This document shows positions 1 to 64,000 of a stretch of 64,000 nt of DNA, one piece after another. Under the pieces are notes generated by a model. The model was not told the origin of the DNA. It searched no databases and was given only the letters and a program-made list of their open reading frames with translations. The stretch covers positions 248,001-312,000 of IMG/VR virus record IMGVR_UViG_3300020469_003050, one strand, 5' to 3'. Positions within the stretch are counted from its first letter, which is position 1; each line of letters begins with the position of its first letter. Position numbers and translations under genes: made by a program.

Positions 1-2
1 GT

Positions 3-116
3 GCCAGTTTGACAAATACATTGTCTCATATTGGCGGAGTGCATAGAAATGTACAGTTGCTAAAACCCCTTGCATGGTGGGGGTGGAACCATGCTGACCA
101 TCACGATTATAAGTAA
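3..116 (+). CDS. Partial (3' end) fatty-acid desaturase-like membrane protein
   Basis: Own translation, frame 3: ASLTNTLSHIGGVHRNVQLLKPLAWWGWNHADHHDYK*; N-x-L-x-H and HxxHH resemble the last His box of acyl-lipid desaturases; truncated by window edge. Confidence 0.5.
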   Translation, partial: ASLTNTLSHIGGVHRNVQLLKPLAWWGWNHADHHDYK

Positions 117-139
117 GTATTTTTTATGAGGGAGAAAAT

Positions 140-424
140 ATGTTATTTGAAACTATCAAAGCCGTTCAGTTAGCTTTGTGCGTTATTATGGGAATAGATG
201 ATTGTCCAAACACTAAAATTGTGGAAATGGAAAATGAATGGACACCTGCGTACTATTACTATACTAGTGGAGAAGGTCATATTCATTATGATGATAATCA
301 AATAATTCACGTAGGTATTATTATACACGAATTAGCACATCATTTAGAAAAGACACAAGACAAAGATTTCAAAACAGTCTGTATTAAATATGGTGGTACC
401 AACTGTCATATACATGACAAATAA
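140..424 (+). CDS. Small HExxH zinc-metallopeptidase-like protein
   Basis: IIHELAHH motif; GAGGGAG SD upstream. Confidence 0.5.
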   Translation: MLFETIKAVQLALCVIMGIDDCPNTKIVEMENEWTPAYYYYTSGEGHIHYDDNQIIHVGIIIHELAHHLEKTQDKDFKTVCIKYGGTNCHIHDK

Positions 425-431
425 TTAGCTA

Positions 432-460
432 TTGACTATTAGTCTAAAATAATATATAAT
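432..460 (+). promoter_or_regulatory. Sigma70-type early promoter
   Basis: TTGACT-17-TATAAT. Confidence 0.75.
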
Positions 461-485
461 TACACAACATATTGGAGAAAAGCCT

Positions 486-818
486 ATGGCTAAAAATGGT
501 GAACTAATTAATACGCCTGAACTAATGCGACATGCCAATGTCAAAAGTCGTTTAGATAGGCTTAGAGCATTGCAAGGCAAAGCAAAAGATTTAAGACAAT
601 TTCATAGTGACTTTGAAAACTATGAGTTTTTAAAATGGACTTGCTTATCCCATGATGATATTAATTACGAAAAGTTATTGGTATCAGGTGCTGGATATGT
701 AGTTCAATTAGTAGATTGGTGTAATAGTCATTGTGAAGATTATTATGTTGCTTATCAAGGGAAACTGTATTTTAAAAGTGAAACTGATGCCGCATACTTT
801 ACAATGGTCTGGAAATAG
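486..818 (+). CDS. Hypothetical phage protein
   Basis: ORF with GGAG SD downstream of the promoter. Confidence 0.7.
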   Translation: MAKNGELINTPELMRHANVKSRLDRLRALQGKAKDLRQFHSDFENYEFLKWTCLSHDDINYEKLLVSGAGYVVQLVDWCNSHCEDYYVAYQGKLYFKSETDAAYFTMVWK

Positions 819-1423
819 TGTATACTAAAATTATGAATAAAGTAGAAACAGATATTGATATTGATGTAATTGACCGTGACACAGTCCTTACACATTTTCG
901 ACACATAACAGCCAGTATCAAAAAAGGCGATAACTGGACAAAGCATAATAGTGGTGTATATCTACAGCCTATTCCATATGATCCAATATCTGGTTTATCT
1001 GCTATCGAATATAAAGAAGCAGAAGAACGTGGATACTTTAAACTAGATTTTCTTAATAACAGTTTATATGAAGGTGTCCGTGATGAAAAACACCTTGATG
1101 CATTGATTGATAAAGAACCTTTATGGGATTTATTACAACACGAAGATATTGTAAAAAATCTTGCACACGTACATAATCATATAGATGTTTTGAAAGTAAT
1201 GAAACCCCAAAGTGTAATGGAACTGGCAGAAGTTCTAGCGGTCATTAGACCTGCAAAAAGGCACTTGCTTAATGAAAGTAAGTCTAAGATTTCTGAATTA
1301 GTTTGGCAAAAGCCAGAAGATGGTACTTACTATTTTAAAAAAGCACATGCTATTGCATATGCAGTAAGTATTGTGGTTCAGCTTAATCTATTTTGCGAAC
1401 AAGTTGAACAGAACGCCTCTTAA
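818..1423 (+). CDS. Miniature DNA polymerase III alpha (DnaE)-like protein, catalytic-core motifs only; start may be ATG 833
   Basis: DIDID, KHNSGV, KLDFL, IRP and YFKKAHAIAYA match DnaE PDIDxD / HAAG / KxDxLG / RPG / YxFNKSHA in order. Confidence 0.75.
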   Translation: MYTKIMNKVETDIDIDVIDRDTVLTHFRHITASIKKGDNWTKHNSGVYLQPIPYDPISGLSAIEYKEAEERGYFKLDFLNNSLYEGVRDEKHLDALIDKEPLWDLLQHEDIVKNLAHVHNHIDVLKVMKPQSVMELAEVLAVIRPAKRHLLNESKSKISELVWQKPEDGTYYFKKAHAIAYAVSIVVQLNLFCEQVEQNAS

Positions 1424-1772
1424 TACGTTTCTGTATAATATTTGATAGACTAGTCTCTGGTCCCCATGTTACCTCAACATCTTTTGAATTCATATTCAAT
1501 ATCCAATTCTTATACTTGCCAATCTGTGAGCCTAAAAATAAATTAATCGGCATAAGCCTATTAGACTCCCACCACCATTGTTCTCCTAATTCTACGAACT
1601 TCTTTCTTAATTCAGGTGTTGGTATTGCCTCAAAGTTGTACATCGAAGTGATTACTTGGTCTGAATTTATAATTATACCTAGATGCTCAGTAAATTCTTT
1701 TTTATTTCCGTATCTAACATATGAGAAGAACGGATAATTCTCTTGCATCCATTGTTGTTTTTCTTTGTCCAT
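1383..1772 (-). CDS. Conserved phage hypothetical protein
   Basis: ORF containing WWWESNR; minus-strand CTAAATA box ends 6 nt before the ATG. Confidence 0.75.
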   Translation of the reverse strand: MDKEKQQWMQENYPFFSYVRYGNKKEFTEHLGIIINSDQVITSMYNFEAIPTPELRKKFVELGEQWWWESNRLMPINLFLGSQIGKYKNWILNMNSKDVEVTWGPETSLSNIIQKRIKRRSVQLVRKID

Positions 1773-1809
1773 CGTTATATTTAGCTAACCTAGAAAATGG
1801 TCTCTGGGA

Positions 1810-1817
1810 GATAAATA
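1810..1817 (+). promoter_or_regulatory. T4-like late promoter (GATAAATA), leaderless ATG at 1823
   Basis: Motif recurs upstream of many structural genes; similar to T4 TATAAATA. Confidence 0.7.
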
Positions 1818-1822
1818 CATAT

Positions 1823-2620
1823 ATGAATTTAAACATGTATCAATATGAAAAAACTATTGAGATTACTTGTGCAGATGGTGACAACACAAGTAACATGACA
1901 ACTTACCTGAGGAATATGCCAATGTATGACGGACAACACAAACTTCATAAGGGTATTGATAATACTCTTAGATTTAATTTACGAGATACCGATAGAAAAC
2001 CTATCGACTTGACTAACAAAACTATTATATGGAAAATGTACGATAGAGAAACGAGAGAGAACGTACTATTCAAATACCTTACCGTCACCAACGCAACCAA
2101 AGGTATGGCACAATTAACTATATTTACAACAGATACGATAATGCTACCTCAGGGCTTTTATCAATTTGCTATGTATACTGTAGAAAATGGTGTAGAACAA
2201 ATCATATACACTGACACATACGATAATGCTAAAGGCGTAATCGAAGTCATAGACGATGTATATCCAGAGTTTGTAGATTCACAGGAAAGTTCAACATTTT
2301 TTAACGATGGCTCTTACTTTATGTCAACTGCTTTCGATGGATCTTCATCAACATCTAAGTCAAAATCAATTCATACTGTAGCTTTATACTTTGACAATTT
2401 CTCTGGAACTGTTAATTTACAAGGCGATTTAAGTGAACAACCAAGTTCACAACACTCAGATTGGTTCAATATCAATCCAAAACTATTCTCAAATCCAGAT
2501 ATCACAGTTAATAATGAGACTGGTGTACAAGCATTTGTGCTTGAAGCAAACGTAAATTGGATAAGAGTTAGATACACTGCGACTAACGGTTCTATTAAAA
2601 AAGTTCTACTAAGAAACTAA
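1823..2620 (+). CDS. Putative virion structural protein (BppU-like beta-rich N-terminus)
   Basis: LRFNLRDTDRKPIDLT pattern; late promoter; start reassigned to 1823. Confidence 0.55.
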   Translation: MNLNMYQYEKTIEITCADGDNTSNMTTYLRNMPMYDGQHKLHKGIDNTLRFNLRDTDRKPIDLTNKTIIWKMYDRETRENVLFKYLTVTNATKGMAQLTIFTTDTIMLPQGFYQFAMYTVENGVEQIIYTDTYDNAKGVIEVIDDVYPEFVDSQESSTFFNDGSYFMSTAFDGSSSTSKSKSIHTVALYFDNFSGTVNLQGDLSEQPSSQHSDWFNINPKLFSNPDITVNNETGVQAFVLEANVNWIRVRYTATNGSIKKVLLRN

Positions 2621-2628
2621 TATAGCAC

Positions 2629-2657
2629 TTGACTTTCTGGTCCTAGTTTGCTATTAT
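2629..2657 (+). promoter_or_regulatory. Sigma70 promoter with extended -10; predicted +1 is the primase ATG
   Basis: TTGACT-17-(TG)TATTAT; ATG 7 nt after the -10. Confidence 0.75.
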
Positions 2658-2663
2658 ACTAGT

Positions 2664-3665
2664 ATGGACCTTCAACAAGTAATATTCACACATATCCCTG
2701 GAAAGAACAGACAATCTAGTGGTGGCTGGACTAGTTTCAACTGCCCATGTTGTATCGAGGAAGGCGAGCCTCGTTTGGATACTAGAATGCGTGGGGGTGT
2801 TCGTAGCGACGGTGATTCCATATCATACCACTGTTTTAACTGTGGGTTCACTGCAAGCCATCGTCACGGAAGAATACTTAACAAGAAATTTTTAAAACTC
2901 ATGCGAAATATGAATATTTCTGAAAGCGAGATTAAGCGTTTACAGTTAGAAGCAATCCGTCAGAAAGAGTTGTCTGAAGGTCCATACCTATTTACATCTA
3001 AAACACAAGTGACACGTGTTCCAAGTTTTCCTGATGTCGAACTACCTGAAGGTTCGGAAGATTTGGAAGTTTTACTAGCAAAAGATAGTCCTCCAGAAGG
3101 AGCCATCTATGCAGTTAAATATTTGATTGATAGAGGAGTATATGATAATATAGAGGATTGTTATTGGTCTCCAGATAAGTTTTTTAAAAATAGAATTATA
3201 TTTCCATTTTATCAAGGAGATAGAATAGTAGGATATACTGCTAGAGATATAACTGGAAAGTCCTCGTCTAAATACATGACGAAAGCACCGAGAAAATTTT
3301 TACATAACGTAGACAAGGTAAAATCTAATAATAAATACTTAATCGTATGTGAAGGTATAATCGATGCTCTTGCATTGGATTGTATTGCGATTACAAGTAA
3401 CGAGGCTTCACAAGACCAAATTGATTATATAAATCAGTTTAAAGGAGAGGTTATTGTTTGTCCCGACAGAGACAAAGCTGGAGAGAAGTTAATCAAACAA
3501 GCCCAAGAAAATGGTTGGAGTGTATCTTTCCCTATGTGGGAGGACGACATTAAAGATGCCGCAGATGCAATTCAACGATATGGTAAACTATATACCTTAC
3601 AAAGTATTATAGATGCACGTATAAGTAACAACACTAAAATAAGTGTGAAAATGAGAATAGGATAA
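2664..3665 (+). CDS. DNA primase (T4 gp61/DnaG-like, Zn ribbon + TOPRIM)
   Basis: CPCC..CFNCG zinc ribbon, RIIFPF, GYTAR, CEGIIDAL, PDRDKAG, KDAAD. Confidence 0.92.
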   Translation: MDLQQVIFTHIPGKNRQSSGGWTSFNCPCCIEEGEPRLDTRMRGGVRSDGDSISYHCFNCGFTASHRHGRILNKKFLKLMRNMNISESEIKRLQLEAIRQKELSEGPYLFTSKTQVTRVPSFPDVELPEGSEDLEVLLAKDSPPEGAIYAVKYLIDRGVYDNIEDCYWSPDKFFKNRIIFPFYQGDRIVGYTARDITGKSSSKYMTKAPRKFLHNVDKVKSNNKYLIVCEGIIDALALDCIAITSNEASQDQIDYINQFKGEVIVCPDRDKAGEKLIKQAQENGWSVSFPMWEDDIKDAADAIQRYGKLYTLQSIIDARISNNTKISVKMRIG

Positions 3666-3668
3666 ACT

Positions 3669-4310
3669 ATGAAAAAAGTAAAGAGTACAATTATACCACA
3701 ACCCAAAGAACAACCGGCACCACCCCCACCCCCTCCGATGCCAACTCCGCCAGTACCACCAAAGCAGGCAGGTGAGTTCTTAAGAGAGAATGGTGTATTG
3801 TTCATGGACAAAGAGTTCAACCAAGACAACTGTATGCCTCTTGTAAGAATGATTTTAGAATACAATCTGATGCCAAAAGATAAAGCACCAGATATTATTC
3901 ACTTATATATTAATTCACCAGGTGGTTTGGTAGACAGTTGTATGCATCTAATTGATACAATCAAACAATCACGTATTCCAGTATATACATATGGAATGGG
4001 TTCTATTGCAAGTTGTGGAGTTATGTTGATGATGAGTGGTGTAAAAGGTCATCGTTATGTCACACAAAATACCGCAGTAATGTCACATGAATTCTCAGGT
4101 GGTCAAAAAGGTCAATATCATGATATGTTAGATAGTAAAAAACATATGGATTGGACTAACGAAAAGTTATTAGAACATTATATCAAGTGTACAGGTAAAA
4201 CAAAAACTTACATTCGTAAACATCTATTAGCACCCAAGACAGACCATTGGCTTACTCCAGAAGAAGCAGTTAAGCATGGTATCGCAGACGAATTAATTAC
4301 AACTTATTAA
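3669..4310 (+). CDS. clpP: ATP-dependent Clp protease proteolytic subunit with Pro-rich N-terminal extension
   Basis: IHLYINSPGG, IASCG (catalytic Ser), MSHE, WLTPEEAVKHGIADE. Confidence 0.9.
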   Translation: MKKVKSTIIPQPKEQPAPPPPPPMPTPPVPPKQAGEFLRENGVLFMDKEFNQDNCMPLVRMILEYNLMPKDKAPDIIHLYINSPGGLVDSCMHLIDTIKQSRIPVYTYGMGSIASCGVMLMMSGVKGHRYVTQNTAVMSHEFSGGQKGQYHDMLDSKKHMDWTNEKLLEHYIKCTGKTKTYIRKHLLAPKTDHWLTPEEAVKHGIADELITTY

Positions 4311-4320
4311 CAGTTTTCTA

Positions 4321-4349
4321 TTGACTCTTTCAACTAAATCTGTTATTCT
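4321..4349 (+). promoter_or_regulatory. Sigma70 promoter
   Basis: TTGACT-17-(TG)TATTCT. Confidence 0.6.
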
Positions 4350-4382
4350 AACAGTAATAATTTTGTAACAAAGGTGGGTTCT

Positions 4383-5327
4383 ATGAAGATTATCGCAGGC
4401 AACAGTAATGTTGAACTGGCTGAGAAGGTAGCTGAACATTGTTTTACAGATATTGTTCCAGCAGAAATAAAAACATTTGCAGATGGTGAATGCTCAGTAG
4501 AGTTTCATGAAAATATCAGAGGTGAAGACGTTTTCATTATTCAAAGCACAAGCACTCCTGTAAATGATAACTTAATGGAATTATTGATTATGATTGATGC
4601 GGCAAAACGTAGTAGTGCTAGTCGTATCACTGCGGTAATTCCTTATTTTGGTTATGCAAGACAAGATAGAAAGAGTGCATCACGTACTCCTATAACTGCA
4701 AAGTTAGTTGCGAATCTGCTTACAAAAGCAGGTGCTGATAGAATTTTAACAATGGACTTACATGCTGGTCAAATTCAAGGATTCTTTGATATTCCTGTTG
4801 ATGATTTAACGAGTAGGTTAGTCTTTGCAAAAGATATTCAAAGAACTATTAAAGTAACAGAAGAACCAATTGTATTTGTTTCACCAGATGCTGGTGGTAC
4901 AGTAAGAGCAAGAAAGTTTGCTGATATGTATCATGCCAATTATGCAATCGTTGACAAACGAAGACCAGAAGCAGGCAAGGCAGAAGTTATGAATTTGATT
5001 GGTGAAGTAAAAGGCAAACATGCAATTCTTGTAGATGATATTGTTGATAGTGGTGGTACTCTTTGTAATGCGGCTGAGGCAATTTTAAATGCAGGTGCAT
5101 TAAGTGTTAGAGCATATATCACTCATGGAGTGCTAAGTAACAAAGCATGTGAAAGAGTTGAAAAAAGTAAATTAGATGAACTTGTTATTACTGATAGTAT
5201 CAATCATAAACTTTCGTGGAAAAAGACACGTTCAGTAAGTGTTTGTGGATTATTAGGAGAAGCAATCAGACGAGTTAATAATGAAGAAAGTGTAAGTAGT
5301 TTATTTAAGGTTAAGATACATTCATGA
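4383..5327 (+). CDS. prs: Ribose-phosphate pyrophosphokinase
   Basis: [45 protein letters not shown]. Confidence 0.97.
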
Positions 5328-5752
5328 AAATTAAATTAGATATTACTAAGATTAATAGTAGGTTGCATTGGACAACACTTTATAGTGAAAAATTATTATT
5401 AGCAGTAATTGGATTACTAACTATGTTTGCGGCTGGTTCAGATATTTTTCACATGTTAAAGAACATGCAAGTAGAACTAGGCGACTTGTTTTTACTTTTT
5501 ATCTATGCAGAGATTGTAGGAATGGTAGGAGCATTCTATATTAGTAATAGAATACCTGTTACTCTACCTATTATCATTGCTATGACGGCACTTTGTAGAT
5601 TAATTGTTCTACATAGTAAAGAAGCAGATCCTTGGATGCTTGTTGCAGAAGCAGGTGCTATTGCAGTATTGGCAGGCGCGGCATACTTAATGAGTGCAAA
5701 AGAAAAATTAAGTTTAGAGAAAAAAGAAATAAGAGAAAACAAAAATGTATAA
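5324..5752 (+). CDS. psiE: Phosphate-starvation-inducible PsiE family membrane protein
   Basis: [34 protein letters not shown], 4 TM. Confidence 0.8.
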
Positions 5753-6260
5753 AGTTACCGCATATTTTAAAAATCGTACATATACAGAAACTTTTAAAAA
5801 CTTATATGATGCGATAGAAGCCAAGGATAATGCAGATGCATATTATCCAATAAGAGTAACATTAGAAGGAGTATTTTCTATGAAAGAATGGGTATATGAT
5901 TGTTGGAATAGTGTAATGGATGATAAAAGAAATCCTCTAAGTAACATTCCAGATTTTAGTACACGACATATGATTATGCAAATATTAGCATGGATGTGGT
6001 GTATAACTTTTTCGTTTATTGTAGGCAGTTTATGGATAGGTATAATTAGCATGATGGCACATGTAGTATTACTAGGAGCCATTGCCGTAACAGTAGCGAC
6101 ATTTGAAACTGCAAAACGTAACCCTATAAAATTAATGAATTTTGCTAATGGGTATACGTCATATGGACGTGGCAGAAACTATACTATCTACAGAGATAAA
6201 GATGGTAACGCACATAAAGTAGAGTTACCAGAAGGAGACCCGGGCGGCGAACACGAATAA
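5745..6260 (+). CDS. Hypothetical membrane protein; possible internal start at 5880
   Basis: 2 TM segments; internal AGGAG SD before the ATG of MKEWVYD. Confidence 0.6.
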   Translation: MYKVTAYFKNRTYTETFKNLYDAIEAKDNADAYYPIRVTLEGVFSMKEWVYDCWNSVMDDKRNPLSNIPDFSTRHMIMQILAWMWCITFSFIVGSLWIGIISMMAHVVLLGAIAVTVATFETAKRNPIKLMNFANGYTSYGRGRNYTIYRDKDGNAHKVELPEGDPGGEHE

Positions 6261-6265
6261 AGAAG

Positions 6266-6294
6266 TTGACATTCAACGTTGGATTGAGTAGAAT
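6266..6294 (+). promoter_or_regulatory. Sigma70 promoter; predicted +1 is the helicase ATG
   Basis: TTGACA-17-TAGAAT; ATG 7 nt after the -10. Confidence 0.8.
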
Positions 6295-6300
6295 AGAAGT

Positions 6301-7704
6301 ATGGCAGAAGAAGTAAAAGATTATAGTTTAGATTTGCAGAAATTGTTTGTTCAGTTTATGATAACTGATCCTGAACTTTATTCAAGAGTCAGAGCGATAG
6401 TCGAACCTAAGTATTTTGATAGAAATATCAGAAAAGTAGTCGAAGTATTAGTTAATCATAGTGAAGAATATGCTACGATTCCAACTACTGAAATTATCAA
6501 AGCACAAACAGGACAAGAGATAGAAAAATTAGATAACATCAATCAACACGTAGATTGGTTTATCGATGAGTTTGAAACTTTTTGTAGACACAAAGCAATC
6601 GAAAAAGCAATCATTGATAGTGCAGACTTGCTTGAAACAGGTAAGTATGGAGAAGTAGAACTTAGAATTAAAGAAGCAGTACAAACTGGACTTGCACGTT
6701 CATTAGGTACAGATTACTTTGCAGATCCTAGAGCAAGACTTGAAAAACTAAAAGACAATAACGGACAAATCACAACTGGTTGGAAATCATTAGATGATAA
6801 ACTTTATGGTGGTATCAATCGTGGTGAGATTTCTATTTTCTGTGGTGGATCAGGTGCAGGTAAATCTTTGTTCATGCAAAATATGAGTTTGAATTGGGCA
6901 GAAGCAGGAATGAATTGTGTATACTTTACACTTGAACTTTCAGAAGAACTATCAAGTATGCGTATGGATGCAATGCTTACTGATAGAAGTACAAAAAGAA
7001 TTTTTAAAGAATTAGATGATGTAGAATTACAAGTTAAAACTAAAGGTAAGAAGTCTGGCATGTTACGTGTTAAGTATCTTCCTTCTGGTTCTTCAATTAA
7101 TGACTTGCGTTCTTACATTAAAGAACTACAGATACAAACTGGCAAACGTGTAGATTGTATGTGTGTAGATTACTTAGATTTGTTAATGCCAGCAACAAAG
7201 AAAGTGTCAGCAAGTGATTTGTTTATTAAAGACAAATATGTAACAGAAGAAATTCGTAACTTTGCAATGGAAACTGAAACTGTTTTGGTAACTGCATCAC
7301 AGTTAAATAGAAGTGCAGTTGAAGAAATCGAATTTGACCATTCACATATCGCAGGTGGTATCTCTAAAATTCAAACTGCGGATAATGTTATTGGTATCTT
7401 TACAAGTCAAGCAATGAGAGAACGTGGTCAATATCAATTACAGTTATTGAAAACACGTTCAAGTAGTGGTGTAGGTAGCAAAATTAATCTAGTATTTGAC
7501 AGAGATAGTCTTAAGATTTCAGATGATACAGAAGGGTTAGCTGATGCTCAAAATACATCAAATACGATGAATGTAGTCGATACATTACGTCAAAAAACCG
7601 TAGTAAAAGCACCAGAAACTAACGAAGAAGAAAAGACTGATGTTGCAATGAACCTGAGAGCAATGTTAAAGACCAAGACACGCACTCCTTTTGATGAAAA
7701 CTGA
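6301..7704 (+). CDS. Replicative helicase (T4 gp41/DnaB family)
   Basis: ITTGW, GGSGAGKS Walker A, LELSE, VDYLDL, TASQLNR, LKTR. Confidence 0.95.
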   Translation: MAEEVKDYSLDLQKLFVQFMITDPELYSRVRAIVEPKYFDRNIRKVVEVLVNHSEEYATIPTTEIIKAQTGQEIEKLDNINQHVDWFIDEFETFCRHKAIEKAIIDSADLLETGKYGEVELRIKEAVQTGLARSLGTDYFADPRARLEKLKDNNGQITTGWKSLDDKLYGGINRGEISIFCGGSGAGKSLFMQNMSLNWAEAGMNCVYFTLELSEELSSMRMDAMLTDRSTKRIFKELDDVELQVKTKGKKSGMLRVKYLPSGSSINDLRSYIKELQIQTGKRVDCMCVDYLDLLMPATKKVSASDLFIKDKYVTEEIRNFAMETETVLVTASQLNRSAVEEIEFDHSHIAGGISKIQTADNVIGIFTSQAMRERGQYQLQLLKTRSSSGVGSKINLVFDRDSLKISDDTEGLADAQNTSNTMNVVDTLRQKTVVKAPETNEEEKTDVAMNLRAMLKTKTRTPFDEN

Positions 7705-7710
7705 TAAATA
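7703..7710 (+). promoter_or_regulatory. Late promoter GATAAATA
   Basis: Recurrent motif at the start of the late block. Confidence 0.65.
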
Positions 7711-7731
7711 CAGTTAGAACGGAGAAATATC

Positions 7732-7980
7732 ATGGATAAACCTCGTAAAAGTCTATTTGAAGAACTAAATTCTATCTCATATGATAGAGATAATAAACGT
7801 TTAGTAGAGCAAAAAGGCGAACATATCATAACGGGAGCGATAAATCTTATAGAATTTATCAATCGTGAGTTTGATGATGAGACTGCAAATGACTTAACTA
7901 AGAGATTAGTTAATAGTATTAGGTCTCAAGATCCGAGAAAGTTTAAACGTGGTATAAAAAGTGTCAAGGCTAAAACATAA
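7732..7980 (+). CDS. Conserved phage hypothetical protein
   Basis: ORF with GGAG SD. Confidence 0.75.
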   Translation: MDKPRKSLFEELNSISYDRDNKRLVEQKGEHIITGAINLIEFINREFDDETANDLTKRLVNSIRSQDPRKFKRGIKSVKAKT

Positions 7981-8201
7981 TGACTTTAGAGCAACAGTTA
8001 AATAGATTAAAAGTACTATCAGGTATATATAAACCATATCTACCAGAAGAAACTCAACAAGAGAACATATCTTATACTGGTACAGAGAAATCTAAACTCC
8101 AAAAGAAGCATAATATACAGCCAGGCACAGATGAATGGTTTAAGTTATGGTTTGCTAAGCCTCATTTAACTGGCGAGAGACCTTTTGGGGATAAACAATG
8201 A
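7980..8201 (+). CDS. Conserved phage hypothetical protein
   Basis: Translationally coupled; IQPGTDEWFKLWF. Confidence 0.75.
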   Translation: MTLEQQLNRLKVLSGIYKPYLPEETQQENISYTGTEKSKLQKKHNIQPGTDEWFKLWFAKPHLTGERPFGDKQ

Positions 8202-9547
8202 AAGTAAGAGATATATTAGGCAAAGGCAGAGAGCGTAGATTTAGAGGACCACGTAAACCTCGTTTTAAACAAGTAGGTTTTCATAAAAAATTAAAAGGTC
8301 TATTAGATGCTGAATTAAAAGAAGAAGATAAGAATACACACCTAGACCATGCAGAAGAATTAGTATTCATAAATGGATCAGAAGGTATAAAACGTGTTGT
8401 AGATACGTTCACTAAATTATTAAATACACTTGATGGACAAGGTGGCGGTGATGCAATCACTACTAAGTGGGACGGATCACCAGCAGTATTTTGTGGAACA
8501 GATCCAGCAGACGGACAATTCTTTGTAGGCACAAAAGGCGTGTTTGCTAAAACACCAAAACTTAATAAATCTTCACAAGATATTGAACAAAATCACGGTG
8601 ATACTGTAAAGAACGGCGAACCAGTGAGCAAAGAAGGTCTACGTAATAAACTTAATGCTTCATTAGAACATTTGAAAGACTTAGGTATTGATGGTGTCTT
8701 ACAAGGTGACTTATTGTTTACTAAGGGTGATTTAAAACAAACAAACATAGAGGGCAAAGCCCATATAGCATTCAAACCAAATACAATTACGTATGTTGTA
8801 CCAACAGACAGTCAGATAGCGAAAGAAATGATGGCGGCTGAGATTGGTATTGTGTTTCATACAAGTTATTCAGGAGATAGTTTAGCAGATATGAAAGCAT
8901 CATTTGGTTATGATGCAAGTAATCTTAAATCTACTCCAAATGTTTGGTTTACAGATGCACGTATTAAAGATGTATCAGGACAAGTAAACTTAAAGAAAGA
9001 AAATGTTGCAAGAATAAGACTAGCAATTAAAGAATTAGCAACACTGAAAGTTGATGCAAAGACTTTTAAAGCAATCAATCAAAAGATTGGTCAGATAGAA
9101 TTAGTTGATGCTATTAAGGCACATGCAAATAAACCAATACGTACAGGACAAGCATTAGAACAAGATGCAGATGTCTTTGTTAAAGGATTTTTAGAAGGTT
9201 TACAAGCAAAATTAGATAAAGAAATTAGCAATTTAGCTACAGGACCTGAAGGAAAAGCAGGTCAGGCTAGATTACAAGCAAAAGATGATATAGCAAATAT
9301 CATAAATACATATGAGAAACAGATTGCAGATATGTATCGTGCTTATCTAAAAGTTGAAGCAGTTAAAATGATGTTTCAACAAAAGATGAAGAACATAAAA
9401 GCAATAGACAGTTTCATTGAACAACCAGATGGTTCATTTAAAGTAACAGACCCAGAAGGATTTGTTATTGTTGACCATGTAGGTAAAGCAATGAAGATTG
9501 TTGACAGATTAGAATTTAGTGCGGCAAACTTTGCACCAAGGGATTAG
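8198..9547 (+). CDS. RNA/DNA-ligase-like nucleotidyltransferase (DUF6267-like)
   Basis: TKWDG (motif I KxDG), LQGD, PEGFV (motif IV), terminal KIVDRLEFS. Confidence 0.65.
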   Translation: MKVRDILGKGRERRFRGPRKPRFKQVGFHKKLKGLLDAELKEEDKNTHLDHAEELVFINGSEGIKRVVDTFTKLLNTLDGQGGGDAITTKWDGSPAVFCGTDPADGQFFVGTKGVFAKTPKLNKSSQDIEQNHGDTVKNGEPVSKEGLRNKLNASLEHLKDLGIDGVLQGDLLFTKGDLKQTNIEGKAHIAFKPNTITYVVPTDSQIAKEMMAAEIGIVFHTSYSGDSLADMKASFGYDASNLKSTPNVWFTDARIKDVSGQVNLKKENVARIRLAIKELATLKVDAKTFKAINQKIGQIELVDAIKAHANKPIRTGQALEQDADVFVKGFLEGLQAKLDKEISNLATGPEGKAGQARLQAKDDIANIINTYEKQIADMYRAYLKVEAVKMMFQQKMKNIKAIDSFIEQPDGSFKVTDPEGFVIVDHVGKAMKIVDRLEFSAANFAPRD

Positions 9548-9551
9548 TTAG

Positions 9552-9749
9552 ATGTTAAGTAAGAAATGCAAATTGCACCTAGAGGAAGTAGGCGAAACAC
9601 GTTGGCAACATTTTAAACATGCAATGTGGGTTTCGTGGCAACTAGAAAAGGCCGCATATGCGTGTATGATACATGCGTTTGCACCAAGATGGTTTACATC
9701 CTATGCAAGTGATAGATGCAATCAAGTATTGCAATCGAGGACAAAATGA
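9552..9749 (+). CDS. DUF6356-like small protein
   Basis: HLEEVGETRWQHF...IHAFAPRWF; paralog at 57468. Confidence 0.6.
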   Translation: MLSKKCKLHLEEVGETRWQHFKHAMWVSWQLEKAAYACMIHAFAPRWFTSYASDRCNQVLQSRTK

Positions 9750-10522
9750 TGGAACAATATAAAGGCAAATTACAGTTAGTTAACACATTTACAGAAAGTA
9801 GATTGTTTAGAACAAAACAAAATCAAAATAAAACAAATGTAGATGATGCGGCTGAGTTATCATTTGCTTACATGATGATTTTAAATATGTTTAATAAAGA
9901 CTATGAGTTTGCTCCATTGGCGTCTGATTATGCAAGTAGAACAGTAGCATATCGTAACTTTGATTATTTCAGAACAAGTGGTACAGACTTGTATGTAATG
10001 ATTAATAGATTGATTGGCAAAGAAGTCAACGATGATGATCCAAGAGATAAGATTGCATTAAGTCGTATTAATTTAAAAAGACAAGAAGCTATAAGATATC
10101 TAAGTCATATAGCGGCAAACAAGTCTGAATCAGGATTTGAACAAAGAATGCTACTAAGATTTCAAAGAGATTTAAACATACAAGATGGAATGCTTAAATC
10201 AATGAGAAGATTAATAGGTGACTGGGATAATTTAAGTCAGAATCAAAGAGCCCTAGTTACTACTAGAATGATGCAATATTTACGTAGAAAAGCAATGCGT
10301 AGTGAGTTGATGCCAGCGTTAGCTAAGTTCCAAAAGCGTGGAAACTACATAGTTAATGACAAAAAAGACACTAAAAAGAAGATTTGGGACAGCCCAATCA
10401 CTAAAGCAGGTGTGGCAATTGGTGCAATTTACGGTGCAGGTAAGCTAGGAAAAGAGTTAGGTAAGACTTCTTATCAAACTGGACGTAATTTAGGCGGAAA
10501 ATTCCAGTCTCGTGGCAAGTAA
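9746..10522 (+). CDS. Hypothetical late (virion) protein
   Basis: GAGG SD before ATG 9746; FTESRLFR. Confidence 0.7.
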   Translation: MMEQYKGKLQLVNTFTESRLFRTKQNQNKTNVDDAAELSFAYMMILNMFNKDYEFAPLASDYASRTVAYRNFDYFRTSGTDLYVMINRLIGKEVNDDDPRDKIALSRINLKRQEAIRYLSHIAANKSESGFEQRMLLRFQRDLNIQDGMLKSMRRLIGDWDNLSQNQRALVTTRMMQYLRRKAMRSELMPALAKFQKRGNYIVNDKKDTKKKIWDSPITKAGVAIGAIYGAGKLGKELGKTSYQTGRNLGGKFQSRGK

Positions 10523-10545
10523 ACGCCCACTTTTTTGCAAAAAAA

Positions 10546-10553
10546 GATAAATA
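10546..10553 (+). promoter_or_regulatory. Late promoter GATAAATA
   Basis: Recurrent motif. Confidence 0.65.
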
Positions 10554-10613
10554 AAAGCATAGAGCAATACAATTTTATAATGCTCGAGGAAATATCTATT
10601 TAGGAGAACTAAA

Positions 10614-10877
10614 ATGGCAAAAGTACATGAAACATATTCAGCAGGTCAATTCCTTACTGGTAACTTAAATCACTTCACAGTGACAAAGACTGGTATGGCG
10701 GCGTCTGACATGAAAGCAGTAATCGAAGGTGCAGGAACACGTGCTACAGTAGTACTAGTTGGTGCTATCGATGGTAACGATGTAAGAATCGCAGTAGAAA
10801 ACAACGGCGCATGGGATGCCGCTGGTTTAGACGCGGCTCTAGGTGCTGATTTCTCAGTAGCCGACTTCGCATACTAA
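10614..10877 (+). CDS. Small abundant virion protein candidate
   Basis: Own late promoter, strong AGGAG SD and terminator; N-terminus similar to the 11018 ORF. Confidence 0.65.
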   Translation: MAKVHETYSAGQFLTGNLNHFTVTKTGMAASDMKAVIEGAGTRATVVLVGAIDGNDVRIAVENNGAWDAAGLDAALGADFSVADFAY

Positions 10878-10926
10878 TTTTTACCCCCCTGGACTTAACA
10901 GTCCAACCCACACTTTGCGTGTATTT

Positions 10927-10956
10927 AAAAAGACCCTTTAACGAGGGTCTTTTTTT
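10927..10956 (+). terminator. Intrinsic terminator
   Basis: AAAAAGACCCT..AGGGTCTTTTTTT. Confidence 0.85.
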
Positions 10957-10979
10957 ACCTCTAACTTACCAACCACTTT

Positions 10980-10987
10980 GATAAATA
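10980..10987 (+). promoter_or_regulatory. Late promoter GATAAATA
   Basis: Recurrent motif. Confidence 0.65.
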
Positions 10988-11017
10988 CATATATAATTAA
11001 ATATTGGAGAAAACAAT

Positions 11018-11410
11018 ATGGCAAAGATACATGGTGCCGCTAGTGCAGGCGAAACTTTAGGCGGTAATATAAATTTTTATACATTATATGTTAGTGGTTT
11101 AGATATAACTGCAACAGGTAGTGTAGCAGACCAGACACAACAAAACCTTGATGATGTTGTTAACCTAATTTCATTGGTTGCACAGCCAATCATAATGAAT
11201 AATCCAATCGCAGTTACACTTAATGGTCTAGCACCGTCGTTAACAGGCGCAGGATTTTTATTTAAGTTTGCAGTAGAGCATGGTAGAGTATTTGAAAGAA
11301 ACGGAGATACAACTTCTGTTCTTAAAGAACTATTTGAAAACGTAACTATCGATGGTGTTACGTTAGTAGAAGGTTCGAATATCGAATACGTAATGTCAGA
11401 TATACTTTAA
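11018..11410 (+). CDS. Putative virion protein, paralog-like of the 10614 ORF
   Basis: MAKIHGAASAGETLGGNINFYT vs MAKVHETYSAGQFLTGNLNHFT. Confidence 0.65.
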   Translation: MAKIHGAASAGETLGGNINFYTLYVSGLDITATGSVADQTQQNLDDVVNLISLVAQPIIMNNPIAVTLNGLAPSLTGAGFLFKFAVEHGRVFERNGDTTSVLKELFENVTIDGVTLVEGSNIEYVMSDIL

Positions 11411-11425
11411 TTCTAGGAGTTCACT

Positions 11426-12094
11426 TTGGATTGGAATCAGTTAATAGAATCCAGAGTACAAACCACTACTTGGGATTTAGAAAAAGAAGTTTCAAAAGAT
11501 ACAGTTGAATCTATTATGGATGAAGTCCATAAACGTTCAGCTTCCAAACAAAATCTAGTAAGATACGAAATTCAAATATTCGATTGGTCAGATACAGAGT
11601 TTAGAAATCATTTCAATGAACTTTGTATCAGAGAACCATATAAGACACCGGTAGAATACAATACTCAAGTCTTAGCACCTTGGTTAATTATATTAAAACG
11701 CAGAGACGGAATACATTGGAATAGAGCAGGAGACCAACCAGGATATCCTGATTTAGATTATTCGACACAACTTTATAATAGATTTGTACCAAGTGCTATG
11801 GAAACTGGTATAGCATCAGCTAACATAATATTATCTGCTAAAGCAAAAGGTATAGATACAGGCTATTGTCAGTGCTTTAATTGGGAATATGAACATGCAA
11901 ATGTAATACTAGATAAACTAGGAGTAGATGATGCAAAGGATGTTTATGTATCTCTAGGACTAGGACATGGTTCTTCTCTAAAAAGAACACTTAATTTACA
12001 TACAAATCAATGGTATAATACTTTTGCACATGTTGGTAATATGTGGGAAAGAGAACCTAAGCCAAATAAAGAAGATTACATTAAATTCGCATAA
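11426..12094 (+). CDS. Nitroreductase-family protein
   Basis: IESR..W, ASKQN, ETGIASANIILSAKAKGIDTGYCQCF, LGLG. Confidence 0.7.
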   Translation: MDWNQLIESRVQTTTWDLEKEVSKDTVESIMDEVHKRSASKQNLVRYEIQIFDWSDTEFRNHFNELCIREPYKTPVEYNTQVLAPWLIILKRRDGIHWNRAGDQPGYPDLDYSTQLYNRFVPSAMETGIASANIILSAKAKGIDTGYCQCFNWEYEHANVILDKLGVDDAKDVYVSLGLGHGSSLKRTLNLHTNQWYNTFAHVGNMWEREPKPNKEDYIKFA

Positions 12095-12162
12095 AAAATT
12101 TTTGAATTAAAATGATAAATACAAACAATGGGATTATAGTTCCCTAGTTTGGAGTTATTATT

Positions 12163-12420
12163 ATGGCAGGAATTGATAGCAAATTAGCACAGTTAGAGAC
12201 AGAGAGTTTAGAAACTCATGTGGCTGTTGCTCATGAACGATTTAAAAACCTTGATACAAGCATTGCTAGACTAGAAAGTGTAGTCGAAAAGAATGCCTCT
12301 GAAACTAAGGAAGGTCTTTCAGAACTTAAAAAAATTATTATCTGGGCAAGTTCTACATTATTTGCCACTATGTTATTAGCCTTATTGACAACTGTTTTTG
12401 GTACATCGGTAGGTTTATAA
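12163..12420 (+). CDS. Coiled-coil protein with C-terminal TM (holin/XhlA-like candidate)
   Basis: LETHVAVAHERF coiled coil, single C-terminal TM; late promoter at 12114. Confidence 0.5.
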   Translation: MAGIDSKLAQLETESLETHVAVAHERFKNLDTSIARLESVVEKNASETKEGLSELKKIIIWASSTLFATMLLALLTTVFGTSVGL

Positions 12421-12698
12421 TGCAGGTATTTGAAGTACTCCAGCCAGTAGAAGAAGCCAAGCTAGTTTATGCCAGAAAGGGCAGACAGATTGTACGTAAG
12501 TACAGATGTTCATCTGGCAGACTAAAGGGTAAAACTGTTTCAAACCCAACTGCTTGTTTTAAGCCAGTTGATATTAAAAAGAGATTTACTCTTGCAAGAA
12601 CTAAAGCAAAGCTGGGATCAAGACTAAAAAGAAAATCAGCTATGACAAGAAGAATGAACCCGGCAAGTAGACGTTTAAAAACGTTGAACAAAAGGTAA
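12420..12698 (+). CDS. Basic late protein (putative head-internal)
   Basis: MQVFEVLQPVEE leader, K/R-rich body. Confidence 0.7.
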   Translation: MQVFEVLQPVEEAKLVYARKGRQIVRKYRCSSGRLKGKTVSNPTACFKPVDIKKRFTLARTKAKLGSRLKRKSAMTRRMNPASRRLKTLNKR

Positions 12699-12710
12699 AG
12701 AGAGGATATT

Positions 12711-13601
12711 ATGGATTTAAAAAATAAAATCAAAGAGTCTATGAGAACAGAAAGTATAAATGATAAGATTGCCGACATTGCAGATTTAGTTGGTGAGAAA
12801 GAAGAAGTTGTACGTGAAAGATTAAAGACTTTAGATTTCAGACAATACATTGAACTTATTAAAGCAGTTAGAGATACACAAATGGAAACTGCTAGAGACA
12901 TTTTAGGTCTTGGTATGGGTGAATCAAAGTATTATTATGATGGAAAAGTATCCCTAATATCTCCAGAAGAATTCAAAAAAATTCATAAAGATTTTAAAAA
13001 TGACACACCAGGTGAAGAACGTATGGTTATTTTAGATCCTGAGTCAGGTGCAACTATTTCAGTACCAGTTAAATTTATGAATGAAGAAACAGAAGAAACA
13101 GAAGAAGTAAACGAAGACGAAAAACAAATCGCGGCAGATATTAAAGATTATGTTGACGACCACAAAAAACATTTTGATGCATATCCAATGGATGTAGAAG
13201 TTGATGATAGAGTTTACGACTATGATGAGTACTGGAAAATATTAGATAAGTATTATCCAGTGAATGAATATAATCAAGGTGGAACAATGTCTCCGGGCGA
13301 AATGAGAGGTGCTCAAGCACAACAATCAGCGGCGGCTCAACAACAAGGACAAGATACGTCTCCACAAAATAAAACTAAAAAAGCACAAGCAATGCAGAGA
13401 TTAGGTAAAAAGAATTTAGGTGGTGCTACTGCACAACAGGCGGCAGATGCATTAGACAAAGCAGGACAAGGTAAAACACTTACACCAATTCAACGTAAAG
13501 CAATGGCCCAACAAGCGGCATCAGTTGACCAATTAGCGGCAGATCCAAAAACTGCAACACAGTTTAGAAATTTATTAAATAAACTAAATCAAGGGAAATA
13601 G
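12711..13601 (+). CDS. Modular late protein (putative head-internal/core)
   Basis: Several xxE boundaries, acidic middle, Q/A-rich tail. Confidence 0.65.
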   Translation: MDLKNKIKESMRTESINDKIADIADLVGEKEEVVRERLKTLDFRQYIELIKAVRDTQMETARDILGLGMGESKYYYDGKVSLISPEEFKKIHKDFKNDTPGEERMVILDPESGATISVPVKFMNEETEETEEVNEDEKQIAADIKDYVDDHKKHFDAYPMDVEVDDRVYDYDEYWKILDKYYPVNEYNQGGTMSPGEMRGAQAQQSAAAQQQGQDTSPQNKTKKAQAMQRLGKKNLGGATAQQAADALDKAGQGKTLTPIQRKAMAQQAASVDQLAADPKTATQFRNLLNKLNQGK

Positions 13602-13605
13602 TTTT

Positions 13606-13800
13606 ATGAGATTGCAAGAAGTTTTAGGCGGAATTTATGTAATGATTACTGAGGAAGAAAGTGATTTATTTCTTAAGTACTTTTCAGAAAATCAATACGT
13701 ACATGAATCTCAATTATCTGAAAGAGAACAGGTAGTTGCAGAAAGACTATCACACAAAGGTGTTCTTGTACCTTCACTCAGAGGGTATAGGACTGTATAA
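13606..13800 (+). CDS. Hypothetical late protein
   Basis: ORF in operon. Confidence 0.65.
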   Translation: MRLQEVLGGIYVMITEEESDLFLKYFSENQYVHESQLSEREQVVAERLSHKGVLVPSLRGYRTV

Positions 13801-13811
13801 CGGAGGACAAA

Positions 13812-14453
13812 ATGACTGGACCAAGTAGAGCGGATGTAGGTGCAATGGCAAATCTTCTTAAAGCATTAAATGGCGATAAGAATGGATTAAAAGCACAGAC
13901 AGAAGCACAACAATCTCAGGGTGGGAACGAGATAGTGGATGTAAGTCCTGGTGTAAAAACTGCGGACATCAAAGCAATGGAAAATATTATGAGAAATTTC
14001 CAGAGTGCTACATCTAATGTTGCACAGAAAGTTGCAACAACAATTAATGAGTCGAAAAAAACCGAAAAAGGAGTACAGGTAGGTTTATATTCTGTAGAAA
14101 AAACTCCTGAAACATCATTTAATATTGTAGACAGTAGAACAAATGATACTCTATTTGAAGATTTAAGAGCATATGAGACAGCATATGTGATTGTACATCA
14201 TTTAAATGAAGGTAAAAAGATTAATTCACAAGAGATAACTAAGGTTATTTCAACAAATGCAGTATTCGAAAAATTCTATTTCGATGCTTTACAGCATAAA
14301 AATACTTATAAACAAGCAAAAAAGCGTGGTGATTTAGGCAAGATGGACATTGCAGAAGCTAGATTTAGCAGAGCAAAAGCAGAAGCCTGGAACGCAAAAA
14401 AGCAAGTAAATGAGATATATGAGGCTGTGTCTAATCAAAAACCACTAATTTAA
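13812..14453 (+). CDS. Hypothetical late protein
   Basis: GGAGG SD. Confidence 0.75.
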   Translation: MTGPSRADVGAMANLLKALNGDKNGLKAQTEAQQSQGGNEIVDVSPGVKTADIKAMENIMRNFQSATSNVAQKVATTINESKKTEKGVQVGLYSVEKTPETSFNIVDSRTNDTLFEDLRAYETAYVIVHHLNEGKKINSQEITKVISTNAVFEKFYFDALQHKNTYKQAKKRGDLGKMDIAEARFSRAKAEAWNAKKQVNEIYEAVSNQKPLI

Positions 14454-14507
14454 TTTAAAAAGATAAATACATAATATAAACACATATTATGTAATGGGGC
14501 AATTACC

Positions 14508-15344
14508 ATGAGAAGTACAAACTTTTTTAAAACAGATACTATAATAGTATCGTCAAAATTAAATGACTATCTAAAGTCTAACTTCAATTATTCAGTTGAA
14601 GGTGACTTAGAATCATTAAGCGAGGCTAAAGATAAGCTGGAAGCTAAGAAACGTGAAATGCGTTCAGACTATCAAAATCGTGAGTATGTAGAGACTATGA
14701 TGATGCTAGAAACAGTAAAATCATTGTTAAAAGCACACAAAGAGCAAACACTAGACGAAGGTGGAAAACACAAGTATGTCAGTGATGCTCAACGTAAAGC
14801 AGTTCACGCCAAGAAGGCCGAAGAAAACACTAAAACAAAGGAACCAAAAATGGAAAACACAGATAAAAAATCTGCCGAGGTTTCTAATGAAAATTTAGAA
14901 GAAAGTCTTTTAGACCAGTTGAACAAACTACTAGAAGGTGATGCGGCTGAGGCTGAAATTACAATGGCGGCACGTGGTATCGTAGATGAACTACAAGACG
15001 TTATCGAAAAATTAGGCAAAATTCAAAACGACCAGATAGGACCACTATCTGATGAAATGGCTTACACACATGGACCAGACCAAGCAGAGACATTTAAATC
15101 TTCTGTTGATTCAGCGATTGCTAGTTTACTAGACTCGGCTCGTTCAGCAAAAGATTCAGTAAACAGTGCGGCTCTAGTTCTTTCAGGTGAAGCACCGGCA
15201 AGCGATATGGCACCAACTGATACAGAACTTGGTGGCGATATGCAGGCAGATATGGAAGATGATATCACAGCCGATATTGCAGGTGGCGATGAGTCAGCAT
15301 CAGGTGAAGTTGATGAACCTCTTGGCCGTGCGAAAAGAGACTAA
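14508..15344 (+). CDS. Acidic scaffold/prohead-core-like protein
   Basis: Late promoter at 14462; coiled coil, YVSDAQRKAV module, very acidic tail ending EPLGRAKR. Confidence 0.55.
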   Translation: MRSTNFFKTDTIIVSSKLNDYLKSNFNYSVEGDLESLSEAKDKLEAKKREMRSDYQNREYVETMMMLETVKSLLKAHKEQTLDEGGKHKYVSDAQRKAVHAKKAEENTKTKEPKMENTDKKSAEVSNENLEESLLDQLNKLLEGDAAEAEITMAARGIVDELQDVIEKLGKIQNDQIGPLSDEMAYTHGPDQAETFKSSVDSAIASLLDSARSAKDSVNSAALVLSGEAPASDMAPTDTELGGDMQADMEDDITADIAGGDESASGEVDEPLGRAKRD

Positions 15345-15346
15345 GA

Positions 15347-15670
15347 ATGAAAATTTCGAGTCTGTTAAGCGAAGATGCTAATTATAATGCACAGATGCGT
15401 AACGATGTAAATGCGTATCTAGTGAGATTAAAAGCAAATGATATTGGTACTGTTGGTACTGATATGATGGTTGACGAATTGACTCAAATGGGGTACAGTG
15501 TTACTCCCGAAAGTTTAGTAGATATGTTAGCTAACAGTAAGTATGTTAGCAAAGTAACAGTTGACACTATTGATTTAGCTGGAGCCCCATCCGGCAAAAC
15601 TGATGGTGAAAAGGATAGTGAGAAAGTTAAAAAACTTGCTATCAAAACAGCGAATAAGAGGATAAAATAA
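15347..15670 (+). CDS. Hypothetical late protein
   Basis: MKISSLLSE leader. Confidence 0.7.
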   Translation: MKISSLLSEDANYNAQMRNDVNAYLVRLKANDIGTVGTDMMVDELTQMGYSVTPESLVDMLANSKYVSKVTVDTIDLAGAPSGKTDGEKDSEKVKKLAIKTANKRIK

Positions 15671-16113
15671 TGGGCTTAATTGTAAAAGGCGAACATAAAA
15701 TTATTTCTAAAAAAGAAATGGCAAATAAGGTCGCTCAGGATATCGAAAATAACGCTAAAGACGGTATGGAAAAAATGACCGATTCTCAAAAAGAAATTCG
15801 TAAAGAAATCGCCAGTGCTAAAAGACACCGTGAATTCATGCAAAGAGTAGCTACGAAAAAAGCAGTTTCAGTTAGAGAAGAACGTGAAATAGCTGAGAAA
15901 GAAGTTATCGAAACACCTGAGATTATTGTTGAAGCAAGAGCAGAAAAAGAAGAAGTAATGGCTTCTAAATCTGTATCACTTGGACAAAGACCAGATTTCA
16001 ATTCAATGACTAAAAAAGAAATTGATATGTGGGCTGATGAAAATCTAGGTTTAGCACTAGACCGTAGAAAAACTAAAGCAGATTTAATTAAACAAATCAA
16101 CGAAAATCTATAA
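15670..16113 (+). CDS. Protein with C-terminal HeH/Rho-N-like nucleic-acid-binding helix pair
   Basis: DFNSMTKKEIDMWADENLGLALDRRKTKADLIKQI. Confidence 0.55.
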   Translation: MGLIVKGEHKIISKKEMANKVAQDIENNAKDGMEKMTDSQKEIRKEIASAKRHREFMQRVATKKAVSVREEREIAEKEVIETPEIIVEARAEKEEVMASKSVSLGQRPDFNSMTKKEIDMWADENLGLALDRRKTKADLIKQINENL

Positions 16114-16120
16114 GTTTCTC

Positions 16121-16149
16121 TTGCATTGTTTAAGTTTTTATAGTATACT
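16121..16149 (+). promoter_or_regulatory. Sigma70 promoter; predicted +1 is the exonuclease ATG
   Basis: TTGCAT-17-TATACT; ATG 7 nt after the -10. Confidence 0.7.
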
Positions 16150-16155
16150 ATAAGT

Positions 16156-16845
16156 ATGCTAAATGAAAAATTTAAATATCAATCGCTTGAGCGTGTCAAT
16201 ATTGATGGTTCCCGCCATTATCAGACACCCGGAGGCAAACCATTGCCAAGTGTAACTACAGTACTAGATGCACTTAAAGACAAAACAGCATTACATGAAT
16301 GGCGTAAAAGAGTAGGCGATGATGAAGCAAATCGCATTATGAAACTTGCTACAGGCATAGGCACACAAGTTCACTTACATATCGAAAAATTTATACTTGA
16401 AGAAGATAGACCAAATGGATCTAATCTTATTCATCAAATGGCAAAAGAATTATCAAACATTGTTATTGAAAAAGGACTCTCAAATGTAGATGAAGTTTGG
16501 GGTACAGAAGTTCCTCTGTATTATCCCGGATTATATGCAGGCACCACAGATTGTGTTGGTGTATGGAAAGGTAAACCTGCAATCATCGACTTTAAGACTT
16601 CTCGTAAACCAAAGAAACGTGAATGGATTGATGATTACTTTTTACAAGGTGCCGCATATTCGGCCGCACACAATGAAATACATGGAACAGATATTAAAAC
16701 TATTGTAATTATGATGATTGGTTGGGACGAAGAAGCAGACAATAAAGGCAATTATCAAGAATTTGTCGTAGAAGAACCTGAATTTAATAAGTATTCACTG
16801 CAATGGGCGAACAAGGTTCAAGAGTATTTTGATAAATACATGTAG
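16156..16845 (+). CDS. PD-(D/E)xK exonuclease (RecB/Cas4/MGME1-like)
   Basis: PSVTTVL, GTQVH, YAGTTD, IIDFKTS, YFLQGAAY. Confidence 0.88.
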   Translation: MLNEKFKYQSLERVNIDGSRHYQTPGGKPLPSVTTVLDALKDKTALHEWRKRVGDDEANRIMKLATGIGTQVHLHIEKFILEEDRPNGSNLIHQMAKELSNIVIEKGLSNVDEVWGTEVPLYYPGLYAGTTDCVGVWKGKPAIIDFKTSRKPKKREWIDDYFLQGAAYSAAHNEIHGTDIKTIVIMMIGWDEEADNKGNYQEFVVEEPEFNKYSLQWANKVQEYFDKYM

Positions 16846-16862
16846 TAACTAGGAGTTTTTAG

Positions 16863-18725
16863 ATGGCTACAACAAATGTTAAAATCTTATTAAGACGCGG
16901 ATTCAGAAATGAAATTGGCAACGATACCCTTGAAACTGGCGAAATGGGTTTTGCTACTGATACTAATCAATTATACATTGGTATAGATAAAGCAATAAAC
17001 GAAGTACGTTTTGATCCATTTGCAAACGCACAATCAGTTATTCAATCTTGGTTAGACAGTGCAGATAATCCAGAACCTGGATTAAAAGTTGATGAAGACC
17101 TAGTTATTCGTCAAGTAACAGATGTTGATGCATTACTTGATGCAATGAATTTCTTTGTACAGACAATTACATTTGATACGATATCAACAACATTTACACC
17201 CGGTCATACTTTAAATCAAAAATATAATAAAGAATTAACAGATCCTGCTCAATATGTAATTTATGAAACAGGTGAAATTCTTTCTACAACTGTTACAGCC
17301 ACTACTACTGAGGTTACAGTAAAAATAAGTGAATCAGGACGATTTGATGAAGTTGGTCAATTTTATACACCAGGCGGATTCAGAGGAGTAGCTGATGTAA
17401 CAAAAACTCTTACGGCAGATATCAACGATGCAAGTGATCCACTAATCACTCCTGTTAGTTCAGTAGAGATAAGTGATCCAGCTTTATTACCAGATGATTA
17501 TTATATTCCTGAAACTATAGATGTTAATAATGGGGTAGATGCAGAATATCAGTTAACTAGAGCAAATGCAGATTATACATATGTATACGATAGTACTAAT
17601 AAAAAGTATACTATTACTTTTGCTACACCTATTGCAGATGGTAAAGTTCAACAAGAACAAATTGGTTCAACAAGTACACTAACAGGTGATGGAACAGAAA
17701 CACAATTTAATTTGTTAACTTATCCAGACCCAGCACCATCAAGTGTTGTAGTTAAAGACAGTGGCGGAAATGTATTGGCAACTCCAGCAGATTATGAAAT
17801 CTATGACCAAAATCATGCAAACTATAATGGTGTCGTAGAAGAAATAAAATTTACTACTGCTCCAGCAATTGGTACAGTTACTATTGAATATAATGAAAAC
17901 GTTGACGTAGATGAAAACGCAAGAGTTGACACACTAAAAGTTAATTTTTCTGATAACGGTGCATTTATATATGAAACAGTTGACACTGCCGATGTAGTAA
18001 CAGATTTATCATCATTGGTTACAGTTGCTCCACATATCACAGGTGGTTCTGATTTTCGTGTAAACAGATATGCAGGTGCAAGACGTAATGTAGAAGTAGT
18101 AACAGAAAACTCATTTAATCAAATGTTTGCAGACCAACATTTAGAGGCTTTAGATGCCTCAACAGGTCTACGTTCAAGTTTATTCAACAAAGAATTAAAG
18201 CAAAGACAACACGGTCCTGATAAGTTAGAGACTGGTTTAGAATATAAGATATTAGTTGTTGGTACAAATACTGATGCCCAAGCAAATTGGAATACAGTAG
18301 CAGGAACAACTGGCGTAACATATGCAGTAGGTGATACTTTCACTGCTACTAGTCAAGTAGCGGCAGAAACAAACCAAGGTTCTGCAATTACAAATCAAGG
18401 TACATTTTTAAAATACCCTAAAAACGATTGTACATCATTTTTTATTGATTACTCGCTAAAACAAGCAGATGCAACTAATACATATGTAAGAGTTGGACAG
18501 ATAAAAGCAATTAATGGTGTGCCTCAAGGTATCAATCAAGTAAAATTAAGTGATGATAACACAGAAATTTGGCAAGACGATGGTGACAATATTGCGGAAG
18601 CTGATGAATTTTCAAACATAACTTTCACTGCTACTATAGTTGGTGATGATGTCATATTTAAATTTACACAAGATTACGACTTTGAGACAAATATAAGTTT
18701 TACGGTTAAAAGATGGACAATGTAA
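16863..18725 (+). CDS. Tail fibre/baseplate-associated virion protein
   Basis: N-terminal ILLRRG..LETGEMGFATDTNQLYIG fibre-attachment-like motif; T/D-rich beta repeats; late promoter at 16831. Confidence 0.7.
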   Translation: MATTNVKILLRRGFRNEIGNDTLETGEMGFATDTNQLYIGIDKAINEVRFDPFANAQSVIQSWLDSADNPEPGLKVDEDLVIRQVTDVDALLDAMNFFVQTITFDTISTTFTPGHTLNQKYNKELTDPAQYVIYETGEILSTTVTATTTEVTVKISESGRFDEVGQFYTPGGFRGVADVTKTLTADINDASDPLITPVSSVEISDPALLPDDYYIPETIDVNNGVDAEYQLTRANADYTYVYDSTNKKYTITFATPIADGKVQQEQIGSTSTLTGDGTETQFNLLTYPDPAPSSVVVKDSGGNVLATPADYEIYDQNHANYNGVVEEIKFTTAPAIGTVTIEYNENVDVDENARVDTLKVNFSDNGAFIYETVDTADVVTDLSSLVTVAPHITGGSDFRVNRYAGARRNVEVVTENSFNQMFADQHLEALDASTGLRSSLFNKELKQRQHGPDKLETGLEYKILVVGTNTDAQANWNTVAGTTGVTYAVGDTFTATSQVAAETNQGSAITNQGTFLKYPKNDCTSFFIDYSLKQADATNTYVRVGQIKAINGVPQGINQVKLSDDNTEIWQDDGDNIAEADEFSNITFTATIVGDDVIFKFTQDYDFETNISFTVKRWTM

Positions 18726-18726
18726 T

Positions 18727-19167
18727 ATGCAAGATAAAGCTACTTTGCTTTATGAGTGGCGACAGATTAGACTAAAACTACAAGAAAACTTCACACAAAA
18801 GCAACTACAAGATACTATGGATTGGTTCAATAAATTGAATCCAGCAGTCCATGGATTCAATTATGATGATATGTATACTTGGCCAGATATTTGGGAATAT
18901 ATCAATGAAGGTTGGTATACACTCAGTGGTAATGGTCTGGCATGTTACTTTACTTTAGATTTTGCATATCCGAGTAAAGATGTTGAGTTATGGTTAATAC
19001 ATGACATGTTCTATGGTGATATGTATTTGGTTGCATATGTAGATGGATATGTGTTAAACAGGTCAGATGGGAAAGTATGTAAGTATGAAGAACACAAAAA
19101 AGACTTGCATATTATGGAAAAATTTGATAGAATGAAGATTATTTCGACACTTAAGGATCGGAAATAA
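18727..19167 (+). CDS. Hypothetical protein
   Basis: ORF in operon. Confidence 0.7.
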   Translation: MQDKATLLYEWRQIRLKLQENFTQKQLQDTMDWFNKLNPAVHGFNYDDMYTWPDIWEYINEGWYTLSGNGLACYFTLDFAYPSKDVELWLIHDMFYGDMYLVAYVDGYVLNRSDGKVCKYEEHKKDLHIMEKFDRMKIISTLKDRK

Positions 19168-19205
19168 ATACATACATAATTAACTAGATAAATACGAGAA
19201 AGCAA

Positions 19206-19511
19206 ATGTTAAAACAAAAAAGATACGATAAAGATGATATTGTCACACTAGTAATGGTAGGTGGACAAGAATTATTAGGGAAGTTTGTTAGTGAAAGTGG
19301 AGAATATTTTATTCTAAAAAAACCATTAACACTGGTATATGGAAAGCAAATTTCATTTCAGCCATTTACTGTAACAGGTGATAGTGAAAATGAAGTAGTT
19401 CTATATTCTGATAAGATAGTTTCAGTTTTACAAACAAACAAAGAAACAACAAAGGCTTATCAATCTGCAACAAGTGGATTAGTAACGCCAGATAAAGGAT
19501 TAATTACGTAA
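19206..19511 (+). CDS. Sm/Hfq-like small beta-barrel protein
   Basis: IVTLVMVGGQELLGK..ILKKP..YQSATSGLVTP; late promoter at 19187. Confidence 0.5.
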   Translation: MLKQKRYDKDDIVTLVMVGGQELLGKFVSESGEYFILKKPLTLVYGKQISFQPFTVTGDSENEVVLYSDKIVSVLQTNKETTKAYQSATSGLVTPDKGLIT

Positions 19512-19801
19512 TGCCGGGAGCCGCAAGAACAACAGATAGCACAACTGCACACTCACCCTGTAGTCCAGGTAAATGTGATATGGGTTCTGATAATGTTATT
19601 ATCAATGGACTGAATGCATTTAGAGTTACGGACAAAGATACACCACACGGTTATATTTTATGTGTACCTCACGTTACTCCACTATCTGCAGGATCACCAA
19701 ATGTAATTGTCAATGGTAAACCATTAGGCAGAATTGGTGATGCGTTTAGTTGCGGTATTAAGGTAGCATCAGGCTCAGGCAATGTTATCGTAAATGGTTA
19801 G
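19511..19801 (+). CDS. PAAR-repeat tail spike tip protein
   Basis: MPGAARTTD, GSDNVIING, GSPNVIVNGKPLGRIGD, GSGNVIVNG. Confidence 0.9.
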   Translation: MPGAARTTDSTTAHSPCSPGKCDMGSDNVIINGLNAFRVTDKDTPHGYILCVPHVTPLSAGSPNVIVNGKPLGRIGDAFSCGIKVASGSGNVIVNG

Positions 19802-19810
19802 GAGTTGAGG

Positions 19811-21550
19811 ATGGCCAGTGAAGCAGAAATCGAAAGACTATATCAGGAATTTGTAAATAGAGGCGGAGGTCAATTTACATTCTCTAATATAAACACTACA
19901 CCTGCACAATATTATAGTGCAACATCTTCTACATCGTTAACACCAGGACAACAAGCGGCCTTATTAGCAAAGCAAGAACAGTTTAATAGACAATCTGCAT
20001 TATCAACTATTGCCAGTGAGTTAGCTGGAAACAATTTTTCTAATCCTTATATAGCAAGAGCAGATAACAGTACAGGTATAATAAACAATTTTACAAGTAT
20101 TGGATTAAATCCAACATTAACAAATATAACTGCATTAGCAGGTGCATTCGGTTCGTTTTCTGCTATTGAACAAACTGCTATTTTTGCCGGCATATTAGAA
20201 ATGACTGGTGTAGATATGGGTAGTTTTATTAAAGTACTAGGAATAGGTGCATTAGGTCTTGCGTTATTCAGTTCTTTAAAAAATCATACATCAGGTCAGA
20301 TGGCTGATTTACCAAAAACATTATCAGATGCAAGTGCATTAGCAGGAATGAATTCACAGTTTGGTGAACAAAGAGATAGTTGTTCATTTTTTAATGAAAT
20401 ACTAGGAGTTCTAAGTGGTGCATTCGATGGTACAATGGATTTTATCGATAGTGCTTTTGAAAAGATAAGTGGATTTTTACAACAATCTGGATTAGGCGGA
20501 ATTATAGACCAAATTACAAATGCAATTAGTGGTGCAGGAGGAATTATAGGTGATGTTATTAATGCAGTAGGTAATATTATAAATGGTGCAACATCTTTAC
20601 TCAGCAATGCATTAGGACAAATAGGAAGTTTAATAGGTAAAGTAACAAATGCAATAGCAGACGTAGTAAATCAAATAGCAAAAGAGGCAGAAAAACTTTT
20701 AAATTTAGCAACAGAATTAGCAAGTAAGGCATTAGCTTTAGCAATGGCGGCCGCGGCATTAGACCCATGTCAAATGGCAGTTATTCTTAATACAGGAAGT
20801 AGTGAAATGAAAGGTGCAGTTAATAAATTAACTCAACCTATGGATACACTTTCTACTGTACCAACTACTATTGATGGTAGAGCCGATGCAGGTACAGTTA
20901 TAAAAACTATGGATCAAGCAAAGAGAGAGGCTTCACAAGCACCTGGTGTACCACAATCTCCATTTACTGATACTGCTAAACAACATCAACCATTAGATGC
21001 ATACTTGCATAATTTATTTAATGAAGTTACAGGTATCTTTGGTGATACATTCGATACTATAAAGAATGCAGTTGGTGGAGCAGTAGTATCTACTGCATCT
21101 AACACAGGTTCTTTAGGATCCTCATCAACTTCAACTCCAGCTAAAACGACAACAACTATTTCAAGTGATGCTTGGAGACAATGGCAAGGAACTTTTTCAA
21201 ATACATTATTAGGATTAAAAAGAGATATCAAACATCTTAAGATGTTTATACAACAAGCAATTAATACTAAAACTTTTTCTACAGAAGAATTAAAGAAACA
21301 AGCAATCATATTATCAGAAGTGTTAGCAGAAAACGAAACTGCGGTATCTGCCGAATTAAAAAGTGCAAACAATCAGCTAGTATATGAATCAGAAGGAAAC
21401 AAGTTTAGAATTGATACTAAAGAAAAAGAAAAAATTGAACTTTTAAATTCTAAAGTTGCACCTCATACACAAAGATTAATCAATCGTGTACAAAGAGCAT
21501 ATTCTGATTCAGTTGTACAGTGGAATTCTATAGACCAAAACGTTAGATAA
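19811..21550 (+). CDS. Putative tail/ejection protein with amphipathic G/A-rich repeats
   Basis: Follows PAAR; long amphipathic helices and a hydrophobic segment. Confidence 0.55.
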   Translation: MASEAEIERLYQEFVNRGGGQFTFSNINTTPAQYYSATSSTSLTPGQQAALLAKQEQFNRQSALSTIASELAGNNFSNPYIARADNSTGIINNFTSIGLNPTLTNITALAGAFGSFSAIEQTAIFAGILEMTGVDMGSFIKVLGIGALGLALFSSLKNHTSGQMADLPKTLSDASALAGMNSQFGEQRDSCSFFNEILGVLSGAFDGTMDFIDSAFEKISGFLQQSGLGGIIDQITNAISGAGGIIGDVINAVGNIINGATSLLSNALGQIGSLIGKVTNAIADVVNQIAKEAEKLLNLATELASKALALAMAAAALDPCQMAVILNTGSSEMKGAVNKLTQPMDTLSTVPTTIDGRADAGTVIKTMDQAKREASQAPGVPQSPFTDTAKQHQPLDAYLHNLFNEVTGIFGDTFDTIKNAVGGAVVSTASNTGSLGSSSTSTPAKTTTTISSDAWRQWQGTFSNTLLGLKRDIKHLKMFIQQAINTKTFSTEELKKQAIILSEVLAENETAVSAELKSANNQLVYESEGNKFRIDTKEKEKIELLNSKVAPHTQRLINRVQRAYSDSVVQWNSIDQNVR

Positions 21551-21565
21551 AGGATTTAAAACCAT

Positions 21566-22165
21566 ATGAACAGAGTTTGGTTATTTGGTGAAACATCTGA
21601 TTTTTCTAAGACTTTATTAAGAGCAATACGAGAGAAAACATCAGATGTTCAAACATTTGGTAGAAGAAATATATCATATGATGAAGATTTAAGGACACAG
21701 ATTAGTTTAAATGAAAATCTTCCAGATAAAGTAATCATAAATGTAAATTTAGGTTTTACTTGGGGTAAAACAAAGGCACTAAAATGGGTAGATCCTTTAC
21801 AAGTTATATATTTTATTTCAGAGTTACTTAAGGCTTTTCACGAATCAAATAAAGATATAACAGTTGTATATATTACAAGTTCAATAACAATGGGTGTATG
21901 CCCTGAACAATATTTTCTAAAACATAAAGATTATGTTTCTATCAGGCATGTACAACAAACTATGTGGTCTGCATATACATCAGACAAACTTAAAGTATTA
22001 GCAGTTAGCCCTTCTAATGTGAATACTGATAATATGGAAAAGTATGCTGAAAGAATAGTAGGGTTTCTTTATAATCCTCCTTCTGTCAGAAAACCAATAA
22101 TAGATTTAAACCAACATAAAAGTATTAGAGATGAATGGTTTGAATTGTACAAACTTGATAAATAG
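21566..22165 (+). CDS. Degenerate SDR/Rossmann-like protein
   Basis: VWLFGETSDFSK, VVYITSS, YxxxR, LAVSP. Confidence 0.45.
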   Translation: MNRVWLFGETSDFSKTLLRAIREKTSDVQTFGRRNISYDEDLRTQISLNENLPDKVIINVNLGFTWGKTKALKWVDPLQVIYFISELLKAFHESNKDITVVYITSSITMGVCPEQYFLKHKDYVSIRHVQQTMWSAYTSDKLKVLAVSPSNVNTDNMEKYAERIVGFLYNPPSVRKPIIDLNQHKSIRDEWFELYKLDK

Positions 22166-22169
22166 ATAT

Positions 22170-22859
22170 ATGCGTGTAGAAGAAATTATAAAATCAGTTG
22201 AAGAAGGGATAAATGACCCTCATATATTTAAAGCAGTATTCATGGCTGGCGGCCCTGGCTCCGGTAAGTCTTTTGTTGCTAAAAAGTTTCTTTCAGGAAC
22301 AGGCTTAAAGATGGTCAATTCAGATGAAATATTTGAACACCTAATGAAGAAAAATGATTTACCACTAGAACCAGACACTATTGTTTCACCACAAGGTAGA
22401 GAACAAAGAGATAGAGCAAAGATACTAACTAAGTTGCGTAAAGATACTTATATCGACGGACGTTTAGGTTTAGTTATTGATGGTACTGGTAAAGATGTAA
22501 TGAAGATTGGTAAGATTAAAGAAAAATTAGCACAAATCGGCTACGATAACATGATGCTATTTGTTAATACAAGTGAAGAAGTAGCACAAGACCGTAATAC
22601 TCAACGTACAAGAAGTATTCCAACAGAACTAGTAACAAAGATGTGGAAACAAGTACAAGATAACATTATGAAATTTCAACAAATGTTTAGTGCAGGTCGT
22701 TTCTTTGTTGTTGATAATTCTGGTGGACTAGAAGATCCAGAAAGAGCAGAAAACTTTACAAAAGTCAATAAGCAAATTGATAAGTTTCTTGTTCAACCAC
22801 CAACTAAGCGAGAAGCTAAGAAGTGGATCGAAGACCAAAAAGCAAAACGTTCAAGTTAG
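22170..22859 (+). CDS. P-loop kinase (zeta-toxin/AAA_33/PNK-like) with capsid-targeting-like leader
   Basis: AGGPGSGKS, VNSD, LVIDGTG, RNxxR; GATAAATA 22157-22164 ends 6 nt before the ATG. Confidence 0.8.
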   Translation: MRVEEIIKSVEEGINDPHIFKAVFMAGGPGSGKSFVAKKFLSGTGLKMVNSDEIFEHLMKKNDLPLEPDTIVSPQGREQRDRAKILTKLRKDTYIDGRLGLVIDGTGKDVMKIGKIKEKLAQIGYDNMMLFVNTSEEVAQDRNTQRTRSIPTELVTKMWKQVQDNIMKFQQMFSAGRFFVVDNSGGLEDPERAENFTKVNKQIDKFLVQPPTKREAKKWIEDQKAKRSS

Positions 22860-22914
22860 CACTTGACATTCCCCACTAAATATAGTAACATATAATAAAC
22901 TATAAAGGTGAAGA

Positions 22915-23772
22915 ATGGACAATAGTGTAATAGAAAAATTTCAAAACTATCGTAAAGATATTGACATGGATTTTATACAAAAAACTCATGTTCATTATTG
23001 CACACCTTGTTACGGTGGACAAGTAACAGAACCTTTCTTTCGTAGTTGGAGTCGGGCACATATGATGTTTACAAAATATCAAATACCCTATTCAGTTACA
23101 ACAAGTGCAAACGAATCTCTCATTTCAAGAGCAAGATGCCATATGGTGGCTTACTTTATGGCTAATCCAAAAGCAACACATATGATGTTTATCGATGCAG
23201 ATGTTAATTTTGATGCATTAGATATATTACATATGTTACAACATGATAAAGATATCATTGTAGGTGCATATCCAAAGAAAGATTTAGATTGGAGAGGAAT
23301 AGAACGTAAAGTTTTAGGAGGTCGTGCAGATACATTAGAACAACTGCAACGAGCAGGTGCCAACTATGCATTAAACTTTGATTGGGAAATACTAGAAGAT
23401 AACACACGTAGAATAAAAAACAAAGATGGTTTAGTGAAATTACGTGATGCGGCTACTGGATTTATGTTAATTAAACGAGAAGTAATTGAAAAGATGATTG
23501 CTTCATACCCAGAGTTGTATTTTGAAAATGATTTAAACTTAGATGAAGAATTCGCTAAGTGGACTTATCTATTTTTTGATTGTATGCATGAACAAGATAC
23601 TAAAAGATATTTGTCAGAAGATTATGCATTTTGTCGTAGATGGCAAGCATTAGGTGGGGAAGTTTGGTTAGACCCACTAATCAATTTAGACCACGTAGGT
23701 CATTTTACTTTTTCTGGAAATGTTGGTAAGATATTCCAACACGATGCTTCAATAGAAGATGATATAGAATAA
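22915..23772 (+). CDS. Glycosyltransferase (GT-A fold)-like protein
   Basis: TPCYGG, ESLISRAR, FIDAD (DxD), ATGFMLIKR, LSEDYAFC; promoter TTGACA at 22863. Confidence 0.8.
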   Translation: MDNSVIEKFQNYRKDIDMDFIQKTHVHYCTPCYGGQVTEPFFRSWSRAHMMFTKYQIPYSVTTSANESLISRARCHMVAYFMANPKATHMMFIDADVNFDALDILHMLQHDKDIIVGAYPKKDLDWRGIERKVLGGRADTLEQLQRAGANYALNFDWEILEDNTRRIKNKDGLVKLRDAATGFMLIKREVIEKMIASYPELYFENDLNLDEEFAKWTYLFFDCMHEQDTKRYLSEDYAFCRRWQALGGEVWLDPLINLDHVGHFTFSGNVGKIFQHDASIEDDIE

Positions 23773-23792
23773 AGGGGACCTAAGCCCCCTTT
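23771..23792. terminator. Bidirectional terminator between convergent genes
   Basis: AAAGGGG-ACCTAAGC-CCCCTTT. Confidence 0.75.
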
Positions 23793-23797
23793 AAAAT

Positions 23798-23845
23798 TTA
23801 CTCACCGTTAATAAAATCTAGTTCTTCATCTGTATAAGGCCACAT
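23798..23845 (-). CDS. 15-aa peptide MWPYTDEELDFINGE
   Basis: GAGG SD upstream; last ORF before the terminator. Confidence 0.5.
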   Translation of the reverse strand: MWPYTDEELDFINGE

Positions 23846-23961
23846 AGCTTTTTTCCTCTTGTTTGTTTCGTTTAGATTTTTTATCTAATATTCCTCTACC
23901 AGAATCATCAGATAAGAATATCGTTGATACTAATAGAGAAACAATAACTGTTCTAATGAAC

Positions 23962-24084
23962 TTAGGCAACCTCCTGGTCACACATCAAGCGTTTTGCTTG
24001 TTGATGATAACCTTGTCTTGCCAATTCGCTTGCCGCTCTCATACGACCAATATGTTCAAACCATACTACTAATCTCTTAAACAT
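23962..24084 (-). CDS. 40-aa small protein MFKRLVVWFEHIGRMRAASELARQGYHQQAKRLMCDQEVA
   Basis: TAATG coupling to the upstream ORF. Confidence 0.65.
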   Translation of the reverse strand: MFKRLVVWFEHIGRMRAASELARQGYHQQAKRLMCDQEVA

Positions 24085-24236
24085 TACACCCACCCTTTTA
24101 AATTCTTATTCATTAAAACTCTTTGTCTACGTTCTAAGTCTTGCAAATCATGTGAGTTAGCAAGATAATCATACTCTTGTTGTGCCTGTGTTCTAGGTCT
24201 TATTGCATTCCATACTTTCTTTATCAACTTAATCAT
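24084..24236 (-). CDS. 50-aa DUF3563-like small protein
   Basis: EYDYLANSHDLQDLERRQRVL; TAATG coupling. Confidence 0.65.
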   Translation of the reverse strand: MIKLIKKVWNAIRPRTQAQQEYDYLANSHDLQDLERRQRVLMNKNLKGWV

Positions 24237-24436
24237 TAATTTTTACCTTTCGTTGGAAACATCTTTCCATTGATATATGTAGTCTTTGGTCCAATACCTG
24301 TTTGGATCATTGTTTGATAGGCATATTCCCAATCGTTCTTGTACTCTGTTTTGGCCCATGTTTCAAATTCTCTTTCTCTACGCCCAGGTTTAGCCGAAAA
24401 GACATTGATAAGGCCGCTGAAAAAATTCAACGTCAT
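24236..24436 (-). CDS. Small protein, first of the minus-strand small-ORF operon
   Basis: GGAG SD; WAKTEYKNDWEYAY. Confidence 0.7.
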   Translation of the reverse strand: MTLNFFSGLINVFSAKPGRREREFETWAKTEYKNDWEYAYQTMIQTGIGPKTTYINGKMFPTKGKN

Positions 24437-24467
24437 TTTACGTTCTCCGTATTAAATAAATTTTTGT

Positions 24468-24556
24468 TATGCTTGAGGACAGCAATACCCTGAGTCTTTT
24501 CTCAGTGTCACAGGTCTTTCCCAGTCGCCAATACAAAAAAGGACTTTTTGTATCAC
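24468..24556 (-). promoter_or_regulatory. Structured 5' leader (4 hairpins), candidate cis-regulatory RNA
   Basis: ATACAAAAAG/TTTTTGTAT, GG-GAAAGA-CC, CTGAG-AAAAGA-CTCAG, TGCT-GTCCTCA-AGCA. Confidence 0.5.
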
Positions 24557-24559
24557 TTT

Positions 24560-24573
24560 TATTTATATAAATA
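24560..24573. promoter_or_regulatory. Palindromic back-to-back late boxes TATTTATATAAATA
   Basis: Perfect 14-bp palindrome giving TATAAATA on both strands between divergent genes. Confidence 0.6.
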
Positions 24574-24735
24574 TAACAGAAAAAACAAAGGAAATACAGT
24601 GTTTTTTCGACATTCCCGCTATGTCGAAAATGCAACGCTAGTTCATAGTTGACATAACTAAACAACATATGCAAATAGCTATTGATTTTCTATAGTAAAT
24701 ATGTTATTATAGTTATGTAATATTACAAAGGAGAC

Positions 24736-25023
24736 ATGATGCCTAAAGTTTTTTGTGCAAAATATAATGAAGAACTACCCGGATTAGAAAAGGCACCCTT
24801 CCCTGGAGAAGCAGGTAAGAGAGTGCTTGATACTGTTTCAGAAAAAGCATGGAATGAATGGTTAAACTTTCAAACTATTCTTATTAATGAAAATAGATTA
24901 AATCTAATGGACGAAGGTGCTAGAAAGTTTCTATCAGAAAATAGAGATAAGTTCTTATATGAACCTGGTGAACTTGCAATGCCTGAGCAATATAGAGATC
25001 CGAATGTTCCTGATTTGAGATAG
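24736..25023 (+). CDS. yggX: Fe(II)-trafficking / oxidative damage protection protein
   Basis: VFCAKY..GLEKAPFPGEAGKRV..VSEKAWNEW..QTILINENRLN; promoter 24682-24710. Confidence 0.9.
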   Translation: MMPKVFCAKYNEELPGLEKAPFPGEAGKRVLDTVSEKAWNEWLNFQTILINENRLNLMDEGARKFLSENRDKFLYEPGELAMPEQYRDPNVPDLR

Positions 25024-25038
25024 AAAGAGATAGTAAAA

Positions 25039-25644
25039 ATGGAAATAAGATGTGTAGACCCAGAATATCCCGTATGGGAGTTGACTAAACTTGAACTACC
25101 TGATTTAGACGTTAATGCATTAAGAGGTGACGAAAGTAAAAGTGCGTTACCGATTAATAAGAAACGTGAACCAATGATGTTGAATTGGAGTAATCAAAAT
25201 CATTTTAATTTTAAGGAATGTTGGATTCAACGTAAAGCAATCTTACAAGATTATATAAAGGGACGAGCATACGAAGAATGTGATGAAATAATGCCTATGT
25301 GGCCTAATAAGTTTGAAACGTTTGATTGGGGAACTGGAGAAGGTTCTGTACAAATAATACACGATAGAACAGGATTTCAAATGGGACCTCATATTGATAA
25401 TCGTATGGTAATAGGAGTAATGATTGTAAATCTACAAGATAACCCAGAAGGATCTGGTACAAATTTTCATGTAGATAGGGATACACCAGAGCATTGGTAT
25501 AGTGGTCCTACAAGAAGAAACACAGGAATATTTTTTCTTAACAATTGGAATACATGGCATAGTATTCAAAACAATGGGCATGACAGACTTATCTGCTATG
25601 ATATTATGCATTTAGGTGAAATGTTCAGATTTGGAAACGGATAA
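25039..25644 (+). CDS. 2OG-Fe(II) oxygenase-like protein
   Basis: HIDN...GT.F...TWHS...R. Confidence 0.7.
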   Translation: MEIRCVDPEYPVWELTKLELPDLDVNALRGDESKSALPINKKREPMMLNWSNQNHFNFKECWIQRKAILQDYIKGRAYEECDEIMPMWPNKFETFDWGTGEGSVQIIHDRTGFQMGPHIDNRMVIGVMIVNLQDNPEGSGTNFHVDRDTPEHWYSGPTRRNTGIFFLNNWNTWHSIQNNGHDRLICYDIMHLGEMFRFGNG

Positions 25645-25646
25645 CA

Positions 25647-26048
25647 TTGAAGAAATTAGTTTGGAAAATACACTTAACAGCCTCAGATGTCAATGCTGGC
25701 GGGACAGTTAGTGGTGGCAGATTGTTTGATATGGCAGACGTTTCTGCTTATACAATGATTAATGAAACGTTTACTAGTATGAGACCAGAGTTATCAGTTG
25801 TAACAAATGGTGCAAATGTAAAATTTATTGCACCTGCATTTGCTTATGGTTTTATAGAATCATATGCAGAGATAGTTGAAGTTACTCCTGCAAAGATAAA
25901 TGTACTTATTACTATGAATTATAGACAAAATAAAGGCTTAGATTGGTATAAATGTTTTGAGGGTATATTCAGTTTTACTTGTTTAAATGCTGATACTCGT
26001 AAAGTTTATAAAATGACGAAAGAGGATATGAATGAAATTCAAGGCTAA
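25647..26048 (+). CDS. Hotdog-fold acyl-CoA thioesterase
   Basis: DVNAGGTVSGGRLFDMAD, VKFIAP. Confidence 0.75.
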   Translation: MKKLVWKIHLTASDVNAGGTVSGGRLFDMADVSAYTMINETFTSMRPELSVVTNGANVKFIAPAFAYGFIESYAEIVEVTPAKINVLITMNYRQNKGLDWYKCFEGIFSFTCLNADTRKVYKMTKEDMNEIQG

Positions 26049-26952
26049 AGTATTAGTAACAGGTGGTGCAGGTTATATAGGCACAGAATTAGTTAAGCAA
26101 TTACTGGATAAAGGATACGATGTAACAATATTAGATAAAAAAGAAAAGCCTGAATTAGATAGTAGAGTAAAATATATTCAAGGAGATTTGCAGAGTGCCG
26201 CACGTTGCGTAATGGCATGTGCTGGTCAAGAATTTGTTATTCATCTAGGAGCAAAGCCTCGCATACCAGAAAGTTTTATTAATCCAGATGAGTACTTTGA
26301 TAATAATGTTACTGGTACTAAAAATATACTAACAGCCGCAAGTGCAGTTGGTGTAAGAAAGTTTGTATTTGCTAGTAGTAGTTCTATTTACGGTAATAAT
26401 CAGACTCCACATAAACCTTATCATAAGCCTGATCCACTAAATTATTATGCAATGACAAAAATATTTGGTGAACATTTGTGTAAACAATATAAGAATATGT
26501 TTGGATTGACATATAACATATTGCGTTTCTTTACAGTATATTCAGAAAATCAACCAAACTCTAATACTGGTGGACTGATGATAGGAAAGTTTGGAAGACT
26601 TGCAAAAGAGAATAACCCATTGACAATACACGGCGACGGAGAATATAAAAGAGATTATATACATGTTTCTGATGTAGCAAAAGCATGTATTTCTAGTATT
26701 GAGTCAAAAGTAAGAAATGAGATATTTAATGTAGGAACAGGAACTAATATTTCAGTTAATAAAGTAGTAGATATTATAAGAGAGTTTAAAGATGTTACTG
26801 TAGTACATGAAGAAAATCCAAGAGGTTATGCACAAGAAACATTAGCAGATATAAGCAAAGCAAAGAAGTTATTAGGGTGGGAACCTAAAATCAATCAAGT
26901 AGAAGGAATAAGAAAAACATATAAGGAGATATTTAATGAACAAACAGATTGA
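26032..26952 (+). CDS. NAD-dependent nucleotide-sugar epimerase/dehydratase
   Basis: VTGGAGYIG, ASSSSIYG, YAMTK, RDYIHVSD, FNVGTG. Confidence 0.92.
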   Translation: MKFKAKVLVTGGAGYIGTELVKQLLDKGYDVTILDKKEKPELDSRVKYIQGDLQSAARCVMACAGQEFVIHLGAKPRIPESFINPDEYFDNNVTGTKNILTAASAVGVRKFVFASSSSIYGNNQTPHKPYHKPDPLNYYAMTKIFGEHLCKQYKNMFGLTYNILRFFTVYSENQPNSNTGGLMIGKFGRLAKENNPLTIHGDGEYKRDYIHVSDVAKACISSIESKVRNEIFNVGTGTNISVNKVVDIIREFKDVTVVHEENPRGYAQETLADISKAKKLLGWEPKINQVEGIRKTYKEIFNEQTD

Positions 26953-27259
26953 ACCTATTAGAGAAAAATTAGACGAAAAAATTAAACAACTTAACTCTAG
27001 TAGAGTATTCAAAAAGGTTACACCTAAATATGATTTATCTTGGTATGTAAAATGGGTTGCTTCTATAATGATATTGATTGCGACTTGTGCCAGAGCAACT
27101 GGAACTATACCGCAAGTTGATTTATGGTTTGGTTTGTTTGGGACACTAGGTTGGTTTTGGGTAGGTATGTTGTGGCATGACAGAGCATTAATAATGCTTA
27201 ATGGAGTGCTTGTAACCCTAATTTTCATGGGTCTATTAAAGTTTTATTTTGGAGTTTAA
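26936..27259 (+). CDS. Small membrane protein (DUF6552-like)
   Basis: WYVKWVAS..GWFWVGMLWHDRALIMLN; related ORF at 53576. Confidence 0.55.
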   Translation: MNKQIEPIREKLDEKIKQLNSSRVFKKVTPKYDLSWYVKWVASIMILIATCARATGTIPQVDLWFGLFGTLGWFWVGMLWHDRALIMLNGVLVTLIFMGLLKFYFGV

Positions 27260-27262
27260 ATT

Positions 27263-28258
27263 ATGCACAGACAAGCATACATACCACCCGGAGCAGGTAA
27301 AAATTTCATATCATTATATGTTTTATGGGAAGGTGACCGTTCTAAGATTTTAAAGTATCAGGAACAAGTAAATGAGTTTCAAGTACTAGGTCAACACTCT
27401 ACTCTTTGGGATTATACACAATTAAGAAACCCAACTGTTGAAGGTGCTATAAAAGAATTTGAAGCTAAGAATCCAAAAGTAGTAAATTTGTTGAAACCGT
27501 TCAGAAGCAGGGTAAAAAAAGAATGGTTTCTTGAAACTGCTGAAAAATTTGGTGCATCACCTCAGGGTTTACATGTACTTGAAAGAGATTGGTATTGGCT
27601 ACCTATAATGGATTTCTCAATATTTTATGTATTATTTTTTGGTAAAAACAAAGAGTTAGATTATGTTATAAATCAACTTTGCGATTATCCTTGGTCATCA
27701 CATAACGTAGCTAAAAAAGAATTAACATCTATAATACATTATTCACCAAATGATACTCTTGGTATGTCTCAAGTAAAAAATGAAATTAAAACATTACGTA
27801 TATCATTTAAGGATAGTGAAGAATATATATCAGACTTGCTTTATGCAAAACATTCCATTCCTACTCAACATGAAAGAAATAATGCTGATACAGTAGCAGA
27901 AGAACGTTTCTATATAAAAGATACATCAACAACTGTAGTAGACGAAGTAATATCATATAGAAAGATATTTATGGAACAAAACAAGGCAGAATTAGAAAGG
28001 CTATTTGGATTTTTTGGGAAAGAAGAATATTTTGATAAGAATACAGAAACGATTATACAAGATTTTCAAGAATATCATAAGACAAATAAAACTATGGTTA
28101 GAAATTTTGATTTCTCAAATGTACCTGGATATGAAAAATCTTTTTTTAAAGGCTGGAAAGATAAACACGCCTCTGTAGAACATGTCGCTAACCTTGAAAA
28201 ACATGATAAAGAATTTGGAACAAACTGGAAAGCAGAACACGATGCCTCAAAAATTTAA
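27263..28258 (+). CDS. Sulfotransferase-fold-like protein, paralog 1
   Basis: N-term PPGAGKNFI; C-term SYRKIF..ELERLFGFFG..FQEYH. Confidence 0.5.
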   Translation: MHRQAYIPPGAGKNFISLYVLWEGDRSKILKYQEQVNEFQVLGQHSTLWDYTQLRNPTVEGAIKEFEAKNPKVVNLLKPFRSRVKKEWFLETAEKFGASPQGLHVLERDWYWLPIMDFSIFYVLFFGKNKELDYVINQLCDYPWSSHNVAKKELTSIIHYSPNDTLGMSQVKNEIKTLRISFKDSEEYISDLLYAKHSIPTQHERNNADTVAEERFYIKDTSTTVVDEVISYRKIFMEQNKAELERLFGFFGKEEYFDKNTETIIQDFQEYHKTNKTMVRNFDFSNVPGYEKSFFKGWKDKHASVEHVANLEKHDKEFGTNWKAEHDASKI

Positions 28259-29192
28259 AGAGTTATATGCTTTGCCAGGTGCGGCAAGTAATTTTATTTC
28301 ATACATGGCATTATATGGAGAACCCACAGACCTTGGTATAGTAGGACAGAAACACAACGTATCAAATGAATATGATATATGGAGAGAGAAATCAAAATTC
28401 GTATTTACTGAGAACTTACAAAGATTAACTGTAAAGCGGATGCATCTTGAAGGAAAAAAGCATTGTTGGCATTGTGGGTTTCCAAATAATACTACATACA
28501 AGTATGGCAATTCTTTGGGTATGTGGTTACAGGATAAGTTGAGACATGAATATCCTAAGCAATGGGGAAAATGTCAGGCTTTCTTAGCAGGCAAAAAACC
28601 ATGGTTTGAAGACTTTGTAGAAAAATACAAAGATGAACCTAACCACAGTGATAGAGTAGATTTTCTCAAGTATCATTGGGATCTTATAGGAATTTATGAT
28701 GTTACAATGTACATAACATCATTTTTAGGATACGAAGATGAAATGGATAAGTGGATTGCTAAATGTATAAATTTACGATATGCGATTGCTATAGATGTAG
28801 GACTTGAACCATATGTTATTACTCACTTTCACCCATTAACTCAGTTTAAGTATTTAAAAATGCCTGATGCAATTAAATTCGATACAATGGCAATTAGCAT
28901 AGACAAAGATGAAGACATAGAATTAGTTAATGCAATACATTACAGAAAGAGACCAGAAGTAGTAATCATTGACGAAATGAATAAACTTAGTATTGCTAAT
29001 AAAAAGTTTTCAGATAGGAGTATAGATTATAGAGATTTGTTCATCGAACCTAAAAAAGAATCGATAAGAGAATTATATGATTTTTTTGATAATGTAGAGT
29101 TATTTGATTCTAAACCAAATTATATAATCAGTAAATTCAAGTCTTACCATGAAATAAACTTAGGGTTATTAGAAGATGCAAAAAGTAGATAA
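28242..29192 (+). CDS. Sulfotransferase-fold-like protein, paralog 2
   Basis: LPGAASNFI; DYRDLFIEP..IRELYDFF..FKSYH. Confidence 0.5.
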   Translation: MPQKFKELYALPGAASNFISYMALYGEPTDLGIVGQKHNVSNEYDIWREKSKFVFTENLQRLTVKRMHLEGKKHCWHCGFPNNTTYKYGNSLGMWLQDKLRHEYPKQWGKCQAFLAGKKPWFEDFVEKYKDEPNHSDRVDFLKYHWDLIGIYDVTMYITSFLGYEDEMDKWIAKCINLRYAIAIDVGLEPYVITHFHPLTQFKYLKMPDAIKFDTMAISIDKDEDIELVNAIHYRKRPEVVIIDEMNKLSIANKKFSDRSIDYRDLFIEPKKESIRELYDFFDNVELFDSKPNYIISKFKSYHEINLGLLEDAKSR

Positions 29193-30213
29193 CTTAAGGT
29201 TATTAATAGTAGGTGCTGGAGCTGGTAGTAATTTTATTGCATCTAGGCTAATTGATGGACAAACCGATGATGCGAAAGAATCAGATTTAAATAATGAGTA
29301 CCGTGCAAACAGAGAGTATGGTGGAATAAGAAATACAGTAAAAAATGAAGTCAAACATATGTCAGGAGAAGTATTTGACTTCAAAGAAAATGAACGATAT
29401 CAGATTCTTATAGATGGAATATTAAAATCTAAATTTCCAACTGCGTTAGAACTTAGCAGAAAAGTAAAGAAACCTAAGTTATTATCAAGTATTATAAATG
29501 TCATAAATCTAATGAGTAGATGGGATGGAGAAAAATTCTTAGATAAACCTCAAGCAGGTTATATAACATTAACTAACAGAATAAAACGTCAGTGGAGATA
29601 TAATCTTTTTTGGAGACAACCACATTTTTGGTTTGAAAAAATTGAAATGTATATGGCTAATTTTGAAAAATGGACTAGGGAAAATAAACATAAAAGTAAT
29701 ATGTCAATATTGCTTACTGATGATTATAAAAGAACTAAAGAGTTTATAAGCAAATGGAATATGTTGGCTTGGGAAGTGCATAAGATAGAAAATCAACCTT
29801 TGACTTCTATAGAGCATTACTTGCCTTTGTTTATGGATAAGAATGTTACGAAAGAGTTATCTAAACTAGTAAATATATGTGTAGTACACGTAGATGATAA
29901 TACTACGGGCTTTGTTACAGATATACTAAATATGAAACATATGACTGAAACTATTAGAGAACAAACAAATTCTGTTAAAGTGATGGGACCAAACTACGAA
30001 GAATTAGAATATGCAGATGTTGTAGTAAGTTATAGAAAGTTGTTTTATGATGCTAGTCCTACAGAAATACGTAAGTTATTTAAGTTTGTGGGTAGGGAAG
30101 AGTATTTTGATAATAATAAAGAAAAAGAAATAAAAGCATTTCACGATTATCATATGAGTAATGTAAACTATTACGTTGATAATTGGGAAGAACTAAGCGA
30201 GGAGATTGTATGA
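29176..30213 (+). CDS. Sulfotransferase-fold-like protein, paralog 3
   Basis: GAGAGSNFI; SYRKLFYDASPTEIRKLFKFVG..FHDYH. Confidence 0.5.
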   Translation: MQKVDNLRLLIVGAGAGSNFIASRLIDGQTDDAKESDLNNEYRANREYGGIRNTVKNEVKHMSGEVFDFKENERYQILIDGILKSKFPTALELSRKVKKPKLLSSIINVINLMSRWDGEKFLDKPQAGYITLTNRIKRQWRYNLFWRQPHFWFEKIEMYMANFEKWTRENKHKSNMSILLTDDYKRTKEFISKWNMLAWEVHKIENQPLTSIEHYLPLFMDKNVTKELSKLVNICVVHVDDNTTGFVTDILNMKHMTETIREQTNSVKVMGPNYEELEYADVVVSYRKLFYDASPTEIRKLFKFVGREEYFDNNKEKEIKAFHDYHMSNVNYYVDNWEELSEEIV

Positions 30214-30725
30214 CTGTATTACAGTTGATAGATGAAAAAGACGAGAGACTAAAACAAGTATGTGCTAAACATGAAATAGATGAAGCTACAGAAAAATTAG
30301 TATATGATATGATTGTAACAATGCAAGAACATGATGGTATAGGACTTGCGGCACCGCAGTTAGGTGTTATGGAACAGATATTTGTAATAGGACACAAAGA
30401 TGCAGGATTTGTTGTTTGTATAAATCCAACTTGGGTTCCTACTACAGATGCTAAGTTAGAAAAGTTTCAAGAAGGTTGCTTAAGTTTTCCTCATCTAGCA
30501 TTGAACATAGAAAGATACAATCAAGTACATTGTACATTTACTAATCTAAAGGGCGAAACACAAACTCGTTTGTTTAATGGTGTATGGGCACAAGCGATAC
30601 AACATGAACACGACCACTTAATGGGTATAACATTTGATAAGAGAGCAAAGACAAGTCAATTAAGTAGAGCATTAGCAATACGTAAAGAGAAACTAAAAAG
30701 AATTAAAAAGAGAAGTAAAGATTAA
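30210..30725 (+). CDS. def: Peptide deformylase
   Basis: GIGLAAPQLG, EGCLS, QHEHDHL. Confidence 0.95.
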   Translation: MTVLQLIDEKDERLKQVCAKHEIDEATEKLVYDMIVTMQEHDGIGLAAPQLGVMEQIFVIGHKDAGFVVCINPTWVPTTDAKLEKFQEGCLSFPHLALNIERYNQVHCTFTNLKGETQTRLFNGVWAQAIQHEHDHLMGITFDKRAKTSQLSRALAIRKEKLKRIKKRSKD

Positions 30726-31651
30726 TGGACTATTCCAACTATACATTACTAACCGTAGGGTGTAGTTTTACTTTTGGACAAGGCGCAGTTCCGCATTTCG
30801 ATAAAAGTAAGTCAACTCCTGAGAATAATGAAGCTAGAGATAGATGGCGTAAAGAATGTAACTTACTTTCTTATAGTCAAAGAGTTAAAGAAATAGTAAA
30901 ATTTAAAAAAGTTGTTAACTTGGGTACACCTGCAGGAAGTAATGAACTTGCTTTACTCAATATGAATACTTGGTTGGATAAAAATAAAGGTGAAAATGTT
31001 TTTGTATTATTCAGTTTAGCTGATCCACAAAGAGAAATGTTCTTTACTAAGAATAAAATTAGTAGACAACCAGATGCTTATGGATTAGAAGTATTCAATG
31101 TAAATCACACACAAGGTTTACATCCTAACGTAATAGAAGGTTTCTATACATATATTAATACTGACCTTAATATGACATTTAAGAACTGGATATTTAGAAA
31201 ACAACTAAGTTCAATATTGAGTTATAGAAATTTACCGAACTTAGTATTTCATGCTTATGACCCAATGGATATTAGAATTACTAAATTAAGAAAAATATTT
31301 AAATTAACTGAAGGTACTACGCATTGGCATGATTTAGATATTATATCAGACTTTATACAATGGATGGAAACAATAGAAGATGAACCTACATTTGAAAATT
31401 ATATAAGCATTAACAAAATTAAAGAGTGGGCCCTATCAGAAGACTGGTCTAAAGACCTAAAAAATATAATAAAAATAGAAGATTACTTACAAGCATATTG
31501 TAAAAGAAACAAAAGACACCTCTTTGCACACAAAACACAGTACGGTAACAGAGGAGAAGCATATTCACCTTTCGATAATGCTCATTATAATAAACAAGCA
31601 CATGTGATTTTAGGTGACAAATTGTCGCAAGAAATACACAAAATCAGTTAA
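30725..31651 (+). CDS. SGNH/GDSL-hydrolase-like protein
   Basis: VGCSFTFG, NLGTPAGSN, HYNKQAH. Confidence 0.65.
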   Translation: MDYSNYTLLTVGCSFTFGQGAVPHFDKSKSTPENNEARDRWRKECNLLSYSQRVKEIVKFKKVVNLGTPAGSNELALLNMNTWLDKNKGENVFVLFSLADPQREMFFTKNKISRQPDAYGLEVFNVNHTQGLHPNVIEGFYTYINTDLNMTFKNWIFRKQLSSILSYRNLPNLVFHAYDPMDIRITKLRKIFKLTEGTTHWHDLDIISDFIQWMETIEDEPTFENYISINKIKEWALSEDWSKDLKNIIKIEDYLQAYCKRNKRHLFAHKTQYGNRGEAYSPFDNAHYNKQAHVILGDKLSQEIHKIS

Positions 31652-31708
31652 AAATCAACTAAATACAATAGGGTATTATGATATACCCGCAAAACAAAGG
31701 AGATTAAT

Positions 31709-31870
31709 ATGATGAAATGGATAAAAGATAGAACCAAAGAAAGAACATCATGGGATGGTGCAGTTTGTATAGCACTAGGTCTTATGATTTTATTCATGGC
31801 ACCTCTGGCAAAAATAGCGGCAGGCCTTGCTATTGCATGGGGCGTTTGGACAATCTGGAAATCAGAGTAA
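31709..31870 (+). CDS. 53-aa 2-TM membrane protein (holin-like candidate)
   Basis: Not in ORF track; AAGGAG SD, CTAAATA box upstream; MMKWIKDRTKERTSWDGAVCIALGLMIL...GVWTIWKSE; tandem Met-Met. Confidence 0.7.
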   Translation: MMKWIKDRTKERTSWDGAVCIALGLMILFMAPLAKIAAGLAIAWGVWTIWKSE

Positions 31871-31887
31871 GATTGTGAATTTTCTGT

Positions 31888-32106
31888 ATGACACCTGAAT
31901 TCCGAAAAGAAGCATACCGTATGTTTTGGCTCGTAAAGGGCCATCTTGGGTGTCATACGTGGCCAGACGAAGACATTATCAAAATGCATGATAGTTATTT
32001 TGTAAGAAATTGGAGATCCGGATGCGACGGAGCGCCGCATTATGAGAGAGAAGAAGGATTTGAAGAAGCATACGAGGAAATAATTGGAACAGAAAATACC
32101 CCCTAG
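31888..32106 (+). CDS. Hypothetical protein
   Basis: AYRMFWLVKGHL..DSYF..EEGFEEAY. Confidence 0.65.
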   Translation: MTPEFRKEAYRMFWLVKGHLGCHTWPDEDIIKMHDSYFVRNWRSGCDGAPHYEREEGFEEAYEEIIGTENTP

Positions 32107-32335
32107 ATTAATACTTTTGTCTGAGTTTTTAGACCAGAGCAAAAGAAAAGAAGATGAAATTCACTTTTATGAAAAGGAACTCAGAAAGATTGAAGAAAAA
32201 CTATATTGGCTACGTAGAGAAAAAAATCTAACAGAAACGATTATCAATATAATCACTCAGGAAAAAGTTGTCGATATTAAAGAAGAAATGGAAAAGCGAT
32301 ACCTAGCAGAAAGAGAAACACAAGAAGATAAATAA
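32084..32335 (+). CDS. Coiled-coil hypothetical protein
   Basis: GAGG SD, TTG start. Confidence 0.65.
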   Translation: MEQKIPPRLILLSEFLDQSKRKEDEIHFYEKELRKIEEKLYWLRREKNLTETIINIITQEKVVDIKEEMEKRYLAERETQEDK

Positions 32336-32355
32336 AAAAGAAAAAAGGCGAAGTA

Positions 32356-32733
32356 ATGGATTTATTTTTATTCTACCTTGCAGTAAGCGTAATCGTTACT
32401 TCAAGTCTCATCATATATTTTAGAGAACATTTAAGAAAGCAGATTGGCTGGTACTTACTAGGCATGTTGGCCTTTATGGTCATTACAAACTGGAACGAGT
32501 ACTGGTGGATGATGTTTTTTAGTTTGGTAGTATTTTTTCAAGTTCCACCATTTAGTGTGGAAGAAAAACTACTTACAAAGGCCGCTAATTCGGACAACCG
32601 GTTCAAGAGGTGGCAACGGAAGAAAGGAAAGTTTGTACAATTTATAGTATACATTTTATGTATGATATTATTGAGTGCATTCGTTACCTGGATTTCAGGC
32701 GATGGAAATATACATTTCATCTTGATAGGATAG
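32356..32733 (+). CDS. Hypothetical membrane protein
   Basis: 3-4 TM segments. Confidence 0.65.
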   Translation: MDLFLFYLAVSVIVTSSLIIYFREHLRKQIGWYLLGMLAFMVITNWNEYWWMMFFSLVVFFQVPPFSVEEKLLTKAANSDNRFKRWQRKKGKFVQFIVYILCMILLSAFVTWISGDGNIHFILIG

Positions 32734-32821
32734 CTATTGACTCACAATACAACCTATGATATAATGCAATTAGTATTAATCTAAGAACAGGATTAGTATG
32801 GACTTAACTAAGGAGGATGTT

Positions 32822-33175
32822 ATGAAAACATCAATTATCGGACTGCTAGTCGCAGTCTTTTTTTCTGCAACGGCGTTTGCAGAAGACACAAGTGTATCAA
32901 ATGATATTTCTTGGTCTCTAACATTAGAGAGACAAACAGAAGCAAATGCTAATACAGGCGAACTAATGGGGACTATGGAAGTTTTAGGACTTGATGTTTC
33001 TGCGGGTGGACTGTGGAACATTGATAAATCAGGTGAAGATTTTATTGACTTGAATAAAACGATGTTAAATGTTAGCCACTCGCTTTCTGACCAAGCAAAA
33101 GTGTATCTAAAGAATGACTTTAGTACAGATTGGGACAGAACTGAGTCAACAATAGGTCTACAAATTACGTTTTAA
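32822..33175 (+). CDS. Exported small beta-barrel/porin-like protein
   Basis: Signal peptide ending AFA; C-terminal IGLQITF beta-signal; promoter 32737-32765, AGGAGG SD. Confidence 0.65.
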   Translation: MKTSIIGLLVAVFFSATAFAEDTSVSNDISWSLTLERQTEANANTGELMGTMEVLGLDVSAGGLWNIDKSGEDFIDLNKTMLNVSHSLSDQAKVYLKNDFSTDWDRTESTIGLQITF

Positions 33176-33179
33176 TTTG

Positions 33180-33210
33180 TTGACAAAAACACCTCTATAG
33201 TGTATAAATA
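33180..33210 (+). promoter_or_regulatory. Overlapping early (TTGACA-17-TATAAA) and late (TATAAATA) promoter of tmRNA
   Basis: Both motifs share 33203-33208. Confidence 0.65.
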
Positions 33211-33215
33211 TAGAT

Positions 33216-33486
33216 GTTAACGTTGAAGCAAGTTCAACACTATACAGGACCTGGGGGCAGTACCCAGCAGGTCCACCATAAACACATTATCAGTTTGCAT
33301 TAGTGTGTTTATGATGGGCCTGAACTAGGATCGACTGGTGGTTAATAGGCGAGTGGAGTTAACCGAGTGACTTCGTTATTGGTCAAACACTATAATTGCA
33401 AACGACAATTATCAGCCAGAAATGGCAATGGCGGCCTAATTTAGGCACGTAGGGGTTGGTGACTTGCCTGGCAACAGAAAAGTCAC
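33216..33486 (+). ncRNA. ssrA: tmRNA, circularly permuted two-piece alphaproteobacterial type; tag ANDNYQPEMAMAA (33398-33439)
   Basis: Acceptor piece ends CTGGG-GGCAGTA-CCCAG-CAGGTCC-ACCA (33278); hairpin intervening segment; coding piece starts GGGCCTG (33316), giving a G3:U70 Ala acceptor stem. Confidence 0.95.
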
Positions 33487-33515
33487 ATTTTTATTTGGGA
33501 GTGGGTTTTTTGTAA

Positions 33516-33854
33516 ATGGCATACGTAGTAACGCAAGATTGTATAAAATGTAAGTATACTGATTGTGTGGAAGTTTGTCCCGTTGATTGCTTTTATGAGG
33601 GCAAAGATACTTTAGTTATTAACCCAGATGAATGTATAGATTGCGGTGTTTGTGAACCCGAATGTCCTGCAGAAGCAATAATTCCTGATACGCATGAAAA
33701 ATTTACAATGCGACTCTACGATATAAATAAAAAGTGGTCAGAACAATGGCCAGTAATTACAGAAAAGCAAGATCCCTTACCTGATGCTGATTCACTAAAT
33801 CCAGCAATGGGATATTCAGAAGATAAGACAAAGTTGTTAGATGAATACGATTGA
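33516..33854 (+). CDS. fdxA: 7Fe ferredoxin (FdxA type)
   Basis: [33 protein letters not shown]. Confidence 0.95.
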
Positions 33855-34740
33855 TGATACTATCTGGAATGAAAGAGGCTGGGAATCAGTTACTTTATCT
33901 TCATTTAATCAGTATAAAGAAATAACAACAAAAGCCGATACAATATCAAAACAAACTACTTGGATTTATAAAGCAACTTTATTAGATATTTGGGAAAATA
34001 TACGAGGAGTTAAAACTTTTTATAAATCACTTGACAATTCTTTCAGACAAAATATTGACGAACTATTTGCTAAAGGCAATAAAGTTTGGAGTAATGCAGA
34101 ATGGCTACAAGAATATTATGCACCTGCTGATTGTTCTTTAGCAGACCATTTGTTAACAAGAATGAGTGCTATGCATTATATGTTAGAAGAATTAAGAAAT
34201 GGTGGAAAGATTAATGACCCTATAAGTTGTTGTTGGTACCCAGATTGGTATATGCCAGGTATACCCGCTGAAAGACAAAAAGTAGAATTACAAAAAATTA
34301 AGAAACTTTATAAAAGTTCGGTTGGTAGATTTTTTATGCATCCTGGAACTACTAGGATATATCTAGCAGGAGTATATAAAGAAGAAGTCGATGTAATTAT
34401 AACAGATTACTCAAATGGAGAATTATATAATCTTTTTCCACAACCTGAAAAACTAAAACATATAAATGATGCCAAAGAGTTTGATGTAACAGGTAGAACG
34501 TTATATTTCTGTTACTCAGGATCTAAATCTCCTTCTCTTAATAAAGGTGACATAATATCGCCACGTACTCATATTAAAGATAAGTACAGAGAGTTATACG
34601 ATGATACTGTAAGAACTAAATTACAATCACCAGGTAATAAAGTTCCTCCTGAGTTTTACGAAAAAAAGAATAATGAAATATTAGTAAATGGAAAAGTAGT
34701 ATTAAGATGTAGTAATAATTTATGGGAATTAGTTTTATGA
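33841..34740 (+). CDS. Hypothetical protein with ParB/Srx-like HPGxxR motif, paralog A
   Basis: INDPI..MHPGTTR; shares termini with the next ORF. Confidence 0.55.
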
Positions 34741-35534
34741 AGGAACCTATAATTGTTCATTGGGGTAATAACTATATAAATGTTGAAGATTATCAAACCA
34801 ATGATTGTAAAATAAATGATTGGGAACATTTTGTTGCTTTAACTAATCAAGCAGATGCGATTTCTAAAACTAAGACTTTTATATATAAAGGTTCTATAAG
34901 TTCAGTAGTAAAAGACTTATTGAAATGGGGTGACGATTATGATGAATATTCATCGCATAGATTTAGTCAAGAAATCGAAATGTTGTTTAGAAAATCAGAT
35001 AAAGTTTTAAGTAATCAAGTTGGTCCAATTAAAAGTACAAAAATAAATGCATTTGATTACATACTTGAAACCTTCAGAAAAGGATATACAATTATGGATC
35101 CACTTAATCTTCATTATTTTGGAAACGGTAAACTTACACCACACCCAGGTTATACTAGATTATTGTTTGGAAAGTTATACACAATGAATATTAATTGTAT
35201 AATATATGATTACACTAATGGAAAATTTGTGCAAGATTTTAAAGACATAAATATCTTTACACCAGACGAAACAAACTTTGATATTAGTGAAAGAAGATAT
35301 ATGTTTAGTCACACAGGACAAACTAAAAAACCTAAACAGATACATAAAATGTCTGGCAAGAAAAATGGAGTTAAGTATAGAGAAGTTAATGGCAAAGATC
35401 CAATTCCAAAAGAATTGGGAGATCCTAGATTATATAATCCTCCAAAAATATATATAAAACAAAATAATTTAGTAACAGTAAATGGTAGGAAAGTACTTAA
35501 AAACAATAATGGACTTTGGGAGTTAGTATTATGA
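34737..35534 (+). CDS. Hypothetical protein with ParB/Srx-like HPGxxR motif, paralog B
   Basis: IMDPL..PHPGYTR; ends VNGRKVL..LWELVL as paralog A does. Confidence 0.55.
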   Translation: MKEPIIVHWGNNYINVEDYQTNDCKINDWEHFVALTNQADAISKTKTFIYKGSISSVVKDLLKWGDDYDEYSSHRFSQEIEMLFRKSDKVLSNQVGPIKSTKINAFDYILETFRKGYTIMDPLNLHYFGNGKLTPHPGYTRLLFGKLYTMNINCIIYDYTNGKFVQDFKDINIFTPDETNFDISERRYMFSHTGQTKKPKQIHKMSGKKNGVKYREVNGKDPIPKELGDPRLYNPPKIYIKQNNLVTVNGRKVLKNNNGLWELVL

Positions 35535-36082
35535 TAATGACTAAAAAAGATTATGGTTATCCTGTTTGGGTAGTTGAAGAAGTATTTGAAACTAATGTGG
35601 CAGATGATGTATTAAGACAATCAAAAGATTTACCATTTGTTCCAATGGAAGGCAAGAGAACAGATAAAACAGGTAAAAGAAATTGGATGAATCAATATAA
35701 AGGCAAAGAATGGAATTCATTTGAAGAAGTATGTTTATTGTTTGATAGTAAATATATGAAAAAAAAGTTTAGTGACGTTTGTGAAAAAGACTTTACTAAC
35801 TTAGGTACAAGAATAGAATTATGCAAAGATGCAAAAGGAAGTTGGTTGCACAATCACTTTGACGATAAAGCAAAGTTATTTACTTTACAGATTTACTTAA
35901 CAGACACAGATACAAGTACAAGTTTTATGAAGAAAGATACTCCTGCAAGAAAAAATACAGGTTGGTTCTTTGCAAATACAGGAACTGAACTTCATGGACT
36001 AAGTGCTTTGACACAAAATAGAATAAGCATCATTGTTAACTATTGTGATGAATCATGGAGAGATAGGTCTGTAATTGTATGA
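35531..36082 (+). CDS. 2OG-Fe(II) oxygenase-like protein
   Basis: HFDD..LQIYL..ELHG..RISIIVNY. Confidence 0.7.
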   Translation: MIMTKKDYGYPVWVVEEVFETNVADDVLRQSKDLPFVPMEGKRTDKTGKRNWMNQYKGKEWNSFEEVCLLFDSKYMKKKFSDVCEKDFTNLGTRIELCKDAKGSWLHNHFDDKAKLFTLQIYLTDTDTSTSFMKKDTPARKNTGWFFANTGTELHGLSALTQNRISIIVNYCDESWRDRSVIV

Positions 36083-36801
36083 GATATAAAAATAGTAATC
36101 AAAGAACTAAAGACTATCTAGCTAGATTTGACAAAAATAAAGTTTTACAAAACTTGGTAGGTACGGATACGCCTGTAATTTTAGATATTGGTGCTAACAT
36201 TGGTCAAACTGTAGAAAAGTTAAAGATTATATGGGAGAATGCAGTAATACATTCTATAGAGCCTTTACCAGAAGCATATCAGGAACTATACTTAACGAAG
36301 GGCATAATGTCAGATGTATATGTGTATAATCATGCTCTAGGCTCAGTAAATGGTTGGCAAGAGTTTAATGTCAATAAACATCAACCTATGCTTAGTGGTT
36401 TCTATAAGCTAAATGAGAATAGCAAAGATAGTATTGCTATCAATAAACCCGAAAAGGCACATAAGAACTTCTTAGAATCTGAACCCACACAGATACCTGT
36501 TATGACATTAGATACGTTTACAAAGCAACATAACATAGAAAATATAGACATAATTAAGATGGACGTTCAAGGTGCTGAGCCTGAAATACTAGAACATGGT
36601 ATTGAAACATTAAAAAATACACGAATCGTTCTTACCGAACTATCACTATATGATTTGTACGAAAAGCAGTGTAGTTTCTATGATATAGAAAAAACGTTGA
36701 TTCCCTTGGGTTTTGAATTATATGATGTTGCTCATGTCAGCAAAAATCCAATGAATGGTCGTACAGATTGGGTTGATTTAATTTATTTGAAAAAAAGTTA
36801 A
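36079..36801 (+). CDS. FkbM-family SAM methyltransferase
   Basis: LDIGANIG, SIEP, TLD, IKMDVQGAE. Confidence 0.9.
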   Translation: MRYKNSNQRTKDYLARFDKNKVLQNLVGTDTPVILDIGANIGQTVEKLKIIWENAVIHSIEPLPEAYQELYLTKGIMSDVYVYNHALGSVNGWQEFNVNKHQPMLSGFYKLNENSKDSIAINKPEKAHKNFLESEPTQIPVMTLDTFTKQHNIENIDIIKMDVQGAEPEILEHGIETLKNTRIVLTELSLYDLYEKQCSFYDIEKTLIPLGFELYDVAHVSKNPMNGRTDWVDLIYLKKS

Positions 36802-36809
36802 AAAAAGGG

Positions 36810-36838
36810 TTGACTTTCCCGAATCATTATGCTATATT
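36810..36838 (+). promoter_or_regulatory. Sigma70 promoter of the ncRNA
   Basis: TTGACT-17-(TG)TATATT. Confidence 0.75.
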
Positions 36839-36845
36839 AATAAAC

Positions 36846-37062
36846 ATAAGCATAAAACAATTTAGCGGTTGTTTTATTGTAGTGCAAGGAAGAGGCTGTT
36901 ACCAGACGGTCGAACTTGACTAGTTAGGGGTGGTACCCAGGCTTAAAGCTGAGAGGCTAAGAGTCACATCGTTCTACCGAACGGAACTAGGTTCCCTGGA
37001 TTCAGAATGGTATCTGTGTCGAGGGGTTGGGGGTGTAACCAAGTCCCTCCTACTTTGCTTAT
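36846..37062 (+). ncRNA. Free-standing structured ncRNA, ~217 nt, family unassigned
   Basis: GC-rich island with no long ORF, between promoter and terminator; 5' ATAAGCA pairs with 3' TGCTTAT; internal stems. Confidence 0.75.
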
Positions 37063-37094
37063 ATTTCTGATTGCAATACCAAGCAATCAAAATT

Positions 37095-37158
37095 AAGAGA
37101 CGGTTAGCAAACCATATTTTACTCACTTTCATTTCATATTGCTAACTGTCTCTTTTTT
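37095..37158. terminator. Long-loop hairpin terminator
   Basis: AAGAGACGGTTAGCAA / TTGCTAACTGTCTCTT + T run. Confidence 0.7.
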
Positions 37159-37852
37159 ATTTCTCTCCAATTATAGATTTTATTTTCCAAGGTGTAAAGC
37201 ATACAGTACCTAAACTTATGTGGTCTGCTCCTGCATCTATATAAGTCTGAGCATCTTCTTTAGAATATACTCCACCACCTGCTATGACTTCTACGTGAGG
37301 ATACTTATCTTTTATATAAGCAATAGTCCCCAAGGTATAGGGTTGAAGAATCTTTCCAGAAAGCCCACCCTTTTCACTGTGTAATGTGTTACTTGCATGA
37401 ATTTGTTTATATCCTTTATCTACTATTTTATCTATTAATTTATGTTTTGCAGTTGGAGGTATTTTAACTATACACCATTTATTCTGCATATGTTCTGGAA
37501 ACTTATCGAAACCTTCAAATGTCGTAGTGTCTTCATGTGAATCTAAGTTAGGACAACTTATATTTAATTCTATATTTCTAACACGACTAATAGTTGTTCT
37601 TATTGTTTCCCAATCTGATTTTTCTATGGCCGCAAGTGATAACAAATTATCATATGATGTCTTCATCATTCCAGCACGTAATCCAGGATTGCGTAAACCT
37701 AATTTGTTTCTCCAACCCTGTTTAGTATATCTTAATGTTTTGATTATTTGTTTTAGTCTTCCTGGTCTTGGTTCTACTGTCCAGGTACCTGTAACACTAA
37801 CTGTATCTTTAAAGTTGAGATAGTTTCCAAATGGTGCGGCTATAAAAAACAT
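37157..37852 (-). CDS. Dihydroorotate dehydrogenase-like flavoprotein (compact)
   Basis: NKLGLRNPG, ELNISCPN, SNT, GGLSG, IAGGGV, AGAD. Confidence 0.8.
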   Translation of the reverse strand: MFFIAAPFGNYLNFKDTVSVTGTWTVEPRPGRLKQIIKTLRYTKQGWRNKLGLRNPGLRAGMMKTSYDNLLSLAAIEKSDWETIRTTISRVRNIELNISCPNLDSHEDTTTFEGFDKFPEHMQNKWCIVKIPPTAKHKLIDKIVDKGYKQIHASNTLHSEKGGLSGKILQPYTLGTIAYIKDKYPHVEVIAGGGVYSKEDAQTYIDAGADHISLGTVCFTPWKIKSIIGEK

Positions 37853-37886
37853 TTATTATTTTCCTCATAAAACTATTTATATAAGA

Positions 37887-38708
37887 TTATTTCTTATCTA
37901 GTGCAGAAATCATCCTAGTCATTCCAATTCCTCCACCAACTCTTGGGAAGAAATCAAATTCTAAGAATTTTTCTAGTTCTGCTTCTACTCTTTCTTTAGA
38001 AAATAGTTTGTACAATAATTCTGAGTATTCACCATTTGTTATTGTGTGAAAAGTATCTCTCATCATTTCTACATCACATGAACGTTCTGCGGATCCAATA
38101 GTTTCCATTCCACCTAAGATAACATCTATCTTCTTACTAGTTGCACCGCCTTCATTTCTGCTCATATTCCAGAACGGAGATGTCATTTCAGGAAAATCTG
38201 TAATCATTGTTGAACCGAATTCTTCAAACATTTTAGTTTCATGTTCTGCTTCCATTTCTACTGTTGGTTCTAAGTTGTAATGTTTTTGCCAATCAGCATA
38301 TGTTCTTTCTTCTGGTTTAGGGAACTCTAAGTATTCACATAGTTCGTATTCCATCTTTTTCAAATCATCAATGTCACCTGGCATTTCAAATTCAAACATT
38401 GGGAAGATAATATCGTGTCTACCTGGAATTGCATTTGGCTCTTGTCTATAGGACGTGGAGACACAAAAAAAGCCCTTTGTATCGGGCTTTGAGAGTAATT
38501 CGTGTTCTAACCACATTTGGCCTGTTTGGGGAAGCGGCCAGACTTGGCCTGCGTAATTGTATGTTGCTACATTGAACGGGTCTTCACATGCCGCCAATAT
38601 AGATAATCTGTTTTGGGTATGGACTTCTAAAAATCCTTTATCCAAAAAAAATGACCTTAAAAGGCCAACTGTTCTTGTAAATTTATCCGGAGATATTAAT
38701 TGTGTCAT
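37887..38708 (-). CDS. Asx-tRNA-synthetase catalytic-domain-only paralog (asparagine synthetase-like)
   Basis: GFLEVHT, LPQTGQ, SYRQE..GRH..FEFE, ETIGSAER, GGGIGMTR; no anticodon-binding domain; minus-strand late box 38783-38790. Confidence 0.8.
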   Translation of the reverse strand: MTQLISPDKFTRTVGLLRSFFLDKGFLEVHTQNRLSILAACEDPFNVATYNYAGQVWPLPQTGQMWLEHELLSKPDTKGFFCVSTSYRQEPNAIPGRHDIIFPMFEFEMPGDIDDLKKMEYELCEYLEFPKPEERTYADWQKHYNLEPTVEMEAEHETKMFEEFGSTMITDFPEMTSPFWNMSRNEGGATSKKIDVILGGMETIGSAERSCDVEMMRDTFHTITNGEYSELLYKLFSKERVEAELEKFLEFDFFPRVGGGIGMTRMISALDKK

Positions 38709-38965
38709 TTTCTTTTCCTTTTTGTTATCCAAAAAAAAATATAGCCAAAAAAAAATTTGGTATTCGTTTTTGATGTTGTTTTTATTTATCTTTTTTATTT
38801 AAAAAGTTATCAACAATTCAATTAAAAATTGTATTGATTTCATATCTATTTTGTGTTACATTTATAAATATGAAAGTAACAATGAGGTTACAACCAGGCA
38901 CCAATCGAGCCTGGTCTAATTATGTGAGCACCGTGGTAAAGACGGTAAGCAGAAGGAGATAAAAA

Positions 38966-39928
38966 ATGGATGCACTCACCCTATGGATGGCAATAGGATT
39001 TCTATTTGCCGCATATTCAGTAATCGCAAACGATTCAGTACAAACTCTTGGTACTTGGATTGCATCAAATAACGAAAAATTTAATTGGAAGATAATGTGG
39101 GGAGCCGCAAGTGCGGTACTGCTTTATACTTTGTGGTATGGTTGGACAACTAATGGCGGAGATATTAGTTACGGACGATTAAACAAAATTCCATTTCAAG
39201 AAATACAATGGTATCATGCCGCCGCACCAGGCTTACTATTGATATTAACAAGAATAGGTGTACCAGTAAGTACAAGTTTCTTAGTGCTAAGTGCATTTGC
39301 TAGTACGTTTGTATTAGAGAAGATGCTAGTCAAATCAATGATGGGTTATGCAGTTGCGGCTGTGGCGGCATATGTAATCTGGATTGGTGTTACTAAAATA
39401 CTTGATGAAGCAAAACCAGTCGCTGAAAATCATAAAATGTATTGGCGAGTAGGTCAGTGGGTAACAACTGGCTTTTTATGGTTTACTTGGTTATCACATG
39501 ATATGGCAAACATTGCCGTATTCTTACCAAGACAAATCCCATTTGATTTAATGGTAATGGTAAGTGCAGTATTTGTATTTGGCTTAGGTTATATATTTTA
39601 TACTGGTGGTGGTAAAATACAAAACATCGTAATTGAAAAACATAACACACGTTATGTAAGAAGTGCTACAATAATTGATTGTGTATATTTTCTAATTCTT
39701 TGGTTCTTCAAAGAACTGAATGATATACCAATGTCAACAACTTGGGTATTCGTAGGATTACTTTGTGGTCGTGAACTTGCTATGGCAACTATTACAGGTA
39801 AAGAAAAGTTTAAAACTGTTTTCCCTCTTGTAACTAAAGACTTCATAAAGATGATGATTGGTTTAGGTGCAAGTGTTGGTGTAGTCTTATCTATTCACTA
39901 TATAATTGTTCCCAACGGTTTACACTAA
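38966..39928 (+). CDS. PiT/PHO4-like anion (phosphate or sulfate) transporter
   Basis: Duplicated PiT-like motifs IANDSVQTLGT..PVSTS and SHDMANIA..PMSTT; about 9-10 TM. Confidence 0.6.
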   Translation: MDALTLWMAIGFLFAAYSVIANDSVQTLGTWIASNNEKFNWKIMWGAASAVLLYTLWYGWTTNGGDISYGRLNKIPFQEIQWYHAAAPGLLLILTRIGVPVSTSFLVLSAFASTFVLEKMLVKSMMGYAVAAVAAYVIWIGVTKILDEAKPVAENHKMYWRVGQWVTTGFLWFTWLSHDMANIAVFLPRQIPFDLMVMVSAVFVFGLGYIFYTGGGKIQNIVIEKHNTRYVRSATIIDCVYFLILWFFKELNDIPMSTTWVFVGLLCGRELAMATITGKEKFKTVFPLVTKDFIKMMIGLGASVGVVLSIHYIIVPNGLH

Positions 39929-40052
39929 AAAGATAAATAACTTTATAGAACAAAACTAATAACTAAGTACGCATAGGATTATAAACAAAAGTATAAGTGT
40001 GTCGGACACTGCGTAACACATTCTGACATTCCACAAAACAAATTTATTGGAG

Positions 40053-40074
40053 CCCATTCTTCGGAATGGGTTTT
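40053..40074 (+). terminator. Terminator with cUUCGg tetraloop
   Basis: CCCATTC-TTCG-GAATGGG-TTTT. Confidence 0.75.
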
Positions 40075-40110
40075 CCATTTGTACCTGTGACATAAATGAT
40101 AAATACATAT

Positions 40111-40893
40111 ATGCGTTATTCAGATATTATAAACATCACATTTAACCAAACACTCAATGAAGCATTCGATGTCAATGAGGCAGGAGAAAGTGCGGAAAGA
40201 CAAGAGAATGGTTTTGTGAAAACAATAGCAGAAGCGATAGAACAGAATGGTGGTAAGCCTATTAAATTAATAGCAGGCGAAACTACTATTGATGGAGTAA
40301 CCGGTGCAGTAAAATACACTGGTAGACAAGATTCAGGTTCAGAGCCATATACAGATATTGTACTTAAAACAAGTAAAGGTGATTTAAATCTTTCAATGAA
40401 AGGCCCATCAGCACCATCATTAGCTGGCGGTGGGTTACGTGGTATTCAAGCAATTATACCAGATATCGGTGAAAACTTTTTTACTGCGGCCTATAAGAAT
40501 TTATTAAATAATGGTTACAAATCTGGAGATAAGATTCCAGATACAGTAGGTAAATTGAACGATAAGGACAAAATGTTACTTGTAGTTGGAACAAAGGCTA
40601 TGGGAGGTCCTATAGATTATATGTATATTGGTCCAATGGACGTATCGCATGAACAAAAAGATAATACAGTAAAAGTCAATGGATCTTTATATACATCAAA
40701 GTACTATGCAGAAAAGAAAGACTTATATTTCAGACTACGTGCTAGACGTATAGACCAGACGTTTGATGAGGACGCAAAATATAGTAATGGAATCCCTAAA
40801 ATATATGGAAAATCACCATCAAAAGGTGATAGTGCAGGAAGACTTGTTATCACAGATAAGCCATCTTCTAAGGCATTAAAGATTATATTCTAA
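40111..40893 (+). CDS. Restriction-endonuclease-like (PD-(D/E)xK) late protein with capsid-targeting-like leader
   Basis: ERQE..EPYTDIVL..NLSMK; GATAAATA 40098-40105 ends 6 nt before the ATG. Confidence 0.55.
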   Translation: MRYSDIINITFNQTLNEAFDVNEAGESAERQENGFVKTIAEAIEQNGGKPIKLIAGETTIDGVTGAVKYTGRQDSGSEPYTDIVLKTSKGDLNLSMKGPSAPSLAGGGLRGIQAIIPDIGENFFTAAYKNLLNNGYKSGDKIPDTVGKLNDKDKMLLVVGTKAMGGPIDYMYIGPMDVSHEQKDNTVKVNGSLYTSKYYAEKKDLYFRLRARRIDQTFDEDAKYSNGIPKIYGKSPSKGDSAGRLVITDKPSSKALKIIF

Positions 40894-41006
40894 AAAAACA
40901 TCTAAAAAGCAAGTAAAATATGGCGTTTTTTACGCCTTTTAAACTTGACAAAACCACCAAAACCGTGTATACTGTAAGTATATTAACAATGAGAAAGGTA
41001 TATGAA

Positions 41007-41540
41007 ATGAAAAAACTAATTGTAATGATAACTGGTGCAGTTATGCTATTCTCAAGTGTAGCAATGGCTAATGCACATCATATTAATAAAACTGTAAGAG
41101 TACAGGCAGAAGTTGTATCTTCTACTGCAATCACACAACAGGTAGTACAAAGAGTACCTGAGCAACAATGTACAGTTGTAGACGTACCTATCTATAGTAC
41201 ACAAAACAATGCTACTACGGGTGACGTAATAGTAGGTGCTATTATTGGTGGTGCAATCGGTAATCAATTTGGTAAAGGTAAAGGTAACGATGCGGCGACA
41301 GTATTAGGCGCTATCATCGGTGCAGATTCAGTTAACAAAAAGAATAGTAGTAAAACTATTGTTGGTTACAAACAAGTAAATCAATGTAATACTATCTTTA
41401 TCGAAACAGTTGCAGACAAGATTGTAGGTTATACTACAACTATGAAAACTACTGAGGGCGAAACATATACGTTTCAAACTAGTTCTCAATATGCAGTTGG
41501 AACAATCGTATTCTTAAAAAAGCAAGTTTCACTAAACTAA
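41007..41540 (+). CDS. Exported glycine-zipper 2TM protein
   Basis: Signal peptide; GAIIGGAIGNQFGKGKGNDAATVLGAIIG; promoter 40945-40973. Confidence 0.8.
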   Translation: MKKLIVMITGAVMLFSSVAMANAHHINKTVRVQAEVVSSTAITQQVVQRVPEQQCTVVDVPIYSTQNNATTGDVIVGAIIGGAIGNQFGKGKGNDAATVLGAIIGADSVNKKNSSKTIVGYKQVNQCNTIFIETVADKIVGYTTTMKTTEGETYTFQTSSQYAVGTIVFLKKQVSLN

Positions 41541-41613
41541 ACATAACATAGAAGTTAAATTCTCCTTCTTAATTAGATAAATACAGATGAGGTCTACTAA
41601 GAAGGAGAATATT

Positions 41614-43161
41614 ATGTTATTTCCAATTATTACCTTTGCTACGGCTATTGCGATTGCTTTTATAGCCGCGTGGTTTTCAATCGTCGGACTTATGGCGATT
41701 TTTGCCGCCTCAGCAATACCAGTAGCATTAATGGCAGGTTCACTTGAAGTCGGTAAATTAGTTGCCGCCTCATGGGTGTACCGTAATTGGAAGAGGGCTC
41801 CATTTCTATTAAAATTTTATTTGACAATAGCAGTTGTCGTTTTGATGTTCATCACAAGCATGGGTATTTTCGGTTTCTTATCGAAAGCACACCTTGAACA
41901 AGCCGCTCAGGGAACGGCTAACGTGGCAAAGGTTGAACGTATTGACAACGATATTATCAGGTTTAATGCATTAATAGAACGTACTGAAATTAAAATAGCT
42001 AAACTTGAAAATGAAACTAGTGATGATTCATCTGATATCAATGCTCAGATTGATGCAGAGCAACAACGTATGGATAATGCGTATGCTCGTATTCAACCTG
42101 CTATTGATGAGCAAATGGAAATCATTAGAGAAGAACAAAAAGGTTCTGATGAACAAGTAAAATCTTATACAGAACAAATTAATCGTATAGATGACCAGTT
42201 ACAAAAGTTACAAACTTATGCTGATAACATCGAAGATGAAAATAATGTTAAGAAAATTCAGGCTATGATTGGTACAAAAGTAGATGGAAGATATGGATAT
42301 CGTACTGCTGGCAAGGTTACTGATTTTATTGAGAAATCAAATGCTGAAAAACAGAAACTAATTGCTATTGTAGAAGATATTCGTAATTCAGTAAACACAG
42401 ATATTATCGACCAGGCACGTGAAGAAATCAAAAGACTACGTGCAATGGCAGACAGAGAAATACAAAATGCACAAGATAATATTAATCGTCTACGAAACGT
42501 CTTATCACAAGTAGGAGAAATAGACAATACAGATGAAATCGATACTTTAGTTATAAAGGTGTCAGATACAGAGCAAAGAATCGAAGTTCTTTTAGATGAG
42601 AAGTTTGAAATTGAAAGCGAAGTTAGACAACTTGAAGCAGAAGTAGGACCAATAAAATATATAGCAGAACTAATATATGGAGAAACCAATCCCACTATTA
42701 TTGATTCGGCTGTACGTTGGTTAATCATCGTGTTTATATTTGTTTTCGACCCATTGGCTGTTATATTATTGGTTGCGGCAAACTACAGTTTTGCTAATAG
42801 AAATAACCATGAAAACAGACAACAAGAAATGTTTGATGGACTTTTTCACAGAAATGAAGAAAAAACGCTTGACAAAACGACCTCAATGAGCGATAATAAA
42901 GATATTGATTTGGATACAGAAGAAGAAACTGTTGAAGAAATTAAAGATGAAATTAAAGATGAAAAAGAAACTGAAAACGTGGAAGTAGTTAAATCAGAAA
43001 CTAAAAAGCCAGGTGGCGTATATTTAGATCCAGCTGAAATTGATTTAAAGAACATCGATGAGAAATCATTGAAAGAAATTAAATCGAAAGTAGAAAGAGA
43101 AATAAATACTAAAGCAGAGAAACGTTCTGGCTGGCTAGATGATTTAAACAATGGAAAATAA
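41614..43161 (+). CDS. Membrane-anchored long coiled-coil protein
   Basis: 3 N-terminal TM, coiled coil, EAEVGPIKYIAE..FVFDPLAV TM; late box at 41576. Confidence 0.75.
   Translation: MLFPIITFATAIAIAFIAAWFSIVGLMAIFAASAIPVALMAGSLEVGKLVAASWVYRNWKRAPFLLKFYLTIAVVVLMFITSMGIFGFLSKAHLEQAAQGTANVAKVERIDNDIIRFNALIERTEIKIAKLENETSDDSSDINAQIDAEQQRMDNAYARIQPAIDEQMEIIREEQKGSDEQVKSYTEQINRIDDQLQKLQTYADNIEDENNVKKIQAMIGTKVDGRYGYRTAGKVTDFIEKSNAEKQKLIAIVEDIRNSVNTDIIDQAREEIKRLRAMADREIQNAQDNINRLRNVLSQVGEIDNTDEIDTLVIKVSDTEQRIEVLLDEKFEIESEVRQLEAEVGPIKYIAELIYGETNPTIIDSAVRWLIIVFIFVFDPLAVILLVAANYSFANRNNHENRQQEMFDGLFHRNEEKTLDKTTSMSDNKDIDLDTEEETVEEIKDEIKDEKETENVEVVKSETKKPGGVYLDPAEIDLKNIDEKSLKEIKSKVEREINTKAEKRSGWLDDLNNGK
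42869..42897 (+). promoter_or_regulatory. Intragenic sigma70 promoter upstream of clpX-infC-rpsU
   Basis: TTGACA-17-GATAAT. Confidence 0.5.
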
Positions 43162-43178
43162 CAGAGAAAGTATAAACA

Positions 43179-44453
43179 TTGGCTGACAAAAAAGATTATC
43201 ATTGTTCATTTTGTGGGAAACATAAGAATGAAATTAGTACATTAATTGCAGGTCCTTCGACATTTATCTGTAATGAATGTATTGACCTATGTCACTCTAT
43301 CGTATATGAACGCAAGAATGTAACTAAAAAATCTAAAACTGTAAACAGTGACATTCCGACACCTGACGAAATTAATGAGTTTTTGAATGCTCATGTAATT
43401 GGTCAGGGAGAAGCTAAAGAAGTCCTGAGTGTGGCTGTTTACAATCATTATAAAAGAATTAATCAATCAGAAGATGATGATGTAGAGTTAGAGAAATCTA
43501 ATGTTATGATGCTCGGTCCTTCTGGTACAGGTAAAACACTCTTAGCAAAAACAATCGCAAAATTCTTAGATGTTCCTTTCGCACAAGTCGATGCAACTAC
43601 ATTAACAGAAAGTGGTTATGTAGGTGAAGATGTTGAAAACGTAATACAACGTTTACTTATGAATGCAGACTTTGAAATTAAGAAAGCAGAACAGGGTATT
43701 ATCTACATAGATGAGATAGATAAGAAAGCTAAAAAGGGTGAAAGTATTTCAATCACTAAAGATGTTAGTGGTGAAGGTGTTCAACAAGCCTTATTAAAAA
43801 TTGTTGAAGGCACTGTTGTTCGTGTTCCGCCAGGTGGTGGGAGAAAACATCCAGGTGCTGATATGCTTGAAGTTAATACTGATAACATTTTATTCATTGT
43901 AGGTGGTGCATTTGTAGGACTTGATAAAGTAATCAAACGAAGATTGAATTCAAATGGTTCAATTGGTTTTGGTGCAAGAGTTATGGCACAAGATAGCAGT
44001 GATGATATGACAGTATCACAAGAAGTGTTGCCAGAAGACGTAATTAAATATGGTATCATTCCAGAATTTATGGGTCGTTTTCCAATACTTGTAGGCATAG
44101 ACGATTTAACTGAACGTGAGTTAAGTCGTATATTAACAGAACCTAAGAATAATTTAACTGCACAATTTAAGAAGATTTTTAAATTAGATGGTGTAGATTT
44201 AAATTTTACTGAGGATGCAATAACAGAGATATCTAAAATAGCAAAAAAGAATAAGACTGGAGCAAGAGGTCTAAGAAGTGTTTTAGAAAAGTCATTGTTA
44301 AAATTACAATTCAAATTACCTAAGCTATCAAAGAATGCTGGCTTAACGTCTGTTGAAATAACTGGTGACTTTATTAATAAAAATGCTGATCCAATTTTGG
44401 TATTTAAGGATGAAACAGAGGAAAATATAAACATTAATGAAAAGAAACTTTAA
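43179..44453 (+). CDS. clpX: ATP-dependent Clp protease ATPase ClpX
   Basis: CSFCGK..ICNEC ZBD, GPSGTGKT, GYVGEDVE, GGRKHP, IGF loop, TGARGL. Confidence 0.97.
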   Translation: MADKKDYHCSFCGKHKNEISTLIAGPSTFICNECIDLCHSIVYERKNVTKKSKTVNSDIPTPDEINEFLNAHVIGQGEAKEVLSVAVYNHYKRINQSEDDDVELEKSNVMMLGPSGTGKTLLAKTIAKFLDVPFAQVDATTLTESGYVGEDVENVIQRLLMNADFEIKKAEQGIIYIDEIDKKAKKGESISITKDVSGEGVQQALLKIVEGTVVRVPPGGGRKHPGADMLEVNTDNILFIVGGAFVGLDKVIKRRLNSNGSIGFGARVMAQDSSDDMTVSQEVLPEDVIKYGIIPEFMGRFPILVGIDDLTERELSRILTEPKNNLTAQFKKIFKLDGVDLNFTEDAITEISKIAKKNKTGARGLRSVLEKSLLKLQFKLPKLSKNAGLTSVEITGDFINKNADPILVFKDETEENININEKKL

Positions 44454-44982
44454 AGATGAAAGAGGGCGAAAGCCTTTTATTATCGCTAACCAACGTATCC
44501 GTGCAGACGAGTTACGTGTGGTAACAGACCAAGGTGAGCAACTTGGTATCATGCAAAAAAATCAAGCACAACAAAAAGCGGATGCTGACGGATTAGATTT
44601 AGTTCTTATAGTTCCTAACGCCAATCCTCCTGTAGCAAAAATCATTAGTATAAATAAGTACAACTACGAAATCAAAAAACGTGAGAAAGAGAAGGCAAAA
44701 CTAGCCAGACAAAATTCAGTTGAAGTTAAAGAAGTTAAGTTCAGACCAGCTATAGGCGAGAATGACCTAAAGATGAAACTTAACCAAGTTCAAAAGTTTA
44801 TTGACAAAGGCAATAAAGTAAAAGTGACAATACAAATGAGGGGCAGGGAAAATGCAAAAGCTACAGAAGTTTTAGCATATTTCAATTCCCAAATCTCTGA
44901 ATACTTGAGTAGTTTTAAGTATGACCTTCCTCTAAAAACTAACGGGAATAGAATAATAGGTGTAATAATAAAAAATGACTAG
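44437..44982 (+). CDS. infC: Translation initiation factor IF-3
   Basis: NQRIRA..GEQLGI..LDLVLI..PPVAKI..KEVKFRPAIGEND..KVKV..RGRE. Confidence 0.95.
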   Translation: MKRNFKDERGRKPFIIANQRIRADELRVVTDQGEQLGIMQKNQAQQKADADGLDLVLIVPNANPPVAKIISINKYNYEIKKREKEKAKLARQNSVEVKEVKFRPAIGENDLKMKLNQVQKFIDKGNKVKVTIQMRGRENAKATEVLAYFNSQISEYLSSFKYDLPLKTNGNRIIGVIIKND

Positions 44983-45241
44983 TTACAATAATAGTTATAG
45001 AAACAAAAATAATAGAAATGATTTTTCACAAACAGGTAAATCAGGTCTAACAGTAGAAGTAAGAAACGGGCAGTTTGAAAGAGCATTAAGAAAGTTCAAA
45101 AAGAAAGTGCAAGAAGCAGGTATCATACAGGAAGTACGAGACAGAAAGGCTTATGTTAAACCAAGTGAAGTTAAACGTAAGGCTAGGGACGCCGGAAAAA
45201 AACGTTGGTACAGAAAAATGAAAATGCAGGAACTAGAATAA
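44975..45241 (+). CDS. rpsU: 30S ribosomal protein bS21 with N-terminal extension
   Basis: VEVRNGQFERALRKFKKKV..GIIQEVRDRKAYVKPSEVKRK. Confidence 0.92.
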   Translation: MTSYNNSYRNKNNRNDFSQTGKSGLTVEVRNGQFERALRKFKKKVQEAGIIQEVRDRKAYVKPSEVKRKARDAGKKRWYRKMKMQELE

Positions 45242-45267
45242 AAAAGGGGAACCTAAGTCCCCCTTTT
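45241..45267. terminator. Bidirectional terminator
   Basis: AAAAAGGGGA-ACCTAAG-TCCCCTTTT; same CCTAAG loop as at 23771. Confidence 0.8.
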
Positions 45268-45289
45268 AATCTTAATAATTATGTCTCTA

Positions 45290-45607
45290 TTAGAACAAAT
45301 GATTATCAGAGAATTCTTCAAAGATAGGTTGACTATCAGCAAATCCTTGCATTTGAGTACCGATAGCAGTTTCAATAGCATTCATAGTTTCGTTGTTTGG
45401 ATAAACAACTGTAATCATGCCTTCAAACTTATCAGCAGTCAATTCTTCTTTGTATTTTGTAGCATCATTCAAATCAATACCGTTATCAGAAAGAATTGTT
45501 CTCATAAGGTTGTAATATGAACTGTAGCTATTCTCAGAAATCAGTTGAGCATTATCGTCATATTGTTTCACAATATGTGGATAAAATACTTTTGTTTCTT
45601 TAATCAT
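45290..45607 (-). CDS. Hypothetical late protein
   Basis: GGAGG SD; minus-strand GATAAATA at 45645-45652. Confidence 0.7.
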   Translation of the reverse strand: MIKETKVFYPHIVKQYDDNAQLISENSYSSYYNLMRTILSDNGIDLNDATKYKEELTADKFEGMITVVYPNNETMNAIETAIGTQMQGFADSQPIFEEFSDNHLF

Positions 45608-45675
45608 AATAGGTGGCCTCCTAAAGTCTGTTTGATTATACTGTTATTTATCAAAATTAAAATAAGGATTGTGAA

Positions 45676-45921
45676 TTGGATATAGATTTAGACAAATTAT
45701 CACTAAGAGAACTGCAACAAGAAAGCACCAGAGCATTGCTTACGCAGGACGGAACTAGTGTAGGTATCTCAAAATACAACAAAAAAGCTAATCATAATAG
45801 TCAATTATGGTACAAAGCAGTACTTGAAGACTATATTGAGAAATATGGTGGTTTACCTCGTGATGCAGGCCCATCTAAGGGAATTGTACTTTTTTCAGAA
45901 AAACTTGATAAAGGCACTTGA
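45676..45921 (+). CDS. Hypothetical protein
   Basis: TTG start, AAGGA SD. Confidence 0.6.
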   Translation: MDIDLDKLSLRELQQESTRALLTQDGTSVGISKYNKKANHNSQLWYKAVLEDYIEKYGGLPRDAGPSKGIVLFSEKLDKGT

Positions 45922-45979
45922 CATTTGGAAAAAAATCACTATATTATAATATATGCATAAAATTATGCATAAATAACTG

Positions 45980-46039
45980 TGTAGATTGCTTTAGATAGGA
46001 TCTACATTTAAATTAACTTGCTTAATAAAGGAGTAAACA
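45980..46039 (+). promoter_or_regulatory. ROSE-like RNA thermometer in hsp20 5'UTR
   Basis: ACUU(G)CUU pairs with AAGGAGU with a bulged G (UUGCU motif); upstream hairpin TGTAGAT/ATCTACA. Confidence 0.65.
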
Positions 46040-46483
46040 ATGACAAACGGACTATCTATTTTTAACCAGTTACGACCTGTAACTGTAGGCTTTGACAACA
46101 TGTTTGACCACTTTGAACGTATGTTCGATGGCGATGTTGCAACATTTCAAACTCAAGTAAACTTCCCACCTTACAATATCGTAAAGACTGGAGATTTCAC
46201 TTATGATGTAGAACTAGCATTAGCTGGATTCTCAAAAGATGATATTACAGTTGACTATGCTGATAACATTTTGACGGTTAAATCTGTTAAGAAAGAAAAA
46301 TCAGATGATGATAAAGACGGTGTTCTTCACAGAGGTATCTCTAAAAGAATGTTCTCTAAAGCATTCACTATTGCAGATGATGTTGAAGTGAAAGGTGCAG
46401 AGTTGAAAGACGGGTTACTGAAAATATCTTTAGAACGTATCGTTCCAGAAGGTAAGAAGCCTCGTAATATCGAAATATCATAA
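46040..46483 (+). CDS. Small heat-shock protein (Hsp20/IbpA-like)
   Basis: VGFD, FPPYNI, ELALAGF, LHRGIS.R.F, GAELKDGLL. Confidence 0.95.
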   Translation: MTNGLSIFNQLRPVTVGFDNMFDHFERMFDGDVATFQTQVNFPPYNIVKTGDFTYDVELALAGFSKDDITVDYADNILTVKSVKKEKSDDDKDGVLHRGISKRMFSKAFTIADDVEVKGAELKDGLLKISLERIVPEGKKPRNIEIS

Positions 46484-46501
46484 AATATTTCTAATCAAAA
46501 T

Positions 46502-46531
46502 AAAAGCGAGGGATTCGTTCCTCGCTTTTTT
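46502..46531 (+). terminator. Intrinsic terminator
   Basis: AAAAGCGAGG..CCTCGCTTTTTT. Confidence 0.85.
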
Positions 46532-46606
46532 ATATAAAAATCACTTGATAAATTCCTTTATAAATGCTATAATACAGATAAATACTATAGACAGTGAGGA
46601 AAATAA

Positions 46607-46921
46607 ATGCACGTACAAAACGATAGTGAAACAGTAGTTGATGCATCTACTAGGACTTCAATAGAACCTCCTAAGAGATATTATATTGTTATGCATAATG
46701 ATGATTCAACTCCTATAGATTTTGTAGTAAAGGTGTTAATCGAACTGTATAAACACGAAGACCAAACGGCGGCTGACCTAGCAAATAAAATTCACATAGA
46801 TGAAAAAGCTATTGTCGGCATGTTCAATTTAGAAATAGCAGAACAGAAGGTGGAAGAGACTCACGGAACAAGTAGGGCGCATGGTTACCCATTAACGGTA
46901 ACATTAGAACAAGCAGATTAA
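46607..46921 (+). CDS. clpS: N-degron adaptor ClpS
   Basis: PPKRY.IVMHNDDSTPIDFVV..IH..EIAEQK..YPL; early promoter 46545-46573 plus late box 46577. Confidence 0.92.
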   Translation: MHVQNDSETVVDASTRTSIEPPKRYYIVMHNDDSTPIDFVVKVLIELYKHEDQTAADLANKIHIDEKAIVGMFNLEIAEQKVEETHGTSRAHGYPLTVTLEQAD

Positions 46922-46935
46922 CCGGAGAACTCCCC

Positions 46936-47643
46936 ATGATTTCCTATAAATTTTTACAATATAACACGGATAACCTCCGCCTCGGATGGCCTATCCTTGA
47001 ACAGTTAGCTGGACAAAGCGACTTTTTATTACTACAAAGATTTCCAAAAGATAAACAAAAAGAACTATGCAACATAACTGGCAAAGCATTCTTAGGTGAA
47101 AGTGTAACGAATAAAAATTTATCACTTGCTATAGGTAGAGCAAATGGTTTAAGTTCAGTTGGAGGTATAGAAACTATAAACTTACCAAGTAGTCAACTAG
47201 TACAAGCAGTTGGTAATGAATGGCAAGGATGTAGTGCCCTAAAAGGTATGTATAATAATAAATTATTAGTTTCAGCATTACCTTGTTATCCCGAATCAAT
47301 TGGAGAATTTCCAATATCAAAGGCAGATAACGAAAAAGATATAAAATTTCTTTTAGAAACATTCAAAGATGAGCCTACTATTATTGCAGGTGATTTTCAT
47401 TTTAGTCCAGAAGACAATGCGATAAATGACTTAATAGAAGCAAATGGATTTAAGAGTTATTTGGATGGACATAAGACATTCAAATCCTCAAGCAATGGAC
47501 AAATGATGAATTTAGATAAATTATTATGTAACTTTCCTATTGACATTTCGGATATAATAGTGCATAATACAGATATAGATATACAACAAGGACATTTTCC
47601 TATAACGTATACATTGAGTTGGGAAGCAAACCCAAAAGACTAA
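46936..47643 (+). CDS. Endonuclease/exonuclease/phosphatase (EEP)-fold protein, degenerate
   Basis: LQYN, DFLLLQ, IIAGDFH, LDKL, GHFPI. Confidence 0.65.
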   Translation: MISYKFLQYNTDNLRLGWPILEQLAGQSDFLLLQRFPKDKQKELCNITGKAFLGESVTNKNLSLAIGRANGLSSVGGIETINLPSSQLVQAVGNEWQGCSALKGMYNNKLLVSALPCYPESIGEFPISKADNEKDIKFLLETFKDEPTIIAGDFHFSPEDNAINDLIEANGFKSYLDGHKTFKSSSNGQMMNLDKLLCNFPIDISDIIVHNTDIDIQQGHFPITYTLSWEANPKD

Positions 47644-47656
47644 TATGAGGACATAA

Positions 47657-48334
47657 ATGAATTTAAAAATCTTACACGAATTAGATAGAATTCTAAAACA
47701 CAATCCAAGTTTGCAATCAAATAAACACACACTTTGCCAAGTTGTAAATGGTGTATTTGATATTGAACTAAAGCAAATTGATAATACAGAGGTTCATGCA
47801 CTAGCAGAGCAAATTGATAGAGAAGTGTTGTCAAACTATTTTAGTAGAGTTTGGCAACCTGAAACAAAGAAATACAAATATAGCGGTCTTTCAATCATAG
47901 ATGAAGTGAATGCAATGAACCCTGATAATGTAGTCGATATTGGTTGTGGTTATAACGAGTTCAAAGGAAAGATTAGTAATCTAGTTGGTATTGATCCGTA
48001 TAATGATAGAGCGGATATTAGTGTACATACATTAGATTATAAACCAGACGTTGAATTTGATGTTGCCATATGTTTAGGTAGTATTAATTTCGGTAGCAGT
48101 GATAAGATACTTAATGAACTTGAAAATGTAGTAAACATGGTCAAGTCAGGCGGGCTCTTATATTTCAGAGTTAATCCTGGTATTCAACATGATAAACCAG
48201 CGGCTAAATGGATTAACTTTTATGATTGGGATCCAATCTTCATTTCAAATGCCGCAGAACATCTTAATTGTAACGTATTAACATTACGCCAAGACGAAGG
48301 CGATAGATTTTATTTTGTTTTACGTAAAAAATAA
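47657..48334 (+). CDS. Class I SAM-dependent methyltransferase
   Basis: VVDIGCG, VGIDPY, FDVAICLGS, VKSGG. Confidence 0.8.
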   Translation: MNLKILHELDRILKHNPSLQSNKHTLCQVVNGVFDIELKQIDNTEVHALAEQIDREVLSNYFSRVWQPETKKYKYSGLSIIDEVNAMNPDNVVDIGCGYNEFKGKISNLVGIDPYNDRADISVHTLDYKPDVEFDVAICLGSINFGSSDKILNELENVVNMVKSGGLLYFRVNPGIQHDKPAAKWINFYDWDPIFISNAAEHLNCNVLTLRQDEGDRFYFVLRKK

Positions 48335-48372
48335 GCATATATAATTATATACGAATATAAATGATAAATAAA

Positions 48373-48492
48373 AGTAATACGGAGCCGTATTACTAATACA
48401 TGTATTGCAGAGTTGCAACATGTCTTATCTCACTTAAATCAAAAACAAGAAATAGGATATGGGTGTAATATGCAATTCCATATACTATTCTT
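48373..48492 (+). promoter_or_regulatory. Structured 5' leader of the tctC operon
   Basis: After late box 48363; AGTAATACG/CGTATTACT and two further stems. Confidence 0.4.
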
Positions 48493-48521
48493 TATAACTA
48501 AACTACATAAAGGAGAAATAT

Positions 48522-49577
48522 ATGTTTAGAAAATTAGTAATGACAGTTGCATTGACTTTAGGTCTAGCAACATCGGCATTAGCTGATTATACATTGATTG
48601 TTCCTCAGGAGCCTGGTAAAGGTACTTCTGTATGGGGAGAAATCATTGCTAAGAACTTAGAAAAGTTCATCGGTGAACCAGTCGTAGTTCGACATATCCC
48701 AGGTGCAAGAGATATTCCTGGATTCAATAAATTCCACAAAAGCCTACGTTTTGATGACAAAACAATCATGGTTGCACACGGTGGTAACGGTGTATCATAC
48801 TTACTAGATAAAGTTGATTACAATTATTTCGATTATGAACTAATTGGTTCAATGAACAATGATATCGTTCTTGGTAAGCATGAAGGCGCAAGTGAAAAAG
48901 AAGACCATTGGACAATCGCAGGCGGATCAGGTTTCGAACCAGATGCGGCGGCAGTTGCAATGTTAATCTGTGGACCAACAGGTAATAATTCAGTTGATGA
49001 TTATCTAGCATGTTGGAGAGAACGTGTAACTTGGGTTAACGGCGTATCAGGCGGTGAAAAACGTCTTGGTTTTAAAAACGGCGAATTCGATGTAGCACGT
49101 GAATCACCAGCGGCATGGAAACGTTTCTATGAAGGTATTGAAGGTAATGAACTATGGTTCACACACGGCATCCTAGACTTAGAAAACAATGTACAAATGG
49201 CAGATCCAAACTTCCCTAACACACAGTTTGAGGATGTATACGAGTCACTATGGGGCGAAAGACCATCAGGTGATTTATATCAAGCATATAAACTAACTCG
49301 TAACTGGCGTGATGCTATTCAAAAATCACTTTGGATGAACAAAGGTAACCCAAATGCGGCAAAAGTTAAAGCGGCTGTAACTGAAATGATTAATGATCCA
49401 GTTGCAAGTGCAGAGATTTATGCTAAGACTGGTGTTTACCCTTGGATTCAAGATGGACCAGCTTTATTGGCGGCTTTGAAATCTTTAATTACAGAGAAAG
49501 CACTTAAAGATGCGGTTCGTTGGAACCAAGAAGCATATGGCTTCCCATCAATCTATAAGCCTGAACTTTTAAACTAA
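48522..49577 (+). CDS. Tripartite tricarboxylate transporter substrate-binding protein (TctC/Bug-like)
   Basis: Signal peptide; LIVPQEPGKGT..IAKNLEK..PVVVRHIPGA; GG..GEFDV. Confidence 0.75.
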   Translation: MFRKLVMTVALTLGLATSALADYTLIVPQEPGKGTSVWGEIIAKNLEKFIGEPVVVRHIPGARDIPGFNKFHKSLRFDDKTIMVAHGGNGVSYLLDKVDYNYFDYELIGSMNNDIVLGKHEGASEKEDHWTIAGGSGFEPDAAAVAMLICGPTGNNSVDDYLACWRERVTWVNGVSGGEKRLGFKNGEFDVARESPAAWKRFYEGIEGNELWFTHGILDLENNVQMADPNFPNTQFEDVYESLWGERPSGDLYQAYKLTRNWRDAIQKSLWMNKGNPNAAKVKAAVTEMINDPVASAEIYAKTGVYPWIQDGPALLAALKSLITEKALKDAVRWNQEAYGFPSIYKPELLN

Positions 49578-49587
49578 GGATATAGCT

Positions 49588-51096
49588 ATGGATTATGTTA
49601 TCTGGGCATTAATTGGCACCTGTTATGGAATGCTAGTTGGTATTATACCTATCGCAGGTGTAACTACCGCCCTGATAACTGTCTTTAGCATGGGAGCATA
49701 CTTTATGGCCGACCCCTATTTGGGGTTGGTCTTTTTAACGGCTATCGTGGCAAGTTGTGCCAGTGCAGATAGTTACACAAGTATTCTTACTGGTATTCCA
49801 GGCGCAAGTACAACTGCGGCATGTGTTATTGATGGTTATCCTATGGCGAAGAAAGGCCAAGCGGCCAGGGCAATGGGAATTGCTATCGCAGATTCAACAT
49901 TTAATGGTGTAGTATTTGCGGCTCTAACCTTTTTCTTACTTCCTTATTATGGGAAAGTAATTGTATTATTTGGTCGTCCAGAATTTCTGGGCTTCATGTT
50001 GATGGCACTTGCATGTGTAGGTTTCGTTGCAAGTAAGAATGTTTTCTTAAGTATCTGTGCAATCATATTTGGATTATGTGTGGGTATGGTAGGAGAAGAT
50101 GTTGTAAGTAATCCTAGATTAACATTTGGTTGGGAATATTTACAAAACGGAATAGGCATGGTTGTTCTATTATCAGGTCTGTTTGGTGTTCCAGAATTAT
50201 TAGATGGATTTAGAAGAAAACTAAAATCAGCGGCACCTCCAATGGAAGGAAGTTATTGGGAAGGGCTAAAAGAAGGTTTTGGTGATGTTCGAAAGAATTG
50301 GAAAGATATGATGCGTGGTGGTCTAATTGGTTTTGTTACTGGTTTGTTACCAGGTGTAGGAGGCGCAGTAGGTGACTTCTTAGCATACGGTGCCACAAAA
50401 GCCGCACATAAAGATAAAGACCAAGAAGTACCTTTTGGATCAGGGAATCCAGTAGGGTTATTAGGCTGTGAAGGAGCCAACAACGCACAGAAAGTATCTA
50501 GTATGATACCTGCTTGTTTGTTTGGTATTCCAGCGGCGCCATTTGCGGCTATGGTTATGGCAATCTGTATGTATTTTGGTATGGAAATCGGTACACCTAG
50601 TTTACTAGATGATATTCAATTTACAAATAGTTTAGCATTTGGATATATCTTTGGAACTATTGGTGTAGCACTATTAAGTATATTCTTATACAAATGGATT
50701 CTTAAAGTACTAGAAGTTCCTTTCTGGATTTACGCAACATTTATTTTAGCAGTAATTGTTTATGCTAATATGCAATACACAGGTGGTTGGGAAGACCTAG
50801 CCTTACTGGCTATATTAAGTGCTATTGGTGTTGTATGTAAAATATACAATATTAGTAGACCAGCTATTCTTGTTGCATATGTTGTAGCATTTAAAATTGA
50901 TGAGTATTTTTGGGGAACATTACAGTTGTATGGTTACAAACAATGGAAACCAGGGTTAACTTCAATGTCAGATTTTAGATGGTTTGACTTATTCAACATT
51001 TATAATCACCCTATCTTTCTTGTGTGTATTCTTATAGCTTTAGGAATATTCATAAATAGTCTTGTAAGAAAAGATAAAGGACTCGATTATACATGA
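49588..51096 (+). CDS. Tripartite tricarboxylate transporter large permease (TctA)
   Basis: SILTGIPGASTTAACVIDGYPMAKKGQAARA, GLLPGVG, EGANNA, GIP. Confidence 0.9.
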   Translation: MDYVIWALIGTCYGMLVGIIPIAGVTTALITVFSMGAYFMADPYLGLVFLTAIVASCASADSYTSILTGIPGASTTAACVIDGYPMAKKGQAARAMGIAIADSTFNGVVFAALTFFLLPYYGKVIVLFGRPEFLGFMLMALACVGFVASKNVFLSICAIIFGLCVGMVGEDVVSNPRLTFGWEYLQNGIGMVVLLSGLFGVPELLDGFRRKLKSAAPPMEGSYWEGLKEGFGDVRKNWKDMMRGGLIGFVTGLLPGVGGAVGDFLAYGATKAAHKDKDQEVPFGSGNPVGLLGCEGANNAQKVSSMIPACLFGIPAAPFAAMVMAICMYFGMEIGTPSLLDDIQFTNSLAFGYIFGTIGVALLSIFLYKWILKVLEVPFWIYATFILAVIVYANMQYTGGWEDLALLAILSAIGVVCKIYNISRPAILVAYVVAFKIDEYFWGTLQLYGYKQWKPGLTSMSDFRWFDLFNIYNHPIFLVCILIALGIFINSLVRKDKGLDYT

Positions 51097-51839
51097 TACA
51101 CAAAACAAATTGGTCTAAGACCTTAAAAGACCCGTCTGAATTCGAATCGAATTGGGATTGGACAGTAGCACATAGCGAATATCATTTTGACGATAACAAA
51201 GTTGATAAAGAAGGTGAATGGTTTAAGGTTTTAGGCCGATTTGATAATCCAGATTTGTGGAAAGAAGATAGAGATAAATTAGTTGAGCAATCAACAAAAG
51301 CAATTAATTGGGAAACTCGTAAATTCTACGGAGATAGAGAAGACGAGTCCCCAATGTTGAAACAAGAAGAACATGATATTGCACAAGGTGGTGGGGACCC
51401 TAAAAAACTTATGCTTACAAATATGAAAGATGAGTTAGAAGATTATCCAATGCTTGTTAAAATGAAAGAACACTTTGGAGTAATAGGCGGAAAAGACGAA
51501 TTAAAATACCGGGCCCATGTACAGTTAACAGGTCAAATGTTTAATTTACATATTGATAAACTATGGGATAGATGTATCGATGATCCAGAACAAGTATGTC
51601 GTATTACATTTTTCTTAGATGATTGGAAACCAGGACAGTTTTATATGTATGGAAATTGTATCTACGAAAGATGGAAAGCTGGTGAGGCTCATATTTTTGA
51701 TTGGGCTAACGCACCACATGCCACTGCAAACGCAAGTAATTTTCCTAGACCAAGTATTCAGATTACAGGATTAAAATCTGAAAAGACTAGAGAAATCATT
51801 GCTAACGGATCACGTGATACAGTATGGACACTAGAGTAA
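51093..51839 (+). CDS. 2OG-Fe(II)/Asp-beta-hydroxylase-like oxygenase
   Basis: LHID, WKAGE, PHATAN, R..Q.TG. Confidence 0.7.
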   Translation: MIHKTNWSKTLKDPSEFESNWDWTVAHSEYHFDDNKVDKEGEWFKVLGRFDNPDLWKEDRDKLVEQSTKAINWETRKFYGDREDESPMLKQEEHDIAQGGGDPKKLMLTNMKDELEDYPMLVKMKEHFGVIGGKDELKYRAHVQLTGQMFNLHIDKLWDRCIDDPEQVCRITFFLDDWKPGQFYMYGNCIYERWKAGEAHIFDWANAPHATANASNFPRPSIQITGLKSEKTREIIANGSRDTVWTLE

Positions 51840-52024
51840 GAAGCCTTGTTAAAACTGTATCTTGGAGATTAACAGGAACTCTTTGTACATTTTTAATCAG
51901 TTATGCAATACTACGTGATTTAACTATCAGTGGTTCTATTGCAGTAATTCAATTAACAGCCAACACAGTTGCATTCTATATACATGAACGTATATGGAAC
52001 CTAGTAAAATGGGGTAAACGTTGA
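51824..52024 (+). CDS. DUF2061 small membrane protein
   Basis: RSLVKTVSWRL..FYIHERIWN..WG. Confidence 0.85.
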   Translation: MDTRVRSLVKTVSWRLTGTLCTFLISYAILRDLTISGSIAVIQLTANTVAFYIHERIWNLVKWGKR

Positions 52025-52662
52025 AACCAATATTAACAATAATGACAGGTCCACAAGGAAGTGGTAATCATTTATTCAGTAAAGTATTAGGACAAAATAA
52101 AAATATATTTGTATGGCCGAATCTACAAGAAAAATATTGGGAAGGACATGATTTAGAACCCTTTGCAGAATGCTGGAAAGACCCATCAAAACTAAAAGAT
52201 TTTGATTGGAGACAAAGCAATTATTTCATCACAAGTATCAGTTGTCCTTATTTTGATGATGGAGTAGAAACTATACCACAATATAATGAGTTTATAAATA
52301 TAGCGAAGAAATTTGCTGATATTCAATTTCTTATACTTGGTAGAGATAGAAACATTATGAAATTGCAACAAGAACGTGTAAGAGGAAAACATACTACTCC
52401 TGAATTTATGACACAAATAGATAGTATAATTTTTAATTTTAGGACTATCTTTGCAAGCCAAGAAATGTTATACTTATATAAGTTAAATTATCTACAGTGG
52501 TTAGAAAAAGAATTAGGATTGTATCCAATAGAAATAACATTAGACGATATTAAATTATTAGATGTATTACGTAAAGATGCAAATGAAAAATACATATCAC
52601 AAACAGAGTCAGAACTAGACGAAGTAATAAAATTAGCAAGTAGTCGGAAAGGGGCAATATGA
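52021..52662 (+). CDS. Sulfotransferase-like P-loop protein
   Basis: TGPQGSGNHLFSKVL (5'-PSB-like), ILGRD (3'-PB-like). Confidence 0.55.
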   Translation: MKPILTIMTGPQGSGNHLFSKVLGQNKNIFVWPNLQEKYWEGHDLEPFAECWKDPSKLKDFDWRQSNYFITSISCPYFDDGVETIPQYNEFINIAKKFADIQFLILGRDRNIMKLQQERVRGKHTTPEFMTQIDSIIFNFRTIFASQEMLYLYKLNYLQWLEKELGLYPIEITLDDIKLLDVLRKDANEKYISQTESELDEVIKLASSRKGAI

Positions 52663-53150
52663 AAATTTTAATATTTGGTTTACCAGGAAGTGGCAAGAGT
52701 ACTCTTGCTGAACCATTAGCAAAACTTCTTGGAGGGTTTCATGTCAACGCAGATAAAGTACGAGAAAAATATGAAGGACATGATATGAGTAAATGGGACT
52801 TTAGTCCTGAAGGACGTATGAGACAAGCACAAAGAATGAAATTCATTAGTGATGGTGTAGTTATGGCTGGCAAAATTGCGGTTGCTGACTTTGTTTGCCC
52901 CACACAAAAAGCAAGAAAAGAATTTGGTGCAGACTTTACAGTGTGGATGGATACTATTGAAGAAGGTAGATACGAAGATACAAACAAAATGTTTGAAAAG
53001 CCTAGTGCCTATGAAAGAGATTATCATGTCGCAAAATGGTTTGATGATACTCATGTACAGTTAGTACCTATCGTAGAAAGATATATGAAGAAAACATCAA
53101 CAACACCTGTAGGATACAGTGCATGGAGATTAGATAATGACGATATTTAA
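52659..53150 (+). CDS. cysC: Adenylyl-sulfate (APS) kinase-like protein
   Basis: GLPGSGKSTLA, NADKVR, DFSPEGR, DFVCP..R, FEKP. Confidence 0.8.
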   Translation: MKILIFGLPGSGKSTLAEPLAKLLGGFHVNADKVREKYEGHDMSKWDFSPEGRMRQAQRMKFISDGVVMAGKIAVADFVCPTQKARKEFGADFTVWMDTIEEGRYEDTNKMFEKPSAYERDYHVAKWFDDTHVQLVPIVERYMKKTSTTPVGYSAWRLDNDDI

Positions 53151-53547
53151 TACATTTAAACCCACAACACAAATGCTAGGTAGATGGCAACCCTGGCATG
53201 ATGGACATACTGAATTATTTAAACGTGCATTAGCAGAAACAGGGCAAGTTTGTATTCAGATTAGAACTGTGCCACAACAAGAAGATGCAAGTGGAGGGCG
53301 TACAGTAGTACAAGATGATAATCCTTTTATTGCTACAGATGTAGAAGAAAACATTAAGAAAGAATTAGAAAAAGTAGGATATACATATGGGCATGAGTAT
53401 ATCATAATGAGAGTGCCTAATATAGTAGATATTAGCTATGGAAGAGGCGTAGGTTATACGTTCACAGAACATGACTTAGGAAAAGAGATACATAGTATTA
53501 GTGCTACAAAAATACGAGCAGAAATGCGAAAGGAAGGCAAATTATAA
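53137..53547 (+). CDS. HIGH-family nucleotidyltransferase (cytidylyltransferase-like / minimal ATP sulfurylase candidate)
   Basis: GRWQPWHDGH, ISATKIR. Confidence 0.8.
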   Translation: MTIFNTFKPTTQMLGRWQPWHDGHTELFKRALAETGQVCIQIRTVPQQEDASGGRTVVQDDNPFIATDVEENIKKELEKVGYTYGHEYIIMRVPNIVDISYGRGVGYTFTEHDLGKEIHSISATKIRAEMRKEGKL

Positions 53548-53575
53548 ATTGACTTTATAATTTGAATTTGTTATA

Positions 53576-53800
53576 ATGAACATAGTATATATTAAATACG
53601 CAAGTGCAATCTTAATATTAGTTGCCATGGTTTTACATGTTGCAGGTATTACACCATGGAATAGTATCATACAAATGATAGGAGCAAGTGGTTGGATATA
53701 TGTGGGCTATAAATGGAATGAAAAAGCAATTATATTAAATTTCTTACCACAGTTTGCAATCATAATACCAATGCTAATATGGATTTATTGGATTAGTTAA
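53576..53800 (+). CDS. Small membrane protein (DUF6552-like)
   Basis: GWIYVGYKWNEKAIILN. Confidence 0.6.
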   Translation: MNIVYIKYASAILILVAMVLHVAGITPWNSIIQMIGASGWIYVGYKWNEKAIILNFLPQFAIIIPMLIWIYWIS

Positions 53801-53810
53801 GGAAAATAAA

Positions 53811-54524
53811 ATGACAGTAGGTGTAATCTCCGCAATCCCAGAAGAATATTCAAAGTTAAGGTGGGATAGTGAACCAAGAACTGAAACGATTATCAATAAG
53901 ATTTTTCAATTCGGTACAATGAATGATGTAAAAGTTATTGCCGCAGAATGCGGTATTGGTAAAGTTAATGCAAGTATGACAACTTCATTGCTTTTAGGAC
54001 ATTTCGGATGTGATAGTATCATATTCTCAGGTGTAGCAGGAGGGTTAAATCCAAAATATAACATTGGTGATGTATTAGTTGCAGAACAACTTATTCAGCA
54101 TGATTATGGTGCAATAGTAAATGGTCAAGTAATTAGTGCTATACCGGGTAGTTTCCCAGGCATGGTAGATGAGAACGAAGATGTATCATATAAAATGTCA
54201 TTAGACATGCGTGAAGCAATCAAAAGAAATGTAGACGATGATATAAAGTTTGGTAGAATTTTAACAGGTGATACATACCTTGCTTGTTCTAAAACAAGAG
54301 AAATGTTTCATAAACAATTTAAAGCAGATGCAATAGAAATGGAAGGAGGAGCAATCGCTCAAGTGTGTTGTAATTGGCATAAACCATTTGTTGTTATACG
54401 TGTATTAAGTGATTTATCAGGAAATGATTCGCATTTCGATTTTAATGAATTTGTTGACGAAAGTTCAGCAAAGTCGGCAATAGTTGTAAATAGACTATTA
54501 CCGGTATTGGACGCATGGGCATGA
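53811..54524 (+). CDS. mtnN: 5'-methylthioadenosine/S-adenosylhomocysteine nucleosidase
   Basis: GIGKVNA, SGVAGG, QHD, TGD, EMEGGAIAQ, RVLSD. Confidence 0.93.
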   Translation: MTVGVISAIPEEYSKLRWDSEPRTETIINKIFQFGTMNDVKVIAAECGIGKVNASMTTSLLLGHFGCDSIIFSGVAGGLNPKYNIGDVLVAEQLIQHDYGAIVNGQVISAIPGSFPGMVDENEDVSYKMSLDMREAIKRNVDDDIKFGRILTGDTYLACSKTREMFHKQFKADAIEMEGGAIAQVCCNWHKPFVVIRVLSDLSGNDSHFDFNEFVDESSAKSAIVVNRLLPVLDAWA

Positions 54525-54964
54525 TTGAGAAATTTGAAGATACTCCTTTTGAAAAAAATAAACAAAAAGTAATAGAAGAAACAGAATACTATAAAGCATT
54601 TGAAGACAAATGGCCCGTATGTGAAGGTCATTTGCTTTTTGTTCCTAAAGAAAATAACACAAAATTCATTACAATAGCCCTACAAGCAACTGTCCAGTAT
54701 GGTGAAAAGCTAATTGAAGAAGGTAAAATCGATGGTTATCATTTTGGAATGAATATGAGAAAGCCAGCTGGTCAATCAGTTATGTGGCCTCATGTTCATT
54801 TTATGCCAAGAAAAGAAGGCGATATAGAAGGTTTTCCCGGAAGTGTAAGATTTGCAGTTAGAAATGGCAAAGGCCCATCGTACTATATGGAACACCCTAA
54901 ATACAAAGAAGAATTTATTGAAAAACATCAAAAAGAAATAGAAGAGGACGGATTTAATTTTTAA
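54521..54964 (+). CDS. HIT-family nucleotide hydrolase
   Basis: PVCEGHLLFVPK, AGQSVMWPHVHFMPR. Confidence 0.88.
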   Translation: MIEKFEDTPFEKNKQKVIEETEYYKAFEDKWPVCEGHLLFVPKENNTKFITIALQATVQYGEKLIEEGKIDGYHFGMNMRKPAGQSVMWPHVHFMPRKEGDIEGFPGSVRFAVRNGKGPSYYMEHPKYKEEFIEKHQKEIEEDGFNF

Positions 54965-56406
54965 TGAATGATAAAACTTTCTGCATTGCTCCATGGCATG
55001 ATGTTCATATTATAACAGACGGAACATTCAAAGGGTGTTGCGTGATGAACCACGGAGAAGTAGGAGGGAGACTTTTAACTAACGGTGTTGTTCACACAGT
55101 AACAGATAGTGGTGTGAATGGTGCAATGAATTCTGATACAAGTAAAGAATTAAGATTAGATATGCTACAAGGTAAATGGCATACTAATTGCACACGATGT
55201 AAAAATGAAGAAGCATCTGGTATGCGTAGTATGAGACAGTTATACGGAGACAGATGGAAAAACTTTACATACAAAGATGCAGAGAAAATAACTAATTTAG
55301 ATACTGGCGAAATACCAGTAGACCACAAACCTTTCTATTATGATATTCAGTTAGGTAATTTATGTAATCTTAAATGTAGAATTTGTAATCCACTAGTTAG
55401 TTCTGCTTGGATACCTGATTACATGAAAATGATGAGATTAGGTAATAAAGCTGAGATTAAAGTAAGAGGCGGTAAGAAACCTTTTAAGATTGATATTGAA
55501 CACGTAAAAGGTAAACAATATAATATTTCACCTAATCCATTTGCGTGGGCAGAGTCAGATGAATTTTGGGAACAAATGTCTGCTATTAAAGGAGAGATTG
55601 ACCATCTATATTTGATTGGGGGCGAACCAATGATGATTCATAGACACTTTAAGTTTTTAGAAGAATGCGTAGAAAGTGGTGATGCGAGTCATATTACATT
55701 ACAGTATGATACTAACTTAACAAACATTCCTGAAAAAGTTATGGGATATTGGTCTCATTTTAAATCTCTAATGATTGGTTTTAGTATTGATGGCATGGGT
55801 CCAGAGTTAGAATACATGAGACACCCTGTAAAGTGGTCGCATATTCTTAGAAATATAAACAGAGTAGAAGAATTTGCAAAGAAAAATGATAACGTTAAGT
55901 TAAATGATTCTATCACAATCAATACATATAACGTACTTCATATACTTGATTTCATTGAATGGAAAGTAAAAGCAGGTAAAAATGATTATGAATTTTTATG
56001 GCAATGGCATGATGAGAACTTTTGTGCCCATCCATTGCATGGTCCTGATTTTTTGTGTGTTAAGACTATGCCATTGAGTGCTAAAAAATATGTTACTCAG
56101 AGATATTACGAATGGCGTGATAAAATGCATGAATGGTGTGATAGTATTGATTACTACACAAAGAGGCGTAAACCAGAAGATATCAAAATTGCAGTAACTA
56201 AGTTTGTCGATAGATGGGTAGAATTCATCAACCAAGAAGATTGGTCTCATAGAGTATGGAAATTCTGGGAGTATACGAATGACCTAGATGAAGTCAGAGG
56301 TGAGAATTTTAAAGAAGTATTCCCTGAACTTGCTAAGATTATGTGGGATTATCCAAAGAAACCTAGCTGGATGTTTGCCCCTACGAATACGTATCCAACA
56401 GAATAA
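54964..56406 (+). CDS. Radical SAM protein with N-terminal SPASM/twitch-like domain
   Basis: FCIAPW..GCC..CTRC; NLCNLKCRIC; GGEP; SIDG. Confidence 0.9.
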   Translation: MNDKTFCIAPWHDVHIITDGTFKGCCVMNHGEVGGRLLTNGVVHTVTDSGVNGAMNSDTSKELRLDMLQGKWHTNCTRCKNEEASGMRSMRQLYGDRWKNFTYKDAEKITNLDTGEIPVDHKPFYYDIQLGNLCNLKCRICNPLVSSAWIPDYMKMMRLGNKAEIKVRGGKKPFKIDIEHVKGKQYNISPNPFAWAESDEFWEQMSAIKGEIDHLYLIGGEPMMIHRHFKFLEECVESGDASHITLQYDTNLTNIPEKVMGYWSHFKSLMIGFSIDGMGPELEYMRHPVKWSHILRNINRVEEFAKKNDNVKLNDSITINTYNVLHILDFIEWKVKAGKNDYEFLWQWHDENFCAHPLHGPDFLCVKTMPLSAKKYVTQRYYEWRDKMHEWCDSIDYYTKRRKPEDIKIAVTKFVDRWVEFINQEDWSHRVWKFWEYTNDLDEVRGENFKEVFPELAKIMWDYPKKPSWMFAPTNTYPTE

Positions 56407-56456
56407 TAAGAATACTGATAAATAGTCGTAGTTATCTATTTAAGGAGGACACAACT

Positions 56457-57467
56457 ATGATGATTTTTTTAGTAAGATATTTTATAAAATGGGTTATTCA
56501 GGGTTGGATCCTTGCCAGATTAGCCAAAAGAGTTAGAAAGGCATTAGTAAAAAAGTACAATTTAGAAGGCAAATTTAAAGAAACTGTTAAGAACAAAAAA
56601 GATATAGATTGGAAAAAGATTAAATGGTATGCTGAATTAGCCGGTTATATTTACAAAGATAACAAAAGTATTCAGAAAAAGTACAAGAATCTTGATAAGA
56701 AAATATACATAAACGAGATTAACGAAATCAAGTACTGCATTATAACTGATAATCACAGACAAGCATATTATATATCAATAAGAGGCACGAAGAATTCTCA
56801 TAATGCAATGCAAGATATTAACTTTTTCAAAGATAAGAGTTTCAGACTAGGTATAGAATTACACACAGGCTTTCATAGAACTGCCGAAATGATAGCAGAT
56901 GATATCATGGGTAGATTAGATAAGACTTGGGATATAACTGTAACTGGTCATAGTTTAGGTGGTGCAGAAGCAGTAATCGTAAGTTGGTATTTAGATTATG
57001 CAGGATTTAAAGTTTCTGAGTGTATTACATACGGTCAACCTAAAGTAACAGATTCACACGGTACTAGAGCAATGAGAGGTAAGATTAAACTTACACGTAT
57101 TGTTAATGAAACAGATATAGTTGCATTAGTCCCACCAGCTGGAACGCATAGACATAGATATGCTCATAGTGGTACATTAATTAAATTGCTAGACAATGGT
57201 AAATATTGTCATTTAGAAGAACCAGATAGTTTAAACTTTGGTGTGAATAGTTTCTGGTTGTTCGCGGCAAGAGAAGATTTTTCATTTTGGGAAGTTGGCA
57301 AAGAACTGCCCGACCATTACATGACAGGTTACATCGACAATATTGATAAAATAGTCGATAATGGCGAAGAGGTCTTATGGAATAAAAGACTAGAACATAT
57401 TGAAGACAGTGGCATGTTAGGTGAATGGGTGAAAGATGATAAGAAGAAAGGTAAGGGTAAAAAATAG
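56457..57467 (+). CDS. Lipase class 3
   Basis: IRGT, HTGF, TGHSLGG, TYGQP, DIV, DH; late box at 56417, GGAGG SD. Confidence 0.88.
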   Translation: MMIFLVRYFIKWVIQGWILARLAKRVRKALVKKYNLEGKFKETVKNKKDIDWKKIKWYAELAGYIYKDNKSIQKKYKNLDKKIYINEINEIKYCIITDNHRQAYYISIRGTKNSHNAMQDINFFKDKSFRLGIELHTGFHRTAEMIADDIMGRLDKTWDITVTGHSLGGAEAVIVSWYLDYAGFKVSECITYGQPKVTDSHGTRAMRGKIKLTRIVNETDIVALVPPAGTHRHRYAHSGTLIKLLDNGKYCHLEEPDSLNFGVNSFWLFAAREDFSFWEVGKELPDHYMTGYIDNIDKIVDNGEEVLWNKRLEHIEDSGMLGEWVKDDKKKGKGKK

Positions 57468-57704
57468 ATGGAAGATAAATTAATCGACATTGACCATTTA
57501 GATAAAGCAGAAGCAAATTGGTTTACTCATTTTTACAAGGCGATGTATTTTAACGGTATTGGTTTGCTAATGGTAATAACAGGCATTATTCATGCTTTCT
57601 TTCCACAGTTTTTTGGATTTCTTCCATATAAACTTGCAAAGAAAATAACAGACGGGACAGAAAAGAACTTTCCTGGTTGTTTGAAAGATGCCAATAAAAA
57701 GTAA
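57468..57704 (+). CDS. DUF6356-like small protein
   Basis: HLDKAEANWFTHF..GIIHAFFP. Confidence 0.6.
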   Translation: MEDKLIDIDHLDKAEANWFTHFYKAMYFNGIGLLMVITGIIHAFFPQFFGFLPYKLAKKITDGTEKNFPGCLKDANKK

Positions 57705-57716
57705 TTGGAGAGGATT

Positions 57717-58157
57717 ATGTATGAGTACCGATGTAAAATACTAAGAATAGTAGACGGAGACACAGTAGACGTTGATATTGACTTAGGCTTTGGTGTATGG
57801 ATGCACAGAGAAAGAGTTAGGATTATGGGTATTGATACTCCTGAGTCTAGAACCAGAGATTTAACTGAAAAGAAATTCGGACTTGCGGCTAAAGAGTTTG
57901 TAAGATTTTTAATGCCAGTTGGGTCTAGTCAAATTATCATGACACAAAAAGATAAGACAGGTAAGTTTGGCAGAATTTTAGGAGACTTTAAAATCTGGGA
58001 TAAAGATAAAGATGATTATGTAACATTTACTACAGTTATGTTAGACAATCATCATGCAGTCCCTTATGAAGGTCAATCAAAAGACGCCATACAAGAACAA
58101 CACCTGGAAAACAGAAAATGGCTAATAGAAGCAGGCCAAGTTAAATTGGAGGACTAA
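57717..58157 (+). CDS. Thermonuclease (SNase)-like nuclease
   Basis: RIVDGDT, RIMGIDTPESRT, GKFGRILG. Confidence 0.88.
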   Translation: MYEYRCKILRIVDGDTVDVDIDLGFGVWMHRERVRIMGIDTPESRTRDLTEKKFGLAAKEFVRFLMPVGSSQIIMTQKDKTGKFGRILGDFKIWDKDKDDYVTFTTVMLDNHHAVPYEGQSKDAIQEQHLENRKWLIEAGQVKLED

Positions 58158-58160
58158 AGA

Positions 58161-58991
58161 ATGGCTTTTAAGTTTAATTTCACTGTAGAACATGTAGCAG
58201 AATTACTACCACGCATAGATGCTAACGAATGGCACGATGCAATGACTAGAGTTTTGCCTAGGTGGGATATTGATACCGTTGATAGAGTAGCAGGTTTTAT
58301 TGCTCAGACGGCTCATGAGTCCGCTGGATTTACTGTTCTATCTGAAAATCTAAATTACAGTGCAGATGCACTAGATAAGATTTTCCCGAAATATTTTAAA
58401 CGTGCAGGAAGAAATGCACAAGAATATCATAGACAACCAGAAAAAATCGCAAACGTAATCTATGCAAATCGTATGGATAACGGAGATACTGACTCTGGTG
58501 ACGGTTGGAGATTTAGAGGTGGGGGAATCCTACAACTAACAGGTCGTCACAACTATACAAAGTTTGGAGAGTCAGAAAGAAGAACTGCGGAAGAATGTAC
58601 TGATTTTGTTCGCACACCTATTGGTGCATTAGCAAGTGCATGTTGGTTCTGGGAGACTAACAATATTAATCGTTATTGTGATGCACAAGATATTGTTGGA
58701 ATGACAAAACGTATCAATGGTGGAACTATAGGACTAGAAGACCGTAAGAAACATTATGCACATGCGATAGAAGTACTAGGTGGTCATTATGATCCAAAAG
58801 AAGTACTAGAGACTGTTCGTAAAGGTAGCAAAGGAAGTACTGTTGCAAAAATGCAAAAAGCCCTTGGTATTAGTGCAGATGGAGATTTCGGCCCTGGAAC
58901 AGAAGCGAAGTTGAAAGAATGGCAAACAAGTCAAGGACTAGTTGCTGACGGTATTGCAGGACCAAAAACTTTAGCGAAACTATTGGGTTAA
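58161..58991 (+). CDS. Endolysin: GH19 chitinase-like + C-terminal peptidoglycan-binding domain
   Basis: AQTAHES, ENLNYS, FRGGGILQLTG, TKRINGG; ADGDFGPGT..Q..GLVADGIAGPKT. Confidence 0.92.
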   Translation: MAFKFNFTVEHVAELLPRIDANEWHDAMTRVLPRWDIDTVDRVAGFIAQTAHESAGFTVLSENLNYSADALDKIFPKYFKRAGRNAQEYHRQPEKIANVIYANRMDNGDTDSGDGWRFRGGGILQLTGRHNYTKFGESERRTAEECTDFVRTPIGALASACWFWETNNINRYCDAQDIVGMTKRINGGTIGLEDRKKHYAHAIEVLGGHYDPKEVLETVRKGSKGSTVAKMQKALGISADGDFGPGTEAKLKEWQTSQGLVADGIAGPKTLAKLLG

Positions 58992-59089
58992 TGAACCCAC
59001 AACTTATCACAGTTTACCTCATGATAGGTATTTGTATATTATTACACGTTGTTGTAATACCAATATGGATGTGGAGTTTGGGATTATAA
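58991..59089 (+). CDS. 32-aa single-TM peptide coupled to the endolysin
   Basis: TAATG overlap; MNPQLITVYLMIGICILLHVVVIPIWMWSLGL. Confidence 0.5.
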   Translation: MNPQLITVYLMIGICILLHVVVIPIWMWSLGL

Positions 59090-59095
59090 AAGAAT

Positions 59096-59122
59096 AAAGG
59101 GATCATAAAGATCCCTTTTTTT
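59096..59122. terminator. Bidirectional terminator
   Basis: AAAGGGATC-ATAAA-GATCCCTTTTTTT. Confidence 0.8.
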
Positions 59123-59261
59123 ATTTGCCTTGACCGTTGTACTTTTTGTACTGTCTTCTTTTATTCTTATTCTTAGGTCTAGTTCTGTTTGAATGTCCTA
59201 TAGATGTTCTTTTCTTAGGTCCCTTTTCATGTGCAGTAGTGTTAGGTGCGTACCTCGCCAT
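59121..59261 (-). CDS. 46-aa very basic small protein
   Basis: MARYAPNTTAHEKGPKKRTSIGHSNRTRPKNKNKRRQYKKYNGQGK; AAGGA SD. Confidence 0.7.
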   Translation of the reverse strand: MARYAPNTTAHEKGPKKRTSIGHSNRTRPKNKNKRRQYKKYNGQGK

Positions 59262-59277
59262 AAATCCTTTCTAGTGA

Positions 59278-59694
59278 TTACCACTTCCTACAAGACCAAT
59301 ATCTTGCTTTAGTCTTTGGACCTGGGTTATCACAGTTATGTCTAGCCCTGAAAGATTTTCTTCTAGCAGGATTAGATTTTTTAATTTTCATATTTGGATC
59401 ACCAAAGCTAACTTTGATAACATTGCCTTTATCATTCTTTACATAAACCTTAAACTTCTTAACATCACCACGCATTGGCTTGTTAAGTTTAACTTTACGT
59501 CCTTGATATTCAGCTTCAAACATATCTGCTTCATCTTCTGAGAAAGCTAGATATCCGTATTCTTCATGAAAATCTTGGTCATCTTCTAGTACTACTTCAT
59601 TCGTAACAGTTTCACTGTTGATAGTTTCTTCATCACGAATAGCATCAACAATCGAATCACGCAATCTTTTCATTTCGTTTGATAATTGACTCAT
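59278..59694 (-). CDS. Head-internal-type protein (DUF6321-like C-terminus)
   Basis: FEAEYQGRKV..FGDPNM..RRKSFRARHNC..ARYWSC. Confidence 0.75.
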   Translation of the reverse strand: MSQLSNEMKRLRDSIVDAIRDEETINSETVTNEVVLEDDQDFHEEYGYLAFSEDEADMFEAEYQGRKVKLNKPMRGDVKKFKVYVKNDKGNVIKVSFGDPNMKIKKSNPARRKSFRARHNCDNPGPKTKARYWSCRKW

Positions 59695-59891
59695 TTCTTT
59701 TTTCCTTTGTTATTACATTCTGAACATCTACAATGCTCACATATCTTTACTTCTCTGTATTCGCCACCATCGATAGCATAATCTTTAAATGTTGCATACT
59801 TTGGTCCACCGCAGTGAGAAGTATGCCCACAGTTTTGACAACAAGTCTGAGTAGTTCTAGTACTAGGAGACTCTATTATCAGTTGTGCCAT
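59691..59891 (-). CDS. Small Cys/His zinc-binding protein
   Basis: CQNCGHTSHC..CEHCRCSEC. Confidence 0.7.
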   Translation of the reverse strand: MAQLIIESPSTRTTQTCCQNCGHTSHCGGPKYATFKDYAIDGGEYREVKICEHCRCSECNNKGKKK

Positions 59892-60088
59892 TATTTACTT
59901 CCTATGTATCCAGCGATAATACCTATTAACCCTGTAAGAGCCATCTTCATAAGAGTAATTACACTTTCGTCTACTGGTCTGTTTTCTTGTAATGCTACAT
60001 AATAGTCACCTACAATAATAACACCTAATAGTGCTAAGACACCTGCAACTAATACAACAATTATTAAGTCTTTTAAATTCTTAATCAT
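59891..60088 (-). CDS. 2-TM small membrane protein
   Basis: Two hydrophobic helices; GAGGA SD; late box 60106-60113. Confidence 0.7.
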   Translation of the reverse strand: MIKNLKDLIIVVLVAGVLALLGVIIVGDYYVALQENRPVDESVITLMKMALTGLIGIIAGYIGSK

Positions 60089-60218
60089 TTTTCAATCCTC
60101 TCAGATATTTATATTCATATCTAGTATCACCTTGCATATATCTTTGCCATGCCGGAGTGTTTAATCTTTTATCTGCTTCCGTAACTTGCATCTTAATAAT
60201 TTTTTTATTCTTATTCAT
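60081..60218 (-). CDS. 45-aa small protein
   Basis: MNKNKKIIKMQVTEADKRLNTPAWQRYMQGDTRYEYKYLRGLKND. Confidence 0.55.
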   Translation of the reverse strand: MNKNKKIIKMQVTEADKRLNTPAWQRYMQGDTRYEYKYLRGLKND

Positions 60219-60219
60219 A

Positions 60220-60624
60220 TTATTTCTTTGGACGATTACTTACGTTCTTTGCTTTACCTTTACGATTTTTGTTCGGGTCATTTGTCTTTTTACGTTTAAC
60301 TGCATTAGCAATAGCTTTCTTGCCACCACTACTTCTAAGACTTGCGGCTTTAGATTTTGATAAACATTTTGGCTTACCTTCGCCTTTGCCACTATCTCCA
60401 CATTTGCCTACACGTTCACCTTTAGTGTTATAACGATCCCAGCCGCCACCGCCTGCTCCGCCTTTTTTACCTTTACCAAACCAAGCACGTAAATCTTCAT
60501 CTAATACTGATTCTACTTTACGACAATCAGGTACACGTTTACCAAACATCATTTTAGTGCCGTGCTTCTTATAGCCCTTCCAGCACTTTTCGAAAAGTTT
60601 ACTATCTATCTCTGCAATTTTCAT
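60220..60624 (-). CDS. Modular basic head-internal-type protein
   Basis: MKIAEIDSKLFE|KCWKGY..VPDC; LDE|DLRAWFG..GKC..PKC. Confidence 0.75.
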   Translation of the reverse strand: MKIAEIDSKLFEKCWKGYKKHGTKMMFGKRVPDCRKVESVLDEDLRAWFGKGKKGGAGGGGWDRYNTKGERVGKCGDSGKGEGKPKCLSKSKAASLRSSGGKKAIANAVKRKKTNDPNKNRKGKAKNVSNRPKK

Positions 60625-61664
60625 TACTTTGAATTACCCCAATTTTTAGCACCTACTTTACGACACTTAACTAAGGCACCAGATGCATATGCACTAGGCC
60701 AAACTTTGTATCTGCTTTTTACTTTATGATAACAAGCATCTTTTTCACCAGCCGCTTCATCAAATTGTTCTTCTGTTAATGCTTCTGACTTATCAATACT
60801 TTCCATTTGATAATAATCTTCTTCTGGTTTAATCTCTGGTGCGATTTCAACTGTTTGATTTACAATTTCTTCTACTGTATTCATATCAGCGGCATCTTCA
60901 ATGTATAATGTACCTTTGTTAAAGAACCCATTTATACCTTCTTGTTGTAATGCGTTAATGATTGCACCTTCATAACCTTCGTCAATCTTTGCACTTTCAT
61001 CTAATTCATCTTTATAATATCCTTCGCCTTGTTTTATTAAACTTGCTAAGTCTTCACCTGGGTGTGCATCAATCCAATGCATGATATCAGCAATGATATC
61101 GCCTGGAGCATCAGCACCCATGTTCTTTAGGATATTGTCAATATTTTTTACACTTTCGGCTCTGCCTCTAGCAACACTGCCACCTTTTTCTTCTGTCTTC
61201 ATGCCAGTATAGTCATTGTCAAGTTTTTGGAATTCTTCATAAGACATGTACATATCAGTGTCAGGGTCATAGTACTTGCCTTCTTTTGGATCATAGTAAA
61301 CTACTTTACCACTTAGTGTAGAGAAAGGACCTTCTAGTCCATCACGTGATTGATATTTGTCTCTATCAATCGATGGTAGAACTTTGTAACCTTCGTCTAC
61401 TTGTTGGCCGTCCATGTAATCTGCGACATTTTGTAGATAATCTTCTGCCATAGTTAATTTAGATGCAACCCAACCTTCAAGACCGTCTTGTTCTGATAAA
61501 TCTTTAAGATGTTTTGCTATTCTTACTGAACTTTTAACAGATGATAGTAATTGTGACTTTGCCATGCTAACTTCATGGTCTGTGTGATTTGCATCTTCCA
61601 TATCGTGTTCTACTACTTTCATAGCATTTTCAACGATATTCTTCCATTTTTTTACGTCTGACAT
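60624..61664 (-). CDS. Modular head-internal-type polyprotein
   Basis: Modules separated by VDE/LDE/IDE/FDE; ends KDACYHKVKSRYKVWPSAYASGALVKCRK; minus late box 61717-61724. Confidence 0.75.
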   Translation of the reverse strand: MSDVKKWKNIVENAMKVVEHDMEDANHTDHEVSMAKSQLLSSVKSSVRIAKHLKDLSEQDGLEGWVASKLTMAEDYLQNVADYMDGQQVDEGYKVLPSIDRDKYQSRDGLEGPFSTLSGKVVYYDPKEGKYYDPDTDMYMSYEEFQKLDNDYTGMKTEEKGGSVARGRAESVKNIDNILKNMGADAPGDIIADIMHWIDAHPGEDLASLIKQGEGYYKDELDESAKIDEGYEGAIINALQQEGINGFFNKGTLYIEDAADMNTVEEIVNQTVEIAPEIKPEEDYYQMESIDKSEALTEEQFDEAAGEKDACYHKVKSRYKVWPSAYASGALVKCRKVGAKNWGNSK

Positions 61665-61686
61665 ATCTAATTCCTTTAATAAAACC

Positions 61687-61715
61687 TTGACTTTTAGTTT
61701 ATATTGTAATATAAT
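61687..61715 (+). promoter_or_regulatory. Sigma70 early promoter facing a minus-strand late box
   Basis: TTGACT-17-TATAAT. Confidence 0.75.
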
Positions 61716-61750
61716 GTATTTATCATTATTGTAAAGGAAGTAAGCAGATT

Positions 61751-62038
61751 ATGACAACACACGAATTTAAATTCAAGTTTAGCACACGTGAGCAATTCTA
61801 TGGTATTGTTAGACTGCTTAATGCTGAATGTGGTAAGGGGAACTGGACTATTAAAGGTAAAGTACTTAAAGGATTGAAACGAATTGAGACTACATGGGGT
61901 GGTTGGGGTATGTCCTCACATAATACTGCTTATACTCCATATGTAGAGAAAACAGTAGTTGTACCTGAAAAGTATAAACACGTAGAATCTATGCTACTTT
62001 TCATATACAAAGATGAACGAATTAAAGCAAATGACTAA
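61751..62038 (+). CDS. Hypothetical early protein
   Basis: ORF after early promoter. Confidence 0.7.
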   Translation: MTTHEFKFKFSTREQFYGIVRLLNAECGKGNWTIKGKVLKGLKRIETTWGGWGMSSHNTAYTPYVEKTVVVPEKYKHVESMLLFIYKDERIKAND

Positions 62039-62435
62039 GACTTTACTCACAATAGAAAAATCATTACACAGTAGACTAGATGCGGAAGATATATCTCCCG
62101 TTAGTGTACAAGTATTTCCATCATGGGAAGAGGGCTTTAAAGGACACAAGAGAAAAAGAGGTGTCTATATTATCTTTGATGAAGATGAAATGATTTATGT
62201 AGGTAAAGGATTCTTTTCTGCACGTAATAAAAGCCATTACGATAAAGCGACAAACAAAGCAAATTATAATCCAAAAGGCTGGATATGGTTTAAAGAAAAT
62301 TATAATTATAGTATTGACAACTGGCACCTATTTCTGATAGAATTAGATAGTGAAGTAGATATAACTTTTATGGAAGGCGCATTGATTAAAGATTTGCGTC
62401 CACTCGCAAACGATGAGGTATACATTGACAGGTAA
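62013..62435 (+). CDS. GIY-YIG nuclease
   Basis: GVY..IYVGKG..R..H..EGALI..P..N. Confidence 0.8.
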   Translation: MNELKQMTKTLLTIEKSLHSRLDAEDISPVSVQVFPSWEEGFKGHKRKRGVYIIFDEDEMIYVGKGFFSARNKSHYDKATNKANYNPKGWIWFKENYNYSIDNWHLFLIELDSEVDITFMEGALIKDLRPLANDEVYIDR

Positions 62436-63438
62436 AGTTGGGTTCGCATGTAAATTCATGCACGAAAATCAAAGTCTCAAGCCTAAGGAGTTGAAGGAGA
62501 TTCAACAGCCTCTGAACTTTCGTGGTACAACTATTAAATGGTTACGTGAAAATAAATCACAAGCACAAGAAAAAGTTTACGAACTTGTAGAACATAACTT
62601 GAATGCTACAGAAAATCTTATTGACTATGTAAGCACGTTACCTATGCAACAACGTATGATGCGATTAGGTAGCGACATGTTACCTGCATATACAGAAGTT
62701 AATTTTCAACATCTAACAAAAACTAATTACATCACTAATTTGATAGCAGATAGGCTAAATACAATTGGTGAGAAGGCACGGGCAAATAATATACGTTTAT
62801 CTATGCACCCAGGTCAATTCACTGTTCTTGCATCGGATAGACCCGATGTTGTAGAAAATAGCATAAAGGAATTCGAATACCATGCAGATATCATCAGGTG
62901 GTTGGGCTACGGCAAGTCGTTTCAAGACTTCAAATGTAACGTCCACATATCGGGTAGAAAAGGTCCAGACGGCATCAAAGCAATACTCAGAAGACTCTCG
63001 CAAGAGGCGAGAAACACAATCACAATCGAAAACGAGGAAAACACGTGGGGTCTCGATTCTTGCCTAGAACTAGAGAAAGATGTTCCTCTAGTACTCGACA
63101 TACATCATCACTGGTGTCACACTAACGGTGAATACATTTCTGCGGAAGATGACCGTGTTAAGCGGGTTATTGATAGTTGGCGTGGGGTGCGGCCCACTCT
63201 ACACTACTCAGTGTCAAGAGAAGAACTCTTGCCCGACCACCCGACAGACAGACGGCCTGACTACAAAAGTTTGTGTGAGCAGGGCCTTAACAAACAAAAA
63301 CTCAGGGCCCATAGTGACTACATGTGGAACACAGATGTCAACGAATGGGCAGGCACATTCCGTAGAGATTTCGATATCATGGTAGAGGCTAAATGTAAAA
63401 ATCTAGCAAGTATTCCGTTTGAGGAGAGTACAAGATGA
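62413..63438 (+). CDS. uvsE: UV-damage endonuclease
   Basis: GFACK, RLGSD, RLSMHPGQF, ITIENEE, VLDIHHH, HYS, AHSD, DIMVEAK. Confidence 0.93.
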   Translation: MRYTLTGKVGFACKFMHENQSLKPKELKEIQQPLNFRGTTIKWLRENKSQAQEKVYELVEHNLNATENLIDYVSTLPMQQRMMRLGSDMLPAYTEVNFQHLTKTNYITNLIADRLNTIGEKARANNIRLSMHPGQFTVLASDRPDVVENSIKEFEYHADIIRWLGYGKSFQDFKCNVHISGRKGPDGIKAILRRLSQEARNTITIENEENTWGLDSCLELEKDVPLVLDIHHHWCHTNGEYISAEDDRVKRVIDSWRGVRPTLHYSVSREELLPDHPTDRRPDYKSLCEQGLNKQKLRAHSDYMWNTDVNEWAGTFRRDFDIMVEAKCKNLASIPFEESTR

Positions 63439-63572
63439 ATAAAGAAACAATCATCAAAGAGATAGAGAAACTAAAACAAACGTTACACATATCAGAAATT
63501 GAAAAAGTACAACACAAATATTTAGAAGGGATTAGGGACAAGATAAAGGTATTGAGTGCCAAATTAAAATAG
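63435..63572 (+). CDS. 45-aa hypothetical protein
   Basis: GAGGAG SD; ATGA overlap. Confidence 0.55.
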   Translation: MNKETIIKEIEKLKQTLHISEIEKVQHKYLEGIRDKIKVLSAKLK

Positions 63573-63752
63573 ATGAAATCGTATACAATAGAATTAAAAG
63601 TTGGTGATAAAATCGATTTAGGTCGATTTAAAAACGTTCGGTCTGAAATTAAAGACATTAAACTTGATGACCATGGTCAGCCAGTAATTATTACAAGTAA
63701 AGGCGAGAAGAAAGCATTAAGTTTTAGACTTAGAAAGTTAGATACTAAATGA
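63573..63752 (+). CDS. 59-aa hypothetical protein
   Basis: MKSYTIELKVGDKIDLGRFKN..DDHGQP. Confidence 0.6.
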   Translation: MKSYTIELKVGDKIDLGRFKNVRSEIKDIKLDDHGQPVIITSKGEKKALSFRLRKLDTK

Positions 63753-63988
63753 GACCTACGTTACAACAACTAGTAGAATTAGCAAGAGAATCAAACATAA
63801 CAGATCCAATAGATTGGTCAAACTTAAACGTATCAGAAGATACAGTTTATGAAATGATTGGTCTTAGTGTTATTGAAATGTTAGATAAGATAGAAGGAAA
63901 AGATGCTGAGATAATCATGTCTGCTTCCATACTTAAACTGACGGTTGAAAATTTTGTACTGAATCTGAGGCTCAATGGCAAAATATGA
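63749..63988 (+). CDS. Hypothetical protein
   Basis: Coupled ORF; DPIDW..KLTVENFVLNL. Confidence 0.65.
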   Translation: MRPTLQQLVELARESNITDPIDWSNLNVSEDTVYEMIGLSVIEMLDKIEGKDAEIIMSASILKLTVENFVLNLRLNGKI

Positions 63989-64000
63989 CGGACAGGGCGC

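What the first reader, a model, noticed from the sequence alone, without database searches (positions are those of the whole stretch)
48363..53547. Candidate phage sulfur-uptake / PAPS-synthesis / sulfation operon
Seen: one late promoter (GATAAATA 48363) heads a tightly coupled run of TctC-like binding protein, TctA permease, 2OG-Fe(II) oxygenase, DUF2061, a sulfotransferase-like P-loop protein, an APS-kinase-like protein and a HIGH-motif nucleotidyltransferase (HDGH...ISATKIR). Established: ATP sulfurylase (Sat) belongs to the HIGH nucleotidyltransferase superfamily; APS kinase makes PAPS, the sulfotransferase donor; some TTT transporters import sulfonates such as sulfolactate; TauD/AtsK-type 2OG oxygenases release sulfite or sulfate from organosulfur substrates. 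Inference: a self-contained route that imports an (organo)sulfur compound, activates it to PAPS using a minimal 136-aa ATP sulfurylase, and sulfates a late target (virion glycan or protein, DNA, or host surface). I know of no characterized phage system with this full layout.
Basis: partly seen in the sequence, partly recalled or inferred. Interest (0 to 1): 0.8.

Follow-up and report, generated by a model that had tools for sequence, protein, structure and literature searches.

The report
Phage transporter, tailoring and PAPS-like operon
A marine jumbo phage carries a transcribed gene cluster with an uptake system, hydroxylase, methylase and sulfotransferase-like enzymes, and a widespread viral kinase/adenylyltransferase pair that probably makes the sulfate donor PAPS; the "organosulfur import" part of the original idea has no support.

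Summary

Synteny over about 150 viral loci splits the region into modules.
- **Core:** methyltransferase, TctC-like protein, TctA, an AspH/LpxO-type (not TauD) 2OG oxygenase, and a sulfotransferase-fold protein (g213). This core is kept down to 35-59% identity.
- **Kinase/adenylyltransferase pair:** a divergent APS kinase next to a 136-aa adenylyltransferase. The two are adjacent in 73 of 77 other viral loci, fused in some, and often have DUF2061 between them. Those loci have no transporter or g213.

In cells, DUF2061 sits in cysDNC, cysQ, cysIJ and methionine clusters and is fused to PAP phosphatases. That ties the viral pair to PAPS metabolism.

The adenylyltransferase is homologous to NadM-type NMN adenylyltransferases, not to ATP sulfurylase. 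"Minimal ATP sulfurylase" is therefore possible but unproven. g213 lacks the basic residue of the sulfotransferase PAPS loop. Nothing indicates what the transporter carries.

Verdict: a real operon. The PAPS/sulfation theme is partly supported, and the full pathway as written is unlikely.

The parts
47657..48334 (+). MT225: class-I SAM methyltransferase-like protein, upstream of the promoter motif and part of the co-conserved core
   Evidence: Weak Methyltransf_23 hit (E 1e-3). A DIGCG-type SAM motif is visible in the translation. It is found with TctC, TctA, g248 and g213 in divergent loci, including L024, L026, L062 and L153.
48363..48370 (+). GATAAATA promoter-like motif
   Evidence: 19 copies in the window against 7.2 expected. 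About 10 of the 16 copies on the + strand are intergenic, 4-61 nt before an ORF. Similar motifs precede TctC in relatives. One metatranscriptome contig starts at 48380.
48371..48521 (+). Structured 5' leader with two hairpins directly after the motif
   Evidence: MFE -38.5 kcal/mol, z -4.65. 5 of 16 predicted pairs show compensatory changes in 6 related sequences. No Rfam family matches.
48522..49577 (+). TctC-like periplasmic solute-binding protein with a signal peptide
   Evidence: No Pfam hit. The Atlas model of a look-alike viral cluster (feature score 0.99) matches a bacterial TctC cluster at TM 0.79. 20-24x depth in four RNA libraries, against 0-10x for the rest of the operon.
49588..51096 (+). 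TctA large permease subunit of a tripartite tricarboxylate transporter
   Evidence: PF01970, E 5e-87, covering 422 of 423 model positions. 85-97% identical across 30+ IMG/VR contigs.
51093..51839 (+). g248: 2OG-Fe(II) oxygenase of the Asp/Asn beta-hydroxylase (AspH/LpxO) type
   Evidence: No Pfam hit. Atlas feature score 0.97 to viral PF05118 clusters. H153, D155, H209 and R219 are conserved in 18 homologs and paralogs.
51824..52024 (+). DUF2061 small membrane protein with two hydrophobic segments
   Evidence: PF09834, E 3e-20. It lies between the kinase and NT in about 20 other viral loci. Cellular homologs are fused to CysQ or a PHP-type PAP phosphatase, and neighbour cysNDC, cysQ, cysIJ and methionine genes.
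52021..52662 (+). g213: sulfotransferase-fold protein with a non-canonical P-loop (GPQGSGNH), TTG start
   Evidence: AF2 pLDDT 92. VIA-align Z 12.8 to 4gox and 12.0 to TPST1, against 9.7 or less for the best non-sulfotransferase P-loop fold. Atlas TM 0.6-0.7 to viral Sulfotransfer_1/3 clusters. No Pfam or PDB sequence hit.
52659..53150 (+). kin163: divergent APS-kinase-family P-loop kinase (a 'viral cysC')
   Evidence: PF01583 33.1 bits, above the cut-off of 21.1. The family profile hits PDB APS kinases at E 5.6e-12. For a fused homolog, the top 33 Foldseek hits are APS kinases, with Z 15.6.
53137..53547 (+). NT136: NadM-like HxGH adenylyltransferase, the obligate partner of the kinase
   Evidence: The family profile hits archaeal and NadM-type NMNATs at E 6e-10 to 2e-6, PPAT at 0.025, and no ATP sulfurylase at E <= 10. 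It is adjacent to the kinase in 73 of 77 viral loci and fused to it in L127, L133, L137, L138, L153 and in phages Sano and DLP6.
53576..53800 (+). DUF6552 small membrane protein with three hydrophobic segments
   Evidence: PF20189, E 1.6e-9. It travels with either g213 or the kinase/NT pair in several loci.
53811..54524 (+). 5'-methylthioadenosine/S-adenosylhomocysteine nucleosidase (MTAN)
   Evidence: NF004079 196.9 bits, above the cut-off of 169. PF01048, E 2e-42.
54515..54964 (+). HIT-family nucleotide hydrolase/transferase
   Evidence: PF01230 38.5 bits, above the cut-off of 21.5.
54964..56406 (+). Radical-SAM protein with a SPASM-like Cys-rich N-terminus; last gene of the unit
   Evidence: Radical_SAM E 3e-5 and SPASM E 1.4e-3, both below their cut-offs. 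A CxxxCxxC motif is visible in the translation. The next GATAAATA is at 56417.

Best explanation
The region is one late-type transcription unit (about 48363-56406) of a roughly 340-kb marine jumbo phage. It joins separable modules.

**Module A.** A TctC/TctA uptake system with a set of tailoring enzymes: SAM methyltransferase MT225, AspH/LpxO-type 2OG hydroxylase g248 and sulfotransferase-fold protein g213. These genes stay together in very divergent phages.

**Module B.** A widespread viral pair made of a divergent APS kinase (kin163) and a NadM-derived adenylyltransferase (NT136), usually accompanied by the small membrane protein DUF2061.
- Most likely it supplies PAPS, or a close 3'-phospho-adenylyl analogue, for phage sulfotransferases.
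- The kinase would phosphorylate the 3'-OH of APS.
- APS would come either from NT136 acting as a non-orthologous sulfate adenylyltransferase or from the host.

**Module C.** MTA/SAH nucleosidase, a HIT protein and a radical-SAM enzyme. MTAN would remove SAH and 5'-deoxyadenosine, which inhibit the methyltransferase and the radical-SAM enzyme.

**Net function (inferred).** Hydroxylation, methylation and probably O-sulfation of one target during late infection. The target could be an imported small molecule or a host or virion macromolecule.

**Shown:** gene content, folds, family relationships, co-conservation, and presence in RNA libraries.

**Inferred:** every substrate, PAPS as the product, and sulfation as the outcome.
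For: **The kinase belongs to the APS kinase family.**
- Pfam score is above the gathering cut-off.
- The family profile hits PDB APS kinases at E 5.6e-12. In that alignment NAD-x-x-R lines up with DGD-x-x-R, and W-D-F-S, G-R and F-V-x-P line up with the APS-binding G-F-S, D-R and F-I-S-P.
- For a fused homolog, the 33 best Foldseek hits are APS kinases. Z is 14.4-15.6 for five APS kinases, against 14.0 for gluconokinase, 10.7 for dephospho-CoA kinase and 10.0 for NR kinase.

**The kinase and NT are coupled.**
- They are adjacent in 73 of 77 viral loci and fused in several.
- The order is kinase then NT, as in animal PAPS synthase.

**DUF2061 links the pair to sulfur metabolism.**
- It lies between the kinase and NT in about 20 viral loci.
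- In cells it is fused to CysQ (TIGR01331, 279 bits, above the cut-off of 228.8) and to a PHP-type 3',5'-bisphosphate phosphatase.
- It neighbours cysN-cysD-cysC and cysQ, cysJ-cysI, a CysQ-like gene, and O-acetylhomoserine sulfhydrylase with metH.
- It sits in a nodH-nodPQ locus.

**Sulfotransferase-like proteins sit beside the pair.**
- g213 has a sulfotransferase fold.
- Weak sulfotransferase Pfam hits lie next to the pair in unrelated phages: L112 at E 7e-4, L068 at E 0.02, and Xylella phage Sano gp33 at E 4e-4.

**The set is co-conserved.**; contig L153 carries the whole set.

**The region is found in RNA libraries.** Exact contigs from four RNA libraries cover it, with TctC at 20-24x and the rest at 0-10x.

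**Literature.** Viral cysC is a known marine and freshwater auxiliary gene that usually lacks cysDN.
Against: - NT136 is homologous to NMN adenylyltransferases and shows no similarity to ATP sulfurylase. To my knowledge, no member of that clade is known to adenylylate sulfate.
- The kinase matches APS kinase only over its first 85-95 residues, its lid is shortened, and it scores far below the NCBIfam equivalog cut-off: 26 bits against 139.
- g213 has no Lys or Arg in the loop that binds the 5'-phosphosulfate of PAPS in characterised sulfotransferases, and it has no sequence-level family hit.
- Most kinase/NT loci show no recognisable sulfotransferase within 7 kb.
- In phage Sano a NADAR gene lies between the sulfotransferase-like gene and the kinase-NT fusion, which hints at NAD or ADP-ribose chemistry.
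- The transporter substrate is unknown.
Confidence: 0.5

Rival explanations
1. NAD(P)-type cofactor salvage. NT136 is a true NMN (or NaMN) adenylyltransferase. The kinase phosphorylates a nucleoside or nucleotide precursor such as nicotinamide riboside, like a reversed NadR. DUF6552 or the TTT system would import the precursor. The pair would rebuild NAD+ during infection and would be unrelated to g213.
For: - The NT family profile hits NadM-type NMNATs at E 6e-10 to 2e-6, with GRxQPxHxGH, NPF and ISxTxIR motifs.
- JGI names one homolog an NMN adenylyltransferase.
- A NADAR gene is adjacent in phage Sano.
- Some TTT binding proteins bind nicotinate or nicotinamide (my own knowledge).
- In Sano and DLP6 the fusion lies among nucleotide-metabolism and replication genes.
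Against: - The kinase's closest relatives are APS kinases, not NR kinases: Nrk1 has Z 10.0 against 15.6, and the NadR-type AAA_28 model matches only the P-loop.
- NT136 is 30-45 residues shorter than NadM enzymes, and the profile match covers only about the first 80 positions.
- No NAMPT, Nudix or PnuC genes were seen among the commonest neighbour clusters.
- The sulfur context of DUF2061 goes unexplained.
Confidence: 0.2
2. One reading: TTT import of an organosulfonate or sulfate ester, sulfite or sulfate release by the 2OG oxygenase, APS formation by a minimal ATP sulfurylase (NT136), PAPS formation by the kinase, and sulfation by g213.
For: - All components are co-located, and they are co-conserved in L153.
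- The evidence for an APS kinase, a sulfotransferase fold and a sulfur link for DUF2061 is as given for the best explanation.
- One TTT system is known to carry sulfolactate (my own knowledge).
Against: - g248 is AspH/LpxO-like and has no TauD hit.
- The kinase/NT pair occurs about 75 times without the transporter or oxygenase.
- The core occurs without the kinase/NT pair within 8 kb in L005-L011, L022-L026 and L062.
- NT136 is not related to Sat.
- Related TctCA pairs sit with methyltransferases and B12 radical-SAM enzymes, not with sulfonate catabolism genes.
Confidence: 0.07
3. The transporter feeds the oxygenases. TctCA imports a di- or tricarboxylate such as 2-oxoglutarate or citrate to fuel the co-encoded 2OG-dependent oxygenase paralogs or host energy metabolism. 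The neighbouring genes would be an unrelated mix of auxiliary genes that share a late promoter.
For: - Carboxylates are the default substrates of the TTT family (family knowledge).
- Arrays of g248 paralogs lie beside TctCA, three in tandem in L057.
- A 2OG-FeII_Oxy_3 gene lies next to TctCA in L155.
- TctC has by far the highest depth in the RNA libraries.
Against: - g213 and MT225 stay linked to TctCA down to 35-48% identity and through gene rearrangements, which argues for a shared pathway.
- L157-L159 have TctCA with no 2OG oxygenase.
Confidence: 0.15

Closest known systems
PAPS synthase (animal PAPSS1/2; fungal and bacterial Sat-CysC fusions; rhizobial NodPQ with sulfotransferase NodH; Xanthomonas RaxPQ with RaxST)
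   Same: - An APS-kinase-family domain is coupled or fused to an adenylyltransferase-superfamily domain, in the PAPSS order (kinase N-terminal).
- A sulfotransferase-fold gene is adjacent.
- DUF2061 also occurs in a nodH-nodPQ locus.
   Different: - The adenylyltransferase is a 136-aa NadM-like protein, not Sat (about 400 aa with a PUA-like domain) and not CysDN.
- The kinase has a shortened lid and NAD in place of DGD.
- No activity has been shown.
Viral cysC auxiliary metabolic genes (Kieft et al. 2021, bioRxiv 10.1101/2021.01.05.425418; Chen and Banfield 2024, PMC10914622)
   Same: - These are marine and freshwater phage genes called APS kinase, found on larger genomes and transcribed in situ.
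- kin163 is probably of this kind, but I did not compare its sequence with the genes in those papers.
   Different: - Those papers read cysC as assimilatory sulfate reduction.
- In the passages I read they do not mention the obligate NadM-like partner, the interleaved DUF2061 or any sulfotransferase. The word 'sulfotransferase' does not occur in Kieft et al..
NadM-type NMN adenylyltransferase (M. jannaschii 1f9a; Francisella and Synechocystis NadM-Nudix) and NadR
   Same: - GRxQPxHxGH, NPF and ISxTxIR motifs.
- Significant profile match (E 6e-10).
- NadR also pairs an NMNAT with a P-loop kinase.
   Different: - NT136 is 30-45 residues shorter.
- The match covers only the N-terminal two-thirds.
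- It scores 27.8 bits against a curated cut-off of 127.
- R43 stands where 1f9a has Gly in its GIGS loop.
- The partner kinase is APS-kinase-like, not RNK-like.
PAPS-dependent sulfotransferases (TPST1/2, the olefin synthase/CurM sulfotransferase domain, NodH, Stf0)
   Same: - Overall fold: Z 11-13, with 166-174 aligned residues.
- A G-R-D-x-N-I...Q-Q stretch lies where the 3'-phosphate-binding R...S motif would be (my mapping).
   Different: - No Pfam sulfotransferase hit.
- The loop GPQGSGNH has no Lys or Arg.
- At 213 aa it is smaller than the 250-300 aa of characterised enzymes.
Tripartite tricarboxylate transporters (TctCBA, the Bug family, SlcHFG)
   Same: A full-length TctA and a TctC-fold binding protein with a signal peptide lie side by side.
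   Different: - No ORF in the operon matched a TctB model.
- The binding protein is too divergent for the Pfam TctC model.
- It is encoded by a phage and linked to tailoring enzymes rather than to catabolic genes.

Membership tests
APS kinase (CysC; PF01583 / TIGR00455) | Walker A P-loop and a family-model score above the curated threshold | tested here: inconclusive
   The motif GLPGSGKS is present. Pfam APS_kinase scores 33.1 bits against a cut-off of 21.1, so that threshold is met. The generic AAA_33 model scores higher, at 37.1. The NCBIfam equivalog TIGR00455 scores 26.4 bits against 138.7, so that threshold is not met.
APS kinase (CysC; PF01583 / TIGR00455) | APS-site motifs: DGDxxR, GFS, DR and (I/V)SP | tested here: met
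   In the profile alignment to 2yvu, N30-A31-D32-x-x-R35 aligns with D-G-D-x-x-R; the first Asp is Asn. W46-D47-F48-S, G52-R53 and F78-V-x-P81 align with G-F-T, E-R and F-V-S-P. All are invariant or nearly so in 11 homologs.
APS kinase (CysC; PF01583 / TIGR00455) | Closest structural neighbours are APS kinases | tested here: met
   This was tested on the fused homolog L127, which is 60% identical to kin163. Foldseek ranks 1-33 are all APS kinases. VIA-align Z is 15.6, 15.6, 15.0, 14.7 and 14.4 for APS kinases, against 14.0 for gluconokinase.
APS kinase (CysC; PF01583 / TIGR00455) | Converts APS and ATP to PAPS | not testable with these tools
   This needs an enzyme assay.
ATP sulfurylase (Sat, PF01747) | Sequence homology to Sat, including QxRNPxHxxH and the GRD loop | tested here: not met
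   No ATP sulfurylase appears among PDB hits at E <= 10 with a 29-sequence profile. There is no Pfam or NCBIfam Sat hit. The N-terminal motif is GRWQPWHDGH. The invariant YGR(G/D)VGY only loosely recalls GRDHAG.
ATP sulfurylase (Sat, PF01747) | About 400 aa with an N-terminal PUA-like domain | tested here: not met
   NT136 is 136 aa and is a single Rossmann-like domain.
ATP sulfurylase (Sat, PF01747) | Forms APS from ATP and sulfate | not testable with these tools
   This needs an enzyme assay, coupled to pyrophosphatase and the kinase.
NadM-type NMN adenylyltransferase | GRxQPxHxGH and NPF motifs and a significant profile match | tested here: met
   E 6e-10 to 1f9a, 8e-9 to 4yp7 and 1.3e-8 to 2qjt, and the motifs align.
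NadM-type NMN adenylyltransferase | Full-length match above the curated family threshold, including the C-terminal NMN-binding part | tested here: not met
   PRK01153 scores 27.8 bits against 127, and TIGR01527 scores 24.1 against 181. The profile alignment covers only positions 9-82 of 120. NT136 is 136 aa against 168-181 aa.
NadM-type NMN adenylyltransferase | Genomic association with other NAD salvage genes | tested here: inconclusive
   No such genes appear among the commonest neighbour clusters of 78 loci. A NADAR gene is adjacent in phage Sano.
PAPS-dependent sulfotransferase | Sulfotransferase fold | tested here: met
   The model has pLDDT 92. Z is 12.8 to 4gox and 11.2-12.0 to TPST1/2, and the top 11 hits are all sulfotransferases. 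The best non-sulfotransferase P-loop fold scores 9.7 or less. Atlas TM is 0.60-0.70 to Sulfotransfer_1/3 clusters.
PAPS-dependent sulfotransferase | 5'-phosphosulfate-binding loop with Lys or Arg (PKSGTT / PRSGTT) | tested here: not met
   The loop is G10-P-Q-G-S-G-N-H17 and is invariant in 40 homologs. It contains no basic residue. K21 is the nearest invariant Lys.
PAPS-dependent sulfotransferase | 3'-phosphate-binding Arg with Ser eight residues later | tested here: inconclusive
   R108 and Q116 are invariant and have the right spacing. No structural superposition was available to confirm that they are equivalent.
PAPS-dependent sulfotransferase | Sequence-family membership (PF00685, PF13469, PF17784 and others) | tested here: not met
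   None of the 40 members has a Pfam hit, and there is no PDB sequence hit.
Tripartite tricarboxylate transporter | TctA permease | tested here: met
   PF01970, E 5e-87.
Tripartite tricarboxylate transporter | TctC (Bug) binding protein | tested here: inconclusive
   There is no PF03401 hit. The Atlas feature score is 0.97 to TctC-containing clusters, and the model of a look-alike viral cluster (not the window protein itself) matches a TctC cluster at TM 0.79.
Tripartite tricarboxylate transporter | TctB small membrane subunit | tested here: not met
   No ORF of the operon matched a TctB model. The small membrane proteins present are DUF2061 and DUF6552.
TauD/AtsK sulfonate or sulfate-ester dioxygenase | Membership of the TauD family (PF02668) | tested here: not met
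   There is no Pfam hit at E <= 0.1. The nearest named family is Asp_Arg_Hydrox, PF05118.
2OG-Fe(II) oxygenase superfamily | HxD/E...H iron triad and a 2OG-binding Arg | tested here: met
   H153 and D155 are invariant, and H209 and R219 are at least 90% conserved in 18 sequences.

The most novel reading that the evidence does not exclude
The NT136 family is a previously unrecognised class of sulfate adenylyltransferase derived from NadM-type NMN adenylyltransferases. Together with the viral 'CysC' and the membrane protein DUF2061, it would form a minimal, virus-borne PAPS synthase of about 280 aa in total, sometimes in one polypeptide. This would let phages sulfate targets in hosts that cannot activate sulfate themselves. 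g213 would be its client: a sulfotransferase with a P-loop that lacks the usual basic residue.
Probability: 0.3. Interest if true: 0.85.

Novelty: new variant of a known kind. Interest (0 to 1): 0.62.

Why it matters
- **Viral cysC may have been read in the wrong pathway.** These genes are counted in surveys as "assimilatory sulfate reduction" auxiliary genes. Here the kinase almost never travels alone. It comes with a NadM-like adenylyltransferase and often with DUF2061, and it sits beside sulfotransferase-fold genes. That points to PAPS supply for sulfation rather than to cysteine synthesis.
- **A possible third route to APS.** If the adenylyltransferase makes APS, it would be an independent solution for sulfate activation, after Sat and CysDN.
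- **A first functional handle on DUF2061.** This family has several thousand members at 50% identity (4,846 representatives at E <= 0.001). The link to sulfate and PAP metabolism is the first lead on what it does.
- **An abundant phage transporter.** The phage-encoded TctC-like protein has much higher depth in ocean RNA libraries than the rest of the operon, and its ligand can be tested directly.

Tried and rejected
- **Riboswitch in the 152-nt leader.** No Rfam family matches at gathering score, and only chance-level hits appear at E <= 10. The leader is structured, but it is conserved only among close relatives.
- **Isolated phages.** No record in the phage collection carries this TctA lineage or g213. 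TctA hits are at most 30% identical and are on gut or enterobacterial records.
- **Sequence-level assignment of g213.** The Pfam scan of 40 members and the PDB profile search both came back empty.
- **Cellular context of the TctC lineage.** The seven genome-contig hits are short MAG contigs with inconsistent taxonomy, and at least L153 and L154 look like mis-binned phage DNA. They gave no catabolic context.
- **Sulfotransferases near other kinase/NT loci.** A profile of the g213 family found none. A motif scan found only three candidates, two of them with sub-threshold Pfam sulfotransferase hits.
- **Literature.** I found no description of the kinase-NT-DUF2061 module or of a phage TTT system with an assigned function. 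tctA was noted as a viral gene of unknown role in SUP05 viruses.

Full report
**Source and observation.** The window is part of IMG/VR contig 3300020469_003050, a 342.6-kb marine phage contig. Pfam confirms TctA (E 5e-87), DUF2061 (E 3e-20) and an APS_kinase-type P-loop kinase (33.1 bits against a cut-off of 21.1). It gives only a weak cytidylyltransferase-like hit for the 136-aa protein.

The TctC-like, 248-aa and 213-aa proteins have no Pfam, NCBIfam or PHROG hit.

**The promoter-like motif.** GATAAATA is over-represented: 19 copies against 7.2 expected, and 0 of 100 shuffles reach 19. Of the 16 copies on the + strand, about 10 lie in intergenic DNA 4-61 nt before an ORF, in a window that is 94% coding.

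The canonical T4 late motif TATAAATA is not enriched.

The gene run does not end at 53547. DUF6552, an MTA/SAH nucleosidase (196.9 bits against a cut-off of 169), a HIT protein and a radical-SAM/SPASM-like protein follow without a break up to 56406. The next GATAAATA is at 56417.

**Transcription.** Contigs from four RNA libraries, drawn from at most three samples, match the region exactly. TctC is covered at 20-24x, while TctA and the downstream genes are at 0-10x. One contig starts at 48380, ten bases after the motif.

The uneven depth argues that the reads come from RNA rather than contaminating DNA. However, these are assembled contigs, so neither the 5' end nor co-transcription is proven.

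The 152-nt leader folds well (z -4.65). It has two hairpins with some compensatory changes in close relatives and matches no Rfam family.

**What the unassigned proteins are.**
- **g213.** The AF2 model has pLDDT 92. Its 11 best VIA-align matches are all sulfotransferases: the olefin-synthase sulfotransferase domain at Z 12.8, TPST1/2 at 11.2-12.0, then SULT7A1 and Teg12. The best non-sulfotransferase P-loop fold reaches 9.7.
  - The ESM Atlas places it next to viral Sulfotransfer_1/3 clusters at TM 0.6-0.7.
  - Its invariant loop GPQGSGNH has neither the Walker lysine nor the Lys/Arg of the sulfotransferase 5'-phosphosulfate loop.
  - R108 and Q116 have the spacing of the 3'-phosphate motif.
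- **g248.** It has the iron triad H153-x-D155...H209 plus R219. Its nearest named family is the Asp/Asn beta-hydroxylase (AspH/LpxO) family, not TauD. The structural neighbours of a look-alike viral cluster include bacterial multidomain proteins that combine this hydroxylase domain with a Sulfotransfer_3 domain.
- **TctC-like protein.** The Atlas model of a look-alike viral cluster matches a bacterial TctC cluster at TM 0.79.

**Synteny shows separable modules.** Among 64 loci fetched with g213 and TctA, the set MT225 + TctC + TctA + g248 + g213 stays together down to 35-48% identity, even where the gene order changes (L024, L026, L062). The kinase/NT pair is absent from many of these loci or has moved upstream.

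In the other direction, a kinase profile retrieved 80 loci from more than 327 relatives.
- In 73 of 77 loci the NT gene directly follows the kinase.
- In about 20 loci DUF2061 lies between the two.
- In several loci the two are one ORF.
- None of these other loci has g213, TctC or TctA.

These other loci are T4-like. They carry UvsW, and they carry KdsA, KdsB, an epimerase, a carbamoyltransferase and a cupin nearby.

The same fusion is PHROG 10255. It occurs in Xylella phages Sano and Salvo and in Stenotrophomonas phage DLP6.

A distant contig (L153, labelled as a MAG but phage-like) repeats the whole set at 36-59% identity: two MT genes, TctC, TctA, g248, g213, a fused kinase-NT of 277 aa, and DUF2061. 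So the combination recurs, but the parts are independent.

**The kinase.**
- The family profile hits PDB APS kinases at E 5.6e-12. The alignment places N-A-D-x-x-R on D-G-D-x-x-R, and it conserves the Phe and Arg residues that hold APS.
- In a model of a natural fusion (pLDDT 85), the 33 best Foldseek hits are APS kinases. Five APS kinases lead the VIA-align list at Z 14.4-15.6, just above gluconokinase at 14.0 and well above dephospho-CoA kinase (10.7) and NR kinase (10.0).
- The match covers only the first 85-95 residues, and the lid region is shortened.

**The adenylyltransferase.**
- A 29-sequence profile hits archaeal and NadM-type NMN adenylyltransferases at E 6e-10 to 2e-6, then PPAT at 0.025. 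No ATP sulfurylase appears at E <= 10.
- The GRxQPxHxGH and NPF motifs are NadM-like.
- The protein is 30-45 residues shorter than NadM enzymes, and R43 stands where 1f9a has Gly in its GIGS loop.
- It is therefore not a member of the Sat family. Whether it can use sulfate cannot be decided by computation.

**DUF2061 is the new link to sulfur.** A profile search of 1.84 billion representatives found 4,846 proteins, most of them tandem DUF2061.
- Longer members are fused to CysQ (TIGR01331, 279 bits against a cut-off of 228.8) or to a PHP-type 3',5'-nucleoside bisphosphate phosphatase (best hit, but below its cut-off).
- All four look-ups that returned neighbouring genes show sulfur assimilation genes:
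  - cysN-cysD-cysC next to DUF2061-cysQ
  - cysJ-cysI-DUF2061
  - an Inositol_P gene next to DUF2061
  - O-acetylhomoserine sulfhydrylase, two DUF2061 genes, then metH and MTHFR
- A preprint reports DUF2061 inside a Mesorhizobium nod locus with nodH, nodP and nodQ.

This independently ties the viral kinase-DUF2061-NT trio to sulfate and PAPS metabolism.

Weak sulfotransferase Pfam hits also lie near the pair in unrelated phages: L112 at E 7e-4, L068 at E 0.02, and Sano gp33 at E 4e-4. In Sano, gp33 is separated from the fusion by a NADAR gene.

**Interpretation.** The most likely reading is a late operon that combines three things:
- an uptake system with hydroxylase, methylase and sulfotransferase-like tailoring enzymes;
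- a portable cofactor module that makes PAPS or a close analogue;
- enzymes that clear SAM by-products for the methyltransferase and the radical-SAM enzyme (by established knowledge, MTAN hydrolyses SAH and 5'-deoxyadenosine).

My rough estimates are as follows.

| Claim | Estimated probability |
|---|---|
| The kinase acts on APS | about 0.6 |
| NT136 makes the APS | about 0.3 |
| g213 is a PAPS-dependent sulfotransferase | about 0.5 |
| The transporter carries a sulfur compound | about 0.2 |

The main rival is NAD-type salvage by an NMNAT plus a kinase. NT136's homology and the NADAR neighbour support it. The kinase's family and DUF2061's context weaken it.

**Comparison with the literature.** Viral cysC is already reported as a marine and freshwater auxiliary gene that is transcribed in situ. 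tctA has been noted on SUP05 viral contigs with an unknown role. I found no description of the obligate NadM-like partner, the interleaved DUF2061, the link to sulfotransferase-fold genes, or a phage TTT system tied to tailoring enzymes. I therefore rate this a new variant of a known kind, with one reading (a NadM-derived sulfate adenylyltransferase) that would be new enzymology if confirmed.

Noticed in passing
window 33167-33489: The phage encodes an alphaproteobacterial-type, two-piece (permuted) tmRNA (RF01849 at 122.6 bits; RF04321 at 114.4 bits). This hints at an alphaproteobacterial host.
   Followed up: no
window 36861-37059: A manA RNA motif (RF01745, 59.8 bits against a gathering score of 55.2) lies in an intergenic region.
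   Followed up: no
window 43179-46921: A run of host-like proteostasis and translation genes lies just upstream: ClpX (43179-44453), translation initiation factor IF3 (44437-44982), a small heat-shock protein (46040-46483) and ClpS (46607-46921).
   Followed up: no
window 48371-48521: The leader before TctC is unusually long (152 nt) and structured (z -4.65). Two hairpins sit directly after the promoter-like motif and show some compensatory changes in close relatives. No Rfam family matches.
   Followed up: partly
window 48380-49700: In four marine RNA libraries TctC is covered at 20-24x, while TctA and the downstream genes are at 0-10x. Depth drops within about the first 100 nt of TctA.
   Followed up: partly
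L146, L147, L149-L152 and proteins P0268, P0319: In cells, DUF2061 is embedded in cysNDC/cysQ, cysJI and metH/sulfhydrylase clusters, and it is fused to two unrelated PAP phosphatase families. This is a functional lead for an uncharacterised family.
   Followed up: yes
L065 (Xylella phage Sano) 4960-6729: Three genes lie in a row: gp33 with a sub-threshold Sulfotransfer_4 hit (E 4e-4), gp34 with a NADAR domain, and gp35, the kinase-NT fusion annotated only as 'kinase'.
   Followed up: partly
L157, L158, L159 (MAG contigs): Related TctA/TctC pairs are flanked by class-I SAM methyltransferases and B12-binding radical-SAM enzymes. This TTT subfamily seems generally tied to tailoring enzymes.
   Followed up: partly
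L012 2856-3563 (-), L153 844-1443, L155 9063-9665 (-): A second P-loop-like protein family of 200-235 aa, with the N-terminal motif FFTG(A/V)PGS(K/R)WS, recurs next to the TTT genes. Two members (L153, L155) gave no Pfam hit at E <= 0.01, and the third (L012) gave none at E <= 1.
   Followed up: partly
L057 9567-11749; L041 9506-12638; L105 55-4429: There are tandem paralog arrays of the AspH-like oxygenase (three in L057) and of the radical-SAM/SPASM-like protein (four in L105) in related phage loci.
   Followed up: no
window 56457-58991: The next transcription unit encodes a class-3 lipase, a staphylococcal-nuclease-like protein, and a glycoside hydrolase 19 protein with a peptidoglycan-binding domain, which is a likely endolysin.
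   Followed up: no
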